Virus record (IMG/VR): IMGVR_UViG_3300025570_000010
From: an uncultured virus (IMG/VR IMGVR_UViG_3300025570_000010)
Lineage: Duplodnaviria > Heunggongvirae > Uroviricota > Caudoviricetes > Schitoviridae
Reading direction: 5' to 3' (one strand)
DNA length: 64,000 nucleotides
Shown here: one piece after another, positions 1 through 64,000 of the stretch
How the letters are laid out: every line of letters starts with the position of its first letter
How positions within the stretch are numbered: the first letter of the stretch is position 1
Notes under the pieces: generated by a model
What the model saw: the letters and a program-made list of their open reading frames with translations, nothing else
Told to the model about the DNA's origin: nothing
The model's database searches: none
Made by a program: the position numbers and the translations under genes

Positions 1-84
1 TATAGAGAAATCATCACCTTGTTTAGTAGTGACAGTGCCCATGTTACAATACACCTTTTGTTGCGTTTGGTCGGTCTTAGCATG

Positions 85-116
85 AAAAAAGAGACGGGGG
101 AATACCCCCCGTCTCT
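85..116 (-). terminator. Rho-independent terminator after thyX fusion
   Basis: GAGACGGGGG/CCCCCGTCTC stem followed by T6 on the minus strand. Confidence 0.85.
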
Positions 117-122
117 CTGTTG

Positions 123-1535
123 TCAACCGTAAAGGTCGAACAATGCTTGCACTTGAGCGTTCTCGCTCTTGGACATGCCTTGCACTTCTCCACCTGTGAT
201 CAAAGACTCGATCATCAAAGGTGTGAGTTTCACCGACTCACGCTCACGCATGTACGCGGCGTAAACCAATGGGAAGAAGTGTTCCACTGCCTCGCCGATC
301 AGACGAGCGTAGACACGAATTTCCCATTGAGCATGATCATCGTCCCGCAGATACAGGAATTTGATCAGGTTGCTGATGTCCATTTTCCAGACACATTCGG
401 TGTATGTGTTCAGAGGCAGGACGATCCGGGCCGTCTCACGAGAGACATCCCGACGCAGGAGTTCCTCGTAATGATCGAAGGAATCGTTGGACGAGCGTTC
501 GATCAGCTTGCGTGCTTCCAGTGCATCTTCCACAGGAAGAGGTTCACCAGACATCTGCTTGTTGATCAGCCCCTGATACATGATCTTCTCGATCTCAGGG
601 ACATAGAACAGACGAACCATCTCCGAGTACCGGCCTGAGTATTCGTTCAGGTTGGCTGTCCGATGGCGAACCAACTGACGCATGACGAAGATGGGGAGAC
701 GCATGTGGAACCGGATCTCACCCATCTCCAGAGGAGACGTATGATGATTCCGAACCAGATAGTTGATCAGGCCAGCATCGTTGTTCACTTTCTTGGTTCC
801 ACGACCGTAGGACATACGGGCCGACTCAGCGATCTCCACGTCAGATCCCATGACTTCTTTCACTTCAAAGAAACCATGGTCAAGGACTTGGATAGCGTTG
901 GCCGGTTTGTCTGTCCATTCCAGACGCTCACCAAGTTCAGGTGCTTCTTCCGCAGGAAGAGATGCTTTGTAGATCTCGGCATCAATCTTGGAATTTGCTG
1001 GGTGATAGTAGTTCACGTCATACCCTTGGTGGTGAAGAATTTCCTGAAGAGTGCGAACAACATCAATGAGTTTCCCTTCAGGGCCGTTGTTGTCGATGAA
1101 CATGTCAGCATGTTCACGAGTCATCTCCATGGATTCCGGCCCCTCAAGAGGAAGTCGGTTGCAAGCATCAACCCAGATCACATGATCGAAGACTTTCTTC
1201 TCCATGCAGGCTTGCCATTCCCGGACACGACGCATACCGACGTACATGTCGTTCCCTTCCTGGATCATCTCTGAACCAGTGCGAGAAGCATCCGGAGTGT
1301 TGTATGCCTCGATCAGATCACCCCAGGTAGACCGGAAGTTCACACGATCTTCGAACATTGCCTCATAGGAGTCGTAGCGTTCCTTGCCCCACATGGGCCA
1401 GATTGCCTTACGACCGACGAAATCCGACGAAGATGAGAACTTGAGTCCCATCTTGTCGGCAATCATTTCGGCCACGGTGTCTTTGCCATGCCTCCCATGA
1501 CCAATGATAAGTAACTTGGGTTTCTGCTTATCCAT
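123..1535 (-). CDS. thyX: Fusion: N-terminal dNMP-kinase-like P-loop domain + C-terminal flavin-dependent thymidylate synthase
   Basis: N-terminal IIGHGRHGKDT P-loop; C-terminal H-x-SPLE and RHRTANLNEYSGRY ThyX motif (RHRx7S), HAQWEIR. Confidence 0.9.
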   Translation of the reverse strand: MDKQKPKLLIIGHGRHGKDTVAEMIADKMGLKFSSSSDFVGRKAIWPMWGKERYDSYEAMFEDRVNFRSTWGDLIEAYNTPDASRTGSEMIQEGNDMYVGMRRVREWQACMEKKVFDHVIWVDACNRLPLEGPESMEMTREHADMFIDNNGPEGKLIDVVRTLQEILHHQGYDVNYYHPANSKIDAEIYKASLPAEEAPELGERLEWTDKPANAIQVLDHGFFEVKEVMGSDVEIAESARMSYGRGTKKVNNDAGLINYLVRNHHTSPLEMGEIRFHMRLPIFVMRQLVRHRTANLNEYSGRYSEMVRLFYVPEIEKIMYQGLINKQMSGEPLPVEDALEARKLIERSSNDSFDHYEELLRRDVSRETARIVLPLNTYTECVWKMDISNLIKFLYLRDDDHAQWEIRVYARLIGEAVEHFFPLVYAAYMRERESVKLTPLMIESLITGGEVQGMSKSENAQVQALFDLYG

Positions 1536-1998
1536 GGATGTTTCCGTTCAGAGCGATACGAAGAGTGTTCATCGTGTCTTCGATTTCAGTGGTGAGCTGT
1601 TTGTTTTGCTCAGACAACTCAGAGATGGCGATCTCAGCTTGCTGAAGCAGAGCGTTTTTCCGACCAACTGCTTGGACGAGATCTACTTTCTCGTCTTGGT
1701 ATCTCAGCAGAGTTTCGATCGAGCTATTGCTGATCAGTGCTGTCATCTGAGCGATGATCAGGATTACCTCTTTCTGCTCAACGATATGGTCACGAGCACG
1801 AGCATGACGCTCTTTCTCACGATCCAACAGATCTTGCAGAGCAATCTGGGAACGAGCGATGTCATCACCAGTGAAGCCCATGAGGTCGATACGCTTGCCC
1901 TGCTTGTGTGCAGCAGCAACCTGACGACGGACTTCTTTCATGCGAACACGAGGGTCCACATCAACGACGGTCATGGATTTGGTTTGAGTCTTGGACAT
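1528..1998 (-). CDS. Hypothetical coiled-coil protein
   Basis: ORF with GAGGAG RBS before ATG 1998; overlaps thyX start. Confidence 0.7.
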   Translation of the reverse strand: MSKTQTKSMTVVDVDPRVRMKEVRRQVAAAHKQGKRIDLMGFTGDDIARSQIALQDLLDREKERHARARDHIVEQKEVILIIAQMTALISNSSIETLLRYQDEKVDLVQAVGRKNALLQQAEIAISELSEQNKQLTTEIEDTMNTLRIALNGNIHG

Positions 1999-2195
1999 TT
2001 TGGTCTCCTCGGAGGGTTTGAAAATTAGGTAATTGTGCAAGCTCTTGGTATGACAAAGGTCCAGTTATGCCATTCGGCCATGTGACATTTACCCAGTAAC
2101 CCTCACCGGACTTCATTATCCGGAAAGGGATTTGATGTAGACACAAGAGGGAAGTTGCCTCCCAAGTATCTGAAAGGAAAAGGTATCTTACAGTG

Positions 2196-2717
2196 CTATG
2201 CGCGAGCACCAACTGGTCCGGATTCTTGGTTCTGGTATTTACCATCCCCATAGTCTCCTTCATTTTCCAACAGGCCATAGAGAACCTGTGCAATACCCTG
2301 ACCCGGAAGGATCTCCAGACCATTGAAGCCATGATACACAAGCTCCAGCGTAAGAAAACCATTCCATCCCGGCTCGATCAACGTGTTGAACACGCTCAGT
2401 CCTTGACGCGCCCATGTGGACTTGTCCTTGACCATCCCCACGAGATTGTGAGGAGTCCGAAAATGTTCCATGGCAGAAGCCAAAACGAAATGTCCCATGA
2501 AGGTCTCAGTTTCACCAGTAATAGGGTCTGTGACAATCGTCCGAGCACCATAGGCGTCATTCACGAACTTGACTGACTGCTTGATGCGGATGTCATATCC
2601 GGCCTCTGCAAGGCCGTATGACGTTCCCTCGTAGCGAATCTTCTCCGTAGCCATGTTGGTGATGGGAGCTGCTGCGAGGAGGGATTTTCCATTGACGAAC
2701 ATTAGATCAACTTTCAT
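2196..2717 (-). CDS. dcd: dCTP deaminase (trimeric dUTPase superfamily)
   Basis: AGYDIR, KSTWARQG, IEPGWNGFLTLE, YGDGKYQNQ motifs. Confidence 0.85.
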   Translation of the reverse strand: MKVDLMFVNGKSLLAAAPITNMATEKIRYEGTSYGLAEAGYDIRIKQSVKFVNDAYGARTIVTDPITGETETFMGHFVLASAMEHFRTPHNLVGMVKDKSTWARQGLSVFNTLIEPGWNGFLTLELVYHGFNGLEILPGQGIAQVLYGLLENEGDYGDGKYQNQESGPVGARA

Positions 2718-3217
2718 TTGGTTTCGGGGATGAGATATTCCCCATGGTTTGGGTGGTATCCGTAATCAAGTTCTGCTTGTTTACGAACAGATATAGCTTC
2801 TTCTTTAGTGTTATACCGACCAAGGTTGATACTTTTACCTTCAGAACAAATACTTGCTTGCCATTTTTGTCTGGAAATAATGAAAGAGACCCCCATTATA
2901 CCAGAAGTGTTGTTTTTGAATTTTGATCTGTTACGAAGATTACCAGTATCATCTACATTTCTTAGGTTTTTTAACCGGTTATCAAGTCTATTGTGGTTTT
3001 CATGATCAATACGATCACAATCAACACCATATACCATTTTGAAGATGATCCGGTGCATTAGCCATGTATGACCTTGACGTTTGAAACGAAGATACCCGTC
3101 AGAAGTTACACTACCAGCCTCTTTACCTGAATCCTTATAAGTTACAATTCCAGTTAAAGAATCATAATTCAAAAGTTTAAGCAAAGAGGCTTGAGATGGT
3201 GTTGGTTTAGGTTTCAT
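2714..3217 (-). CDS. Free-standing HNH homing endonuclease with AP2-like C-terminal DNA-binding domain
   Basis: MHRIIF...IDHENHNRLDNRLKNLR; NNTSGIMGV...LGRYNTKEEA; AT-rich relative to neighbours. Confidence 0.85.
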   Translation of the reverse strand: MKPKPTPSQASLLKLLNYDSLTGIVTYKDSGKEAGSVTSDGYLRFKRQGHTWLMHRIIFKMVYGVDCDRIDHENHNRLDNRLKNLRNVDDTGNLRNRSKFKNNTSGIMGVSFIISRQKWQASICSEGKSINLGRYNTKEEAISVRKQAELDYGYHPNHGEYLIPETK

Positions 3218-4488
3218 TTGTTTTCCGGTATTAAAAATACTTCCCCATGGATGTTGGCAGGGACTGAGTAATAAGCCTCTGGAACCAGCCAGATGCACTC
3301 CCACTCAGGTTTCGGAGGGATAGTAACGCAGAGGTCAGTGAAGATCACCAAAGCATCAGACCCCAGCTCTGCTGTGCGTTTCCACACGTCTTTGAGGTCT
3401 GTACCACCACCAGCTTGGACATGAATGTTCCCATACTTTTCCTTGTCGGTGAAGGTTTTCTCCAACTTGATCTTCGTGTCGAAGAACAAGACTGTCAACA
3501 GGGCTGGATTCAAAAGTTCCTTGATGGTCCTGACGGAGTCATGGAACTGCTGTGCCTGTTTGGGGGTGATCGACCCACTCACATCGAGAGCATAGGTGAG
3601 GTGAGCCAATCGGTTGACATGCCCCCGTTTGGGGAAACGTCCGGGCAGCATGAGCTTGGAGCCATTCAATCCATGTTGCCGACGATTTGGTCGCATGAAT
3701 GTCCGCTTCCCACCTGATAAAGGATCAGTGAGATAATCCTTGAAGATGTCATGGTACGTTGCACCTTTGACCATCACACGGACGTTGGAGAGATCAAGTT
3801 TGATCCCTTGGCTTCCGGTTGTATTTCCGGCTTGTTTGCCATGTTTGTCCACATCTTCTTCAGCTTTTTTCTTCTGATCTTCCAAGGTCTTACCCTCGGA
3901 GTTGGCGATTTGTTCGACCAGATCTTCGATCAGCTCGGCAGGGATGTGTCCATCCATCATGCCCGGTGTGGGCTTGGGCTTTTTCTTCTCTTCTTCGTAG
4001 ATGGTGTTGTACACCTGCTCAGTCGATTGGCCTTTGAACTGAGGATCCTTGCATGGTTCAGTTCCATCGAAGGTGAAGCCGTCATCCTCCAAGGCATTGT
4101 TGATGACGTGGTCAGCAGCCTTGTTGTGGACGTAGGGATCACATGTCTTGCCACGTTCCAAGTGCTTCAGGATCAGGTGCCAGATCTCGTGAACACACAC
4201 GGTAATCCGTGTCTCTTCCGGGATCGAGTCATAAAAATCCGGGTTGAAGAAAATGAAACCATGTCCAGCACATGCAGTGGGGATCGAGTACGACCAGAAG
4301 ATCCGGACGTTTGCGATGTACCGGGCAAGCCCGACACACCTGGGATCGTTTACGACGATCTCTTCAAATGCCTTCTTCAGCGTGATTGCTTCAGAAGGAC
4401 GCATCTCCTCTTGCTCTTGAGGAGTTGCTGGGGGTGGAGGTGCATTAAGCACCCCCGAAGACGGTGGAACCAAGATAACATTGGTCAT
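3214..4488 (-). CDS. Metallopeptidase-like (HExxH) + VWA domain protein, N4 gp25-like
   Basis: VHEIWH motif; DVSGS MIDAS, GGGT, IFTD. Confidence 0.85.
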   Translation of the reverse strand: MTNVILVPPSSGVLNAPPPPATPQEQEEMRPSEAITLKKAFEEIVVNDPRCVGLARYIANVRIFWSYSIPTACAGHGFIFFNPDFYDSIPEETRITVCVHEIWHLILKHLERGKTCDPYVHNKAADHVINNALEDDGFTFDGTEPCKDPQFKGQSTEQVYNTIYEEEKKKPKPTPGMMDGHIPAELIEDLVEQIANSEGKTLEDQKKKAEEDVDKHGKQAGNTTGSQGIKLDLSNVRVMVKGATYHDIFKDYLTDPLSGGKRTFMRPNRRQHGLNGSKLMLPGRFPKRGHVNRLAHLTYALDVSGSITPKQAQQFHDSVRTIKELLNPALLTVLFFDTKIKLEKTFTDKEKYGNIHVQAGGGTDLKDVWKRTAELGSDALVIFTDLCVTIPPKPEWECIWLVPEAYYSVPANIHGEVFLIPENK

Positions 4489-4648
4489 GATTTAGGTCTC
4501 CAAAACCACTTGGGGACTGTGAGGCCACCCTTTTTGGGGTTGGCTTCAGCTTCCCTGATTGCTTCCTGACGGAGCTGCTCAACTTTTGCAGCCTTGTCTC
4601 GATGGCGTTGGAGAGCCTGTCGGTTCTCCAAATCCTTTATTTCCGCGT

Positions 4649-5908
4649 CTATGCGGTCAAATCGAGATTGTGTGTCTTTGACCGAAACGGGTTTTGCTTG
4701 ACTACCTGACCCGTTTGCGGGCGTTGACGGTTGCCCGGAAGGAAAAGCGAGTTCAATTCCTCATCGGTAGCCGGTTGAGGGATGTCGATCTCTTTGACAT
4801 CGAGACGCTTTTTCACCTCGTCCACCAGACGTTTGTCCGATGCAGTTTGTCCGAGTTTCTCGACCAAAATCTGAGCGAACAGAGAAGAATGTTCTCCATC
4901 CATCCGGTTCATGAACTGAAGGATCGAGTCCCGGCTTTGTTCACTGGTTTCAATGAAGAAATCAGCGAGGCTTGAGGTGAGTTCAGCCTTCCCAGCAGTG
5001 GTCGAAGGGATCTTCGTGGAGCTGGGCGACTGGGCTACTTCCCAGGGGTAAGGCAATTGCATTGTCTCGTCGTAGTGTTCTTTGAACGACTGACCAGCAA
5101 TGACCCCCACTGCACTGAACAACATGGCCTGGATGGCCGGTGTGATCACTGCACCTTGGGAGGTGGGCATCGGGATACCAGAGGCATCCTTCTTCGTGAT
5201 CTGGTTCTTGGACGACTGCTTTTCATGCAGCTTGACGATCTTGAAGACTTTGCCCCAACCACGAGGTGTGTTGTACGGCTCCAATTCGTCACGTTTGGAA
5301 GGGTCGATGGTGCCAAGCAACAGGTCAGGGTACTTCTTGATGAAGGAGATGACAGACTCAGCCGAGTCTTTCTTGGGCAGGCTTTCAGCCCATTTCAGCC
5401 AGTCTTTGCTGGAGACTTTCATCTCCACAGGCAGCATACGAGTGATCAGGGTGTCAGGCAGAGGACGTGCAATGGCACTGTCTGTGGACCGGTTCCCGGC
5501 TGCCACGATCAGAGCTTTGCTGTGGACCTTCTTGCCACCAACACGGTGTCCCAGAAGCAGGGAATAGATCGCTGCCATGACTTCTTCAGTGGCCGACGAG
5601 AGTTCGTCGAGGAAGATGAGCCATCCATCACGACCTTTGGGCAGAGCATCTCCTTCCATAGGGAAGGTGTCGAATGGGTTGTAGTGAGCTTTGCCTTTGG
5701 TCTCATCCAGACTCGGAAGACCGGTGAGATCCTCCGGCAACATCTGACTCAGACGAACGTCGAGGACTTCAAGATTGAATTCCTCACCAATTTGGAACAT
5801 GAGATCCGATTTCCCAATGCCCGGAGGTCCGGCAACATAGGGGATTTCACGCATCAACAAACAGTTTTCAACGAAAATCTTTGTTTGTGAAGGGCTGAGA
5901 GCTTTCAT
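4649..5908 (-). CDS. MoxR-type AAA+ ATPase, N4 gp24-like
   Basis: Walker A GPPGIGKS, Walker B IFLDE, AAGN sensor; adjacent to VWA gene. Confidence 0.85.
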   Translation of the reverse strand: MKALSPSQTKIFVENCLLMREIPYVAGPPGIGKSDLMFQIGEEFNLEVLDVRLSQMLPEDLTGLPSLDETKGKAHYNPFDTFPMEGDALPKGRDGWLIFLDELSSATEEVMAAIYSLLLGHRVGGKKVHSKALIVAAGNRSTDSAIARPLPDTLITRMLPVEMKVSSKDWLKWAESLPKKDSAESVISFIKKYPDLLLGTIDPSKRDELEPYNTPRGWGKVFKIVKLHEKQSSKNQITKKDASGIPMPTSQGAVITPAIQAMLFSAVGVIAGQSFKEHYDETMQLPYPWEVAQSPSSTKIPSTTAGKAELTSSLADFFIETSEQSRDSILQFMNRMDGEHSSLFAQILVEKLGQTASDKRLVDEVKKRLDVKEIDIPQPATDEELNSLFLPGNRQRPQTGQVVKQNPFRSKTHNLDLTA

Positions 5909-5971
5909 TTTCTTTCTCCAGTTGGGCTGCTGCTCCATGCAGTCAGCGATAAAACCAGAAAGAAAAAATCA

Positions 5972-6178
5972 TCACAGTACACGGATGCTATACCCGGATG
6001 TGATCTTACCTTGTTGAGTAAAAGCAGCGACAGCCATTTTCGGTTTGGGATTGTTCGAAGTTCCCAGATAGACGTAGCCAGCTCCATCCTCAAATTCGTC
6101 AGTGACGATGACGCTTAGGGTTGCATCATCCATAAAATAATACAATGTAGGGTTATCGGATGGAATTGGATTGGTCAT
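5972..6178 (-). CDS. Hypothetical protein
   Basis: 68-aa ORF with AAGGAG RBS. Confidence 0.65.
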   Translation of the reverse strand: MTNPIPSDNPTLYYFMDDATLSVIVTDEFEDGAGYVYLGTSNNPKPKMAVAAFTQQGKITSGYSIRVL

Positions 6179-6195
6179 CTGGTGTGCTCCTTGTG

Positions 6196-6230
6196 AAAAA
6201 AACTGGCTCCCCTCGTTATGAGGGGAGCCT
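6196..6230 (-). terminator. Rho-independent terminator
   Basis: GGCTCCCCTC/GAGGGGAGCC stem followed by T-tract on the minus strand. Confidence 0.8.
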
Positions 6231-6235
6231 TCTTT

Positions 6236-6733
6236 TCATGCAAGTGTCCATTTGAAGCCATAGGCTGTCTTCAGTGAACCAAGACAACATGAGCGGATGT
6301 TGCCTGCTGCGTAGCCAGTCATTTCCTGAGCGTGCCATGAGGATTTGAATGTGGCGATGATGTTGCCATCGAGATCCATCTGATGAACAGGCTTGGCCCT
6401 CGTGTGGCCCTTGTTGATCTTACCGTCTCTGTGATCGACCTTGGACTTGGCCATGTTCTCAGCCCATGTGACCAGTTGCAGGTTGCTCAGGGTGTAGGGC
6501 TTGGAATCATCGAGCCTATCAAGGGAAGGTGCGAAGTTTCTGTCATGGTTCGAATCTTGGTAGCCTTGCCAGATCTCAGTGAGGTTAGGCTGGAGCTTCA
6601 GCCATTCAATCAGCTCATCGAGTGTGTAGTCAGGCATGGGATGACCACGCTTCTTTGACGTACCCTTTTGATTTTGCAGGACTCTTCCGAAGAAGACTCG
6701 TGGAATGGTGCGGTATCTTTCTTTCTGGTTCAT
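6236..6733 (-). CDS. Free-standing HNH-like homing endonuclease with NUMOD1-type C-terminal HTH
   Basis: PSLDRLDDSKPYTLSNLQLVTWAENMAK; KPVHQMDLDGNIIATFKS...AYGFKW; GGAG RBS. Confidence 0.75.
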   Translation of the reverse strand: MNQKERYRTIPRVFFGRVLQNQKGTSKKRGHPMPDYTLDELIEWLKLQPNLTEIWQGYQDSNHDRNFAPSLDRLDDSKPYTLSNLQLVTWAENMAKSKVDHRDGKINKGHTRAKPVHQMDLDGNIIATFKSSWHAQEMTGYAAGNIRSCCLGSLKTAYGFKWTLA

Positions 6734-6796
6734 AGTGTTCTCCAAAAAATATGACTCCCCATACCACAAGGGTACAGGGAGTCAAGCTAGCTTACA

Positions 6797-6984
6797 TCAT
6801 GCGAGCATATAATTCGCATTCAGGATCAGATCACGGTCGATGTGTCCAACCTTCTTGGTTTTGATGCCTTTATGAGCGATTTGTTTTGCCAAATCTTCCA
6901 ACAGACTAGAGTCGTTAATGTCTGCAAGAATTGTATTGTATTGCTTACGCAAGTCATTTCCGTAGTTGGGATGTGCTCGGAAAC
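6797..6984 (-). CDS. RNA polymerase II catalytic subunit (N4 gp16-like RNAP2), exon 3
   Basis: Continues motif C after splicing: VHD-C-FRAHPNYGNDLRKQY...ILNANYMLA*. Confidence 0.88.
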
Positions 6985-7943
6985 CAAATATTAAATGAGT
7001 CGTTAACTCACCCTTAACTTCCATGGTTTGGATGGAAGTCATACTTAATGTTAGCAGATTGTCTTGCTGACTTAGCCTCATCAAGTGTATCGTAAGTACC
7101 AAGGGATATTTGTTTTCCTTGGACCATGATGTGAGCATTAAATCTTCCAGAAGGAAGAGTTCTCACACCATTGACTCCTGATGAGTTGTTACATTTCAAG
7201 GACATGTTTGTTTGGTTCTGTCTGTGTTCCACTTCTCTCAGATTATACCAACGATTGTCGGTGCGATCATGATTGATGTGATCCACTTGTGAAGGCCAGT
7301 TTCCTGTCTTCATGAACCATATAACTCTGTGAGCAAGGTATTCCTTTCCACCGATGGTTACAGAAAAGTAACCTTCGTTGTGTGGATAGACAGCAAGAGA
7401 ACCTTTATGGCAACGTCTTGTATCTAGCTTATGAGTCAACTCTCCTGTGTATTCACTATAGTGAAACACTTTCAACAAGTCGTTCTGAGTGAACGTCTTC
7501 ATCTTTGTTATGATGTCTTTACAGTTATCACATAGGTGTCCCACTCTGCTTTTCTTTGCATCGTAGAAGTTGCATTCATAGTCTTGTGAGCACTGTAAGC
7601 ATTTACATATAGCTTTGAATTTAGAGAGTTTAGTCTTGATTAGTAACATAAGTATGCTCCTTGGTTCATACATGATCTATTGTAGATCATATCCTAATAC
7701 AAGGAGAAAGTCTCCGTCTTTCGTCGGAGTATCGGACTATATCATCACCCTTCTGGTAAACCAGTTAGGGGGAAGGCGCTTCGGAGGTGACTTCACTCTC
7801 CTACTCCCTTGCGGGATAGTCTCTACACCTTCTCACGGTAGTTTGTGAGCTTGGCTCGGGATTGCCATATCCTTTCGGACTTAGGTTTCCCCGAATTCAC
7901 CTTCTTCTTCGATGAGAATTTCTTCTCAAAGGACCGTAAATTC
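6985..7943 (-). mobile_element. Group I intron 2 (IA2-like) in RNAP2 motif C
   Basis: Exon GACU pairs with intron GGUC (U-G at splice site); P GAATTCGGGGAAAC, Q AATCCCGAGC, R AGAGACTA, S ATGATATAGTCC; terminal G at 6985. Confidence 0.9.
7014..7673 (-). CDS. Intron-encoded HNH homing endonuclease with AP2-like domain (in P9 region)
   Basis: LAHRVIW...VDHINHDRTDNRWYNLR; NNSSGVNGV; lies 3' of the S element; AT-rich. Confidence 0.88.
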   Translation of the reverse strand: MYEPRSILMLLIKTKLSKFKAICKCLQCSQDYECNFYDAKKSRVGHLCDNCKDIITKMKTFTQNDLLKVFHYSEYTGELTHKLDTRRCHKGSLAVYPHNEGYFSVTIGGKEYLAHRVIWFMKTGNWPSQVDHINHDRTDNRWYNLREVEHRQNQTNMSLKCNNSSGVNGVRTLPSGRFNAHIMVQGKQISLGTYDTLDEAKSARQSANIKYDFHPNHGS

Positions 7944-8534
7944 AGTCATGCACAGAGACCAGATCGAATGGTTTGGTTGGCAAGCTGTTGATCAGCTCGT
8001 CGATGACCTTGCGGTCAACCAATCCGATAGTGTCAGCGTAAAGGTGATCGAGAATTCGTACTGACAAAAAGCCTGTACGCAGGAAATTATTCCACAATTC
8101 AGTGACAATGTGGAAAGATTTCCCGTTTTTGCCTGGATATGTAGAACAAAGTGCTCCTACCACACGATCAACAGTGGTCTGTTTGAACATGCAGCGACGG
8201 AACATCTCCCGTACCACCATCCCATCCACAGAGTGAATGAGATTCGGTCCCAGTCCCTTGTGGAAGTCGGGACGTGCGTCGATCTTCACCGGGACACTGT
8301 AATCTGTGTCCAAGAACTTGAACGGAACGAGTTCCTTGTCCTTGGTTTCGATGCACGCATGGAAGTTGTCGGGCATCACCCACTCGTAGACGCTGCCACT
8401 GACTTGGTCCCACAGCTCTTGCAAGCCGAGGTTCAGATCCCATGCACCCGGTGCCATGTCGGCAATGGTGTCATAGAAGAGGTCGATGTTCTCACCAAAC
8501 GTGTACTCAGGCATAGCCGTGGACCCGTAGAATG
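7944..8534 (-). CDS. RNAP2 exon 2
   Basis: FYGSTAMP (end of motif B)...PNLIHSVDG...LVSVHD (motif C). Confidence 0.9.
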
Positions 8535-9386
8535 CGTTGTGTTCAACTGGGTTCGTTAATCCCAGCCCGTCCTGTTGGCTAATTCAGGACTGCTACCAAT
8601 TACTTGGCAGACCAGACTATATCTTCATCCTCTTACGAGGAGATGTGCGCTTCGGACCACTTGGCCCTACTCCCTTACGGGATAGTCGTTGCTCGTTCCG
8701 ATACTTCTACTATGCGTTCACACATGGTAATGAAATCATGTGTTGTAAGATCACCTTTGGCACGATTAGCAGCCCATGAGAGCCACTGCACATTTCCTTT
8801 GGTGTATCCTTTATCTGGTTCGATCTTGTCCAAGGAGGGACATAGTGGATGCTTTTTCTCGATTACAAAATCAATACCTGTTAAGGCGCATTTACGATTT
8901 TGAGATTCGAACATATTGAATAGGAAGTCTTCATCAATATCAGGAGTGATTTGATTGAACTTCTTAGCTCTACCATTAGCCTCAACCAACCTTCCTCGAA
9001 TCAAGGACATTAGTTTACGGTCTTTCGGTTCCACTTTTTTGATCTTATCAGATCCTCTGTAGCCTTTACCATTTTCAGTAGCATACTTAGCCCTGAATTG
9101 ACGAGCATACTCAGCCCTGCATGGTTTACAGTAGCTATGGTATTCTTGTCTTGGTTTGGAAGTATTTTTCCAATTTTGTTTAGAGGGTGCTTTTATCATC
9201 TCCACTATAGGGATTTGATTTGTACACATTTTGCATAGTCGAGTATCCATAAAAACATTCCTTGTTTGCTTTTATGGTTGTATTGGCTTCGATCAGGATT
9301 GTCCACAGCATTACCTGTTGGGAGGTTCCCTGAGTTCACACATTTGCTTAACGGATGTTACCACCCGTTTGACCCCATTTTTCAAA
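8535..9386 (-). mobile_element. Group I intron 1 (IA2-like) in RNAP2 motif B
   Basis: Exon UGACCU pairs with intron GGGUCA; IGS AAUG pairs with 3' exon CAUU (P10); P GAACTCAGGGAAC, Q AATCCTGATC, R CAACGACTA, S AAGATATAGTCT; terminal G at 8535. Confidence 0.9.
8675..9250 (-). CDS. Intron-encoded HNH-like endonuclease (in P6 loop)
   Basis: N-terminal CxxC...CxxC; KCALTG...PSLDKIEPDKGYTKGNVQWLSWAANRAK; 3' end reads through the R element. Confidence 0.8.
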   Translation of the reverse strand: MDTRLCKMCTNQIPIVEMIKAPSKQNWKNTSKPRQEYHSYCKPCRAEYARQFRAKYATENGKGYRGSDKIKKVEPKDRKLMSLIRGRLVEANGRAKKFNQITPDIDEDFLFNMFESQNRKCALTGIDFVIEKKHPLCPSLDKIEPDKGYTKGNVQWLSWAANRAKGDLTTHDFITMCERIVEVSERATTIP

Positions 9387-9789
9387 AGGTCATGATGGCG
9401 TTCTTCACCTGCTTTCGAGTGAGGATACCGCTGAGGTTCATGCCCTCGTAGATCTCGACGTATGAGTCCACACAGCGAGTCTGGATTCCTCCACAAAGAT
9501 CAAAAGACTTTGGGCATGAAACCAGAAGTGAGAGGAGCTGAAGGCCCGATGAACAGGCATCCAGTGAGATCATGTAACCTGATGGATCACCACGTTGGGT
9601 CATCTTGTAGGCAACTGCTGCTGCACGCAGACCAATTGGGTCTGAGGCTTTCTTGAAGAGCTTGGGGTCAGCCAAGTCGATCTCATGGAAGTGAGCGATA
9701 CGCTCGTCCCAAGTCTTCTTCTCATAGCTCTTGTCGTGTTTGCACGCGACTTCAGCCATGATGTATTCTTTGCCGGATAACATTTGCAT
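9387..9789 (-). CDS. RNAP2 exon 1
   Basis: Motif A ISLDACSSGLQ; motif B RKQVKNAIMT; AGGAGG RBS. Confidence 0.9.
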
Positions 9790-9800
9790 TCGGAGTCCTC

Positions 9801-10046
9801 CTACGGATCTTCGTTGATGTGAAAGTGCTTGTTGAGGCGACCATAGAACCTTTGCTTCTTGGTTCCTTGATCATATCCATTGCGATGGACGCATGGAGTG
9901 TGGCCAGTAGGCCGATCACGGTTCTTGGTGTTGAAGTCCCAAGGGTTGTTCTGGTAGCCATCCTTTCCCCGTTTGTTGGGGTTGGATGGATCTACCTTCG
10001 GCTTCTTGTTCCACCTCTTGCGTCGCTGCCAGAGGCGGGTCAGCAT
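9801..10046 (-). CDS. Hypothetical basic protein
   Basis: 81-aa ORF coupled to upstream stop. Confidence 0.55.
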   Translation of the reverse strand: MLTRLWQRRKRWNKKPKVDPSNPNKRGKDGYQNNPWDFNTKNRDRPTGHTPCVHRNGYDQGTKKQRFYGRLNKHFHINEDP

Positions 10047-10297
10047 CAGATGTCTCCCGGAGACCAGTAGTCCCAGGCACCCACTTCAGCTTCTTTGGCC
10101 TCTTGCACAGCCTCGTTGAAGGCCACTGCATTGGCTTCTTGTTCATCCAGCAGTTTGGCTGCCAGATTCCATGCCATACCTGCTGAAACAGCAGCTACAG
10201 CACGTTCTGAGCCTGTGTGAGCTTCGATCCAAGACATGAGAGACCCCATGTCATTGGGTGTGGCGAAAATCTCGTTGGGTTTGATGGGATTGGTCAT
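10046..10297 (-). CDS. Hypothetical protein
   Basis: ORF MTNPIKPNEIFATP..., in operon. Confidence 0.6.
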   Translation of the reverse strand: MTNPIKPNEIFATPNDMGSLMSWIEAHTGSERAVAAVSAGMAWNLAAKLLDEQEANAVAFNEAVQEAKEAEVGAWDYWSPGDI

Positions 10298-10310
10298 CGT
10301 TTTTCTCTTT

Positions 10311-10517
10311 TCATGCTTTGGTGATGTGGGTGGAATTGTAGATGCAATAGTCATTTGCATCTCTGTTGAATGGTACTCCATTTTCGATGAGAAAATCAGG
10401 AGTCACTGCAAGGAACTTTTCACGCCAAGGATCCCAGAAGATGACACGAACACGGTCGTTCATATCACCTTCTGCCATTTTATCCTGAGCTTCTTGGTGC
10501 TGCTCTACCATATTCAC
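10311..10517 (-). CDS. Hypothetical protein
   Basis: 68-aa ORF overlapping the upstream stop. Confidence 0.55.
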   Translation of the reverse strand: MNMVEQHQEAQDKMAEGDMNDRVRVIFWDPWREKFLAVTPDFLIENGVPFNRDANDYCIYNSTHITKA

Positions 10518-11044
10518 TTCTTATGTTTCTTTCTCTTGGCTCTGAGTGCAGCACGTTTTGCATCACTCGGAGGGGTTGAAGAACCCTTTTCAGGGATTGG
10601 TTGGGACCAGTACATCTTTTTTGGTCCGTCTCGTTCAGATCCTTCCTTGTCTGTGGCTGCCCGGCCATACCCAAGCCAGTAGCCTTCAGGCTTGATGTGA
10701 AGACCCTCGTCCATGATGATCGAGTCGATTCTCTGTCCACCATACATCTCATGGAATGGTACTGATCTTCGAGAAAAGCGACCGGTCATTGTACCTTCAA
10801 AGGACTCAGACATCATCAGCTTCATGATCTCTTTCTGCCAAGAGTCGAAGCCAAAGAGTTTGCCTTCTTCAATAGCAAGTCTTTTTGGTTGCTTGGCAGA
10901 GATTTCAGGACGGAGTTGACCATGACGGTATCTTCCAGCTTTGATGTCGGCTTTGACCTCCTCAGAGATCCTTCGGAGTCGTGCTTCGAACGACTCCTCG
11001 GTCTCTTCTTCGCTGAAAGCGTTGATGTCATCTTGTGTGATCAT
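10514..11044 (-). CDS. Hypothetical protein
   Basis: 176-aa ORF with ATGA coupling, AAAGGTG RBS. Confidence 0.65.
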   Translation of the reverse strand: MITQDDINAFSEEETEESFEARLRRISEEVKADIKAGRYRHGQLRPEISAKQPKRLAIEEGKLFGFDSWQKEIMKLMMSESFEGTMTGRFSRRSVPFHEMYGGQRIDSIIMDEGLHIKPEGYWLGYGRAATDKEGSERDGPKKMYWSQPIPEKGSSTPPSDAKRAALRAKRKKHKK

Positions 11045-11163
11045 GTTTCACCTTTGGATTGTTTCACCGCATGGGTGATGGTTGCGATGAAGATATGAGC
11101 TTTCTGCTGAGAGTTCTCATCCAGTTTGTCGAAGACGATCAGTTGTCCCTGAAACCAGATCAT
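11041..11163 (-). CDS. Small hypothetical protein (40 aa)
   Basis: Read by eye: MIWFQGQLIVFDKL...; ATGA overlaps at both ends. Confidence 0.5.
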   Translation of the reverse strand: MIWFQGQLIVFDKLDENSQQKAHIFIATITHAVKQSKGET

Positions 11164-11324
11164 ATATCGAATTCCCAGTGGCAGAGAAGCAGGAAGAAAA
11201 ACAACCAGAGCATTTCATAGGTTGCTCGTGTGTACTCTTCGTTGTGTTCTGCACCAAGGACGATGATCATTTGAATCACCGTCACAAGGAACAATCCAAA
11301 TCTGTAAAGAGTGTTGAAGGTCAT
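11160..11324 (-). CDS. Small putative membrane protein (54 aa)
   Basis: Read by eye: MTFNTLYRFGLFLVTVIQMIIVLG...MLWLFFFLLL; ATGA overlap with RNAP1 stop; GAGGTG RBS. Confidence 0.55.
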   Translation of the reverse strand: MTFNTLYRFGLFLVTVIQMIIVLGAEHNEEYTRATYEMLWLFFFLLLCHWEFDI

Positions 11325-12121
11325 GAGATCACCTCTTTCTTGGCTAGTTGGAGCACAGCTTTGTTGTAGTCAGTGCCTTGAGAGTTGACATGATAAGCGG
11401 ATGCGTAGCACCGGCCTCGACGGTCGAATTTGTGGGTGAGAAACAATTCATCAGACAAGTTGTGGATTGTTTCCATTACATCGACAGACGTTGCATAGAA
11501 GATGTCAGCTTGTTTCTGACGCTTCCTGAAGTCTGCGAAGTCCTCACCTGGGTTCCTTGTTGGACGGATGTATTTCCCCTCTTCGGAGTAGACAACATCC
11601 ATGTTGAGGGAGAGAGCGACTGAGTTCGCCCGGTTGAGATGGTCGAGACACATGTCTTTGTCATCAAAGTAATCAGACCCATTCAGAACGACTGACCCTT
11701 TCACGGTGTAGTAGCCGGTCTGGAAGTTGTGTTTGATCTGCTTGGGTGGAATGACCATCGGCAGTGGATACTGGTAACGATCCAGCATTTCCTGCACGTC
11801 TTCACTCACGTCAAACTTGACGATGAATTTTTGGCTCGACTCCTGAAAGTCGAGATAGTCGATCTCACACAACAGGAGCAGTTTATCTGCCACATACTGA
11901 GGAGTGCCGAATTTCGGGGACAGGATCCCAACCATTGTCGGGACATCTGCTTGACGATGGAGATAAATCTGGGCCAGAGCCTCAGTTGCCATCGCTGGTT
12001 CAGTGACCAGTTGGTCATCTCCCATCTCTCGGAATTGATCCCGGAGAACAGCCAGAAGCTGATGTTTGGAGAACAACTCTTCCAGCCCAGTTTGGGTGTC
12101 TTTTGAGGGTATTTTTGTCAC
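11321..12121 (-). CDS. RNA polymerase II subunit 1 (N4 gp15-like RNAP1)
   Basis: YQYPLPMVIPP; HKFDRRGRCY...HVNSQG (DxxGR motif); 266 aa. Confidence 0.92.
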   Translation of the reverse strand: MTKIPSKDTQTGLEELFSKHQLLAVLRDQFREMGDDQLVTEPAMATEALAQIYLHRQADVPTMVGILSPKFGTPQYVADKLLLLCEIDYLDFQESSQKFIVKFDVSEDVQEMLDRYQYPLPMVIPPKQIKHNFQTGYYTVKGSVVLNGSDYFDDKDMCLDHLNRANSVALSLNMDVVYSEEGKYIRPTRNPGEDFADFRKRQKQADIFYATSVDVMETIHNLSDELFLTHKFDRRGRCYASAYHVNSQGTDYNKAVLQLAKKEVIS

Positions 12122-12225
12122 AGTTAGTCTCCAGTCTGGATGAGGTGAAAAAGTTCAAAAAGTTGAACTTCCAGTTTCACGTTGTTGATGTTGGAAAGTT
12201 GAACGGATTTGCACTGCAAACACCG

Positions 12226-12243
12226 CAAAGACGCCGCAGGCGT
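12226..12243 (-). promoter_or_regulatory. vRNAP hairpin promoter upstream of RNAP1
   Basis: Template (+) strand CAAAG-ACGCC-GCA-GGCGT, N4-type spacing puts +1 at C12226. Confidence 0.8.
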
Positions 12244-12270
12244 TGCGTAAACAGAGTCAATCTATCTTAG

Positions 12271-12311
12271 AAAAAAGCTCCCAACCTCACCATTGCTGAT
12301 GAGGTTGGAAG
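12271..12311 (-). terminator. Rho-independent terminator after gp2-like gene
   Basis: CCAACCTCA/TGAGGTTGG stem plus T6. Confidence 0.75.
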
Positions 12312-12320
12312 TTGTTCGAC

Positions 12321-12710
12321 TTAGCCGAACAGTTCGTCGTCGATGGCCTTCGCATCCGACTTGGCAACAGGTGCCACGGCTGCTTCTTCCTGACGACGGT
12401 AGAGGACCAGCGGAAGGTTGATGACAACCATCTCGCCTTCCTCCAGCGTGAGAGCACGAGCCTGAATGCGTTCCAGACGTTCGTTCAAGAGCTGCTGCTC
12501 TGCTGCGAAGTCAGGGTCCATGGACTCGTACAGTTTCCGAGGCTTCAGATCCGACAGAGCGATGCCACGGTTGAACCGGACGTGCTTCTTGTCTTCCTCG
12601 GTGCCAACGAAGATGCCTGGATTGATCCAGATGCCTTCGAACTCGTCAGCTTCCTGAGTGGTGGGAGCTGCACGACGGGCTTTCGAAGCGATAGATGTGA
12701 TAACGGTCAT
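12321..12710 (-). CDS. N4 gp2-like ssDNA-binding activator of RNAP II
   Basis: IWINPG...GIAL...LEEGEMVVINLPLVLYRR resembles gp2 family; size and position after an early promoter. Confidence 0.7.
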   Translation of the reverse strand: MTVITSIASKARRAAPTTQEADEFEGIWINPGIFVGTEEDKKHVRFNRGIALSDLKPRKLYESMDPDFAAEQQLLNERLERIQARALTLEEGEMVVINLPLVLYRRQEEAAVAPVAKSDAKAIDDELFG

Positions 12711-12772
12711 TGGTGTGATCCTTTCAAGATTCACGGTCTGATGGGATTATTCCCGTAGGTTCCTCATGAACC

Positions 12773-12791
12773 CAAAGCAGCCGCAGGCTGC
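12773..12791 (-). promoter_or_regulatory. vRNAP hairpin promoter upstream of gp2-like gene
   Basis: Template CAAA-GCAGCC-GCA-GGCTGC, +1 at C12773. Confidence 0.82.
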
Positions 12792-12850
12792 CCTTTTGGA
12801 GCAACCTCTCCAACCCTGTGTAAGGGCAGAGAGGAAGCACCATTCTGGAG

Positions 12851-13060
12851 TCAGAGAGTTTCACCACCTATGATGCCAACTGGCATACAGAACAGGTGAC
12901 GAGGCAGATTCTGACTGTGTTCGTCGATCCACGTCTTTGCGTCGGAGCATTGTTCTGCTTCGTCGTAGATGCCCAATGGGATGGCATAGTTCATGACGTG
13001 GTCGTCAGTTGGGCTTGGTGCTGCCATCAGCACGTAGAACAGGATGAGTGGTTCAAGCAT
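12851..13060 (-). CDS. Early hypothetical protein, hydrophobic N-terminus
   Basis: MLEPLILFYVLMAA...; two Cys. Confidence 0.55.
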   Translation of the reverse strand: MLEPLILFYVLMAAPSPTDDHVMNYAIPLGIYDEAEQCSDAKTWIDEHSQNLPRHLFCMPVGIIGGETL

Positions 13061-13313
13061 TTTTAGGGAACCTTTCGAAATGTGATTCAAGAACAGTGTT
13101 CTTGACAGTGATGAGTTCAAGAAGGATGCCATCTTGCCAGCTTGTCATTGTGCTGGTTACCTGGACAACACGAACTTCAGCGTCCCCAAAGGGATCGCTG
13201 AGTTTGTAGGCTTTGTCGATGGCCACATCACGCATTGTTGGGCCATATTCTGCGAAGACCTCCCACCCGGTACGGTGGAAGAATCTTACGATGAAGTTGA
13301 TTTTAGATGTCAT
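13053..13313 (-). CDS. Early hypothetical protein
   Basis: GAGGAG RBS, overlapping operon. Confidence 0.6.
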   Translation of the reverse strand: MTSKINFIVRFFHRTGWEVFAEYGPTMRDVAIDKAYKLSDPFGDAEVRVVQVTSTMTSWQDGILLELITVKNTVLESHFERFPKNA

Positions 13314-13530
13314 CGTCTGTGTCCTCCTCTTCGGGGATGATGGTGATCAGATACACTGGTACGTGAATCTGTTCTCGGCCCTGACGTGCAACAGTTTCTT
13401 CGATGTTGATCACGCAGTCCCAATCACCTTCGACAGAGAAGCCTTCTGCTTCCATGCCTTTGAAGATGATTGCTTTCAGACGTTCTGGTGTGAACGTCAG
13501 TTTCAACGGTTGTTGCTTAGGCTTTGACAT
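13303..13530 (-). CDS. Early hypothetical protein
   Basis: GAGGT RBS, overlapping operon. Confidence 0.6.
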   Translation of the reverse strand: MSKPKQQPLKLTFTPERLKAIIFKGMEAEGFSVEGDWDCVINIEETVARQGREQIHVPVYLITIIPEEEDTDDDI

Positions 13531-13723
13531 TGTCGAGTACCTCAATTTGTTGGACATAAGGGAGTTGGCAGAGCCAGTTCATATGGTCTTCGACCTCATG
13601 AAATGCTCCGGGAACACAGTCCAAGATGACTGTGACTTTCAGTTCCACACGTTTGTGGATTGGTGAGAGTTTCCCCTCAAAGAAGGCGTAACCTTCTGTG
13701 TTCAGCTTTGGTTCAGTTACCAT
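13517..13723 (-). CDS. Early hypothetical protein
   Basis: GGAGGT RBS; ILDCVPGAFH motif. Confidence 0.6.
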   Translation of the reverse strand: MVTEPKLNTEGYAFFEGKLSPIHKRVELKVTVILDCVPGAFHEVEDHMNWLCQLPYVQQIEVLDNVKA

Positions 13724-13862
13724 TGCGTAGTACCTCCACTTGTTGAAGTTGCATGATCAACTGCATGTCAATTGTGTTGGTCATGGCTTTGGTTATGAAC
13801 GGTCCTCCCAGCGCCACGAGTGTGACGCTGAGTAGGATTGTGAAGATCCATTGATGTATCAC
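13713..13862 (-). CDS. Early small membrane protein
   Basis: GTG start after AAGGAG; one hydrophobic segment. Confidence 0.5.
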   Translation of the reverse strand: MIHQWIFTILLSVTLVALGGPFITKAMTNTIDMQLIMQLQQVEVLRNGN

Positions 13863-14083
13863 CAGGGAGTCTCCTTGTAGAAGCAGTCGCAATCTACGCT
13901 CCACTTGAGAGAGATGAGAAGTTCAACTTCGTCCAGTTGCTCAGACATGGACTCTATGTCGTTGACAAGCTCAGGATCGTCCTCCTCATGGTTGCCGGTC
14001 AACATATTGTCACAGCAGTGGATGTCTTCCATCAGTTGAGCATGAAGTTGCTTCAGTGTGCGGTTGTCAGTGAAGAGGGTCAT
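13859..14083 (-). CDS. Early hypothetical acidic protein
   Basis: AAAGGA RBS, 74 aa. Confidence 0.6.
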   Translation of the reverse strand: MTLFTDNRTLKQLHAQLMEDIHCCDNMLTGNHEEDDPELVNDIESMSEQLDEVELLISLKWSVDCDCFYKETPW

Positions 14084-14178
14084 CGGACCATCCTTTCTAT
14101 CTGTCAGGTTTCTATCAGTAGCGAAGCCTCCGACGCCTCCACAGGGGAGACGCCGGAGTTCGTACCGAACCGAAGTTG

Positions 14179-14430
14179 TTACCAGTTGGCGACGACTGAG
14201 TCGTACTGAGCTTTCAGACTCGCGGATGCGTTGAGTTCTTGTGCGATGTCTTCGTTGAATCGCGCTACGCTGAGTTGTGCTGAAGTGGTTGTGGTTTTGG
14301 TGATACGTTTGTGGTTTTCAGCTACATAGTGGTTAGCGATGTCGAGTCCGTTCCCCACTGTCTCCACTGTAGCAGTGGCAGTGTTGAAGGTAGTTTGAAC
14401 GAATTTTGATGCAGTGCTCCAGATGGACAT
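14179..14430 (-). CDS. First early gene (N4 gp1 position)
   Basis: AGGAG RBS; directly downstream of the outermost hairpin promoter. Confidence 0.65.
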   Translation of the reverse strand: MSIWSTASKFVQTTFNTATATVETVGNGLDIANHYVAENHKRITKTTTTSAQLSVARFNEDIAQELNASASLKAQYDSVVANW

Positions 14431-14483
14431 GATGTGTCTCCTAGCTAGGGTTGAGGTGTGTGTGAGCATGGTGGTCATGCTGC

Positions 14484-14502
14484 TATAGCAGCCGCAGGCT
14501 GT
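14484..14502 (-). promoter_or_regulatory. vRNAP hairpin promoter, outermost
   Basis: Template CAGCC-GCA-GGCTG at 14489-14501. Confidence 0.75.
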
Positions 14503-14509
14503 AGCAACG

Positions 14510-15128
14510 GTGGATACAGAGCGTGTAACGTTGAAGGGGGGGATAGTGTAACGTGGAGAATGAAGACCGGGGGGGTAGTCTCATGCGTGTAACTCCAGTG
14601 TACAAAACAACCTACCTCTCTCGATACATACAACATTTTCCAAATATAAATTTTGAAAAAATCCCCTCTATGCGTTCCAGATCATATGGGGAGTTTATGA
14701 CCCATGAGCCATATTCCGGGGTCTTATCTTACCCATTCCCTGGATGATCTCGACAATCCAAATACCTCGTTGAAATCCCTCAGATACGAACTCTTCCGCC
14801 TGCGGCTCCAGAGTTCCTATCTTCGGCATGTTCAACTCGGTAGTGAATTCTATTCCCTGGATTGTCGAGGAGGGTATTCGGTGAATGCCCGACGAGCTTG
14901 TGTGGGTTTCTCGCGCAAGCCTTTTGTCTGTTTACAGACATACCTTGGCCAAGCGTATCCCCCTAGAGCCGGGCCGACCCTGCTCCGAGGTATGGATTTT
15001 GGGAGGGGGCGTGTCAAGTTTTGGAAACAGGAAGATCTCCTGCAAATTTATCATGTGACGCAAGATTCTCCCGTTCCTGGTTCAGATCGCAGTGATTTGT
15101 CCTGCGTGATAAACAAAATGCAGGAGGA
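14510..15128. other. Non-coding divergence region; probable genome end / direct terminal repeat
   Basis: Early genes diverge left and late genes right, as expected across the ends of an N4-like genome; G7 runs and inverted repeats. Confidence 0.55.
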
Positions 15129-15157
15129 TTGACTTATTTTCATGGCTCACCTAAGTG
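15129..15157 (+). promoter_or_regulatory. Sigma70-like promoter for tRNA-Met
   Basis: TTGACT-N17-TAAGTG just before the tRNA. Confidence 0.5.
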
Positions 15158-15162
15158 GGGGG

Positions 15163-15236
15163 TGCGAGCTGGTGTAACGGGAACATGTCAGATTCATGCT
15201 TTGACGCTAGGGGTTCGACTCCCCTGCTCGCAACCA
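15163..15236 (+). tRNA. tRNA with CAT anticodon (Met, or Ile2 if lysidine-modified)
   Basis: TGCGAGC/GCTCGCA acceptor stem, loop TT-CAT-GC, GGTTCGACTCC T arm, encoded CCA. Confidence 0.88.
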
Positions 15237-15329
15237 AAGGATTATTTTGATAGGTAGGTGAATTGGTCGGGTATCGGCCTGTCTCTTTTGATGATATAAT
15301 AAGTCACCACTAAATTAATGGAGAGCTAC

Positions 15330-16751
15330 ATGAGACACGACTTAATCAACCCGATGATGCCTGCGCTGAATTTCAAACAGAACATGGCGATGGGCGCGGC
15401 TGAAGATATTATAGGATGGATAGATGATCGACTAACCGAGATTTCTTATGATTGGTTCGGACTAGAGCCTGTTGTAGGTGCATATGATTATCGCTTTGAA
15501 AGCTACATTCCTGATAACATCTTTTACCCGACCTCACTTGAAGATATTGCAGAATATGAGGCGGAAATAGAAGCTATTTTTGGTAACAGTAATACAACAT
15601 GGTATGATGATACGGCAAGTTTATTTGAAAATACATTTGACGGTGTTACATGGAATACAAACAATAGCCCAGGTGCTGATTGGTCAAATTATCGCAGCAG
15701 TATTGGTTTCGGACTTGATCAAGAACAGACCATCACGACGACAACCAAGCTGGCGTCTCACACTAACTATTATGACAATGGAATGTATTCGATAGAAGTG
15801 ACGGCCAGCTACTCAGACGGAACGTCTCATACATATACCAATACCTACGAAGTCGCTTTCTTGTTGAGCGAATATCAGACGGAAATGTCGTCCTACACTT
15901 TTGCCAATGATTCCGCTAACACGATAGATACCATATCAACAGTAGGCGCTATAATTGTTGGCGGCGGCGGAAACGACTCACTGACTGGCAACGTAGGAAA
16001 TGATCGCCTTATAGGTAATCATGGTGATGATAGCCTTCTTGGTGGTGATGGGAACGATGCTCTTTACGGCCAAGATGGTGATGATTATCTCGGTGGTGGC
16101 AATGGTATAGATGTTATTGTCGGAGGTTTGGGTAACGATACGATGTATGGTAGTGACGGCGCTGATGGTATTCGTGGCGGTTTAGGTAACGACCTTGCTT
16201 ATGGCGGCGATGCGAATGATGTCGTCATTGGTAACGAGGGGAATGATTACTTGTCGGGCGGCAACGGCAACGACACTGTTTATGGCAACGATGGCAATGA
16301 CGAAATCTACGGCAATGGCGGCGCTGATCTTGTTTACGGCGGTGGCTGGGCTGATACAATATACGGCGGTGGTGGCAATGACGAAATCTGGGGTGGTGGC
16401 GGAAACGACAATGTAGGGGGTGCCGATGGCGACGACACGCTGAGTGGTGGTTCGGGTAATGATACGCTAAATGGCGGCACCGGAACGGATTATCTGACTG
16501 GTGGCACTGGTGCAGATACCTTTGTGTTTGGTTATGCCTTCTACAAAGGCTTCATCACGGACTTCGATCCTACCTCTGGTGATGTAATCGACTTGACCAA
16601 CGCTTCTGGTATCACAAGCTATGCCGACTTGGTTTCGAACCATATGATCCAAAACGGCGCTGATCTTAAAATCAGCGACGACAGTGGCAATTCCTTCTAT
16701 ATCGAGGACGTGCTGATGTCCGATCTTTACGCCAACGACTTTATCATCTGA
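15330..16751 (+). CDS. RTX-type (hemolysin-type) Ca2+-binding repeat protein
   Basis: 21 tandem GGxGxDxUx-type nonapeptides (15960-16526); acidic C-terminus ending DFII; GGAGAG RBS before ATG 15330, TATAAT at 15295. Confidence 0.9.
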   Translation: MRHDLINPMMPALNFKQNMAMGAAEDIIGWIDDRLTEISYDWFGLEPVVGAYDYRFESYIPDNIFYPTSLEDIAEYEAEIEAIFGNSNTTWYDDTASLFENTFDGVTWNTNNSPGADWSNYRSSIGFGLDQEQTITTTTKLASHTNYYDNGMYSIEVTASYSDGTSHTYTNTYEVAFLLSEYQTEMSSYTFANDSANTIDTISTVGAIIVGGGGNDSLTGNVGNDRLIGNHGDDSLLGGDGNDALYGQDGDDYLGGGNGIDVIVGGLGNDTMYGSDGADGIRGGLGNDLAYGGDANDVVIGNEGNDYLSGGNGNDTVYGNDGNDEIYGNGGADLVYGGGWADTIYGGGGNDEIWGGGGNDNVGGADGDDTLSGGSGNDTLNGGTGTDYLTGGTGADTFVFGYAFYKGFITDFDPTSGDVIDLTNASGITSYADLVSNHMIQNGADLKISDDSGNSFYIEDVLMSDLYANDFII

Positions 16752-16772
16752 TCTGGTCGAACCACATTAAGA

Positions 16773-16805
16773 AAGAGAGCGGCGTTCTATGATGCCGCTC
16801 TTCTC
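16773..16805. terminator. Hairpin terminator between convergent RTX gene and tRNA operon
   Basis: AGAGCGGCGT/ATGCCGCTCT stem. Confidence 0.65.
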
Positions 16806-16825
16806 AAAGTGACCCTTGGAAGGTC

Positions 16826-16900
16826 TGGTGTGACAGGATGGAATCGAACCACCGACGCTCTGGCCTTCAACCAGACGCTCTACCCCTGAGCTACTGTCAC
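16826..16900 (-). tRNA. tRNA-Phe(GAA)
   Basis: GTGACAG acceptor stem, TCTGG-TTGAAGG-CCAGA anticodon arm, CCA. Confidence 0.92.
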
Positions 16901-16998
16901 AATTTGTATTGGCTTAGGTGCCTATGATTCCTTTCTTCATCACACAGTATTCTCGCACTGAGGCTGTCCCCCATGTAGGTGGAGGGGCGGTCCTAACT

Positions 16999-17072
16999 TG
17001 GTGTACCGGCTGGGAATCGAACCCAGGTCGCAGGCTTAAAAGGCCCATGCTAAACCACTCAGCTACCGGTAC
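16999..17072 (-). tRNA. tRNA-Lys(TTT)
   Basis: GTACCGG acceptor stem, loop CT-TTT-AA, CCA. Confidence 0.9.
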
Positions 17073-17078
17073 ATTCTT

Positions 17079-17154
17079 TGGTTGAGGATACTGGGATCGA
17101 ACCAGTGACATTACGATTATCGGTCGCACGCTCTACCTACTGAGCTAATCCTCA
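17079..17154 (-). tRNA. tRNA-Ile(GAT)
   Basis: TGAGGAT acceptor stem, loop CC-GAT-AA, CCA. Confidence 0.92.
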
Positions 17155-17166
17155 ACGAAAGAATGT

Positions 17167-17243
17167 TGGTGCCGCCACGAGGCATCGAACCCCGGACCTT
17201 CTGCTTACAAGACAGTTGCTCTACCAAACTGAGCTATGACGGC
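17167..17243 (-). tRNA. tRNA-Thr(TGT)
   Basis: GCCGTCA acceptor stem, loop CT-TGT-AA, CCA. Confidence 0.92.
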
Positions 17244-17363
17244 ATAAGGGGAAGGGAATCTTTCGTATTCATCTGCTCCCCCAGAGGGCGAGCACGACTG
17301 CTCACCCAGTTAGACTGGTTGATTGGGCCGCGTAAACTGATGAATAATCTTTTCCATGGGGAA

Positions 17364-17392
17364 TCTTTACTTCCTTGGTTCAGGCTCGTCAA
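17364..17392 (-). promoter_or_regulatory. Sigma70-like promoter for the tRNA operon
   Basis: TTGACG-N17-TAAAGA with T-rich upstream element. Confidence 0.55.
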
Positions 17393-17538
17393 CAGAAAAA
17401 GAAAACTAAAGCTTCCTCAGTCTGAGTTACCCCATACTCTCCTTATCAAGGTAATGAACAGATATTACCTAATGGGAGTTGTCAGGGTAGAAGAAATAAA
17501 TTATAGGACTGAAAATATCTCTATTTGGAGGCCTGATA

Positions 17539-17805
17539 ATGGCTAAAGTTTGGTACACAAGTGCATCTCCCTATTATATGGATTCTTCTTCGGGAACTAA
17601 CGAGGATGTTGTTCTTGAAGTGGATCTCACTACAGGGAATGTTCAAGTACAACGTCTCATGAGTGATAATACCACTTGGGTTACAGTTGAAAATGATGAC
17701 AATGCAAACATCACTGCTCCTGGTTTGTATCGTTGGCCAAAAAGCAATAATCCTCTGCTTCGTATTATTGCTACTGGTGATGCCAAATTTTCAATCAATG
17801 AATAA
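17539..17805 (+). CDS. Hypothetical protein, possibly tail-associated
   Basis: GGAGG RBS; beta-rich 88 aa; upstream of spike gene. Confidence 0.7.
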   Translation: MAKVWYTSASPYYMDSSSGTNEDVVLEVDLTTGNVQVQRLMSDNTTWVTVENDDNANITAPGLYRWPKSNNPLLRIIATGDAKFSINE

Positions 17806-17832
17806 CATTAATATCAATCCGAGGTGTAATAA

Positions 17833-20800
17833 ATGAGTCTCCAGATAAAATCCGGATTGAATATAATCTCTGCTTTGAGAAAATATAAAATTAGTGTTTT
17901 TTCAACTCCGTCTGCTGTTATCACCGGCCTGACCAACAATCCGACATACGGACAGACCGCACAAGATGGTGTGCAGTTGACAGCCGTTGCGTCAAATCTT
18001 GACGAGCTGACAGTCACTGGCTACCAATGGCGCACGGTGGAGAGTGCGACGACGCTTTCCAGTGTTGCAACATATACTCCTAATGGGAGTGTCATCGACC
18101 TAGACAACCTTTATTGTGTTGTTACCCTGTCCGATGCCTCTACTATTAATACTTCAACTTATGTTGTGCGGTATGCTCCACCTGTTGCTGGATCATTGGT
18201 AGGAGTCAATGAGACACAGGGGATTGGTACGCCAACTGTAAACCTTGCAGCAGGTTTCACTGGTTCCGGTCTTGTATACACTGAAAATGCGTCATGGGCT
18301 TCCATCACAGGCAGCTCACTCACAATTGACGACGCGGTGCGGACGGATACGATCACGATTACAGCAACCAACTCAGGCGGCGCGGCAACGGTTGACCTCT
18401 CGGTTACGATCTCATCTGCCCCATATACGATTATATTTGGCGAGCTTACCCCGATTGGTGCTGGCGGGTATCCAACGGCCTCAGTAGATGGCGTTTATGG
18501 AGAGTTCACGGCCGCATCTGGCATCATGTCGCCAAACAGATCGCCGCTCACTGTGACTACGGGTATCACTGCTGGCGACCTACTCATCGACGTGATTGCG
18601 GACTCTACAACGTGGGCCAGCACCCAGGAGGCTAAAGATTCTAGATCTGGCATCTTGGCGGGTACAACCCTAAGCGCGAACGTGCGTAAGGGGGCAAGAG
18701 TTGCCTATGACGCAAGCGGAAACTCTGCTGAATTTGCAGGTTATAGAAACAACACAATTCCGTTCACAATCCGAGGTGACACAAAGCCGGAAGCTGAGAC
18801 TGATCCACACTTCGATACATTCGCCTGTCAGGCATGGGGCGGGTTGGAGATGTACGATCTGAATATTGGGGGCGTGGCTGGAGTTGCATCGCGCCTGCGG
18901 ACCACCTCGGGGAACTCCTCGTTCCCATGGATAAATGGCCGTCTTGAAAGAGTGCATGTTAGTGGCGCTCCTTTCACGACGAATTATGACTACTCTACGG
19001 ATCAGGTGACGTTCGACACAAACATCTTGCCTAATCTACAGGACTGTTTCTCCCTATCCACCGGGGCCTGCGGCATGAGCAACATCTTGATCAAAGATTG
19101 CTCGGCTGAGTATGGGAAATACGGCCTCGTCGCCTACGCAAGCGGACCTGTGGACGTTGAGGGCTTCACCGCACGTCACTTGTTTGCCGACGCTATTCAG
19201 GGTGGCGATGTTGGCGGGTCTTGGCCTGTTAACATCTCTGGCATCCTAGCGGGTGATTATGTGGTGTCTCCGCCCGAGGAGGGTGGGGTAGGTACAGGTG
19301 GTGATGGGTTCCACGCCGATACAATACAGTGGCAAGGGCCAAGCGCTCTGCTTCGTTGTGAGGGTTTCATTCAGTACCGCAGACCCGGAAACTATGGCGG
19401 CGCTCAAGCCAATTTTAACACCGGAGCGGATACACAACATATATTCGGGCTTCTGGGATTTGGACGCACGGGTAACTTGACCTATAACTCTGGCCCTCCT
19501 TCCGGGGAAACTTCAGACATCGCCTATGTGTCTCAGGTTGACCTAGCGGCTGATGCAGGGGCAAACAGTTTTTCAAATATCAGGCTGTATCTTGGCGACG
19601 GAGGTACATTGCAAGTTAGAAACGCTGTGGTTCCTGCTGTGAGCGTCAATGGTGGCGCTGCAAACACACAGACAAATGTTGTCACTACGTCAGGTTACAC
19701 AGGTGGGCAGTGGGATGCTGCACTTAACCTTGGCAGACCTGTCTCTGTCCCTACCGATCCAACTATTGCCAATCTTTTAGCATTAGTACAACCAGCCCCT
19801 GCCGGAGTGTTTGACGGTAATACAATGTGGGATGCTATTGGTATTCCTACGGATGGAGCCAACTCGCAGATTTTCCGTAAGGTTGAAAACACTGCTCCTG
19901 TTATCTCGCTCGCAGAGACCACCATCGCAGATACAAGCGTGGTTGGTACATTGACGACTGACACAGAGGGTGGAACAGTATATTGGGCATTTGTCCCTGC
20001 GGCGACCAGTGTCGGCACCGACGCTGCTGTGGTTCTTGAGCAGATTAAAAGCCAAGAGTGGGCCAGTTCCGTCTATGGCTACGAGAACTCCATCATTGGA
20101 GACGGCACCTTAGATATTACAGTAACAGGGCTGACAACGGATGTCGCTGGCAAATTAGTTGCGGTGGTGCGTCATGGTTATGGCGTGCTGTCAAACGTGA
20201 CAACAGTTGCAATGACGCCGACTGTTACTGCCACTGCCGAAGTATCAGTACAATTCATTGACGTAGACTCGCCAGTCGCAGATCCCATTGTGTTCGACTT
20301 TGGCTCTGTCCCTGCTGGGGATTACTTTGTTGCAGTATCGACGCGATTGGGTAATGGCACAGCAGGCGTCTTGGGCGACATGACCGTCAATTCGGTGGCA
20401 GTGTCTGAAGATCTTGACATTTCCGGGATAAACGGACGAACAGCTATCGGTGGGTACTTTGTGACACTTGGCTCAACCTACTCAGGCACTTGGGCGTTGG
20501 GGTCGGCAACAAACCGAATTTACGGCACGGCCACTCTCTACAACATCGACGGGATGGTTAAGTCTGCGTTCGATGTGGACAATGCTGCACCTGCTGTCAC
20601 GACCGCAGCAGGCGACGATGTGATTGTTTGGGGCTCACATAAGAATGTGGAGGCTGCTTTGCCTGCGCCACTAGTCACTGACGCTGCGTCTACCAGTGTG
20701 GCGGCATCTATCTTTAGGTCTCTACAAGGCCATGAGTTTGGAACTGGCGCTGGCGTACAAACTTATAGCGTTCCTGGTCTGTCCTTCGATGACGAACAAT

Positions 20801-23787
20801 ATGCTGCCATTGTGTTCACTCCAGTTACGATTAGCTTCGGCACATTCACTGCTGTCGGAGCAGGCGCGGTATCTACAGCAGAGGCTGACGGCACTTATGG
20901 TGAATTCACGATCTCAGGTGGTTTAATTACGCCAAATACCTCGCCGCTTACACCTGGGCCCACAGTTATAGGCGGAACAACCATAGCCGCAGTTGCAGAT
21001 CAGAGGCACTTTGCGACCTACGCAGAGTGCGCCACAGCCTACGCAGAAGTACCTCTTGACGGATCGATCACAATGATCGGTAGGTCCAAAGACTATATCA
21101 CAGATGAAGGTTTCCTGCTTTGGATACCACCAGCTCGCGTCTTCACCTCTGAGCAATTGATCACATATGAAGGCTATGTCGAAAACAGCGCTACGGAACC
21201 TAGTTTGAACGCATGGGGTGCAAGAATTGGCCCTATCATTTTTGACGGCGTTTCTAAAGTCAGACTTAAAAATGTCAGCGTTTTCCATGGCGATCCATCC
21301 ACAGGATACAGCGGTGCAGACATATCCGCAGGTTACAACGGCGCACCTCTTATGGTGGAAAACACCGCCTCTTTCATAAAGTTCGAGAACGTCGAAGTTT
21401 CTTCCACATCATTCGTGGAAGTTGTCACGGCAGACGGAAACTACGCCAACAGCGGCTTCCGTAAGGCGGGCAGTGGATACAGCAATATCGTCATGTCGCA
21501 AGGCATCTCGTTCAAGGGGCCAGATAGCGACGCGACGAACTGTTTTATCCACGACTGCGCGAGGGGCATGTACCTCGGCGCTGATCGCTGCGGACACTCC
21601 AACGTCACGATCCAAGACGTATACACCAATTTCACAACGTGGGGATCAGCAGCAGATGATATGTTTGCATACGATTTTGTACACATTGGCGTATGGGCGA
21701 CACCTTCCGACAATACAACAGGCGTGACGGCAACCGACCCTCACTCGTCCACAGGCTCATCCGGCGACCCCTCTGATGGGGCAACTATGTCGAACGTGAC
21801 TATCGCGGGAGGCTACTCAGACGTAGCGTTTTGGCGGCGTGCTGATTTGCATGATGCGCTTGGTTTCCCTGTACCGACATCATCATCGACTGGTGCTAAG
21901 TTCAATGATCCCAACCTTCCGGGTGCGGGTTATCCCGGCAACGGTCAGGACACCTACGCCAACGTCAAGTTTCTGTACAACCTTAACGTGACGGGCAACA
22001 TTGGCCAGATGATTGCGGGATGTCGGGATGCCACGGTTTACGGGAACGTAAATTTACGGGCAACGTTGTTCGGCAGCGGCACGCCGGGGTTCTATATGGA
22101 TGCCGTCGAAAACCTGAAGATTAGTAAGAACCTCTCCCCTTACCGGAACACCACTTACGAATTCGATGGTGACACAGCCAATGGTTACGTCGTCACGGAT
22201 GATACTGTGACGGGCTATGACAACTTCTGGATGGAAGGCGACTTCTACCGAAATGAGTTCGTTGGCCACGAGACCAAGGGCTTTGATCGTCTTGAGGCGC
22301 ATGAGATCAGAGACGCCTACACCATTAAGGCGGGCAGTTGGTTGCTGGATAATGACATGGGCGGGCCAAGCTCGCCCAACTATCTCGGCGCTGGTGTTGT
22401 AGCTAATGCGTTCAGCGTACCGACACCAAGCGTCGGTGTGGAGGGTTCTTATACGCGCACCCAATGGAATGCCGATGCTCGCTGGTCTGGTACATATAAG
22501 ACAGGGGTGAGCGCTGGTCTTGTTGGTGGTTTCCTCGTCTCCTTCACGGCAACTACGGGGGCGGACGGCTCACAGCGCACGGTCTTCGATAGTCAGGGCA
22601 ACACCTTCGAAGTATCTCGTACTACTTCTGGACGGATTGAGCTGTATCTCAAGAACAGTGCAGACACGATCCCGATGCTGAAGTTCGTCAGCAAGGATAC
22701 TTACGCTGAGGGCGTTCGGGTGGACATGGCGTGTGAGTACGACTTCAGCAAAGGTATCGCTCGCGTCGCGTTCAACGGTGTGATCGACGGTTATGTCCGT
22801 GGTTCAGATTGGGACTTGTCCACCATCGACACAGATACGCTTGGTACAGTCAAGACGATGTACCTTGGTGGTCAGTATCTCGGCGTAGTTCCCTCACACA
22901 CACGTCCGTGGATTGGCGAAATCGGACTGTTCGCCTGTCACACCGGTGCCTTGCTGGGGCTGGATAGTGATGTGGGTATGTCTGCGATATATGCCGCCCC
23001 AGGTGGTTATTTCAAAGACCTCGGCACTGCTGGCGCTAACGTGATTGCAGGTGGCATGGATATGTTCGTGACGATGGAGGATGTCGTACCGACGCAGCGT
23101 CAGGCAGGCGCAGGGACATTCTCCGCGAACAGCGGGTCCGTGGCGCTGACCTTGGCCGGGCCTCCCCCGGCTACGGTTGAACCAGTTGTGCTCGACGGTA
23201 CGACGGCGTGGATCGACATGGACGTAGCTCTGGGCGCGTCGGTGCCTTATGTGACGGCGGCGTTTACGGTGAGCATCCCCGAAGCCGTGCCGAGTGTCGG
23301 CTTCGTGCTCAACTCAGGTAACGGCACAGGCGACTGGCACCTGTCACTGTTTGACAGCAACCAGCGGTGGTTCCTGAAAGCTGAGAATACCGCGGGCTCC
23401 TCTATGGGGTCGGTGTACCTGACCGGTTCAGCCATGGCCACGGCTACTGAGCAGAAGTGGCTTGTTAAGACCCGCGTAGGTTCGCAGCAAATCTGGATCG
23501 ACGGTGTGCTTGCACTGGATACTGCCCTCAACGGTAATGCACAGAAGTCACCAATCCTGATCGGTGCAGGCAATATCGCTGGTGGTGCAATGGGTGTGCT
23601 GCATGTCTCGAACATGTGGTACTCCATCGAGGACAACACCACAGCGGTCTACTCCGACTTCTACGACGGCGGTGGCAACGCGGTGTACTCGGGGACAGTC
23701 GCGGGCATGGTCCCACTTGTGGACCTGAAGTCTCTCGCAGACTGGAACGCCAGTACCTACGCAGTCGGCACGTTCGTGGCGGCATAA
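17833..23787 (+). CDS. Large tail fibre/spike: Ig-like domains, two putative beta-helix (pectin-lyase-like) regions and C-terminal LamG/ConA-like domains
   Basis: 1984 aa, Gly/Ala/Thr/Ser rich; FHADTIQWQG and CFIHDCARG beta-helix-like motifs; IWIDGVL and VAFNGV LamG-like motifs. Confidence 0.7.
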   Translation: MSLQIKSGLNIISALRKYKISVFSTPSAVITGLTNNPTYGQTAQDGVQLTAVASNLDELTVTGYQWRTVESATTLSSVATYTPNGSVIDLDNLYCVVTLSDASTINTSTYVVRYAPPVAGSLVGVNETQGIGTPTVNLAAGFTGSGLVYTENASWASITGSSLTIDDAVRTDTITITATNSGGAATVDLSVTISSAPYTIIFGELTPIGAGGYPTASVDGVYGEFTAASGIMSPNRSPLTVTTGITAGDLLIDVIADSTTWASTQEAKDSRSGILAGTTLSANVRKGARVAYDASGNSAEFAGYRNNTIPFTIRGDTKPEAETDPHFDTFACQAWGGLEMYDLNIGGVAGVASRLRTTSGNSSFPWINGRLERVHVSGAPFTTNYDYSTDQVTFDTNILPNLQDCFSLSTGACGMSNILIKDCSAEYGKYGLVAYASGPVDVEGFTARHLFADAIQGGDVGGSWPVNISGILAGDYVVSPPEEGGVGTGGDGFHADTIQWQGPSALLRCEGFIQYRRPGNYGGAQANFNTGADTQHIFGLLGFGRTGNLTYNSGPPSGETSDIAYVSQVDLAADAGANSFSNIRLYLGDGGTLQVRNAVVPAVSVNGGAANTQTNVVTTSGYTGGQWDAALNLGRPVSVPTDPTIANLLALVQPAPAGVFDGNTMWDAIGIPTDGANSQIFRKVENTAPVISLAETTIADTSVVGTLTTDTEGGTVYWAFVPAATSVGTDAAVVLEQIKSQEWASSVYGYENSIIGDGTLDITVTGLTTDVAGKLVAVVRHGYGVLSNVTTVAMTPTVTATAEVSVQFIDVDSPVADPIVFDFGSVPAGDYFVAVSTRLGNGTAGVLGDMTVNSVAVSEDLDISGINGRTAIGGYFVTLGSTYSGTWALGSATNRIYGTATLYNIDGMVKSAFDVDNAAPAVTTAAGDDVIVWGSHKNVEAALPAPLVTDAASTSVAASIFRSLQGHEFGTGAGVQTYSVPGLSFDDEQYAAIVFTPVTISFGTFTAVGAGAVSTAEADGTYGEFTISGGLITPNTSPLTPGPTVIGGTTIAAVADQRHFATYAECATAYAEVPLDGSITMIGRSKDYITDEGFLLWIPPARVFTSEQLITYEGYVENSATEPSLNAWGARIGPIIFDGVSKVRLKNVSVFHGDPSTGYSGADISAGYNGAPLMVENTASFIKFENVEVSSTSFVEVVTADGNYANSGFRKAGSGYSNIVMSQGISFKGPDSDATNCFIHDCARGMYLGADRCGHSNVTIQDVYTNFTTWGSAADDMFAYDFVHIGVWATPSDNTTGVTATDPHSSTGSSGDPSDGATMSNVTIAGGYSDVAFWRRADLHDALGFPVPTSSSTGAKFNDPNLPGAGYPGNGQDTYANVKFLYNLNVTGNIGQMIAGCRDATVYGNVNLRATLFGSGTPGFYMDAVENLKISKNLSPYRNTTYEFDGDTANGYVVTDDTVTGYDNFWMEGDFYRNEFVGHETKGFDRLEAHEIRDAYTIKAGSWLLDNDMGGPSSPNYLGAGVVANAFSVPTPSVGVEGSYTRTQWNADARWSGTYKTGVSAGLVGGFLVSFTATTGADGSQRTVFDSQGNTFEVSRTTSGRIELYLKNSADTIPMLKFVSKDTYAEGVRVDMACEYDFSKGIARVAFNGVIDGYVRGSDWDLSTIDTDTLGTVKTMYLGGQYLGVVPSHTRPWIGEIGLFACHTGALLGLDSDVGMSAIYAAPGGYFKDLGTAGANVIAGGMDMFVTMEDVVPTQRQAGAGTFSANSGSVALTLAGPPPATVEPVVLDGTTAWIDMDVALGASVPYVTAAFTVSIPEAVPSVGFVLNSGNGTGDWHLSLFDSNQRWFLKAENTAGSSMGSVYLTGSAMATATEQKWLVKTRVGSQQIWIDGVLALDTALNGNAQKSPILIGAGNIAGGAMGVLHVSNMWYSIEDNTTAVYSDFYDGGGNAVYSGTVAGMVPLVDLKSLADWNASTYAVGTFVAA

Positions 23788-23803
23788 GGAGAACGACAGG
23801 TGA

Positions 23804-23833
23804 TACCCCCGCTTAGATTTAGGCGGGGGTTTT
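23804..23833 (+). terminator. Rho-independent terminator
   Basis: ACCCCCGC/GCGGGGGT stem plus T-tract. Confidence 0.8.
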
Positions 23834-23914
23834 AAGTCTAAATCAAGTTCTTTACTTTTTGATGCTTCCAATTTATTTAGTAAATTTAAGTTCTTAATAC
23901 TGGAGATTCTTAAA

Positions 23915-24595
23915 ATGCTAACACTTGGAGCTGTGCAAGAAACTCTCCCTGCACAACATCGACAAAATATTACTCAGGATATGGTTGATCAGCTCAACTC
24001 CTTGTCAAAGGATCCTGAAGAGGCCCGGTATATCCGGGATAATTTTGTGACTTTCTCTCAGGTTTTACAAGAAGGTCGTTACAAGGTTGGGGATTATGTC
24101 CGTGCTGTGATGTATGTCTCTCACAAGGTCATGGGTAAAACAAACTTGGATGCTTATCGAGCAACCTTCCCTGATCGCTATGCGTCGATGAAGAATGCCG
24201 GGAAAGAAGCCAAGGACATTGCTTCGATTGTGACTGCCTACAACAAAGGGCAGTTGGTCACGAAGATCATGGAACGTGCGATGGTTCCTACTTGGATTCT
24301 GAATCAAGATGTATTCCAGTCTGCCATCAATACTCAGTATGAATTGATGATGGACATTGATGTTTCACCAAAGGTCCGGAGTGATGCAGCAAACAGCTTG
24401 CTGACCCACCTGAAGAAACCAGAAGCCACACACAAGACAGAGCTGAAGATCGACATTGGTCTGAACGATGGTATGGCTGCCCTTGAGCAGCAGCTCGTTG
24501 CTATGAGTCGGAAGCAGCTTGATCTGATTGAACATGATCCCAATGTCTCTGCGAATGACATCGCAGCATTACCCATGAAGACGGTGAATCCATGA
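23915..24595 (+). CDS. N4 gp69-like protein (putative terminase small subunit)
   Basis: Conserved N4-type sequence (YVRAVMYVSHK, VSPKVRSDAANSLLTHLK) immediately before terL. Confidence 0.75.
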   Translation: MLTLGAVQETLPAQHRQNITQDMVDQLNSLSKDPEEARYIRDNFVTFSQVLQEGRYKVGDYVRAVMYVSHKVMGKTNLDAYRATFPDRYASMKNAGKEAKDIASIVTAYNKGQLVTKIMERAMVPTWILNQDVFQSAINTQYELMMDIDVSPKVRSDAANSLLTHLKKPEATHKTELKIDIGLNDGMAALEQQLVAMSRKQLDLIEHDPNVSANDIAALPMKTVNP

Positions 24596-26217
24596 TCCAA
24601 GGTGAAGACTTCGTCCCAGAAAAGACCGTAGATGATTACCTCAACGAGGTAGACTTCATGATGCTCAACAGTCACGCTGGGTACATTCCCAGTGAGTTCT
24701 CGTTGAAATTCATGAACTTCATCAAGCTGGTCAACGGAGATCAGGGCGAAGACAACAAGACACCGGTCATGCACCTTGCTATGTTGGACAAGCTGGCCAG
24801 CAAAGAGAAGAAGATCGCCAACCTCTGTGCTCGTGGTACGGCGAAGACCACTCTCTTCATGGAATACCTGACTCTGTATCTGGCAATGTTTGGAACCCTC
24901 CCTAACTTTGGAGTGGTCACTGGGATGTTGTACATCTCGGACTCGATGGACAACGGTGTAAAGAGTGCTCGGAACTCAATCGAGTTTCGATACAACAACT
25001 CTGAATTCCTTCAGGCATGGATCCCCAAAGCAAAGTTCACTGAGAATTATCTGGAATTTGAGAACAAGCGTGGACACAAACTGGGCGTAAAGATGTTCGG
25101 TGCGAAGTCTGGTATCCGGGGTACAAAGATCTTCGGGAAACGTCCTGTGTTGGCAGTGATGGATGACTTGGTTTCAGATGCTGACTCCAAATCCCAGACT
25201 GCCATGGAAGCAATCAAGGACACAGTTTACTCCGGAGTCCAGTATGCGTTGGATCCAACCCGGAACAAGATGATCATGAACGGGACACCGTTCAATAAGA
25301 ACGACATCGTCTATGAAGCAATTGAGTCCGGAGCATGGCATGTCAACGTGTGGCCGATCTGTGAGAAGTTCCCCTGCTCTCGTGAAGAGTTTCGTGGAGC
25401 TTGGGAAGATCGCTTCACCTATGAGTATGTCTTCGAGCAGTACAACTCTGCCAAGAAAGAGGGAAAGTTGAAGAGCTTCCGTCAAGAACTTATGCTCCGG
25501 ATTACTTCGGATGAATCTCGTCTGGTTCAAGACTCTGAGATCCTCTGGCGTCCACGAGCACCCGTGCTCCAGAAGAAGCAGAACTACAACTTCTACATCA
25601 CCACTGATTTTGCTACGTCGTCGAAGCAGACAGCCGATTACTCGGTACAATCAGTGTGGGCATACAATCAATCTGATGAGTGGCACTGGGTTGATGGGGT
25701 CTGTGAACGCTGGACCATGGACAAAGCTATTGATCAACTTTTTGAGTTTGTTGACGAATACCAACCTCAAGGTGTAGGTGTCGAGATCAGTGGACAACAA
25801 CAAGGATTTATCCAATGGTTAATGAACGAAATGAATTACCGGAACAAATTCTTCAACCTGACGAACCAGAAGGGGAAACCTGGTATCCGGCCAACCACAG
25901 ACAAGCTGGCCCGTTTCAATATGGTTGTCCCATTCTTCAAGGCAGGAAAAGTGTTTTTCCCAAGTGAGTTGAAAAATACGAAGACACTTGGTATCTTCAT
26001 AGAACAGATCGCCCTTGCAACCAAGGACGGTATCAAAGGCAAAGATGACTGCATCGACACGATTTCCATGTTGCAGTATATGAATCCTTGGACCCCCAGC
26101 TCAGATACGATGGACGATGGTGACATTTCATCAGTACGTTCGAACCAAGTTTGGGGTAGTAATTTACTCACTCCTGATGATACAGATGAAACGCAATATG
26201 GATCCTATGTGGTCTGA
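24592..26217 (+). CDS. terL: Terminase large subunit (N4 gp68-like)
   Basis: CARGTAKTT Walker A, AVMDD Walker B, GTP coupling motif, nuclease TTDFA...DDCIDT. Confidence 0.93.
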   Translation: MIQGEDFVPEKTVDDYLNEVDFMMLNSHAGYIPSEFSLKFMNFIKLVNGDQGEDNKTPVMHLAMLDKLASKEKKIANLCARGTAKTTLFMEYLTLYLAMFGTLPNFGVVTGMLYISDSMDNGVKSARNSIEFRYNNSEFLQAWIPKAKFTENYLEFENKRGHKLGVKMFGAKSGIRGTKIFGKRPVLAVMDDLVSDADSKSQTAMEAIKDTVYSGVQYALDPTRNKMIMNGTPFNKNDIVYEAIESGAWHVNVWPICEKFPCSREEFRGAWEDRFTYEYVFEQYNSAKKEGKLKSFRQELMLRITSDESRLVQDSEILWRPRAPVLQKKQNYNFYITTDFATSSKQTADYSVQSVWAYNQSDEWHWVDGVCERWTMDKAIDQLFEFVDEYQPQGVGVEISGQQQGFIQWLMNEMNYRNKFFNLTNQKGKPGIRPTTDKLARFNMVVPFFKAGKVFFPSELKNTKTLGIFIEQIALATKDGIKGKDDCIDTISMLQYMNPWTPSSDTMDDGDISSVRSNQVWGSNLLTPDDTDETQYGSYVV

Positions 26218-26240
26218 TTTTCTCGAAAGAGGGTAACACT

Positions 26241-26936
26241 ATGATCCCATTTAATTCCTTCAGCCAACGTCTGGCTTTCGGTCAACTGAAAAACACATCT
26301 GCCGTGGATGAAGATAACCTTGGGGTTATCTGCCCAAAACACTATGGAACTATTTTGTCTTTGACCAATCAAGGTTTAGTAGATCTGTCAACACGGTTTC
26401 CATTGATTAAAGGTCAAGTCGATTTGACATTTGTCTTGAACCAGAACATATACCCACTGACTCAAGCCAATCTGGGAACATCTCTCACAGATTCTCCGGA
26501 TGATACATTTCTTGATGACGAGTTTGTGAAGGTGCTGGATCTGTTCGATGCAATCGGAGATCGACATGTGGTCAATACTAGTGGTCACATTCTGACACCA
26601 TCATTCAACACTCTTCGTTTTACAGATGCGAAGATTACTGAATTCACAGAGATTGCTTCTCCAGACCCAGCACGGATTCGCATTCGCTATCAAAAGAAAC
26701 ATCCAACAATTACTTCGACTGGGAATATCAATTTACCCCCGAATCTAGAGACAGCATTGCAACTCTTCGTTGCATCGTTGTATATAAGTCATATGGGCGG
26801 ACCTGACCACTCAGCCAAAGGCGATAGCTATTATGCCGCCTACCTCCGGCACATCGGTGAGGATGAAATGAAAGATTTATCGTCCACCTCCGAAGTTGAG
26901 GAAAACGATAAGTTTACAAACCGGGGGTTTGTATAA
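26241..26936 (+). CDS. Virion protein, N4 gp67-like (head-tail adaptor)
   Basis: Position after terL; C-terminal KFTNRGFV typical of this family. Confidence 0.7.
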   Translation: MIPFNSFSQRLAFGQLKNTSAVDEDNLGVICPKHYGTILSLTNQGLVDLSTRFPLIKGQVDLTFVLNQNIYPLTQANLGTSLTDSPDDTFLDDEFVKVLDLFDAIGDRHVVNTSGHILTPSFNTLRFTDAKITEFTEIASPDPARIRIRYQKKHPTITSTGNINLPPNLETALQLFVASLYISHMGGPDHSAKGDSYYAAYLRHIGEDEMKDLSSTSEVEENDKFTNRGFV

Positions 26937-27278
26937 ATGGCTGACTTAAAAGATCCGAACCTAATCGGGGAAGTATTCAACCAGCGAGCTGCAATTCTGA
27001 CGTTCATGGGATCGTTGGGTGGTAGCGTGCGAGCTGCTGTTTTGAAGACAACTTGGCGTGAAGGTCTTCGTGTGGTATTCGTTGGTGGAGCTGTCGCATT
27101 TGGCGTCGGTGTACTTGGGCCTGTAATCATGAAACCGTGGATTGGCGAATTACCTGATGAAATGGCTGGAGCTTTAGGGACTCTAACAGCCGCCTCCTTT
27201 TTTGTTGGTTTGGTGGCAGTAACACTCGTTGAGCGATTCATTTCTGGTCCTACTGATGGAGGTGGAAATGAGGCATAA
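26937..27278 (+). CDS. Putative holin
   Basis: 113 aa with about three hydrophobic segments, first gene of lysis cassette. Confidence 0.6.
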   Translation: MADLKDPNLIGEVFNQRAAILTFMGSLGGSVRAAVLKTTWREGLRVVFVGGAVAFGVGVLGPVIMKPWIGELPDEMAGALGTLTAASFFVGLVAVTLVERFISGPTDGGGNEA

Positions 27279-27813
27279 TAACCAAAGTATAAAGGTTTTT
27301 CGGGCAGAAAAAACAACCAAGAACCAAGATGACTTCAAGGTTCTGGTAGTTGGTTTAATGATTTCAATTATAATTCTTCTCATGATCCCATTCGTAGGTA
27401 CTACCTATGATAAACAGTTTGCTGAACGTCCGTTTCTAACTGCGACCGTTGAGATCGTGAAGACAGATGACTATGAGCTTCCAATGCTTCTGTATGATGC
27501 AGATGCGAAGCAGCATGTACAGGCAACATGGATTGCCACTATCCGGGATGCAAAAGACATTCGTTTGGAGACTCGTCGTGGAAACGGAGATTACATTGTT
27601 CGTGAAGACAGTCCTCGTCTTTGGACATGGGAAGCCTTCTTCGACAATGAGTCAGGTGGTGCTTCTCCTCGTGTTCCAGAACAACCTTTCATGGTTTGTC
27701 TGCGTTACACATCTCGGACTGTGGACACCAACACGGTCGATGAGACCCCGGAAGTTTGCAGCAAGGTTTTCTACCCTAGTGAGGGAACCCCAATCGTAGA
27801 GGAAGTCCAATGA
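27268..27813 (+). CDS. Membrane-anchored protein in lysis cassette
   Basis: One N-terminal TM segment and soluble domain with two Cys. Confidence 0.6.
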   Translation: MRHNNQSIKVFRAEKTTKNQDDFKVLVVGLMISIIILLMIPFVGTTYDKQFAERPFLTATVEIVKTDDYELPMLLYDADAKQHVQATWIATIRDAKDIRLETRRGNGDYIVREDSPRLWTWEAFFDNESGGASPRVPEQPFMVCLRYTSRTVDTNTVDETPEVCSKVFYPSEGTPIVEEVQ

Positions 27814-28487
27814 CTATTTCCGTTCGTGATTACCAGATCCGGTGCAACTCGCTTGCTCTTCCTGGTTCAACTGTCCTGAAGGTTGACGGGATGAATGGCC
27901 CGAACACCCGTCGGCAGATTGCCATCGTGAAGAATGCGATGCAGGTAGATGACGATGAAGACATCATGGATCCCTCCGGGATCTTTCGTGTTCACTGGCA
28001 CTGGGCTGCGTCCACGTACACGGTGAACTGGAACGTGGTGAAACACTACAACGGTGTGTTTGACAAAGATGGCAACAAGCATGACGGTGGGACACCTCCT
28101 CAACAGCAAGCTGTCTACCTCTCCGGCAAGTACGGCGTGAGCCATACCTTCAATGCCAACACAGGTGCTGTCGGTCTCTCTGTGGCAGCCATGGCTGAAG
28201 CCAAGGTGACAAACTGGGGAACTGGTGTCGTCGATCAGGGGAAGTACCCTCTGACTTGGGAAGGCATTGATGGGATGCTGAAGGAGACTGTGAAGCTGTG
28301 TCGTGAATTCGACATCAAGCCATCTCCGTGGACAACCATCACTCATGCTGAGGTCCAGACCAACATCGGGATCAAGCAGAAGAACAAGTGGGACATCCGG
28401 GTTCTTCCGGACAATCCGACCAAACTTCTGGGTGAAAAGGAAGCCGGGGACATGCTCCGTGCTCGAATGATGGAGAAATTCTGGTGA
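27810..28487 (+). CDS. Endolysin, N-acetylmuramoyl-L-alanine amidase with N-terminal PG-binding-like segment
   Basis: VDGMNGPNT; HWHWAA, HTFNANTGAVGLS, THAEV, KWDI Zn-amidase motifs. Confidence 0.82.
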   Translation: MTISVRDYQIRCNSLALPGSTVLKVDGMNGPNTRRQIAIVKNAMQVDDDEDIMDPSGIFRVHWHWAASTYTVNWNVVKHYNGVFDKDGNKHDGGTPPQQQAVYLSGKYGVSHTFNANTGAVGLSVAAMAEAKVTNWGTGVVDQGKYPLTWEGIDGMLKETVKLCREFDIKPSPWTTITHAEVQTNIGIKQKNKWDIRVLPDNPTKLLGEKEAGDMLRARMMEKFW

Positions 28488-28819
28488 AATACCAACTCCA
28501 AATCATCGCTTTGATCGGAGGTCTCGCCCTGATGGGCGGGGCTTTCGTTTATGGGTATCACAAAGGTTCTCTTGCCGAATTGACAAAAATCGCTGAAAAG
28601 ACTGCTGAAACCCAAGAAGACTTGTTCGATCTGAATGAGGTGATTCGCAAACAGACTGAGGCTCTTCGTCAAGCTGAACGTGAACGAGAGGAATTGATTG
28701 ATGCACTCGAAGAAGAAGCCTCTGTGGCTGCTGGTTCTGATGGTCCCGGTGTTGTCACTACTGGGGGGATGCAGCGGCTCGAACGTCGGTGGGGTCCGAA
28801 TCCAAGAACTTCCAACTGA
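28484..28819 (+). CDS. i-spanin (Rz-like)
   Basis: N-terminal TM segment then coiled coil. Confidence 0.78.
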   Translation: MKYQLQIIALIGGLALMGGAFVYGYHKGSLAELTKIAEKTAETQEDLFDLNEVIRKQTEALRQAEREREELIDALEEEASVAAGSDGPGVVTTGGMQRLERRWGPNPRTSN

Positions 28820-28994
28820 CGTAACTGAACCTTGCCCACATCCTTTGGAAGTGATCCAAAGAGTTCGAGGTCTTTCCGTTGGTTCAGATGAGATCCGTAT
28901 GGGTCGTCTAGGTGATGCGCTTATAGAGTGTGGCGCTGAGAAACAAATTGCTGTAAACGCAAATCAACAACTCATTGAGATCTTTCGAAACTAG
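28701..28994 (+). CDS. o-spanin (Rz1-like lipoprotein)
   Basis: Signal peptide with LLGG-C lipobox; overlaps i-spanin in another frame. Confidence 0.78.
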   Translation: MHSKKKPLWLLVLMVPVLSLLGGCSGSNVGGVRIQELPTDVTEPCPHPLEVIQRVRGLSVGSDEIRMGRLGDALIECGAEKQIAVNANQQLIEIFRN

Positions 28995-29004
28995 GAGTCG
29001 AATC

Positions 29005-31335
29005 GTGAAAAATGAAAACGACATGATCGAGAACGATGTCCAGTCCCCGAAGACTGACAACGACTCCACGTCCGAGATTTACAACCCTGCGGACCTGAGC
29101 AAACCTCAATCTGAGAAGCTGACCAAGTGGGCGCAAGAGCCTTCGATTGCTGATTTGAAAGGCGATCTGGAATATGCTCGTCAAGAGAACACCGACCAAA
29201 AGGCCAACGTCGAAGGATGGATGGCTCTTCGAAATGCAACCGGTGCTGAGTCTGGAAAAAAGACCAAGACTCCAGGTCGTTCTTCTGTTCAGCCAAAGCT
29301 GATCCGGAAGCACAATGAGTGGCGTTATCCTGCGTTGAGTGAACCGTTCCTGAACACGGAACGTATGTTTAATATCAACCCCCGCACATTTGAAGATAAA
29401 GCTGCTGCTGACCAAAACCAGTTGATTATTAATTGGCAGTTCGACACCAAGCTAAATAAGGTTGATTTCATTGACCGATATGTCCGTAAGACTGTGGATG
29501 AGGGGACATGTGTGGTTCGTGTTGGCTGGGAACGGAAGACCGAGAAGGTCAAAGTCCTGAAGCCTGTTTATGAATACACCATGATGGAAGTGGGTGATGA
29601 AGAGGGTATGCAGATGCTGGCTCAGGCAACTGAGATGGCGACATCTGATCCTGAAGCATGGGAAGCAGATCCTTCAATCCCTGATGAACTTCGGGCTGCC
29701 GTTGAGTATGGGCTTGAGGACCAAGAGATGGTTGTCGCCACTCAGATCGACGAAGAGTGGGTTGAAGAGACCAAGATCACATACAACCAACCTTCTTTGA
29801 AGATCGTCGATGTGGCGAACTTTTTCATTGACCCTTCTTGCGAGGGTGAGTGGGAAAATGCCCAATTTATGGTTCATACCTACGAGTCCACAAAGTCCGA
29901 GTTGAAGAAGCGTCGGATTTACAAGAACTTGGAAGAAGTGAACTGGGGTGCAAACCAGATCAAAGCACAAGTGGGTGATCCAGATCACGAGACAACCACA
30001 CCCATTCCCGATGGCCGGATGAACTCGGACAAAGCCAAGGTGCTGGTCTATGAATATTGGGGTCTGTGGGATGTTCACGGTGATGGGGAGATGATCCCGA
30101 TTGTTGCCACCTTCATTGGTGATACAATGATCCAGCTCACAGAGAATCCATTCCCTGACCGGAAGCCTCCGTTCGTTGTTGTTCCGTATATGCCTATCCT
30201 TGGTTCAATCTGGGGCGAAGCTGATGCTTCTCTTCTGCAAGACAACCAGCGGATCCTTGGTGCTGTTACTCGTGGTACGATTGACCTGTTGGGTCGCTCT
30301 GCAAACGCACAGTCAGGCTATGCTAAGGGCTTTCTGGATCCAGTGAACCGGAAGCGTTTCGTGAATGGGGAAGACTTCGAGTACAACCCGAACTCAGATC
30401 CTCGTGTTGCAATTCAGCAACTACAGTATCCTGAGATCCCGAACTCTGCTCTGACAATGATGCAGCTCCAGAACGCTGAAGCTGAGGGTCTGAGCGGGGT
30501 CAAATCATTCTCAGGTGGTATCACTGGTGAAGCCTATGGCCGAGTCGCTCGTGGTATCTCTGGTGCGTTGGATGCGGCTGGCCAACGTGAGATGAGTATC
30601 CTCCGTCGTCTGGCCGAGGGTATGCGTCTGATTGGCCGTAAGATCATGTCGATGAACGCTTATTTCCTGGAAGAGAAAGAGATCATCCGGGTCACGAACA
30701 AAGAGTTCGTCGAAATCAAACGCGAAGATCTGTCTGGGAACTTCGATCTGCTGGTAGACATCTCCACTGCTCAGGTTGACGAACAGAAGTCTCAGGATCT
30801 GGGAATGATGCTTCAGACGATTGGTCCAGATATGGATCCCGGTCTCTCGAAGATCATCCTGGGTCAAATCGCAGATCTGAAGCGTATGCCTGATCTTGCA
30901 GAACAGATCCGTGCTTATGAGCCTCAGCCTGATCCGATGCAGGTTCGTATGCAGGAACTTCAGATCGAGAAGCTGGAAGCAGAGATTGCTCTGGACCGTG
31001 CTCGTGCTCTTGAAGCAGAAGCCCGTGCTGAAGGCAAATCTCTTGATACAGAGCTTGAAGTTACTGGTTCTAAGCATCAGCGTGATGTTGAGAAGATGGG
31101 TGCTCAGGCTCGTGGCAACCGTGATCTAGAAGTCACCAAGGGTCTCCTTAAAGGGGAGACTCCTGCTGGTATGATTGAGGCTGCTGTCGGTTTCAATAAG
31201 TTGGTGGAAGAATCAGATCGTATGCAGGCAAAGCCTGAAGCACCTTTGGGACGACCACCAGTTGAACAGCCAACGTTGCCAATGGCCCCCCTTGGAACTA
31301 TTCCCCAACAACAACCTCTTGCTTTACCTCAGTAA
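29005..31335 (+). CDS. Portal protein (N4 gp59-like)
   Basis: GRSSVQPKLIRKHNEWRYPALSEPFL; GTG start after AGGAG. Confidence 0.92.
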   Translation: MKNENDMIENDVQSPKTDNDSTSEIYNPADLSKPQSEKLTKWAQEPSIADLKGDLEYARQENTDQKANVEGWMALRNATGAESGKKTKTPGRSSVQPKLIRKHNEWRYPALSEPFLNTERMFNINPRTFEDKAAADQNQLIINWQFDTKLNKVDFIDRYVRKTVDEGTCVVRVGWERKTEKVKVLKPVYEYTMMEVGDEEGMQMLAQATEMATSDPEAWEADPSIPDELRAAVEYGLEDQEMVVATQIDEEWVEETKITYNQPSLKIVDVANFFIDPSCEGEWENAQFMVHTYESTKSELKKRRIYKNLEEVNWGANQIKAQVGDPDHETTTPIPDGRMNSDKAKVLVYEYWGLWDVHGDGEMIPIVATFIGDTMIQLTENPFPDRKPPFVVVPYMPILGSIWGEADASLLQDNQRILGAVTRGTIDLLGRSANAQSGYAKGFLDPVNRKRFVNGEDFEYNPNSDPRVAIQQLQYPEIPNSALTMMQLQNAEAEGLSGVKSFSGGITGEAYGRVARGISGALDAAGQREMSILRRLAEGMRLIGRKIMSMNAYFLEEKEIIRVTNKEFVEIKREDLSGNFDLLVDISTAQVDEQKSQDLGMMLQTIGPDMDPGLSKIILGQIADLKRMPDLAEQIRAYEPQPDPMQVRMQELQIEKLEAEIALDRARALEAEARAEGKSLDTELEVTGSKHQRDVEKMGAQARGNRDLEVTKGLLKGETPAGMIEAAVGFNKLVEESDRMQAKPEAPLGRPPVEQPTLPMAPLGTIPQQQPLALPQ

Positions 31336-31386
31336 AGTAAGTTACGAACAATTTACTGTAACATATCAACCACAAAGGATGTGGCA

Positions 31387-31779
31387 ATGAACCTATACGA
31401 CGAAAATGTGCAAGACACCGAGGAAACAGCACACCTCACAATGGAACAGTATCAGGAGTACAAAGCCTCCTGTGAAGAGCTGCTCCGTCAGGCAAAGGCT
31501 GCTGCAAAGCTGTCTGAGAATTCTGAGTTCAAAGAAATCGTTATGGATGCGTATTTTGACCAAGAGCCAAAGCGGCTTGCTGGTTTGATGGCAACTGGCC
31601 GTCTCTCGGACAAGCAGTTCGATGAATGTATTGGTGAGCTTCGTGCCATTGGTTCCCTCCGGACATTCCTTCAGGACTTCATCCAGAAGGGCAACATTGC
31701 TCAGTCGGAACTGGAAAATCTGGAAGCCGCTTGGAATGAAGCAGTTGAAGCAAATGCTTCGATCAAGGGGGGTGAATAA
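31387..31779 (+). CDS. N4 gp58-like protein
   Basis: Synteny; LSENSEFKEIVMDAYF. Confidence 0.7.
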   Translation: MNLYDENVQDTEETAHLTMEQYQEYKASCEELLRQAKAAAKLSENSEFKEIVMDAYFDQEPKRLAGLMATGRLSDKQFDECIGELRAIGSLRTFLQDFIQKGNIAQSELENLEAAWNEAVEANASIKGGE

Positions 31780-31781
31780 TC

Positions 31782-33023
31782 ATGGCTGACGAGAACACCA
31801 CACTCGACATCGACACGATGTCCGATGAAGATTTCATGAAACTCGACCCGTCTCAGATGCAGGAAGTAATTCCTGCTGACGAGCCAGAAGAGGAGACTCC
31901 AGTTGATGAGGACACTGGTTCAGAGGATGATGGTGAAACTGGTGAGACTGATCCGGATGAAGGAGATCCTTCTGGTTCAGAAGCCCCTGCTCCTGATTCC
32001 GATGAAGGTGACAAACCAGCCGATCCTCCTGCTGACCCGGAAGATGAAGGTGCCAATGAAGACCCTGAAAAGGGAAAGACATCTCCAGCTCCGGAAGGAA
32101 AAGATGAAAAACCAGCAGAACCAGCTCCTGCTGCGAAACCAGAATCGAAAGATGACCAGGCAAAATCTGGGGATGTGAAACCTGCAAAGGTTGATCCCAA
32201 GATTGCTCAGGACTTCTTCGAGAAGGTTTCTGCTCCTTTCAAGGCCGATGGTCGTGACATGCAAGTCAAGACTCCGGAAGATGCCATCCGTCTGATGCAG
32301 ATGGGTGTCAACTATTCTCGTCGTATGCAGGAAATGAAACCCCTGCGTGCTCAAGATCAGATGCTGAAATCGAACGGTCTGAATGATCCTGAGAAGCTGA
32401 ACTTCCTGATCGACCTGTCAAAAGGCGACAAGGGGGCAATCAAAAAGCTGCTCCAAGATCACAAGATCGACCCTGTTGATATTGACACCACTGCGGAAGA
32501 TACTCCGTATCAGGCCAAGAATTATCAGGGTGATCCCAAAGATCTGGCCTTTGATGATGCTATCAAAGAGACTCTGGCTGCCGAAGGTGGTCGTGAGTTG
32601 ATTGGTGACATCAACAAGGATTGGGACGAAGTTTCGAAAGAAGCTCTGCGAGATCAACCCACCATCTTCCAGAATATCCTTGCACAAAAACATTCAGGGG
32701 TTTATTCGAAGATTAAAGCTGAATTAGATTACCAGCGGACGATGGGTTATTTGACCCAAGTTCCCTTCCTCCAAGCCTACCATCAGGTGGGTGAGGCGAT
32801 GCAAAAGGCTGGTGTTTTCGACGAACCAAAAGCCCAACCGACTGTTGTCGGCACTGGCACCCGGAAGGCTGCTCCTAAGCCGAAGACTGAGCAACCCACT
32901 CCAAACGTCTCATCGGCAACTCCACCCCGATCCGCTCCAGCAAATGCTGGCGGGCAACACGCAGAACCGGACTATTCGTCTATGAGTGACGAGGATTTCA
33001 AGAAGTTGGCTCCCCCCTCATAA
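31782..33023 (+). CDS. N4 gp57-like protein (probable scaffold)
   Basis: Acidic Pro-rich N-terminus, PFKADG...LMQMGVNY; directly before MCP. Confidence 0.78.
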   Translation: MADENTTLDIDTMSDEDFMKLDPSQMQEVIPADEPEEETPVDEDTGSEDDGETGETDPDEGDPSGSEAPAPDSDEGDKPADPPADPEDEGANEDPEKGKTSPAPEGKDEKPAEPAPAAKPESKDDQAKSGDVKPAKVDPKIAQDFFEKVSAPFKADGRDMQVKTPEDAIRLMQMGVNYSRRMQEMKPLRAQDQMLKSNGLNDPEKLNFLIDLSKGDKGAIKKLLQDHKIDPVDIDTTAEDTPYQAKNYQGDPKDLAFDDAIKETLAAEGGRELIGDINKDWDEVSKEALRDQPTIFQNILAQKHSGVYSKIKAELDYQRTMGYLTQVPFLQAYHQVGEAMQKAGVFDEPKAQPTVVGTGTRKAAPKPKTEQPTPNVSSATPPRSAPANAGGQHAEPDYSSMSDEDFKKLAPPS

Positions 33024-33060
33024 CGAAGAATCCAGTTGAGAAGTTTGAAAAGGAAATAAC

Positions 33061-34251
33061 ATGGCTCAACTTTACAATGCCCCTCCGGGTACGGCTTCGG
33101 ACATTGGTCCGCAGTTCAACACTCACTACTGGGATCGTCGTTCTCTGATCGACGCTGCCGAACAGATGTTCTTCAGCCCTCTGGCTGACGTTCGCTCGAT
33201 GCCGATGCACTACGGCAAAGAGCTGAAAGTCTACTACTACGTGCCTCTGCTCGATGACCGCAACGTCAACGACCAGGGTCTCGATGCTACCGGTGCCGTC
33301 ACTGCCTGGGGTAACATCTACGGTTCGTCCAAGGATGTTGGCCTGATCAGTGCTCGTATGCCGACGCTGACCGAAGAAGGTGGGCGTGTGAACCGCGTTG
33401 GTTTCACCCGTCTCGAACGCTCTGGCACGCTGCAAGAGCACGGCTTCTTCACTGAATTCTCGGACGACATGATGACCTTTGATACGGATTCCGATCTGTA
33501 TGGTCACATGAGCCGGGAAATGGTGGCTGGTGCCAACGAGATCACTGAAGATCTTCTGCAAATCGACCTCCTGTCGAATGCAGGGACTGTGGTCTACACT
33601 GGTGTATCGACTCAAGACAGCGAGATCACTGGTGAAGGTGCCAACCCGTCGGTTGTTACCTACATGGATCTGAAGAAACTGAGCATCGTCCTCGACGATA
33701 ACCGGACTCCGAAGAACACCAAGATCATCAAAGGTTCGACCATGCAGGATACGATGACGATTAATGCGTCGCGTATCATGTACATTGGTTCGGAACTTCA
33801 GATCACTGTCGAGAACATGGTTGATGGTCTGGGCAACCCGGCTTTCGTTCCTGTTCGTAAGTACGCTGCTGCTTCGACGATCATGAACGGTGAAATCGGT
33901 TCCGTGGGTGACTTCCGCGTTATCGTTGTGCCGAACATGATGAACTGGGAAGGTGCTGGTGCTGTTGCTACCGGTGCGAACCTCGGTTACTCGGACGACG
34001 GTGCCAACTACAACATCTTCCCGATGTTGGTTGTTGGTGACGGCTCTTTCGCAACTGTCGGTCTGCAAGGCTCCGGCAAGAAAGGTGCGAAGCAGAAGTT
34101 CAAGATCATCGTCAGGAAGCCCGGTAAGGAAATGGCCACGATTCAGGATCCTTACGGCAAGATCGGTTTCAGCTCGATCACGTTCTACCACGGCTTCATC
34201 GCCCTGCGTCCGGAACGTCTGGCTGTTGTCAAGACCGTTGCGGCTGAGTAA
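33061..34251 (+). CDS. Major capsid protein (N4 gp56-like)
   Basis: MPMHYGKELKVYYYVPLLDDRNVNDQG, PTLTEEGGRVNRVGF, DPYGKIGF. Confidence 0.95.
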   Translation: MAQLYNAPPGTASDIGPQFNTHYWDRRSLIDAAEQMFFSPLADVRSMPMHYGKELKVYYYVPLLDDRNVNDQGLDATGAVTAWGNIYGSSKDVGLISARMPTLTEEGGRVNRVGFTRLERSGTLQEHGFFTEFSDDMMTFDTDSDLYGHMSREMVAGANEITEDLLQIDLLSNAGTVVYTGVSTQDSEITGEGANPSVVTYMDLKKLSIVLDDNRTPKNTKIIKGSTMQDTMTINASRIMYIGSELQITVENMVDGLGNPAFVPVRKYAAASTIMNGEIGSVGDFRVIVVPNMMNWEGAGAVATGANLGYSDDGANYNIFPMLVVGDGSFATVGLQGSGKKGAKQKFKIIVRKPGKEMATIQDPYGKIGFSSITFYHGFIALRPERLAVVKTVAAE

Positions 34252-34259
34252 TCAGCTCT

Positions 34260-34290
34260 AAGGGGAGGGGGCTAACGCCCCCTTTCTTAT
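34260..34290 (+). terminator. Terminator after MCP
   Basis: AGGGGGC-TAAC-GCCCCCT followed by T-rich tail. Confidence 0.7.
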
Positions 34291-34324
34291 CCTTTAACCT
34301 CTATCTAATATGGAAGATCATCCA

Positions 34325-35053
34325 ATGAACATCAGTAAACTCGCACCCGCTGAAGCTCTCGAAGCTGTCACGGCAATGGAAACTGTAGAGCAACTTCGTG
34401 AAGCAGCGACCTCAATTAACGTCACATTCTCCGGCAATACCGGTGAAGGTACGCTCCGGAAGAAGCTCATGGATACCCTGTCTGCCGATCTGAACGAGCT
34501 GGACACTGACGACGACGCTCCTGTCGATCTGACTGAACCAGAAGAAGAGACCATCCCTGATCTGGGCGGCGATAAGTTCGACCCGTCTGAAATCCAATCG
34601 ACTGCTGGCCCTGCGAAGAAGGGTCCGTCGATGAAGGAAATCCTGGAGATGGATCCGAATGAGATCACTGATCCTCTGCTCCTGCGTCAAGTGGTTCGTG
34701 CCAAGGCACTTCGTCTACGTCGTGTGAAGATCACCAATCTTGACCCTGCTGATTCTCAGCTTAATGGTGCCATCATCACTGCTGTGAACAAGTTCACCGG
34801 CAAGGTTGCCAAGTATGTCCCCTTCAACGAAGAAGAACATCCCAACGGCTACCACATCCCTGAGATCATCTTGAACCAGTTGAAGAGCCAGAAGTTCCCT
34901 CTCCGGAAGGAGATTAAAGGCGGCCAATTCGGCGTCAAGAAGTACAAGACCACAATGATCAATAAGTTCTCTATCGTCGAGCTTCCACCGCTTAACGAGA
35001 AAGAATTGGCTGAACTGGCTGCTCATCAGCGTGCATCTCACGCTATTGACTGA
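34325..35053 (+). CDS. N4 gp55-like protein
   Basis: Synteny; LRRVKITNLDP...LPPLNEKELAELA. Confidence 0.72.
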   Translation: MNISKLAPAEALEAVTAMETVEQLREAATSINVTFSGNTGEGTLRKKLMDTLSADLNELDTDDDAPVDLTEPEEETIPDLGGDKFDPSEIQSTAGPAKKGPSMKEILEMDPNEITDPLLLRQVVRAKALRLRRVKITNLDPADSQLNGAIITAVNKFTGKVAKYVPFNEEEHPNGYHIPEIILNQLKSQKFPLRKEIKGGQFGVKKYKTTMINKFSIVELPPLNEKELAELAAHQRASHAID

Positions 35054-35086
35054 TAACTGAAGAAGTACAATTTATTGTAAGGACTT

Positions 35087-36094
35087 ATGGCTATGCCCGT
35101 AGAAGACACATGTAACGCAGACGCACAGGCTAATAGTCTTTACACTTCTTTGGTTGGAGATCTGGATCCGATTGACTCTGTAAGTCTCTCGGATCCAGCT
35201 TTTAATTTTGAGATTGATGAAGACAGTGACCTATATTCTGATCTCTCTTCAGTCTCACTAAAAGATTTGACTGAAGTTGAGATTGATGGGAACGGTGTAT
35301 TCGACCGTTTGATGGCTGCTGTTAACAACCATCTGAATCAACAATTCAAACTAAACCGTATCACAGGGGCAGAGTATTCCCGTGTATACTCAGAATCTTT
35401 GCTTGGAGTTTTGGGTACTGCTTCTCAATTTGTTCTGAATAAAGACAGACAGAAATGGGAAGCAGTCTCAGCTCAGTATGCAGCTCAGGCTCTGGAGCTG
35501 GAAGGCAAGAAGTCTCTTCTCAACTATGAACAGTTGAAGCTTGAGTACAACAAAAATCTTCTTGAGACTAAAGTCGTGGGTACTCAATATGCACTCACCA
35601 AGATGCAGATTGCGAATGCTGATATAGCCTATTGTCTGACTGCTTCGCAGAAAAAGATGGTCGATGAGCAGTTCGAGAAAGAACGTAGCCAAACCTTGGA
35701 TACACGTTCTGATGGATCCTACGTGCAAGGTGTTGTTGGCAGCCAGAAAGCTAATCTCGATAAAGATGTTGAGACCAAAGCGTATAGCCTGAACAACCTC
35801 TTCCCCGCTCAATTGAGTGTTCTCAATGAGCAAGTTGAGAGTGAACGTTCAAAGACACTAGTTACTCGTCGAGATGGTACTCCTATTACTGGTTCTGTTG
35901 GTAAACAGATTGATCTGTATAATCAGCAGATTGATAGTTTCATTAAAGATGCAAAACAGAAAACTGCGAAAATGTATCTTGATGGTTGGATTACTTCAAA
36001 GACTTTGGACGAAAATCTTGCTTCTCCGAATGAGCTTGATGTCCCTTCAGTAAGTGAAGTGCTACTGTCTTTGAGAACAGAGAATAATCTTTAA
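35087..36094 (+). CDS. Virion structural protein, N4 gp54-like
   Basis: Synteny; DGNGVFDRLM...RITGAEY. Confidence 0.72.
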   Translation: MAMPVEDTCNADAQANSLYTSLVGDLDPIDSVSLSDPAFNFEIDEDSDLYSDLSSVSLKDLTEVEIDGNGVFDRLMAAVNNHLNQQFKLNRITGAEYSRVYSESLLGVLGTASQFVLNKDRQKWEAVSAQYAAQALELEGKKSLLNYEQLKLEYNKNLLETKVVGTQYALTKMQIANADIAYCLTASQKKMVDEQFEKERSQTLDTRSDGSYVQGVVGSQKANLDKDVETKAYSLNNLFPAQLSVLNEQVESERSKTLVTRRDGTPITGSVGKQIDLYNQQIDSFIKDAKQKTAKMYLDGWITSKTLDENLASPNELDVPSVSEVLLSLRTENNL

Positions 36095-36106
36095 AGGTGT
36101 CATCAG

Positions 36107-38842
36107 ATGGGTTTGTTTTCAGGGAGTAACGTGATCAACGTTTCTTCTTCAGTCTATAATCTGGCTGGAGAAGAACTTGATCGACCGAATTTCTTGAAAA
36201 CAACTTTGTTTTCAGCAGTCATGAGTCCATACGATCTGTACTTGGGCGAGAAAATTATAGACAATTACTTGAAGGGTCCGGGGATCCTGCAACGATCTTT
36301 TTTCAATTGGGCTGTAAGAAATGAACTATCAGGTATCCCAACCTACTCTCAAAATATAATTGAAAATATATCACAGAGTATTGTAGAGCCATACATTCCT
36401 ATTCCAGCCTCTCCTGCTGGGTTGGTTAACATTGTAATTTCTGCGGAAATTACATTTGGTGATTATTCTTTTTGGGCAGAACGTTGGTTGTTCGATAATG
36501 CCCCAGAAGAAGTCGCACTAAACTGGTTCGCAGACTACGATCAAACTAATCACCAAATTACCATTCAATATGAGAGTGGGGCTACAGTTGTTATCCCTGC
36601 TGATTCTTATGACAAGAATGAGAAGTTTGTTGTTGCTCGATACTACCAAGTAGTGCCGACAAGTGTGGAACCTATACAGGTTGGTACAAAAATCTTAAAC
36701 ATCACACCAGAGCCTTCGAATTCTGGTTTTGTGTTCAGTGCCACAGCAAACATTAATACTGTTGGCCATTCTCTGGATCAAACTGTTCGAGTGACCAAGG
36801 AGTATTCTGATGGAAGTCCGACCACGACTACAAATACTCCAGAGACGAATGTGGAAAGCTTTACCACTATTCGAGACACCTACACCAAAACAGAGTACGT
36901 CGGTAATACCGGTGGGACTCCAAACAACAATTCGAGCATAGAGACTACTCTTCTGATTTGGGAAAGAAGGAGGATCTATACTGATCCCACTTTCACTGTT
37001 GAAAGTGTTGTTGTTAATGATCTCGGAGGGGGAGATACTGAGACTGTAACTACTTCACGGTCTGGTGAGTATCTTGAACCAATCTATGATTACCAAGAAA
37101 AAACCCAAGAAACCATCTTTGACAAGATTGATGGGGATGGTGGTATTTGGATTTATATGATTGGTGGGGGAAACACTGTACTCAATGCTTTGGTGGTAGA
37201 TACTGTTGCTGGGCCATCATACGAGTATTACCCTATTCTCCCCCTCAGAATTAACAATGAGAGCATCAGAGAACCTGGTTTTGAGGATCTGTATGCTGAA
37301 ACCAAAAAAGCCTATAAGAAGGCCACAGGAGGTGGTCTTAAAGGGTATAATATTGATAACATCCTAGACAAGATTGAAGACAATCCTGACATTGGAGACA
37401 TTGACTACTCTTATGTTCAGTGGGGGTGTTCTGTTAACATAATTGATCTTTCGAGCAAACGATACATTTATCTGTGGCTGAAGAGTTTGATGAATATTCA
37501 AAACACCACGTCTGCGGATATTACAGCTTTTGAGGATAGTGTTGTATTATATTCTGATTTTCAGGCTCAGTTGATTACATGGAGTGCTGCACAAAATAAT
37601 AGCTTAGATCCGTTGTTTAATACGCCGAGACCCACGTACCCTTTGTACACTTCCCCTAAGACAACAACTATTCAATTGAAGAGTGATCATCCCCAACTCG
37701 GTGGGTTTGATAACAGATATACGTGGATAAATATTAATGAAACTTTTCACTCTGGTTTGGGAAAAGCCGGGGCTGTGCTAGATGATATTTGGTTTGATAA
37801 TGGTTCAACGATTAACTGGAACATCTCTCAAGAGTTCGGAGAGCGAGAAGGATCTTCTTTTCGGATAATTGATAGAAGTGTCTCAAGTGTAGAGATGTTT
37901 AAACAAACAGGAGTAAATTCTTATTCAAAACTGACCATTTGGGGAATGTCTCACGACAACTTTATTTATCAAGGAAAAGCGGTCACCACTTCATTGTTTG
38001 ACGGTGTGAACGATACAAGTGAATCTGTATTCCTAATCCCATTACACGCTCCAACAGTAAAACTGTTGGGTATCAAAGACTTTACTCAATTGAGTATTTC
38101 AAACACATTTATCACTTTTAATTCTTATGAGGTTGTGAAGAAAAAGTGGTATGAGTCCTTTTTAGGAATGTTGGTCGTTCTTGTTGTAGTAGTAGTGATC
38201 TCAGTACTTATTAACCCTGCACTAATGGCAAACGTGTCTGGTCTGTTGGGGTCTAATATTGCATTAGGAACAACTCTAGGTTTCACAGGTACAGCAGCCA
38301 TTGTAGCAGGTGCTGTTACAAACGCTGTGGCTGCTATGATCCTATCTCAAGTGTTGTCTCAAGTAACTATACAGGTTTTTGGTGAAAAGTGGGGAGCCAT
38401 TCTTGGTGCTCTGATTGGCTTTGCTTTGAGCTTCGGGATCTCTAACGGATTTTCAAACTTTAACCTCAGTACTTTGATGAACCCTCGTACTATTCTTAGT
38501 TTTAGCTCTGCGATTGCTAACGGGTACTCTGGCTTTACTCAAGCAGAGACTGCCGAAATCAATGAAGAGATGATGGGGAACCAAGAAAGTTATGATAAAT
38601 CTGTTCAAGATTTGAACACTTTGTTACGGTCTTTGGGTCTTGCAGATGACTTGCTTTTTGATCCACTGGGACTTACAGAGAGTGCAAGAGGCAATGAGTA
38701 TGGTGCAAAATCTAGTTATGTACCTGAATCCCTTGATCAGTTTATATCAAGAACCATGATCACTGGTTCGGACATTGTTGATATTACTCTCTCATTGATT
38801 ACAGACTACACTGAACTACAGCTTACATTGCCTAAAGGTTAG
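36107..38842 (+). CDS. N4 gp53-like virion protein with C-terminal hydrophobic helices
   Basis: MGLFSG...VSSSVYNLAG; KKKWY followed by TM segments. Confidence 0.75.
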   Translation: MGLFSGSNVINVSSSVYNLAGEELDRPNFLKTTLFSAVMSPYDLYLGEKIIDNYLKGPGILQRSFFNWAVRNELSGIPTYSQNIIENISQSIVEPYIPIPASPAGLVNIVISAEITFGDYSFWAERWLFDNAPEEVALNWFADYDQTNHQITIQYESGATVVIPADSYDKNEKFVVARYYQVVPTSVEPIQVGTKILNITPEPSNSGFVFSATANINTVGHSLDQTVRVTKEYSDGSPTTTTNTPETNVESFTTIRDTYTKTEYVGNTGGTPNNNSSIETTLLIWERRRIYTDPTFTVESVVVNDLGGGDTETVTTSRSGEYLEPIYDYQEKTQETIFDKIDGDGGIWIYMIGGGNTVLNALVVDTVAGPSYEYYPILPLRINNESIREPGFEDLYAETKKAYKKATGGGLKGYNIDNILDKIEDNPDIGDIDYSYVQWGCSVNIIDLSSKRYIYLWLKSLMNIQNTTSADITAFEDSVVLYSDFQAQLITWSAAQNNSLDPLFNTPRPTYPLYTSPKTTTIQLKSDHPQLGGFDNRYTWININETFHSGLGKAGAVLDDIWFDNGSTINWNISQEFGEREGSSFRIIDRSVSSVEMFKQTGVNSYSKLTIWGMSHDNFIYQGKAVTTSLFDGVNDTSESVFLIPLHAPTVKLLGIKDFTQLSISNTFITFNSYEVVKKKWYESFLGMLVVLVVVVVISVLINPALMANVSGLLGSNIALGTTLGFTGTAAIVAGAVTNAVAAMILSQVLSQVTIQVFGEKWGAILGALIGFALSFGISNGFSNFNLSTLMNPRTILSFSSAIANGYSGFTQAETAEINEEMMGNQESYDKSVQDLNTLLRSLGLADDLLFDPLGLTESARGNEYGAKSSYVPESLDQFISRTMITGSDIVDITLSLITDYTELQLTLPKG

Positions 38843-38853
38843 GAGAAACAAAT

Positions 38854-39288
38854 ATGGGACTATATGCTAATCCGGTTGAAAACCCGCTTATGCCTTCAAT
38901 GCCGGGGTTGGACACTACTGCAACAAATGCTGCCGTTGCCGGTAATACCAATAACATGGGGACTGGTTCTTGGACCTCTTCTCAAAATGGTACAATCTTC
39001 AACAGTCAAACTGGTGCTGTACAGAAGCCCGGATTCTTCGGTCAAGGGGGTATGGCTCAAATTGGTTTGGGTGCCATCTCTACTCTTGGTTCACTCTGGA
39101 ACAGTTTCCAGCAGAACAAGATCGCCAAAAAGTCTTTGGCTCTTCAAGAACGGACTTTTGAAACCAATCTTGCAAACCAGACAAAGACGTACAATACGGA
39201 ACTCGAAGACCGGATCCGTACTCGGTATGATACCGAACGTCGTGACCCTTCCGAAGCACAATCATACATCGAAAAGAACAAGCTGTAA
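38854..39288 (+). CDS. Ejection protein, N4 gp52-like
   Basis: 144 aa; NLANQTKTYNTELEDRIR; synteny. Confidence 0.75.
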   Translation: MGLYANPVENPLMPSMPGLDTTATNAAVAGNTNNMGTGSWTSSQNGTIFNSQTGAVQKPGFFGQGGMAQIGLGAISTLGSLWNSFQQNKIAKKSLALQERTFETNLANQTKTYNTELEDRIRTRYDTERRDPSEAQSYIEKNKL

Positions 39289-39300
39289 GGGATACATATC

Positions 39301-41415
39301 ATGGCTCGCCTCACTATTGAACAAATCAAGGCACCAGATCTTTCGGTGGCTTCTCAGGCAACTGCTCGTGCAGGGGAGGCGTTTCGTAAAGGTATGTCTT
39401 CTGCATCGGATCTCCTGTCTCAATACCAATCTGGTCTTGAGACACAGGGTGATGCTGAACTGACCAACCTGCTGGCTGGTGCAAAGAATGAAGACGAATG
39501 GAACTCCATTCTGGCTTCGACTGACTTCAGCAAGATGAACATCTCTGCTGGAATGCGTCAGAATATCATGAACCGTCGAGACAATATTCTGGGGTATGAG
39601 AACAAGCGTGCTGACACTCGTTTGGTTGATGCCAACACCGGCAACGTCAATGCTACTACTGCTCGGACACGGAATGCGACCGGCATTGACACGAACCAAG
39701 ACAATCGAGCTGGTGAGCTGCATGGTGTCACCATGGCTGATCACAATTGGCGTCAAGGTGCTCGTGCAGAGGATGCTTCTTTGGCAGGGGCTGCTCTTCG
39801 TGCTGCTGAGGAAAGTGTGACCAATGGTTATGACCAACCTGGGGTAGGCGGCCCGGTCAGTGGTCAAAGCTCTGGTGCTGCTGCTGTCACTCCAGGGACC
39901 AATACTGGTCCTCGTGCAGATGGTTCAGGTATTTCTGTTCCAAATTCTCGTCCCGCAATTCAAGCGAACAACGATGATGTCCTCATGTTGGCTCGTACTC
40001 TGCAAGCTGAGGCTGGGAACCAAGGTCGTGAAGGCATGTTGGATGTCGGATCTGTCATTGCCAATCGTGTGGGTGACTCCCGTTATGGTGATGGGACTAT
40101 CCGTGGTGTTGTCATGCGTCGTGGTCAGTTCTCTGCTTGGAATGGGGAGACTGGACATGCTGGTGGTGAGCAAGGCCAGAACATGAACTTCCAACCCAAT
40201 GCAGATGCTATGGCTGCTGCTCAGGCCATCATCTCTGGGAATTATAAAGACCGGACAAATGGGGCAACCCACTATGTGAACAAGAACATCTCCAACCCTA
40301 GTTGGGGGAACAATGTTACATATCAGCGTGGAGATCACTGGTTTGGGCAAGCTGATGGGCCGGGCAATGGTCAACGTCCTACACCTCCTGCTGGTGGACC
40401 TCAGCCTCGTCAACGTGTAACTCAGAACCCGAACCAAGGTGGTCCAGCTCAACAGGCTTATCTAGGTGCTCTGGCAAACTCTCAGTATCAATCGACTGCT
40501 GATGTTTTAGCTGCGTACCAGAACCAGTACGACTACAATGAGACTGGTCAAGCTGCCATCACTCTTGCTGACAACAAGTTGGCTGAAGAAGCACTGGCCC
40601 AACAGATGCTGGATATTGCAGCAACGAACGTTGATCCCACTGAGGCAGTGGTTCAGTTCCGGAATGAGAACCCCGGTGCAACTGCTGTCGAACGTCTTCA
40701 GTTTGAGGCTGATGTTCTGGAAGCCACAGGTGATGGTGGTGCTCTGAGTGCTGCTCGTCTCCAGATCGGTACGACTGGTGCTTCTCCCAATGACATTGGC
40801 ATTGCTGATGCAGCACTGGCTGACATCTCTGAGCGTCAACAACGAGACCGATTCCAAGTGGCTCAGAATGGTGCTGGTGAATTCACTTCTGATCCTGCCG
40901 GGATGATGACATCTGCTCTGAAAGGTCTGGGGATTTCGACCACACCTTCGGATGTGGAGTCTGCCATCAACTCTCTGGCAGAATCTCAAGGGATTACCCG
41001 TGCTGAAGCTGCATATTCCTATGCTCGTGCTGCTGAAGAAGAAACTCGTCTGGGACGTGCTCTCTCCATCGGTGGTGACAACCTGAGCAACTGGGGTGCT
41101 GAACGTTTTGCCCAAGAGCACTTCAAAGGGGAGAATGCTGCAATAGCTCGTGCTGCTTTGGCTGATGACCGTCGAGTTGCTGAACGCATCCAGACTGCCA
41201 CAAGCAATCTTGGACGGATTGAACGGAAGATCCAGAAGCTCCGTCAACAAGGTGAGACAGTTCCTGTTGACTTGGTTTCTCAACGTGATGAGGCACGTCG
41301 TGCTGTTGAAGGTTTCTATGAGCAATATGGGAACCGTGGACAGACTGATACCCCTCCTCCAGCCGGTGGTGCGAACCCCGGAGCACGGATTGAGCAATCT
41401 CTCCGTGACGGCTAA
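39301..41415 (+). CDS. Ejection protein (gp51 position) with internal SleB/Hydrolase_2 cell-wall hydrolase domain
   Basis: LARTLQAEAGNQ...VIANRV...GQFSAWN...GATHY...GDHWF. Confidence 0.82.
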   Translation: MARLTIEQIKAPDLSVASQATARAGEAFRKGMSSASDLLSQYQSGLETQGDAELTNLLAGAKNEDEWNSILASTDFSKMNISAGMRQNIMNRRDNILGYENKRADTRLVDANTGNVNATTARTRNATGIDTNQDNRAGELHGVTMADHNWRQGARAEDASLAGAALRAAEESVTNGYDQPGVGGPVSGQSSGAAAVTPGTNTGPRADGSGISVPNSRPAIQANNDDVLMLARTLQAEAGNQGREGMLDVGSVIANRVGDSRYGDGTIRGVVMRRGQFSAWNGETGHAGGEQGQNMNFQPNADAMAAAQAIISGNYKDRTNGATHYVNKNISNPSWGNNVTYQRGDHWFGQADGPGNGQRPTPPAGGPQPRQRVTQNPNQGGPAQQAYLGALANSQYQSTADVLAAYQNQYDYNETGQAAITLADNKLAEEALAQQMLDIAATNVDPTEAVVQFRNENPGATAVERLQFEADVLEATGDGGALSAARLQIGTTGASPNDIGIADAALADISERQQRDRFQVAQNGAGEFTSDPAGMMTSALKGLGISTTPSDVESAINSLAESQGITRAEAAYSYARAAEEETRLGRALSIGGDNLSNWGAERFAQEHFKGENAAIARAALADDRRVAERIQTATSNLGRIERKIQKLRQQGETVPVDLVSQRDEARRAVEGFYEQYGNRGQTDTPPPAGGANPGARIEQSLRDG

Positions 41416-41486
41416 GACAACTTTCAGGACTGGTATTTCGGTGCCAGTCCTGTAAAGAAGGGGAAACCAGATCAAGGATCCCATAA

Positions 41487-44400
41487 ATGGCCAACGAATA
41501 CACTCCCGTTTTTGATCAAGAAATGGCCCGCAAGATGGTTGTGGCCGCAAACGAGGGGAATGAGCTGGCAAACACTGAGTTTGCACAAGACATTCAGACT
41601 GCTCCTTACGGATACCTCGTCAATAAGTACGGACAGGAAGTAGCTGACAATCGTCGGCTTTATACCCAAGAACGTGCAGCCGTTGCACAGATCGAGAACG
41701 CTGATCGAAGCAATGCACAGGTTGTGGGAGACACTGGTCTCGCTGTTGCTTCTGGTCTCGTCAACGCTGTTGGTTCTCTTGGTTCGCTGACATTGGCTGC
41801 TGCTGGTGAAACTGACCAATACTTCGACGAAGAGAATGATGGATTCTCCCGTGCAGGTGTTTGGGTCTCTGAGAAGACACAGCAAGCAACTCAGTGGATC
41901 AAGAGCTTCCAGTCTGATGAGCTTCAGGATCGTCAGGGTCTGTCTGGTGTTGAGCGTCAACTGGATGCTCAAGATAACCTCGATCAATTCAACCGTGAAA
42001 CCAACAATGGTGAGGATGCTTCCTTCATCGACGATTTGACATGGGTTGGTCGTGGTACTTTGAATAACCTTGGTCGGGTTGGATCTAATGCTGCTATCGC
42101 AGGTGATGTGATTGCTGAGGGTCTTGGTTCATTGGGACCAAGTGCCAAACTGGCTTCGGTCGCTTCGGGCCTTGTGACACGCACTGCAACGTACAACGCT
42201 GCAAAGATCGCAAATGCCATTGCTCCCACACAGGGAACGAAGTTCCTTGCTATGGGTGCTGAGGGTGTGAACCGTGCTGCAATCGCTTCTGCTGTTGGTG
42301 TTTCTGAGGCTGCTGGAGTCTATTCTCAGACTGTCAACGAAGTTCTGGGGATGAAGCATGGCGAGCTGATGGAGACATCTGAGGAATACGCCACGATGGT
42401 TGGTCAGGGTGTGGATCCTGATGATGCTAAGACAACTCTGGCTGCCAATGCCGGTATCGACGCTTTCAAGACATCTTTCCCGATGGCTGCCAGCTTGGGT
42501 ATCATCGCTGGTAGATTTGAAGCCATGCCAATAAAATCCTTCCGTGGTTCAGGTTTCATCGGTGGACTGCGTCAAGTTGGTGCTCAAACTCTAGAAGAAG
42601 GTGGTCAGGGTGCCTCTGGCCAACTGGCAACGAACCTTGCCATTCGTGACACAGGTGTGGATCCCAACCGTACTCCCGGAGAGGGTGTAGATGAGGCTCT
42701 GGCGACTGGTATGATCGCCGGTACAGGTATGGCTGGTGTACTCGCAGCTCCTTCTGCTCTCGGAGAAGCTCCTCGTAAAATCACTGAAACCACAAAAGCT
42801 GTTGTTAACTCACCTGCTATAAAAGGTGCAGTATCGGCTGTTGGCAGTGCTGTCACTGCTGGTGGGAGTGCTCTGGATGCTGCTGCTAAAAACCTTGAGA
42901 ACAGCCCTCAAGCAATGGCAGCACTGAGAGGTGTTCGTGCTGCTGGAGCAAAAGTCACTGAAAAAGTAACTCCTGTTGCAGATGCTGTGGTTAATCAAGC
43001 AAAGGATTTCAACACTCGTCCTGATCGAGATGCTCAGTCAAAAACACTCGCAGCATTAAGTGAGATTACTGAGCTGTCTGTGGTAGAGTTGACTACAAAG
43101 ATTGATGGGAACCAGTCAGATAAAGAGCTTAATCTTGAGTTGGCTCGCAAATCTGCTGTTCAATCTATTGCACGCAACGAGGCTTCCGGTTCAGTTCCTT
43201 CAACATTCTCCAACACAACGACTGGTAACACTACACTGGCTCGTGTCGGTGGGATCATCTCCAAGCTGAGTGAGAAGGGTGTTCGCATCAACAAGATGAG
43301 CGATAGCGACGTTCTCTATGCCGCATCTGAGATACAAAACCTTCGCAGTTCGATTACAAACCTTCCCACTGCAATGCGGGCCAAGGTCAAGGACATCATT
43401 GCTTCTGAAGATTTCAAGAACATCCAGAAGCGTGTCACACGTATTGATCTGATGAAGACACAGGATGAAACCAAAGCAGTGACTGATGACATGGTCACAG
43501 AGACCAAACTGGTTGCTGCTGTGAACCCTGCCAACATCAATCCGGTGGTTGCTGGGAAGATTCTGGAACAGAATGATCGTACTGATGTGACTCCACAGGA
43601 CATCCAGAACCTGAAGACTGCCAAGCGTATCGGTGAGGCAATCACTTCTCGTTCTGAAGCCTATGTCGAGGCACAGAAGAAGGAAGTGGTCGAGCTGTCT
43701 GTGAAGCCTGAGTATCGTGAGGGCAAGAAGCAGACCAAGCCGGTCGATCTGGTCGAGGCAATCTCTCGCAATATCTTCCTTGGTTCAGGAGACACTCGTG
43801 CTCCGTCTGTGGGGCAGTTCGCTTCTCAAATCATGCAAGGTGCTCAGAACCCAGATGGGACTGTCGAGATCGACGGTATCCCAACTGATGTGAATGCTGT
43901 CACAGATCACTTCACGAACTTTGCACAGCATATGATCAACAAGGTCGATGCTCTCAACCGGTCGTTTGCAAACCGTGATGCCAATGGCAACGGTACTGCT
44001 GAGTCGTTTGACAACCTTGGCCCTAACCGGAAGATCCGTCCGGGGCGTACTGAGAATGGTGCTGTGCAAGGCAAGGCTGTCACCTATCAAGGTGCTTCTC
44101 CTGGTGGTATCCGCTTTGCTGATGAGATGTATGCTGACGCAGTGGCTGCTGTGGAGGTCTACAATGCTCTGGTTGAAGCCTTCCCTGAGCGTTTCCCTGC
44201 TGGAGTGCTTAGTGTCCCAGATTTCGCTCCAAATGCGACACAAAGTCCTTTGAGTGACACAAGTGATCCACAAACTGATGTGGCTGAAGTCGAGACCGAA
44301 GCGGCCCCAACGGCTGTCGAAGAGGTTTCTGCGCCAGCAGAAACCGATGAGCAGGACGCAGAGGTCACTCCTCCTACTCTTGCCGAGATGATGGCTGCTG

Positions 44401-47400
44401 AAACTCGCACCAAAGATGACTTCAGTGCAATGAGCTATGAGGATCTGATCGAGTCTGCAAACCGTTGGTTTGTGGAAGAAGAAGGTATGGGTCTGGAAGC
44501 AATGCCAGAAGCTCGTCAGACTGTGATCAAAGAGTACACTGACTCGATCATTGCCTACTTCAATCTGCCTACAAACTTGGTCACTGGTATCACTTGGCTC
44601 CGTACTCCGGATGCTGGTCACATGGGTCAAGCCATGTGGGGTGAGCGTCTGATTGCAATGCGTGCCGGGGCTGTTCGTTCTCTCCTTGGCCCCAATGATA
44701 CTGAGGGTTTCCGCACTGCTGAACACACAGTCTTCCATGAGCTGATGCACATCATTGATGCGTATGCCTCGAACGATGTCACTCGCCCTGTATCTCACAG
44801 CTCCAAGCTGTTTGATACGATCACAGGTGAAGAGGGTGCCATCTACAAAGAGGTGGTTGCTGCTGTCGATTCTGATCCAGAGATGAAGACACACTTCGAC
44901 TATGCTCTGTCGTACAACAACATCGACACACTGGATGCCTTGGCCTCTGAGATCTTTGCTGAGATTGGTGCACTCTATCTGAGGAACACTGATCTGGCTC
45001 GTGAAAAATTCCCTGAAGGAGTGAAATATGTCGAAAACATCATCGAACAAGCAGGAGGCACAATCGTCGGTGAAGCCACCGATGGAAGTGCCACACAAGA
45101 GTCCAGTGGTGAAGAAAACGTTTCCACCAAAACGTCCGTGGCAGACAAAACCTTTGACAACGTCAGTCCCCAGTTCAACGAATCCTTCCTGAAACGGAAG
45201 GGTGAGTTCTCCTACGCTGATGGTGATGGGATCCTGGCCATGGTTGAAGCTCAACCAGGGACTAAAAATTATGTCGAGTTTGTCCGTCTGTACAAAGACC
45301 GGGTCATCGCTGAAGCCAACAATCGTCTGGCCACACTGAAGGTGAACAAGTCCAAGAAGGACGAGCTGCCTATCAAGGACCGGATCATTGCTGGTGACGA
45401 AGAGGTGGGCCTCTACCGTCGGAACAAGAACACGATCGCTGTTGACCGTACCACAGGTGAATACGATCCAGATCTCCTGTCGATCGCTGCTGTTGCAGTT
45501 CTCGATTGGCTCACTGGTGCTCGCTCTCAGAACATCAAGAACCTGGATGAGACCCTGGAAGACATGAACCTGACCTATGACATGGTCACAGATGATCAGA
45601 TCAACACGATCATGAATGGGATCAACCCTCGTGATGCTGCTGAGACCCTGGCCAAGGACATCGTCCGTATGTGGGGTCTCCGTATCAATCCGGCTGCTCC
45701 TATGGTTGATGCCCGTGGTGCTGCTGAAGGTATGGCTAAAGAGCTGCTGGAAGCTCTCCTCACAGTGAGTGAGCAAGAAGTGGCTGCCAACCGTCAGGCT
45801 CTGATCGGTCGTAAGATCGTTCCGTATGTGGACCCAGAGAATGCTGAGGCACAGCGTCAAGAGATGATTGCCAAAGCAGAAGCTGATGAGATTGATCCAA
45901 ACACAGTGATCTTCAAAGTGAAGCCTGTTGATCAGATCATCTTCGATACGTCTGTCATGCGTGAATTCCAGCAAGCCATTGGTTTGACTGGACAAGAAGC
46001 GTCTAAGAAGATGCTGGCTCCTGAGCTGGATACCATGCCTTCGATCGGTGCTCCTGCACGGTCGATCGACAACACCCAGTCTCGTGGTGATGTGAAGCTC
46101 TCTCGTCGTGAGAAGAAGACGCTTGAGCGTATGCAGAACCAAGGTCATGGACTGAACGTTGAGTTCTCTGGGATGGTCGATGTGGTTGGTCAGGAAGTTC
46201 TGGCCAAGTTCCTCGGTGAGAAGGACTTCAGCGAATTGAGTGATCGTCATCCAGTGCGTGCGTCGATCGCTGGTAAGAACCTGTCGATCGAGCGTGACTT
46301 CCAAGAAGCCATGAGTGTGATCAATGGTGTGAAGAATGCTGGGTTCACCGTGAATGGTGGACTGCCACAGGTATTCTACCGTGTGGGCATCTCTCGTGTT
46401 GGTCGTCACCAGTTCAAAGGGATCAACCCTCAGAACAACAAGATCCTTCGTGCTCTTGTGACACCAACTAAGTCTTTGTTGAACATGGATAAAAAGCGTC
46501 ACAAGGATGCTTTCTGGCTGACAGTTGCTCAGGCTGCTGACATCTCTGGTTTCAACAAAGTGGAAAACCAACATCACAAGTATCTGTTGGAGAATATCCA
46601 ACGTGAATTCTACGCCAAGTATGGCGAAGCTGTTGAAATGATTGGTGAACATCTGGAAGGTAGAGATCTCGATGGTGCTGCTCTGGTGGAAGCCATGGGT
46701 GGAACCGGTGAGATGCAGCAATTGGCTGCTGTCTTTGCCGTGGCTCAACTGGAGAAGGCTCTTCTGGATGGTACACAAGGTGCTTTCGAGACCACTCTCT
46801 CTTTCGAGCTGGATGGTAAGACCGATGGTCCCGGCAACATGATGGCTAACTTCGGACAGGGTATCCTGACCGAACAGGACTTCATGAACTTCAAGCGTGT
46901 TGGTTTCTTCCTCGGAACCAAGAACATGACTCTGAACAAGTTCTTCGGAAATGGCACTGAGCGTGACCTCTATGAGGTGACATCGCTCAAGGGTCAGATG
47001 GCCCTGCACAATGCGATTGCCAACGGCAGTTTCACTGACAAGGCCAAGTTCCATGCGATTGCAAATCTGGCTTCTGCCTTTGGTGATCTGAAGATCGAGA
47101 ATGGGCAGTTTGTCCTCACTCGTAATGCCTCGAAGAACCCGATGACCAAGACGGTCTACGGCTCTTCTGAGCGTGGTATCGGTGTGGGTCTGGCTCAGGA
47201 CATGATGCTCAAGATGTACCAAGCCCTGATCGACAATCCTGATGGGATCGTGGATTACCCCGGTGGCAAGGAAGGCTTTGAAGCTGATTTCTCTACGGCT
47301 TTCGGGATGAAGTTCCCCACAGGCCGTAACTGGAAGAAGGACTATCTGGGCCAGAATGAAGTGGACAACTTCACGAAGGCTGTGACCCAGACTCTGGGCA

Positions 47401-50400
47401 AGGTTCTCTCTGACACTGCCAAGGAAGTCATCGGTGATGAGATCACGAAGGTGAATGACACCTTGGTTCTGATGACTGCTTTCCAGACAGAATTCCTGAC
47501 TGCGAAGTTCCGGGAACTGCTGGATGCCAAGGTTGCAGAGCGTGTCGCTGATGGTTCGATCAAGGTGAATGAGCGGACAGGTGTTCCTGATCGTTCATCC
47601 CTGACACAGGCTGACTATGATGCTGTGGTGGCTCAGATCCGTGCGTACAGCCCGACGTATGCCAACGGTATGCAGACGCTCGACATCGGCTCTCTGGGTG
47701 CCACAAACAGCGGTATCCGTCTGTCTGAGTCCATGACTGGCACTTTCCAGGCTCCATCGACGATGGTGTCTCCTGAGCTGGCCGGAGTGAAAGTCATCCC
47801 GTACATCACACAGGGTCGTGGTGATGCCATGATGATGAACTGGATCTACGGTGGGGAGACTGCTCCGGAGAATACCCTTCAGGTGTTTGATGGTATCGAC
47901 ATGCCTATCGACAAGATCTTTGAATACGCTCAACAGATCAACTCTGCTGTTCTCCAGAACTGGGAAGCAGATGTGATCGGTGACATCGTGAATGATGTGA
48001 CAGGCTTCCTTGAGAAGACTACCAATGATGGGGATCTACTACTGAATGCTTGGACTCGTGCATTTGAGAGTGCTCAGAAGAAAAAGACCACAGCAACTGC
48101 AAAGACTCCTCAAGCGCTGATCGGTGATGTGAACGAGATGCAGCGTCGGAACCAAGCTCGTAAGGCTGTCTTCAAGCGAATTGGAGTCTCTGTCGATCAC
48201 ATGGGTGGTTCGGACACAGCCTTCACACAAGGGCCGGATGGTCGTGATTACACACTGGGTGAGATCAACGACATGATCCGTAAGGAATTGGGGGAACGTG
48301 CTCCTCAGAACCAGAACGATCAGACTGTGGACCCTGATGGGTCCATCGACGGTGAATTCACTGAGATCAATCTGGATGCTTTCCAGATCGAAGATCAACG
48401 TGCTCCTGTTGAAGGTGAGTTCTCCAAGCTGGTGGTCACTGATGCTGCAACAGTTATGGACAGTCTGCTCCGTGAAACTCGGAACAAGCCTGTGGCTGCT
48501 GCTGTTCGGATCCTCCAGAAGGCAAACCTCCAGACTCGTATCGTCATTGGTTCTCCTGAAGAGGTGAGCCAGTGGTACTCGGACAACATCGGTGAGATGG
48601 ACGGTGGCCTGAAGCAGGACAAGAAGGGTATTTATGACCCGGTGAACGATGTCATGCTGATCACTGACAACAACCATGAGACCATGGTTCATGAGCTGAT
48701 CCATGCTGCGACGTTCAAGATCGTTGAAGCGTTCTACAATGGAGATCAAACCCACAAGGATACGATTGGTCGTCTGGAAGTGCTGAACCAAGAATTCCTC
48801 GACATGGACTTCAGCAATGCACCTCAGTCGGTGCAGGACAGTGCCAACAGTGCAAAGTCTCAGATCCTATCTCTTCAAGTAGAAGACACAGCTTTCTCGA
48901 AGGCTGCTGCTCTGAATGAGATGATGGCATGGACCCTCAGCAATGAAGGTCTGATGAAGGAACTGGGTCAGAAGCAGACAAGCCTGATGGCTCGCATGAC
49001 CAAGGTTCTGAAGGCTCTCATGCAGCGTCTGCTGGGTGGGGTGAAGTCAGATATGCTGTCTAACATCCAATTCAACACCGAGTTGTTGATCATTCCATCG
49101 GAGACTCTGGCTCTGCCAGCTCCTGTGGAAGACACGCTAGATGAGCTGACACCCGGTGCTCAGAAGATGACGAACTTCTGGATCGACTTGGCCGAGCAAC
49201 GTCTTGATGAAGCTGTGAAATCCACTGGTCGTGTGTCCGAAAAAGTGACACAAATTTCGGACTACCGGAAGAACGCACAGAGTGCGATTGATACTCTGAC
49301 CTTCGGTGGGTTCACTCTCTCTGCATACCAGCGTGAGACGTTCAAAGCGATCCACATGGTTCTGGCCATGGAGATGCGTCTGAACCCTCAGAGTGCTGCT
49401 GCGTTGAACGATATGTTCAAGCATGTGACAGACAACCTGACACCTGCTATGTTCGGCCCCACAAATGAACAGGACCGTTATTCTGCGGTCATGGAAATCT
49501 TCGGAGAAACCAAAAATGATGAAGGTGTATCAGATGCAATTGCTGTTCTTCTGGCTCTCAGCCAAACGTCCCGTGGTTTCCGTGCTGCAATTGATCAGCT
49601 TTCTGTGCCGGAATCCATCCAAGGCATCAGCAATGATTCTGTCAATGACTTCCTCAGTTCACTGACAGGGATGCTGCTGAACAAGGCAATCGGTTCGATT
49701 GACCTGAATGGACAGTCTGTCTCTGAAACTCTGGACCAACTGTCAGAGTCGATCCTTCTGGAAGCCTCAGAGAAAGAGTTCCGGATCCTCAGTGGTTTGA
49801 TGAATAACATCAACAAAGCTGATGACTGGGGCAAAGGTGCTTTCAAGAAGTTGGCAGGTTTCACTGAAGCAGTGAACGATGAGCTGCGTGCATCAAACCG
49901 CTCTCAGCTCACCAAACTGACCTTCGGTGCAGTCACGGCTGCCACTGCTTTCATGGATCAGGAGCGTGCTGACATTCAGGCTCAGGCTCTGAAGCGTGTG
50001 ACACACATGGGGACCAATCTGGACTTTGCTGTGTTTGCTCGTGAGTTCGTTGCAGAGGTCATCGGTACGGATCAAACCAATGCCAAGATCACTTCGATGC
50101 TGGATGAGGTGACATTCAATGCTTCGGCTGTTCGTCAGAACTACCGGGAAGATCTGCCGGTGATGTTCCAGAACGAATTCGAGAACCACCCTGATGCAGC
50201 CCAATGGCGTGCAGCTCACAAGGTATTGGGGAAGACTGATTTTGCTATGGTCTATGACCAAGATCGTCCCAACACATCCTTCGAATACTTCAAGGATGAG
50301 AACCTGATCGACGATGAGATCTTGGTTCATGAGGCTGCAATCCGTGCAAACTTCAGTGCTCCGATTGCCAATGTCATTCTGGAGAAGAGCCAACAACTGG

Positions 50401-52472
50401 CTGACTTCATGAATGGCAAAGGTCCGGGACACCAACTGTGGCGGAATGCTCATGCAATCAACACTCTGGCTGGTGAGTTCAAGCCTCCGATGACTGAGGA
50501 GATTGATCGTCTGGTTTCCTTCTATGCCATGAAGGGATCGGATCCTCAGATGCGTCAAGAGATTGCTCGCATGTATGAGAATGATCCTGTGGCAATGCAG
50601 AACCTCGCTGTCTACATGAGAGCATTGAACAAGGAAGAAGACTCAAAAGTCGTTTCAGAAGAAGCACTTATGAATGGTTTCAAAGGTTATGTCCCAGATC
50701 TGGGTCAGCCGGGAACCAAGATGATCATCGCCAAAGACGAAGACAAACGCGACCTTGAGAAGAAAGGGTACAAGCGTGTTGCTGATGCTTGGGCTGATGA
50801 TGGGTTTTCTTCTGTGAACCGTGGGTACTACATCACTTCGACCAAACAGACTGGCACCTACTCCCAGGGGGTGATGCAGATTATTCAGGACACATACCGG
50901 GGTGTGGATGCCACATCTGGTCTAAGTGTGAGCGGGATGACCTCTGGGGTTATCACGGGGGCTGCTGTGGTCTCTGTGACCAACTGGCTCAACAGCCTGA
51001 CATCTGGTCTGGCTGACAACAAGGAAGCCTTCCTGCCTGTCTACTCGACGGATGGGGTGCTTCACTATGAGCGGTTCATCAACCCTGATCTTCTGGAGAA
51101 ATACACAGCTCCGAAGAACAACCTCGCTCTGATGCTGGGTGCTTGGGCTGGTCGTCAGGTGGAAGAGAAGATTGCTCAGAAGTACAATGCTGCTCTGATC
51201 GACCAACTGAAAACCACATATGATGAGCGTGATGAGGGGGATGACAATCAGTTCATCAACCTGCCAGAGATGGCCAAAGCTCAGAAACTGTGGGATGAAG
51301 CCACTGTCGCTGAACGTCGGAACATGAAAAAGCCGGACCCTGTCTATGTGGAAAGCTGGAAGGTGATTTCACCTCAGACCAAGCGTTACATCGAAGAAGT
51401 GTTTGGCAAAGATACGTTCATGGTTCGCAAGGACCAGATGAACATCGCTCTAGGTTACCGTGATCCATCGGTCATTGATCTGTGGACTGGGAACACTCGT
51501 GTACCTGATGGGATGCGTGAGGGCGTACAGGCGATCACTGGACTGGTAATGGGTGATGCAGCCATGAAGAACCTTGCCTTCGCTGAGAAGGGTGTTCAGG
51601 GGCTGGTATCCACTGCCAAGGATCTGATCGTGGTTCGTTCTCTGGTGGTTCCATACATGAACACCCAAGCAAACGTGGTACAGCTCTCCACTCGTGGTGT
51701 TCCTTTGAAGGAACAACTGAAGGGGTACAAGAACAAGTTGGCTGAGATTGAGAAGTTCAACCTCAACTCGAAAGAGCTAATGCGTCTGGATACTCGGATC
51801 CAATTGGCTGGAGCGGATACGAACAAGATCCGTATCCTTCAGAGCCAGAAGCAGGTGATCATGGGTGAGAACGCTCGTATGAGTGTTGCCCCTCTGATCA
51901 AAGCTGGTGCCTACAAGAACATCTCTGAGGGACTCTCGGATATGGATGTGGAAATCACTGGTGGTCGTCTGGGGGATTGGGTTGAGAAGAAGATCGACAG
52001 CATTCCAAATGCTGGTGTCCGGACCATCGCTAAGTATGGGATCCTCTCGAAGGACACTGCCATCTACAAGGGAGCCAATAAGGCTGTGCAGTATGGGGAT
52101 TTCCTTGCAAAGGCGATCTACTACGATCACCTGATGTCAAAAGGTCTGAGCCACGATGATGCAATGAAATTGGTGAACGAAGAGTTCGTGAACTTCTCTG
52201 TTTTGCCGGGTCGTACTCGTCAGTATCTCGAAGGAGTTGGAGCAACTTGGTTCCTCGCATTCAAGATCCGGATCATGAAGATTGCCATGAACCAGATCCG
52301 TGAGAACCCAGCTCGCTCTCTGATCTTGGGTGCAACGATTGCTGATTACGGTTCACCACAGGCTGACAACCTTGCATCGGTCATTGTTGATGAGCGGATC
52401 GGCTATCCCCTGGGATGGGACATGCTGTTCAACTCACCAGGATTGAACCCATGGGTGAATTTGACTGAATAA
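41487..52472 (+). CDS. Virion-encapsidated RNA polymerase (N4 gp50-like vRNAP)
   Basis: 3661 aa; SRVGR, ELDGKTDG (motif A), RNASKNPMTKTVYG (motif B), VFDG (motif C); no Cys seen by eye. Confidence 0.96.
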   Translation: MANEYTPVFDQEMARKMVVAANEGNELANTEFAQDIQTAPYGYLVNKYGQEVADNRRLYTQERAAVAQIENADRSNAQVVGDTGLAVASGLVNAVGSLGSLTLAAAGETDQYFDEENDGFSRAGVWVSEKTQQATQWIKSFQSDELQDRQGLSGVERQLDAQDNLDQFNRETNNGEDASFIDDLTWVGRGTLNNLGRVGSNAAIAGDVIAEGLGSLGPSAKLASVASGLVTRTATYNAAKIANAIAPTQGTKFLAMGAEGVNRAAIASAVGVSEAAGVYSQTVNEVLGMKHGELMETSEEYATMVGQGVDPDDAKTTLAANAGIDAFKTSFPMAASLGIIAGRFEAMPIKSFRGSGFIGGLRQVGAQTLEEGGQGASGQLATNLAIRDTGVDPNRTPGEGVDEALATGMIAGTGMAGVLAAPSALGEAPRKITETTKAVVNSPAIKGAVSAVGSAVTAGGSALDAAAKNLENSPQAMAALRGVRAAGAKVTEKVTPVADAVVNQAKDFNTRPDRDAQSKTLAALSEITELSVVELTTKIDGNQSDKELNLELARKSAVQSIARNEASGSVPSTFSNTTTGNTTLARVGGIISKLSEKGVRINKMSDSDVLYAASEIQNLRSSITNLPTAMRAKVKDIIASEDFKNIQKRVTRIDLMKTQDETKAVTDDMVTETKLVAAVNPANINPVVAGKILEQNDRTDVTPQDIQNLKTAKRIGEAITSRSEAYVEAQKKEVVELSVKPEYREGKKQTKPVDLVEAISRNIFLGSGDTRAPSVGQFASQIMQGAQNPDGTVEIDGIPTDVNAVTDHFTNFAQHMINKVDALNRSFANRDANGNGTAESFDNLGPNRKIRPGRTENGAVQGKAVTYQGASPGGIRFADEMYADAVAAVEVYNALVEAFPERFPAGVLSVPDFAPNATQSPLSDTSDPQTDVAEVETEAAPTAVEEVSAPAETDEQDAEVTPPTLAEMMAAETRTKDDFSAMSYEDLIESANRWFVEEEGMGLEAMPEARQTVIKEYTDSIIAYFNLPTNLVTGITWLRTPDAGHMGQAMWGERLIAMRAGAVRSLLGPNDTEGFRTAEHTVFHELMHIIDAYASNDVTRPVSHSSKLFDTITGEEGAIYKEVVAAVDSDPEMKTHFDYALSYNNIDTLDALASEIFAEIGALYLRNTDLAREKFPEGVKYVENIIEQAGGTIVGEATDGSATQESSGEENVSTKTSVADKTFDNVSPQFNESFLKRKGEFSYADGDGILAMVEAQPGTKNYVEFVRLYKDRVIAEANNRLATLKVNKSKKDELPIKDRIIAGDEEVGLYRRNKNTIAVDRTTGEYDPDLLSIAAVAVLDWLTGARSQNIKNLDETLEDMNLTYDMVTDDQINTIMNGINPRDAAETLAKDIVRMWGLRINPAAPMVDARGAAEGMAKELLEALLTVSEQEVAANRQALIGRKIVPYVDPENAEAQRQEMIAKAEADEIDPNTVIFKVKPVDQIIFDTSVMREFQQAIGLTGQEASKKMLAPELDTMPSIGAPARSIDNTQSRGDVKLSRREKKTLERMQNQGHGLNVEFSGMVDVVGQEVLAKFLGEKDFSELSDRHPVRASIAGKNLSIERDFQEAMSVINGVKNAGFTVNGGLPQVFYRVGISRVGRHQFKGINPQNNKILRALVTPTKSLLNMDKKRHKDAFWLTVAQAADISGFNKVENQHHKYLLENIQREFYAKYGEAVEMIGEHLEGRDLDGAALVEAMGGTGEMQQLAAVFAVAQLEKALLDGTQGAFETTLSFELDGKTDGPGNMMANFGQGILTEQDFMNFKRVGFFLGTKNMTLNKFFGNGTERDLYEVTSLKGQMALHNAIANGSFTDKAKFHAIANLASAFGDLKIENGQFVLTRNASKNPMTKTVYGSSERGIGVGLAQDMMLKMYQALIDNPDGIVDYPGGKEGFEADFSTAFGMKFPTGRNWKKDYLGQNEVDNFTKAVTQTLGKVLSDTAKEVIGDEITKVNDTLVLMTAFQTEFLTAKFRELLDAKVAERVADGSIKVNERTGVPDRSSLTQADYDAVVAQIRAYSPTYANGMQTLDIGSLGATNSGIRLSESMTGTFQAPSTMVSPELAGVKVIPYITQGRGDAMMMNWIYGGETAPENTLQVFDGIDMPIDKIFEYAQQINSAVLQNWEADVIGDIVNDVTGFLEKTTNDGDLLLNAWTRAFESAQKKKTTATAKTPQALIGDVNEMQRRNQARKAVFKRIGVSVDHMGGSDTAFTQGPDGRDYTLGEINDMIRKELGERAPQNQNDQTVDPDGSIDGEFTEINLDAFQIEDQRAPVEGEFSKLVVTDAATVMDSLLRETRNKPVAAAVRILQKANLQTRIVIGSPEEVSQWYSDNIGEMDGGLKQDKKGIYDPVNDVMLITDNNHETMVHELIHAATFKIVEAFYNGDQTHKDTIGRLEVLNQEFLDMDFSNAPQSVQDSANSAKSQILSLQVEDTAFSKAAALNEMMAWTLSNEGLMKELGQKQTSLMARMTKVLKALMQRLLGGVKSDMLSNIQFNTELLIIPSETLALPAPVEDTLDELTPGAQKMTNFWIDLAEQRLDEAVKSTGRVSEKVTQISDYRKNAQSAIDTLTFGGFTLSAYQRETFKAIHMVLAMEMRLNPQSAAALNDMFKHVTDNLTPAMFGPTNEQDRYSAVMEIFGETKNDEGVSDAIAVLLALSQTSRGFRAAIDQLSVPESIQGISNDSVNDFLSSLTGMLLNKAIGSIDLNGQSVSETLDQLSESILLEASEKEFRILSGLMNNINKADDWGKGAFKKLAGFTEAVNDELRASNRSQLTKLTFGAVTAATAFMDQERADIQAQALKRVTHMGTNLDFAVFAREFVAEVIGTDQTNAKITSMLDEVTFNASAVRQNYREDLPVMFQNEFENHPDAAQWRAAHKVLGKTDFAMVYDQDRPNTSFEYFKDENLIDDEILVHEAAIRANFSAPIANVILEKSQQLADFMNGKGPGHQLWRNAHAINTLAGEFKPPMTEEIDRLVSFYAMKGSDPQMRQEIARMYENDPVAMQNLAVYMRALNKEEDSKVVSEEALMNGFKGYVPDLGQPGTKMIIAKDEDKRDLEKKGYKRVADAWADDGFSSVNRGYYITSTKQTGTYSQGVMQIIQDTYRGVDATSGLSVSGMTSGVITGAAVVSVTNWLNSLTSGLADNKEAFLPVYSTDGVLHYERFINPDLLEKYTAPKNNLALMLGAWAGRQVEEKIAQKYNAALIDQLKTTYDERDEGDDNQFINLPEMAKAQKLWDEATVAERRNMKKPDPVYVESWKVISPQTKRYIEEVFGKDTFMVRKDQMNIALGYRDPSVIDLWTGNTRVPDGMREGVQAITGLVMGDAAMKNLAFAEKGVQGLVSTAKDLIVVRSLVVPYMNTQANVVQLSTRGVPLKEQLKGYKNKLAEIEKFNLNSKELMRLDTRIQLAGADTNKIRILQSQKQVIMGENARMSVAPLIKAGAYKNISEGLSDMDVEITGGRLGDWVEKKIDSIPNAGVRTIAKYGILSKDTAIYKGANKAVQYGDFLAKAIYYDHLMSKGLSHDDAMKLVNEEFVNFSVLPGRTRQYLEGVGATWFLAFKIRIMKIAMNQIRENPARSLILGATIADYGSPQADNLASVIVDERIGYPLGWDMLFNSPGLNPWVNLTE

Positions 52473-52508
52473 AAAAAGACCCCTCCGGAGCTGTCCGGAG
52501 GGGTCTTG
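52471..52508. terminator. Bidirectional terminator between late and replication modules
   Basis: AAGACCCCTCCGGA/TCCGGAGGGGTCTT stem with A7 flank. Confidence 0.85.
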
Positions 52509-52514
52509 ATTGTG

Positions 52515-52697
52515 TCAGTCTGGAGCGTCTTTCTCGAAGTCCTTGGTGATGAACCATACTCCCCACAACCCCGTGAAAATCATGAGAAGAGGCATCAGTA
52601 CAGCAAGGATTGCTCCGAGAATTATGCCCGCTACCATTATGGTGACTGACAACAAACCAAAGAGAAGGGTTAGGCCGATGGCCTTCCACCTACTCAT
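52515..52697 (-). CDS. Small membrane protein
   Basis: 60 aa hydrophobic ORF with ATGA coupling. Confidence 0.65.
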   Translation of the reverse strand: MSRWKAIGLTLLFGLLSVTIMVAGIILGAILAVLMPLLMIFTGLWGVWFITKDFEKDAPD

Positions 52698-53566
52698 TGA
52701 TCAAAGATAGACGACTTCTTCACCTTGGAGGCTGGAGCGTCTTCAACTTCTTCGGGGGAATCACTCTCGGAGGATTCTGGTTCCTCGTCCCCGAAAAGGT
52801 TTTTTGACGAGGACTTCCCGGTTTCGGTCTTGGTATCGGCTTTGTCAACCGGTGCTTCTTCTTCTGCTGGTTCAGCATCTCCTGCGCCATCGCCAGCATC
52901 GCTGTCTTTACCAGATACGTCCACATCTTCTGCTGGCTCCTTAGGTTTGTTCTTGGAACCGGGTTGGCGACCACCACGACGTGTCTTCGGTTTCGCCTTG
53001 GCTTCGCCCATTAGAACTTCAGCCGAGATGTTGCCATCGTCATCGGAAGTCAGATCGACACCAGTGACACCGGTCAGCCCAAGTGTTGCCACGAAGGTTT
53101 CGAGTGCTTTCTGGATTTCGTCTTCATCGAGAAGGATACGCATGGCGTTCCCCTTTCTTGGTTCAATTTCAGTTATCGTCACGAGGACGTGTTCTTCGGT
53201 GGTGTGTCCACCAAAACCAAAAGAGACATCGTCGAGGAACTTCCAATTATCGTCTTCGATGATCCCAGCTTCTTGCAGGGTATCGGAGAAGAATTTGTCC
53301 ACAATGGAACAGACGTTCGCTATGTCGTACTCTCTCTTGGTCTTGGTAAACACTTGATACCTAAGACGGATTCTCCCCAGTGGGGGAATCTTGGCATCAC
53401 GCAACAGTCTTTTACCGTGGTCATGGAACCTGTGTTTCAAGGCTGTCAGACTCCGGTAATGGAGATTGCGATAGACGTTGAGGTTGAGAGCAGTCACCTT
53501 CTTGCTTGAGGTACGAAACCTCATTGGCAATTTCAGTTGGTACTCTCGTTGGGTCGGTAGAGTCAT
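52694..53566 (-). CDS. RusA-like Holliday junction resolvase with acidic C-terminal extension
   Basis: LNLNVYRN, DIANVCSIVDKFFSDTL...IIEDDN. Confidence 0.72.
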   Translation of the reverse strand: MTLPTQREYQLKLPMRFRTSSKKVTALNLNVYRNLHYRSLTALKHRFHDHGKRLLRDAKIPPLGRIRLRYQVFTKTKREYDIANVCSIVDKFFSDTLQEAGIIEDDNWKFLDDVSFGFGGHTTEEHVLVTITEIEPRKGNAMRILLDEDEIQKALETFVATLGLTGVTGVDLTSDDDGNISAEVLMGEAKAKPKTRRGGRQPGSKNKPKEPAEDVDVSGKDSDAGDGAGDAEPAEEEAPVDKADTKTETGKSSSKNLFGDEEPESSESDSPEEVEDAPASKVKKSSIFDQ

Positions 53567-53591
53567 CGCAATCTCCTACGTTTGACGGTGA

Positions 53592-54410
53592 TTAGTCGTC
53601 AAACAGCGAGGTCTTGGCTTTCGCCTTTTCCCCACCACCGGATCCGCCTTTGAAGGACTTGCCTTCAGCGGAACCTTTGCCAGTGGACTTGTCGTAGGTC
53701 TGGCCTTTGTTGCGTTCCAGCCACTTCTCAGCGTAGTTCGACTGAGACTCGTCCATCTTGTCGATGGCCTTCTGGAGATCACCAGCGTCCAGAACATCAT
53801 CAAAGTTCCCACCAAGTCCACGGATGAACTCTGCAACGTCGCTGATCGTGACCAGCTTGTCTGCGGGGAAGAACTTGATGATCTCGTTCTGATCACGAGT
53901 TTCACCAGTCGGCTCGTACTTGCCGGTGTTCTGATCCAGAGCGGTCTTGTCCACCGTCTGACGCTGGAGAGCGATCTGAATCTTCTCACCGTGCAGCTCC
54001 GAGAAGCAGTCAACTGCCTGTGGCAGTTCTTTCTTCGCGTCGAAGTCGTACAGCTTCACTGTCAATTCTTCGACATCCATCGCGCCCATCTCTTTCGAGC
54101 AGACGAGCATACAGAGCGAATTGATCTGGTTGAAGCCAGGAAGGTTCTTGTCTTCACCGGTCTTCTTGTCCTTGTACGTCACGTCGCCGTTCCGGTTGGA
54201 CACCCAGATTTGCTGGCGGACTTCACGTCCGTTGACATCCAGCAAAAGGTTGACACTGCGTGCTTCGGAAGCCGAGGCTTTGCCGATGTACGCAGTTTTG
54301 ATGGTGGCGGTATAGATGTCAGTATCCAACGCGCCTCCGCCACCGAGGAAGTCGTCTTCGACTTTATCAGGTGCGGCTTTTTTTCCTGCGAAAATGTTGC
54401 TCATTAGCAT
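53592..54410 (-). CDS. Single-stranded DNA-binding protein (N4 gp45-like)
   Basis: DFLGGGG, LPGFNQINSL, C-terminal SLFDD; synteny. Confidence 0.82.
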   Translation of the reverse strand: MLMSNIFAGKKAAPDKVEDDFLGGGGALDTDIYTATIKTAYIGKASASEARSVNLLLDVNGREVRQQIWVSNRNGDVTYKDKKTGEDKNLPGFNQINSLCMLVCSKEMGAMDVEELTVKLYDFDAKKELPQAVDCFSELHGEKIQIALQRQTVDKTALDQNTGKYEPTGETRDQNEIIKFFPADKLVTISDVAEFIRGLGGNFDDVLDAGDLQKAIDKMDESQSNYAEKWLERNKGQTYDKSTGKGSAEGKSFKGGSGGGEKAKAKTSLFDD

Positions 54411-54455
54411 GTCTCTTTCATTTCAGGGTTTCAATTCTGGTTTGTTTTTCGGCGT

Positions 54456-55190
54456 TCATTCCGCGTAGTATTCAACCAGTCGGTCGATCACGAGCTGTGC
54501 GTCGTTCTCGATGAATGTCTCGTCATCAGAGAACAAACCGAAGGGAGAGCGTAGCCTGTCTCCCACTGTGGCTCGTGTAGTCCGGGTCTGGAACACATGC
54601 TTATAGCCCATGTCCTGGTCCCGTTCGGAGATCGTCAGCAGTTTGCCTGGTTGAGCATCCTTGTTGATCTCCTTGATCGTAGCCTTCTTGGCTCCAATCA
54701 CAGTCGTGAAGTAAGCCTCAAGACCGTTCTTCTTCAACGCACCTTTGACAGGCACGGTGTAAGAAAATTTGCCAGTGTTCTCATCGAGTTGAGCGTCGAT
54801 GTGACCCAGCATGATTGTGTAGCCAGGAAACTTGGCCACATATTCATACATGAGAGTCTTGAAGAACTGACCGTATGCACCCCACTGCTGCATGGTATTG
54901 GCTGAACCAATGACATGAACAGACTCGAAGCGATCCATCATGAAGCTGATGGTATCGACAACGATGGTATGGAACCGTCCAGGGTTGTCGATGACTTGCT
55001 GGTAGAGATCAAAGATCTCTTCAGGGTCGTCAATCGTCACCCGCTTGAACTTGTTCTTGAAGGGTAGCGGTTTGCCACCCTCACAGTTGATGTAGAGAAC
55101 ACCCTCACCACCACGGAGGTTCCGGAGACAGGATGATTTACCTGCCCCAGACTCTCCTGCGATGAGGATCGACTTTGGATTTTCGGACAT
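54456..55190 (-). CDS. AAA/Sak4-like NTPase (N4 gp44-like)
   Basis: GESGAGKS, IVVDT, VPVKGALK, RSPFGLF. Confidence 0.82.
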   Translation of the reverse strand: MSENPKSILIAGESGAGKSSCLRNLRGGEGVLYINCEGGKPLPFKNKFKRVTIDDPEEIFDLYQQVIDNPGRFHTIVVDTISFMMDRFESVHVIGSANTMQQWGAYGQFFKTLMYEYVAKFPGYTIMLGHIDAQLDENTGKFSYTVPVKGALKKNGLEAYFTTVIGAKKATIKEINKDAQPGKLLTISERDQDMGYKHVFQTRTTRATVGDRLRSPFGLFSDDETFIENDAQLVIDRLVEYYAE

Positions 55191-55205
55191 TGCTGTCTCC
55201 TTGGT

Positions 55206-57401
55206 TTAGGTCATCTTTGCAGCGACCGATTTCAGAATAGTCAACTCGACCTCGTCCTTTTTCAGGGGACTTGGCGACTGCTCATTGAGCGTGTTGACCT
55301 TGCCTTTGATCACATCGTAGCTGGCCCCTGCATCCTTCAGCATCATTGCAAAATTGAGCAGGTTGTTGTTTCTATTCCCAACTTCCATGTTGTTCAAGAA
55401 CCAACGTTCGAGGTGATCCAAACGTCCCAGATCAGCTACCTGTGCGGTGTACTCACTGTTCTGTTTGGTTTTCGGAATGAACGGCAACACGTTGACGAGG
55501 TTCGGGCCTTTGTGAACAAAGACTTGCGAATTCTCATGTGTCATCCATTTCTTGGACCGCTGGTTTGCGGACCCATCTGACTTGAATGGCAGCCAAAGAA
55601 GGAAGCTATCCACGAAGTCCCGATAGTCTGCTTTGTCCAGCTTCAGATTATAGTTTGCTGGCATGATCAGACGGAACCGGTGCTCTTCGTCAGTGTGACG
55701 TTTGGTTGTTGCGGTCGTGAACGTGTAGTCCTTCATCAGCTCATGGAGAGCCTCAAGACGGATGCCGTAGCTCAGGATCTTTCCATCCTTATCACGCTCA
55801 TGACCATCAATATCCACCACAAGACAATTGAAACCTTCGATGACATTGTCTTCCGACCGGTGCTCTTTGTCGAAGTGGTGGTTACACCAATGCATCCCCG
55901 GTGCAGCCAACAGCTTTGGAAGGCTGTCGAATGGTTTCTGCATTGGAGAATAGTCGGAAGCGAAGTGATCAGAGAAGCTGAAGCTGATCTTGTTCAGATC
56001 GGTCTCCTCTAGGGTTGAACCAGTGAAGAAATCAACTCCGCTGATCACGTTCTTCTTGATGACAACGTGGTTGCCCACGCCCCATGCCATTGCGAGATCC
56101 ATAATCTCCCGACGAGGTGTCGTGGAGGATGGATAATATGGCAGATCTTCAACCAGATCAGCATGGGTCAAGGTCACGCCTGACTCAGCGATATACTTCG
56201 CCAGACGAACGAAATTCCGTTCCCTCTTGAGAAGGGTCTGGAACGATGCTCCACTTTCTTCAGCAACCTTGAATGCCTGCCGGAGGTTCTTCTTGGTGAT
56301 GTCCGAGGACTCGTCCAAGAAGGCATAGATTCCAGCGAGCTTGAGGGCTTTGAAGTACCGGTGAGACAGTTCAGCCTTCCGGACAACCTCGTGCTCAGGC
56401 AGAGAGTTGGCTACCGTTTCACAGTAGAGACGATAGGAGATCAGTTCGACACCAACCTCCTTTGGCACGTCGATCTTCAGATTGAAGAAACGAGTGTCAG
56501 CGAACTTGGCCAGTTTTTGCTTCCAGTTTAGGAGAGCCTGTGACCGGTTCTTGGACACCAACCCGTTGTAAACATCTTCAGGGTTGATGGTGGGAGAGAA
56601 AGTTTCAGGCTTCCCCATCCCGAAGAAACACCTCCGAGCGTACCCAGTCTCAAGGAAGGAATAGAACTCCTCCTCAGTCTTGGATCCGTCGAAGAGTTTC
56701 GACGTGGTTCCGAACATGAGCATGTTGGCAGGGGTTGCCCCGACCAAATCAATACCCCGCTCGTTGTCCGTGGTGTTCTTCACCAGTTTGGTTTTGATCC
56801 GGCCTAAGTCGTATAGCTCAAGGAGGATGTTGATCACCTCCGTGTTGCCTATGATATTGGAACCGATCTCATCCATTTGGAAATTGATTGAACCAGCACG
56901 AGCAAGGAGCAGCTTGTAACGTAGCTGCTTCACCGCTGGGCCAGTACCGGAGTCAAAGATGAAAGGAGCATGCCCCTGACGCTTAAAATCAGCCTCCAGG
57001 AGCTTCTTCTCATCATCTTCGCTTCCGGACTTTGCAGCAGCAATGTCTACAGCCAGATCATAGATCGAGGCTTCGGCAATTGCAGGAAAGACATGACCCG
57101 TGAAGATCTGCCGAAAGTCAGAAATGACATCTTCCATCAAGGACACAGAGTGACCTTTACCAAAGCCTGACGTTGCCAGAGCAATGGAATAGATATTGAT
57201 TGGGATGTTCCCACGTTCCGGGCTGACAATCGTCGCTCGCATGGAGCTTGGAATCAGACTCAGAAAGTAGGCAACTTCAGCCTGGAAGAAGTCACGGTTG
57301 ACGTTTCCTGTGCGGTGGCACAACAGATCAACCAGCTCCGACATGGCCGGGTGATGAGATTCTTTCTCAATCACACTGAGGTCATAGAGTGGTTTTGACA
57401 C
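55206..57401 (-). CDS. DNA primase (N4 gp43-like)
   Basis: SGFGKGHS, MDEIGSN, VVDIDG, HRFRLI, C-terminal GNRNNNLL (PriCT-like). Confidence 0.82.
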   Translation of the reverse strand: MSKPLYDLSVIEKESHHPAMSELVDLLCHRTGNVNRDFFQAEVAYFLSLIPSSMRATIVSPERGNIPINIYSIALATSGFGKGHSVSLMEDVISDFRQIFTGHVFPAIAEASIYDLAVDIAAAKSGSEDDEKKLLEADFKRQGHAPFIFDSGTGPAVKQLRYKLLLARAGSINFQMDEIGSNIIGNTEVINILLELYDLGRIKTKLVKNTTDNERGIDLVGATPANMLMFGTTSKLFDGSKTEEEFYSFLETGYARRCFFGMGKPETFSPTINPEDVYNGLVSKNRSQALLNWKQKLAKFADTRFFNLKIDVPKEVGVELISYRLYCETVANSLPEHEVVRKAELSHRYFKALKLAGIYAFLDESSDITKKNLRQAFKVAEESGASFQTLLKRERNFVRLAKYIAESGVTLTHADLVEDLPYYPSSTTPRREIMDLAMAWGVGNHVVIKKNVISGVDFFTGSTLEETDLNKISFSFSDHFASDYSPMQKPFDSLPKLLAAPGMHWCNHHFDKEHRSEDNVIEGFNCLVVDIDGHERDKDGKILSYGIRLEALHELMKDYTFTTATTKRHTDEEHRFRLIMPANYNLKLDKADYRDFVDSFLLWLPFKSDGSANQRSKKWMTHENSQVFVHKGPNLVNVLPFIPKTKQNSEYTAQVADLGRLDHLERWFLNNMEVGNRNNNLLNFAMMLKDAGASYDVIKGKVNTLNEQSPSPLKKDEVELTILKSVAAKMT

Positions 57402-57412
57402 GGGGTGTCTCC

Positions 57413-58411
57413 TTATGTTCGACTTCCATCGTCGTGGAAGTAGTTTTTGCGTTGTTCACAAACCGAAAAAGCAGGACAGTATGGACATGCCTTGACTTCA
57501 CCAGGGACGGTGACGACTGCGCCTTTGCCTTTGTCCTTGAGCCAAAGCTGTGCATCAGCTTCATTGTCAAAGTTCTTCTGGCATTTACCACCGGCCTTGG
57601 CCGTTGATTCGTTGGCGTAGTATTTGTACTGAGGCTCGGACTGCCACAGTTCTTTGTCAGTGCATTGCACCATCTTCTCTTGGCTCAGACCAGCATTCTG
57701 AATGATGTGGTCGATCTTGCCATTGACCCAATCCTCTGTCTCTTTCAGGGACAGCAGAGCGAACTCCTTGTGGGGTGTCCGGATCTGAGGGTATTTGGGA
57801 TCAGCGGTGCGATACTTGACCCAGTCTGTGAAGATGAATTGAATCCGCATCACATCATCTCGGATCAGGTCCGGCATGATCCAGCGATACATGGAACCCT
57901 GGAGAATGTAGTCTTCGTCTTTGTTCCCAGAAGTCCAAGCAAATGTGCTGGTGGATTTGAAATCCCGATAGGCTTGGCCGATCAGAAAGTCGAGCTGACC
58001 GGTGATGACCAGATCCCGGAATTGCTTGTAGCCACGGATCTCCAGATAGATAGGGATCTCGTCGTCTTTCAGCTTCTTGGGATCCGGATTGATCCGGATT
58101 TTGTCGATGACCTTCTGAGGGTAGTGCAGCTTACGCATGGCCAACTGCCAGTTACCTTCGGTCCAGGCACGCTCGATCGAGTCATGGAGACCATGACCCA
58201 TACGGGAAGCGATGATGTCTGAGAGATCCATCTCTTCCATGGTTTGATCAACCTTACGCTTGAGAATGAGCTGACGAGTCGGCTTCATCAAGGTGGTCAC
58301 AGAGATCAATTCCCCTGGAGGAGCTTCAGCAGCTCCAGATTTGTAACCGTCTTGCAGCAGCCAAACGGCCAAGGGCAAGTCGATCTTGTGATTATTGGTT
58401 ATTTTAACCAT
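57413..58411 (-). CDS. PD-(D/E)xK exonuclease-like protein (N4 gp42-like)
   Basis: ITGQLD...DFKSTS...LQGSMY; C-terminal CPYCPAFSVC. Confidence 0.78.
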   Translation of the reverse strand: MVKITNNHKIDLPLAVWLLQDGYKSGAAEAPPGELISVTTLMKPTRQLILKRKVDQTMEEMDLSDIIASRMGHGLHDSIERAWTEGNWQLAMRKLHYPQKVIDKIRINPDPKKLKDDEIPIYLEIRGYKQFRDLVITGQLDFLIGQAYRDFKSTSTFAWTSGNKDEDYILQGSMYRWIMPDLIRDDVMRIQFIFTDWVKYRTADPKYPQIRTPHKEFALLSLKETEDWVNGKIDHIIQNAGLSQEKMVQCTDKELWQSEPQYKYYANESTAKAGGKCQKNFDNEADAQLWLKDKGKGAVVTVPGEVKACPYCPAFSVCEQRKNYFHDDGSRT

Positions 58412-59150
58412 TGAGTTTCTCCAGGTGTTTGCCGATTGCTTTTTGGACATCGGCTATGGTTGCATTTGCAGGGATGGTCATCTCTTCCTTCCAGTTGGGA
58501 TAGAAGATCGACAGCTCCCCAGACATCTTGATGTGCTCATTTTGGATGGCAGGATCTTCTTGCCAACTCACGGCTTTCACCATGTGTTTGTTTGTGTAAA
58601 GCAAGACTTCCATGTCATCTCTGATGAGCATGTATCCAGCGTCATGGATCTGAGCACACGGTTTGATGTCCAAACGATGTGGTCCTTTTCGGACAGTAGA
58701 AAGGAACTCAGAACCGGCACGAGAATTCAACATGCAGTATGATTGTCCAAGGGCATTACCTGCTGTACGGCCCTCAGCGGCTGCCTCATACGGTGTCTTG
58801 CTGGTTCCCAGCACAACCTGCTTCAGCAGGGGAGTCCGCAATCTGAGACCAAAAGCAAGGGTGACGTAGCCATCCTTACAGGCTTGTTCCAATTTATCTG
58901 CAACCCACTTGTCAGAGACGTGGTACAGATTGTGATAGCTGGCTTCGATTGACTTAGCCAACTGCGAGGTGAAGCCACAGTTTGCCATCAGAGTCACATA
59001 CGTCCCCTGATAGGTGAGAGCAAAGGTGGGAGCCTTCGACTCTTGTCTCCAGTGGGGGTAGAGCTTCTTGATGGAGTTGACACGAGCGACGTTGTGTTCG
59101 CTCGCGTCTACTGTGGAGACAGACTCGACTACTCCATTCAGTTTAAGCAT
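58404..59150 (-). CDS. DNA polymerase family A, C-terminal part (motifs B and C)
   Basis: RQESKAPTFALTYQG; AQIHDA. Confidence 0.9.
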   Translation of the reverse strand: MLKLNGVVESVSTVDASEHNVARVNSIKKLYPHWRQESKAPTFALTYQGTYVTLMANCGFTSQLAKSIEASYHNLYHVSDKWVADKLEQACKDGYVTLAFGLRLRTPLLKQVVLGTSKTPYEAAAEGRTAGNALGQSYCMLNSRAGSEFLSTVRKGPHRLDIKPCAQIHDAGYMLIRDDMEVLLYTNKHMVKAVSWQEDPAIQNEHIKMSGELSIFYPNWKEEMTIPANATIADVQKAIGKHLEKLNG

Positions 59151-59346
59151 CGCCTACTACAGCAGCTTTAACAGCCCACATGCTGAAGTCTTCCAGTTTG
59201 GTCAGTGCTACAGAACGACGACGACCGTTGGGAATATTGTCGATGATATATTGCTCCATATCAACGACAGCATTTTTAATACCATCAACAGTTTGGTTGT
59301 TGCTTGGATTAAATTTGGGATCGGTTACACTCATTGGTTCACTCAT
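59143..59346 (-). CDS. Acb2/Tad1-like helical-hairpin protein (candidate cyclic-nucleotide sponge)
   Basis: FNPS...RRRSVALTKLEDFSMWAVKA pattern. Confidence 0.6.
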   Translation of the reverse strand: MSEPMSVTDPKFNPSNNQTVDGIKNAVVDMEQYIIDNIPNGRRRSVALTKLEDFSMWAVKAAVVGDA

Positions 59347-61418
59347 TTGTTGAGTTGGGCAAACAGCTCATGTCCGAGCAGTTTTTGACCCTGATATTCT
59401 ATCTCCTCATTGCTGTGGAAATAGATCTGTTTCCCATCGACGATTGCCTTGTAGGCAGTAGCTCCATCAGGGAGCATCTCAATGTCTGGCATGTGCTCTT
59501 TGAAGTAAGCCAATGCACGAAGACAGTGTCCGTCGAACCCATCAGAATACACCTTGATCTTCTCTGGATCCTTGGTGGTCACTGCTGAAATTTTGTCCTC
59601 CAACGAATCGAAGTCCAAACCCACAAACAGCCATCCGGGAGGTGCCTCAAAACACTCTTTGATGAGCTTGGCAAGTCTTTGTTTGACCTTTGTGGAACCA
59701 GCAGAAGGGATGTTCTGTAGGTTGGGGTTGTTACTGGAAAGCCTACCAGATGCAGTGCCACCCAGCCGGAAGTTTCCGAACAGGTAATGCCATCCATCGT
59801 TACCCTTAACGGCTTTAAGGAATGCCGGAAGAAACGTAGAGAGGATGATTGCACTGGCTTTGAACTCGATCAGGATCTCCAGAAACCGAATCACTTCGGG
59901 ATCTTTGGTGTGGTTGATCAGCTTCTCAAGCGTCTCAGCTCCCGTTGCAGGTTGCTTGGTGTCCGTGTAGTCGAGGACTGGGAGACCCAGGAAATCCTCG
60001 GAATACAGGAAGCGTTGGAGCTGTTTAGAGCTGCCAGGATTGAACTTGACAACGGTGTCTTTTGTAGAACCAAGATCTGCCTTGGTGATCTGCTTGGTTT
60101 TGAGTTTGGCATTCTTCTCTATCACCTTTTCGTCTTTGAGTGTGTCTATATAGGACCAGACGATTTGCAGATTGTTCATCCGTGCTAAGTTTCCATCCGA
60201 CTCTTTGTTGAGCTGCTTGTCCAAGGCTTTAACCTTGGCCATGTTCAGGGGCATCCCTGTGAGCTGCATCTGAATGATGTCGATCACTGCTGGACGGAAA
60301 AGCGTCTGGTATGGTTCATCCTGAAGATCGGCAAGCATGATCGGCAAGTTTTTCTTGTAGACGTACCATGTGGAAAGTCCGTCGATCAGGTTGTACCGGA
60401 GCAAATCCGGAAGAGCGATCAGCCTGATGTCATGGATGTCTTCCTGAGCATAGTTCCCAGCAAACTCCTGAGCCTGTGTCTTGAGACCCAGCTCATTTCC
60501 TGCACAGGAATTGGTGGCCAGATAAGTGATGATCTGTGTGCAGTCCCAATCTTTCAGCATCACTTCCAGACCTTCAAGGAGACCCTTTTGATCTAGGATG
60601 TGATCCATAAACAGTTGATAAACAAGGACATACACGTCGTAACAGATGTTGTGGTAGATCATCTTCCGCTTGAAATTGTAGAAGAAATCTCTGAGCAGTT
60701 GACGAATAACAGGGTTCTCAACACGACCAGATTTCTGACCCTCCTTCCCGATGGACGTAGAGTCCACTGCGAAAGCAATGCCCTCGTGTTCATTCCAACA
60801 GAAGGTGATCGTGCCAATCCCAGCATCGTAATGCTTCAGGTCAAAGCCTTCGATGTCACATGTGAGATCACAATCCATCTCCAGTAGTTTGTTCAACCAC
60901 TTGGCAATACCAGTTGGCCCCACAGGGTAATCAGCGAACTTGATGATGTTCGATCCCACCACAGTGGAGTTACCTCTGGCCCATCGTTTGGTGGACTCCA
61001 GAGCCATCCCGATCTTTGCCTTCATCTTGTCAGGGTCATAGAAGACCCGGCCATAGTTGGGGCAGTAGGTGATCGTGAAGTCTGTATCATACTCTGATAT
61101 GAAGAAGTCCCCAATGGTGGCATCGGTCTTGGCCTTCTTGGACAGGATCTTGAAGTAGTCCGGCTGTGTAACGACAAGCATCTCAATGCCTGCTGCCTTG
61201 AGGTTGGGCAACAGGTCATCGAGATACTCTTTCATGTCGGCAGCCGAGTTCTTCTTCTTGGTTCCATCCATGAAGAGGTCAGCGATCATGACACTCTCAC
61301 CCAGAGCCAGAAGGTGAGGCTGGTAGTAATGCTTCTGCACCTCCGCTGTCTGGATACGTGGAACCAGGATACAGATCCTGGGATCCTTTGCAGAGTTGCC
61401 GATGATCTCATATTTCAT
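59343..61418 (-). CDS. DNA polymerase family A, N-terminal part (3'-5' exonuclease, thumb, motif A)
   Basis: CDIEG, YHNICYD, YNLID; SGRLSSNNPNLQNIP; GLDFDSLE; DGHCLRA. Confidence 0.92.
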   Translation of the reverse strand: MKYEIIGNSAKDPRICILVPRIQTAEVQKHYYQPHLLALGESVMIADLFMDGTKKKNSAADMKEYLDDLLPNLKAAGIEMLVVTQPDYFKILSKKAKTDATIGDFFISEYDTDFTITYCPNYGRVFYDPDKMKAKIGMALESTKRWARGNSTVVGSNIIKFADYPVGPTGIAKWLNKLLEMDCDLTCDIEGFDLKHYDAGIGTITFCWNEHEGIAFAVDSTSIGKEGQKSGRVENPVIRQLLRDFFYNFKRKMIYHNICYDVYVLVYQLFMDHILDQKGLLEGLEVMLKDWDCTQIITYLATNSCAGNELGLKTQAQEFAGNYAQEDIHDIRLIALPDLLRYNLIDGLSTWYVYKKNLPIMLADLQDEPYQTLFRPAVIDIIQMQLTGMPLNMAKVKALDKQLNKESDGNLARMNNLQIVWSYIDTLKDEKVIEKNAKLKTKQITKADLGSTKDTVVKFNPGSSKQLQRFLYSEDFLGLPVLDYTDTKQPATGAETLEKLINHTKDPEVIRFLEILIEFKASAIILSTFLPAFLKAVKGNDGWHYLFGNFRLGGTASGRLSSNNPNLQNIPSAGSTKVKQRLAKLIKECFEAPPGWLFVGLDFDSLEDKISAVTTKDPEKIKVYSDGFDGHCLRALAYFKEHMPDIEMLPDGATAYKAIVDGKQIYFHSNEEIEYQGQKLLGHELFAQLNK

Positions 61419-61582
61419 TTTCAACTTCCTACTTATTTTGTGACCATCTCTTACCAAAGAGATATAACTACAGTTCAGCTTCACATGGTTTTAGCACATG
61501 AGTCGTAGGCGGGAATCGAACCCGCGTTCTACCAAGTCTCGGTCAACGAAAGGGAATCGAACCCCTACTCCGGTTTAGGCAT

Positions 61583-62851
61583 CTATGAAAAATACCTATC
61601 TGGAAGCTCTCCTCTGATGAAGAGGCGAGAACGTGGACGGGACAGTGCGACGTACTGGAGACGTGCTGTCTGTTCCTTGTTAGTGGACTTACCGATGTCG
61701 GCGAGGTCAACGATGACGGAGTCATAGGTAGACCCCTGAGCCTTGTGCGTGGTGGATGCACTGACCGAACGGAGATCAGGATACCCGTTCTTGATCTTGA
61801 AGAAACGTTCCCAACTCTTTGATTGAGAGTAGAAACGTAGGACAGCTTCACGATCATTGTGGTCTGCGAAGGCCGTTACCGAATAGGTAACACCCGAATT
61901 CACATCTTCCACATCCATCATGATCATCCGGATCTCTTCGCCACTGACGAGAGATTTATCCAAGAAATCATCGGTGATCCGAACAACCCGGACAACTTGG
62001 TCCGTGTACAGTCGTTCTTTCCCCAGCAATTCAGCCGACGAGTTGTTCGAAAGAATTTCACCAACCTCATACGGCTCAGTGTAGGACCGGAGCTGTCGAA
62101 TGAAGCTGTTGTACTGTATCACACGAGCATTTGTGTAAGAGAGTACACGCTTGCTGGCGTTCTCGATGAGGAACTCACGTTCCAGAATACCTTTGAGAGT
62201 GGTGCCATCGACAAAGTCAATCACACCGGGGACTTCTTTGATCCGGGTGAACTTGCCAGTCAGAACAGTCTGCTTGGCCTGCTCACAGAGATCCATGAGA
62301 GCTTGTTGATCCTTATTCCGAACTGGGACAGTCAGATTTCCAGTATCCATCTTCTGAGAATAGATCGGAGAGATGTGTTCTTTGACAGGAGCCAACTGGT
62401 TTTTATCCCCTACGAACAACACCTTACAGGTCGAGTCGATACCTTTGTTGATGTATTTGAAGAGATCACTGTTCACCATCGAACACTCATCAACAATGAT
62501 GAGAGTCCCACTGTGGACAACCCACCGTGGGGTAGGCACGATTTTGACTGTGCCTGTGGAGAAATTTTCAGAGACTCGGAGGTTCATGTACGAATAGATC
62601 GTACCAATCTCTCCAGCTCTGTGAGTCATTGCGTCACTGAGGACGGCTGCTGCCTTGTTGGTTGTTGCTGTGATGGCAATGCTGTGCATCGTTTTGGTGG
62701 TCTGATGCTTCAGGATCCCATCAGCGATCTGGGAAATCAGAAAGGTTTTCCCCGTACCTGCACCACCGGATACGTCCATGAATTGATCGGGTCCGTTGAT
62801 GAACTGGATGACTTTCATGAACACGGCTTGTTGGTCTTTATTAAGTGCCAT
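61583..62851 (-). CDS. Dda/RecD-like SF1B DNA helicase
   Basis: GGAGTGKT, VDECSM, GDKNQLAPV, TTHKAQGST, YVALSR. Confidence 0.9.
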   Translation of the reverse strand: MALNKDQQAVFMKVIQFINGPDQFMDVSGGAGTGKTFLISQIADGILKHQTTKTMHSIAITATTNKAAAVLSDAMTHRAGEIGTIYSYMNLRVSENFSTGTVKIVPTPRWVVHSGTLIIVDECSMVNSDLFKYINKGIDSTCKVLFVGDKNQLAPVKEHISPIYSQKMDTGNLTVPVRNKDQQALMDLCEQAKQTVLTGKFTRIKEVPGVIDFVDGTTLKGILEREFLIENASKRVLSYTNARVIQYNSFIRQLRSYTEPYEVGEILSNNSSAELLGKERLYTDQVVRVVRITDDFLDKSLVSGEEIRMIMMDVEDVNSGVTYSVTAFADHNDREAVLRFYSQSKSWERFFKIKNGYPDLRSVSASTTHKAQGSTYDSVIVDLADIGKSTNKEQTARLQYVALSRPRSRLFIRGELPDRYFS

Positions 62852-62875
62852 GTCTTTGATTTCCTTATTGAAGTA

Positions 62876-62903
62876 GACCCCCCGGCTTCTAACCGGGGAG
62901 TCC
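62876..62903 (-). terminator. Hairpin after RNR
   Basis: CCCCGG-CTTCTAA-CCGGGG stem; weak T-tract. Confidence 0.45.
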
Positions 62904-62943
62904 ATCCCTGCCCGCAGGCTTCATTACCAAGCGTGGGAAACGC

Positions 62944-64000
62944 TTATCCGCATTTAGAGTGACCACAGTCAGCACAGACTGGGCAGCCACCGGAGAGGTT
63001 GACGTTGAATCCTTTGCAGCTTGGACACTGCATCGGTTTTCCAACGGGAGTTGGGAAGTTCTCAGCAGCAGTCTCATCATAAACCTCGTCAACGATTTTG
63101 AGGTCTTTCAGATGCTGTTCCAATGTGGAACCAAGAAGGGCGATGAATGATGGAAGGTATTTGCCATCGACCCAGGCTCCGCCATTGGGATCCATAATGG
63201 ATTTGAGATCTTCGATCACGAAGCTGATGTCCCCACCACGACGGAACACCGAACTCATCATCCGAGTCAAGGCCACAGTCCACTGGAAGTGGCTCATGTC
63301 TTGAGTGTTGATGAAGATTTCGAATGGGATGGTGTGTCCATCTTGATCGTAGTGGTTGTTGATCGTGACGTAGAAATTGCTTTCCTGCCACTTCAGCTTG
63401 TAGGTCTGTCCAAAGAGAGACTTGTTCCGGACAATGGCAGTGTTTGTTGCCACTGGTTCAGGAGCCTCAGCCTTTTCAGGGGCTTCTTTCTTTGGTTCAG
63501 ACTCGACGGACAGGACGGATCCAGTCACGTCATTCGGACGGTAGGTGGTGCAACCTTTGCAGCCCATCTGGTATGCCGACAGGTACACTTGCTCGAAGTC
63601 TTCAAACGAAATGTCTTCCGGACAGTTGATGGTCTTGGAGATTGATGAGTCCACCCACTTCTGAACTGCTGCCTGCATGACAAGGTGGTCATGGGGCTTC
63701 AGAGTCTGAGCTGTGACGAGATGTTCGGGATTGGGTTCTTTGTCCCAGCCCTTGTTCTCACGCCATTCGTTGTACAGGCCAACACCGTAGTCGTAGATGA
63801 CTTCTTCACGCTTCGACCCATCCTTCTCCAACACCTTGCGGGTGTAGCTTGGAGCGAAGATAGGTTCGACACCTGAGCTGACGTTGCCAGCGTACAGAGA
63901 GATCGTTCCAGTCGGAGCGATGGAAGTCAGAAGAGCGTTCCGGATCCCGTGATCCAACACACCCTGACGGATGTCGTCAGGCATGTCGATCATGAAACCA
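62944..64000 (-). CDS. nrdJ: Class II (B12-dependent) ribonucleotide reductase, C-terminal part; 5' end outside window
   Basis: SIAPTGTIS, SSGVEP, SISKTIN, KGCTTYR; C-terminal CPSC...GGCPVCADCGHSKCG. Confidence 0.88.
   Translation of the reverse strand, partial: GFMIDMPDDIRQGVLDHGIRNALLTSIAPTGTISLYAGNVSSGVEPIFAPSYTRKVLEKDGSKREEVIYDYGVGLYNEWRENKGWDKEPNPEHLVTAQTLKPHDHLVMQAAVQKWVDSSISKTINCPEDISFEDFEQVYLSAYQMGCKGCTTYRPNDVTGSVLSVESEPKKEAPEKAEAPEPVATNTAIVRNKSLFGQTYKLKWQESNFYVTINNHYDQDGHTIPFEIFINTQDMSHFQWTVALTRMMSSVFRRGGDISFVIEDLKSIMDPNGGAWVDGKYLPSFIALLGSTLEQHLKDLKIVDEVYDETAAENFPTPVGKPMQCPSCKGFNVNLSGGCPVCADCGHSKCG

Follow-up and report, generated by a model that had tools for sequence, protein, structure and literature searches.

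Two predicted mobile group I introns in the RNA polymerase II large-subunit gene of an uncultured Schitoviridae phage

The gene for the large subunit of the N4-type RNA polymerase II (RNAP2) in an uncultured member of the Schitoviridae (IMG/VR record IMGVR_UViG_3300025570_000010) has very probably been invaded by two independent mobile group I introns, each carrying a gene for a predicted HNH-type homing nuclease. The first interrupts motif B, and the second follows immediately on the catalytic HD of motif C. We infer splicing, nuclease activity and homing at this locus from the sequence of the 64,000-nt stretch of DNA that was analysed (hereafter the window). Introns of this type are an ordinary kind of selfish DNA and do not represent a new mechanism. 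Nor is the case unique, and the window adds a two-intron RNAP2 to a set of RNAP2 genes already found to be interrupted.

Results

The RNAP2 large-subunit gene lies on the minus strand in three exons: exon 1 at 9387..9789 (403 nt), exon 2 at 7944..8534 (591 nt) and exon 3 at 6797..6984 (188 nt), the last of which reads CFRAHPNYGNDLRKQYN... up to the stop codon. Together they comprise 1182 nt and encode 393 aa plus the stop, with joins at ...KNAIMT-S-FYGS (T|CA) and ...VHD-C-FRAHP (T|GT); the predicted junction peptides of the joined protein are AIMTSFYGSTAMPEYTFGENIDLFYDTIADMAPGAWDLNLGLQELWDQVSGSVYEWVMPDNFHACIETK and PFDLVSVHDCFR. An earlier sequence-only reading had given these exon coordinates, this frame and both junctions, all of which were exact on retranslation. 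The details it listed at the splice sites are likewise seen in the sequence: T (U in the RNA) is the last base of both 5' exons, G is the last base of both introns, and the unspliced frames meet TGA within two codons (ACC TTT TGA at site 1 and GAC TGA at site 2).

By its alignments the gene is the N4-type RNAP II large (catalytic, gp16-like) subunit, as that reading had proposed. The joined protein is identical at 237 of 391 positions (61%, E 2e-173) to gp15, the RNAP2 of Sulfitobacter phage EE36phi1, and the alignment is free of gaps at both exon junctions. The joined exons are also colinear with the solved N4 RNAP2 (chain 6dt7_B), where exon 1 matches residues 1-105 (E 9e-12; envelope 1-143), exon 2 matches residues 146-342 from its second residue onwards (E 1e-34) and exon 3 matches residues 344-389 (E 1e-5; envelope 344-404). 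The family profile aligned to 6dt7_B with an E of 9e-148, and a Pfam search with the three exons returned no family at E 0.01. Motif A (SLDACSSG, D77) lies in exon 1 together with RKQVKNAIMT, the first half of motif B, and exon 2 contains the YGS of motif B, the NLIHSVDG motif and, at its extreme end, the VHD of motif C. Placement of the insertions in motifs B and C was borne out by profile alignment to the T7 and mitochondrial RNAPs: 'aierkevkkaimtslYgSea' aligns to T7 RNAP 624-643 (motif B), 'svHDcF' aligns to 'SVHDSY' of the mitochondrial enzyme (motif C), and the profile also aligns to mitochondrial 'DGTCNGLQ' (motif A).

The reading frame and the invariant residues are kept in all three exons, with no frameshift or stop within them. 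This bears on the idea that the RNAP2 has simply been broken by the insertions, in a contig that is defective or mis-assembled, a question raised for the interrupted RNAP2 of Achromobacter phage JWAlpha in Wittmann 2014 (PMC3915230). We find a dead gene scarcely credible here, since frame and residues are intact, a contig from the source run spans 6200-9567 with zero differences from the window, 8 runs contain at least 83% of the sampled words, and JWAlpha, ZQ2, XC38 and other phages with an interrupted RNAP2 are plaque-forming isolates.

Intron 2 (6985..7943, minus strand, 959 nt) matches the Rfam group I model RF00028 over model positions 1-253 with 74.8 bits (E 4e-18), above the curated cut-off of 50 bits. 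The Rfam alignment places a compact ribozyme core (P1-P9) at 7712..7943 (minus strand), in which P1 pairs exon GACU with GGUC and has a U.G pair at the splice site. The 3' tail (6985..7013, minus strand) forms a terminal hairpin with the same UAACGA loop as in intron 1, followed by the terminal G, and the same hairpin is present in Shigella phage Moonfish. A predicted nuclease gene (7014..7673, minus strand) lies 3' of the core in a P9 extension; its likely start is the ATG at 7649, which follows AAGGAG and would give a protein of 211 aa. The ORF matches Pfam HNH_3 (5.9e-16, 58.3 bits against a cut-off of 24.8) and phrog_99 (1e-62), with a further AP2 match at 1.7e-4 that is below its cut-off. 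It is 58% identical, aligned from residue 12, to ORFs of Escherichia phage vB_EcoP-ZQ2 and of Moonfish, both of which have full-length homologues of intron 2, and a single-protein scan of IMG/VR returned only relatives of 36-39% identity. Compared with the coliphage homologue, intron 2 is 66.8% identical in nucleotides and its flanking exons are 58-59% identical; since the intron is only moderately more alike than the exons, the transfer there is not recent.

Intron 1 (8535..9386, minus strand, 852 nt) scores 33.6 bits (E 8e-6) against the same model and thus falls under the curated cut-off, a low score that we attribute to the placement of its nuclease gene inside the P6 loop. The 5' half of the ribozyme (9251..9386, minus strand) comprises the internal guide of P1, P2, the 5' strand of P3, P4, P5 and the 5' strand of P6; the 3' half (8535..8700, minus strand) comprises P6', P7, P7.1, P7.2, P3', P8, P7', P9, P9.1, P9.2 with its UAACGA loop, and the terminal G. 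In P1 the exon sequence GACCU is matched to GGGUC, again with U.G at the splice site. Across six site-1 introns, compensatory changes in P1-P9.2 were found at 15 of the 27 predicted pairs in the 3' half and at 12 of 16 in the 5' half. P3 forms all seven of its pairs in all six sequences, in four sequence variants and over spans of 658-711 nt, and the P7.2 hairpin covaries as well (pairs 48-52/57-61); P6 in the window carries one A.C mismatch. Together with the E of 8e-6, this covariation supports intron 1 as a group I intron, and the claim that both inserts are group I introns is supported by the two Rfam matches and the covariation in the site-1 homologues. Subgroup IA2 is defined by extra P7.1/P7.2 hairpins between P7 and P3', and in the Rfam alignment both introns have an insert at that position. 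By this feature both fit subgroup IA2, the phage type.

The predicted nuclease gene of intron 1 (8675..9250, minus strand, 576 nt, 191 aa) sits in the P6 loop, with an AAGGAA ribosome-binding site before its ATG, and its 3' end and stop codon overlap P6', P7 and the P7.1 loop. It matches phrog_1035 'endonuclease VII' (4e-26) and phrog_3118 'HNH endonuclease' (6e-10); Pfam gave no family at E 0.01 and a single-protein scan of IMG/VR gave no match. The protein is 38-50% identical to ORFs that split RNAP2 in nine other Schitoviridae. Both nuclease ORFs are full length.

Further support for the intron boundaries is provided by intron-less alleles. A contig from an estuary metagenome, approximately 86-94% identical to the window, joins 8534 to 9387 and so leaves out precisely the 852 nt of intron 1, at an unambiguous joint; a second skip, of 1077 nt, has 118 letters in its place, a difference in length equal to the 959 nt of intron 2. 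The closest intron-less relative, locus L025 (83% identity over exon 2), reads ATC ATG ACC TCA TTC TAT GG at site 1, the predicted ligated sequence. A site-1 junction one base over (ACC|GCA, encoding Ala as in EE36phi1) was considered and rejected, as it breaks the U/G rules, P1 pairing favours T| and L025 reads TCA. RNAP2 is uninterrupted in the best 27 GenBank matches, in four IMG/VR loci and in the estuary contig. Where the locus is uninterrupted, site 1 has an invariant ATGAC and site 2 a nearly invariant CATGAYTGYTTC, with motif matches at 67 (site 1) and 79 (site 2) of the 81 loci scanned. A third GATATAGTC at 21091-21099 (minus strand), inside a plus-strand ORF of 1984 aa, was taken as chance.

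Among the sequencing runs that contain the stretch, none is on record as RNA; the label 'RNA?' on four wastewater runs is a guess, and these four contain only 0.05-0.07 of the sampled words. Run X18, one of these four and marked as probably DNA, yielded no exon-exon joint and shows only look-alikes of both ribozyme cores, where the depth over 8558-8688 reaches 1451; it has no bearing on expression. The nearest record, G001 (53 kb, 72% complete), has no match to 6200-12200.

The RNAP2 small-subunit (gp15-like) gene (11321..12121, minus strand; phrog_2166 'N4-like RNA polymerase', 4e-82) is uninterrupted and lies upstream of the large-subunit gene, with three small ORFs between them. Consistent with an N4-like genome, the window also has a gp24-like ATPase gene (4649-5938) and an ORF of 3661 aa, the size of a virion RNAP (41487-52472). 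An SNORA77 match at 52406-52519 (37.3 bits, below its cut-off) was taken as spurious. Just past the RNAP2 stop codon is a terminator-like hairpin (6752..6784, minus strand) of 14 pairs and a T run, and directly downstream of RNAP2 is a predicted free-standing nuclease gene (6236..6733, minus strand; phrog_1035, 1e-13), a family member of the intron-1 ORF with 27% identity to it over 96 aa (E 2e-7). This gene falls within a 561-nt block that is absent from the estuary contig, which joins 6242 to 6804. The window thus stacks two nuclease-bearing introns and a free-standing nuclease gene at RNAP2.

To place these introns in the family, we surveyed Schitoviridae RNAP2 loci by targeted searches; 465 GenBank records match RNAP2, and the GenBank counts given here are lower bounds. 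Introns related to those in the window are present, at identical or neighbouring sites, in at least 10 of the GenBank Schitoviridae examined; among 80 IMG/VR loci, 9 have them and 71 are uninterrupted. Across subfamilies there are at least six distinct insertion points, in or beside motifs A, B (twice), HSxDG and C (twice).

Phages XC38 (Acinetobacter, NC_055823), JWAlpha/JWDelta (Achromobacter), HN04 (Burkholderia) and phi 1 and pVco-5 (Vibrio) are interrupted in motif B of the same gene and resemble intron 1 in nuclease family (38-50% aa identity) and in a ribozyme built with the ORF in P6. The insertion point in XC38 (ATG ACC T|, site 1b) and its P1 are identical to those of intron 1 in the window, whereas in JWAlpha, HN04, phi 1 and pVco-5 the intron lies 8 nt upstream (GT|T ATG, site 1a). 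Unlike the window, none of these phages has a motif C intron, and their records call the gene split or interrupted and do not speak of an intron. Beside the VHD of motif C, group I introns are found in ZQ2, Moonfish, Pseudomonas phage ZC08, Erwinia phage MIF8 and Pseudoalteromonas phage pYD6-A, with Rfam scores of 82-94 bits and HNH_3-type nucleases 43-58% identical to that of intron 2. ZQ2, Moonfish and ZC08 share the exact insertion point of intron 2 (GAY T|, site 2a), whereas the introns of MIF8 and pYD6-A follow the first base of the Phe codon, 3 nt downstream of that point. Like the window, pYD6-A has two RNAP2 introns, but its second is without an ORF and precedes NVIHSIDG rather than lying in motif B.

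P1 covaries with the exon in both groups. At site 2a the pairing is GACU/GGUC in the window and ZC08 and GAUU/GAUC in Moonfish and locus L080, and at site 1a it is GGCCGU/GCGGCC in JWAlpha and GGCCAU/GUGGCC in locus L073. Full ribozyme cores with an exon-covarying P1 would be pointless unless spliced, which argues against the alternative that the inserts stay in the transcript and that three separate polypeptides assemble, by analogy with N4 RNAP II, a T7-like polymerase that is already split. That the N4-type RNAP2 is already a two-gene enzyme lends this idea some appeal, as does an in-frame ATG at 8514 within exon 2. No ribosome-binding site is visible for that ATG, however, which comes only after YGS. 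Exon 3 lacks a start codon, and the breaks fall inside motif B and one residue past the catalytic Asp. We therefore regard a gene in pieces as highly unlikely.

The distribution of the introns also bears on a proposal of the sequence-only reading, that two splicing events act as a checkpoint that times or gates the early-to-middle transcription switch. The introns do sit in an enzyme required for middle transcription, an argument from their position only, and splicing would necessarily come before synthesis of active RNAP2. But intron-less genes are the rule, as the best GenBank matches, most IMG/VR loci and the estuary contig attest, and the RNAP2 introns of other lineages are at different sites, in ones and twos. 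Such patchy occurrence at variable sites points to opportunistic invasion rather than a conserved control device, and, since close relatives lack them, the introns are dispensable, as expected of selfish elements. The checkpoint proposal is thus unsupported, and we consider it very unlikely.

Discussion

The evidence is best accommodated by two mobile group I introns that remove themselves from the RNAP2 message. The pre-mRNA, an early transcript in N4 biology, would fold into two ribozymes; in each, the U.G pair of P1 would be where free guanosine attacks the 5' splice site, and the 3' splice site would be set by the terminal G. Ligation of the three exons would then yield a normal 393-aa subunit. 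The in-frame TGA at, or one codon past, each 5' splice site would halt ribosomes before they reach the ribozyme cores, and the nucleases would be translated from their own start sites. By cutting or nicking intron-less RNAP2 alleles of co-infecting relatives, they may cause the introns to be copied in by repair. The near invariance of such DNA throughout the family presumably explains why the insertion sites fall in catalytic motifs.

Familiar parallels among IA2 introns and multi-intron phage genes are T4 td, nrdB and nrdD and the DNA polymerase introns of T7-like phages. Like the introns in the window, the classical phage IA2 introns have compact cores, P7.1/P7.2 and ORFs looped from P6 or P9, and they are inserted in the most conserved motifs of essential genes, although the host gene differs. 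The 3' core of intron 1 is approximately 71% identical to a stretch that in T7-like Yersinia phages is annotated as DNA polymerase I, endonuclease VII or hypothetical protein, which we take to be the DNA polymerase intron of those phages. Twort nrdE, as cited in PMC5418858, has two introns.

A closer functional parallel is gp210 of phage PhiPA3, an HNH endonuclease encoded by an intron in the gene for a virion RNA polymerase subunit. According to Birkholz et al. 2024 (PMC11620839), gp210 nicks the intron-less allele of a co-infecting phage, and both the activity and the competitive benefit were demonstrated. Like the predicted arrangement in the window, that of PhiPA3 has a phage RNA polymerase gene split by a group I intron with an HNH homing nuclease inside it; the polymerase of this jumbo phage, however, is multisubunit and has no relation to the single-subunit T7/N4 family, and the nuclease roles in the window are predicted. 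By analogy, the RNAP2 large-subunit gene could be a contested locus in phage-against-phage competition, with introns that give a fitness benefit rather than being neutral parasites, a tentative suggestion that we think rather unlikely to hold. On that view, co-infecting relatives without introns would have their middle polymerase gene disabled by the nucleases, just as PhiKZ is affected by PhiPA3 gp210, and the carrier would be immune because its own target sites are disrupted.

The sequence-only reading knew of no description of such introns in a Schitoviridae RNAP2. This stands insofar as no paper that we found names a ribozyme or intron there, and our literature search turned up no paper that explicitly describes a group I intron in the gene for an RNA polymerase of T7/N4 type. 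The interruption itself, however, has been published. Wittmann 2014 asks whether the JWAlpha gene is dead and names no intron or ribozyme in that passage, and Amgarten 2017 (PMC5418858) reports a homing endonuclease inserted in the RNAP2 of ZC08, calls no ribozyme there and argues that homing-endonuclease insertion created the two-gene split of RNAP2. Homologous introns at the same sites are also in the public records, annotated as split genes.

Overall, these results call for a correction of annotation: the 'broken' or 'two-copy' RNAP2 of at least 10 published N4-like phages, and that of the window, is most simply one intact gene with self-splicing introns, a reading that also answers what was asked about JWAlpha in 2014. 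Alongside the genes for DNA polymerase, ribonucleotide reductase, thymidylate synthase and the gp24 ATPase, that for the single-subunit RNA polymerase of T7/N4 type is a recurrent target of introns, and the insertion points show where the DNA of the RNAP2 family is most invariant. Several N4-like phages are therapy candidates used in cocktails, and should the nucleases behave like that of PhiPA3, intron-mediated exclusion within this group of phages could be conveniently studied at the RNAP2 locus.

Three exons of a N4-type RNAP II large subunit gene

The window has an N4-like gene context, in which the gene for the large, gp16-like subunit of the N4-type RNAP II (RNAP2) lies on the minus strand in three exons, at 9789-9387 (403 nt), 8534-7944 (591 nt) and 6984-6797 (188 nt). 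When joined, these give 1182 nt and an open frame of 393 aa, with ...VKNAIMT-S-FYGS... restored at the exon 1/2 junction (T|CA) and ...LVSVHD-C-FRAHPNYG... at the exon 2/3 junction (T|GT). T ends each 5' piece and G ends each insert, and without splicing the frames terminate at ACC TTT TGA and GAC TGA. The joined protein matched gp15 ('N4 RNAP2-like') of Sulfitobacter phage EE36phi1 with 237/391 identities (E 2e-173), gapless at both junctions, and EE36phi1 gp15 aligned end to end with the N4 RNAP2 structure chain 6dt7_B (E 4e-81). That chain was also the sole match of each exon among solved structures. The exons map onto it in order, exon 1 to 1-105 (envelope to 143), exon 2, starting with residue 2, to 146-342, and exon 3 to 344-389 (envelope to 404), which places the split codons at N4 residues 144 and 343. 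In a profile built from 10 RNAP2 sequences, 'aierkevkkaimtslYgSea' aligned with T7 RNAP 624-643 and 'svHDcF' with 'SVHDSY' of mitochondrial RNAP; this places the insertions in motif B and at the residue following the HD of motif C. The sequence-only reading had described these exons and their frame, both junctions, the exon-end U, the intron-end G, the early TGA stops and the placement in motifs B and C, and all of this holds.

Other N4-like features are a gp15-like small-subunit gene at 11321-12121 (phrog_2166, 4e-82), a gp24-like ATPase at 4649-5938 and an ORF of 3661 aa at 41487-52472. Between the two RNAP2 subunit genes (9801-11044, minus) are three small ORFs of 81, 111 and 176 aa, none of which matched the Pfam and PHROG families searched; in EE36phi1 this gap likewise holds an HNH gene and six hypothetical genes. 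Five tRNA genes lie at 15163-15233 (+) and 16829-17243 (-), four of them tightly clustered on the minus strand.

Natural alleles lacking the insertions

RNAP2 forms a single uninterrupted piece in each of the 27 top-ranking GenBank rows, which come from roseobacter-group phages and are 68-100% identical to EE36phi1, as well as in four IMG/VR relatives; one of these four, at 81% identity, stops short of site 2. The clearest evidence is a 2594-nt contig from an estuary DNA run, which covers 9387-10100 with 40 differences, passes directly from 9387 to 8534, leaving out precisely 852 nt without ambiguity, and continues over 8534-7943 with 81 differences. It then omits 1077 nt with 118 unmatched letters between, corresponding to 959 missing nt plus a diverged start of exon 3, and last omits 561 nt (6243-6803), the block holding a free-standing nuclease gene. 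The contig derives from DNA rather than from spliced RNA. Its skips show intron 1 (8535-9386, 852 nt), intron 2 (6985-7943, 959 nt) and the nuclease block to be insertions whose boundaries are those predicted. In locus L025, the nearest relative without introns, the sequence is ATC ATG ACC TCA TTC TAT GG, which settles both the Ser codon and the T|CA join.

Both insertions are group I introns

Intron 2 matched Rfam RF00028 at 7953-7712 (minus) with 74.8 bits (E 4e-18; cut-off 50), spanning the full model, and intron 1 matched it at 9012-8593 with 33.6 bits (E 8e-6), below that cut-off. The low score of intron 1 arises because its P6 loop houses a nuclease gene (9250-8675). Intron 2 has a compact core followed by a nuclease gene (7673/7649-7014) in a 3' extension, and closes with a 29-nt tail consisting of a UAACGA-loop hairpin and the terminal G. 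When the ribozyme halves of intron 1 were aligned with five homologues (XC38, JWAlpha, HN04, phi 1 and pVco-5), RNAalifold gave compensatory changes in 15/27 predicted pairs of the 3' half (P7.2, P8, P9, P9.2; P7 invariant) and in 12/16 pairs of the 5' half (P2, P4, P5). P3 of the site-1 introns forms 7/7 pairs in 6/6 sequences, in four sequence variants, its strands being separated by 658-711 nt that include the ORF; P6 likewise pairs across the ORF, with one A.C mismatch in the window's copy. P1, formed by the exon end and an internal guide, always has U.G at the splice site and covaries with the exon, as GACU/GGUC in the window and ZC08 versus GAUU/GAUC in Moonfish and locus L080 at site 2a (the window's intron-2 point, GAY T|), and as GGCCGU/GCGGCC in JWAlpha versus GGCCAU/GUGGCC in locus L073 at site 1a (GT|T ATG). 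An insert between P7 and P3' (P7.1/P7.2), which we take to be a mark of the phage-type subgroup IA2, is present in both. The RF00028 matches, covariation and P1 pairing bear out the group I assignment first made by eye.

The J8/7-P7' motif shared by the two introns, GATATAGTC, has a third exact copy at 21091-21099 (minus) within a plus-strand 1984-aa ORF (17833-23787), probably by chance. Many contigs of a wastewater run (X18) match only ribozyme-core parts of the introns (7641-7902, 8558-8819) at 85-99% identity, with a summed depth of up to about 1450; closely related intron cores seem to abound in other wastewater phages.

Nuclease genes and related introns in other phages

The intron-2 ORF matched Pfam HNH_3 (5.9e-16), a sub-threshold AP2 domain and phrog_99 (1e-62). 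The intron-1 ORF matched phrog_1035 'endonuclease VII' (4e-26) and HNH families, and a Pfam search with it returned no match. The free-standing nuclease gene (6236-6733, minus), also of the phrog_1035 family, immediately follows RNAP2 and is flanked by two terminator-like hairpins, the upstream one at 6784-6752; XC38 likewise has a free-standing HNH gene directly after RNAP2.

The RNAP2 introns of the window are not unique. Full-length homologues of intron 2 (96% cover, 66-67% nt) occur at the identical insertion point in Escherichia phage vB_EcoP-ZQ2 and Shigella phage Moonfish, whose records list 'RNA polymerase', 'HNH endonuclease' and 'RNA polymerase' in that order. The intron-2 nuclease has its five best distinct phage matches in ZQ2, Moonfish, ZC08, MIF8 and pYD6-A (43-58% aa), each at motif C of RNAP2 in an intron scoring 82-94 bits with Rfam; in MIF8 and pYD6-A the intron lies 3 nt further on than in the window. 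For the intron-1 nuclease the nine best (38-50% aa) are HN02, HN04, HN05, JWAlpha, JWDelta, XC38, phi 1, pVco-5 and pVco-7. Insertion points were read in five of these: XC38 has exactly the window's point (site 1b, ATG ACC T|), whereas in JWAlpha, HN04, phi 1 and pVco-5 the intron is 8 nt upstream. A second, ORF-less intron (74 bits) precedes NVIHSIDG in pYD6-A, and thus a two-intron RNAP2 is already in GenBank.

The two Rfam-significant group I introns in the one RNAP2 gene of pYD6-A lie at 2838-3085 and 3411-3667 of its locus (L015); the HNH-ORF-bearing one follows IHD-A, and the record leaves the third exon unannotated. The last RNAP2 exon of ZC08 (C-FAVHPNNALDLL..., about 3800-3990 of L013) is unannotated, and, judged by eye, the 'hypothetical protein' after it may be the N-terminal part of an ATPase that has been split; this would agree with Amgarten 2017 (PMC5418858).

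In IMG/VR, nine interrupted RNAP2 loci were found among the best 80 of 258 confirmed relatives, using a pattern placed in exon 2, so that splits within exon 2 would be missed; none of these 80 has a two-intron RNAP2. The splits are at site 1a in L054, L059, L073 (no ORF, 49.8 bits), L074 and L078, at site 1b in L029 and L052, at site 2a in L080 (77.1 bits; the contig ends within the intron) and in motif A in L031 (97.6 bits). Seven of the nine were compared with Rfam, which recognised a group I intron (E 0.01 or lower) in six of them but not in L074. Related introns recur at the same or nearby sites. The motif A intron (L031, 3317-3588; 68% aa identity in RNAP2) lies between SLDACSSG and LQILSLL, with P1 GGGU/GCCC and a terminal G. 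Between the site-1b intron of L029 (3672-4498) and window 8535-9386 the ribozyme parts are 84-96% identical, but the nuclease gene only 52-62% and the flanking exons 66-67%, a mosaic indicating that the ribozyme, the nuclease gene and the host gene each have a history of their own.

Probable splicing and homing, and earlier descriptions

We infer splicing, nuclease activity and homing. Most likely, two rounds of self-splicing in the pre-mRNA yield the message for a normal gp16-like subunit, and the early in-frame stops would hold ribosomes out of the ribozyme cores. The nucleases would be translated from their own start sites and, in mixed infections, would be directed against alleles that lack the introns. 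The target DNA hardly varies, with 67 motif matches for ATGAC (site 1) and 79 for CATGAYTGYTTC (site 2) in the scan of 81 loci. Interference competition has been shown for PhiPA3 gp210, involving a virion RNAP subunit gene (PMC11620839); by analogy the intron nucleases could act in this way, which we consider unlikely. The sequence-only reading had also proposed that splicing acts as a checkpoint on the early-to-middle switch; this idea is unsupported, because close relatives do without the introns. Overall, the two-intron RNAP2 is confirmed as an observation, and the sequence-only interpretation taken as a whole is partly supported.

The same reading knew of no such description in a Schitoviridae RNAP2. 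In literature outside subscription journals we found no publication that explicitly places a group I intron in an N4-type RNAP2, but interruption of the gene itself had been noted. Wittmann 2014 reported an interrupted RNAP2 in JWAlpha/JWDelta and asked if it still works (PMC3915230), Ma 2016 interpreted it as 'two RNAP2' (PMC4837373), and in ZC08 a homing endonuclease 'inserted within the RNAP subunit 2 gene' was treated, with no ribozyme call, as a clue to the origin of the two-subunit enzyme (PMC5418858). Other papers describe a td intron in pVa5 (PMC5746245), HNH genes splitting gp24, DNAP and gp43 in JA1 and VchO139-I (PMC3670811), and one intron, its gene unnamed in the BASEL table, in N4-like Bas69 (PMC8594841 supplement). 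The introns described here resolve 'broken' RNAP2 annotations and mark RNAP2 as a recurrent intron target.
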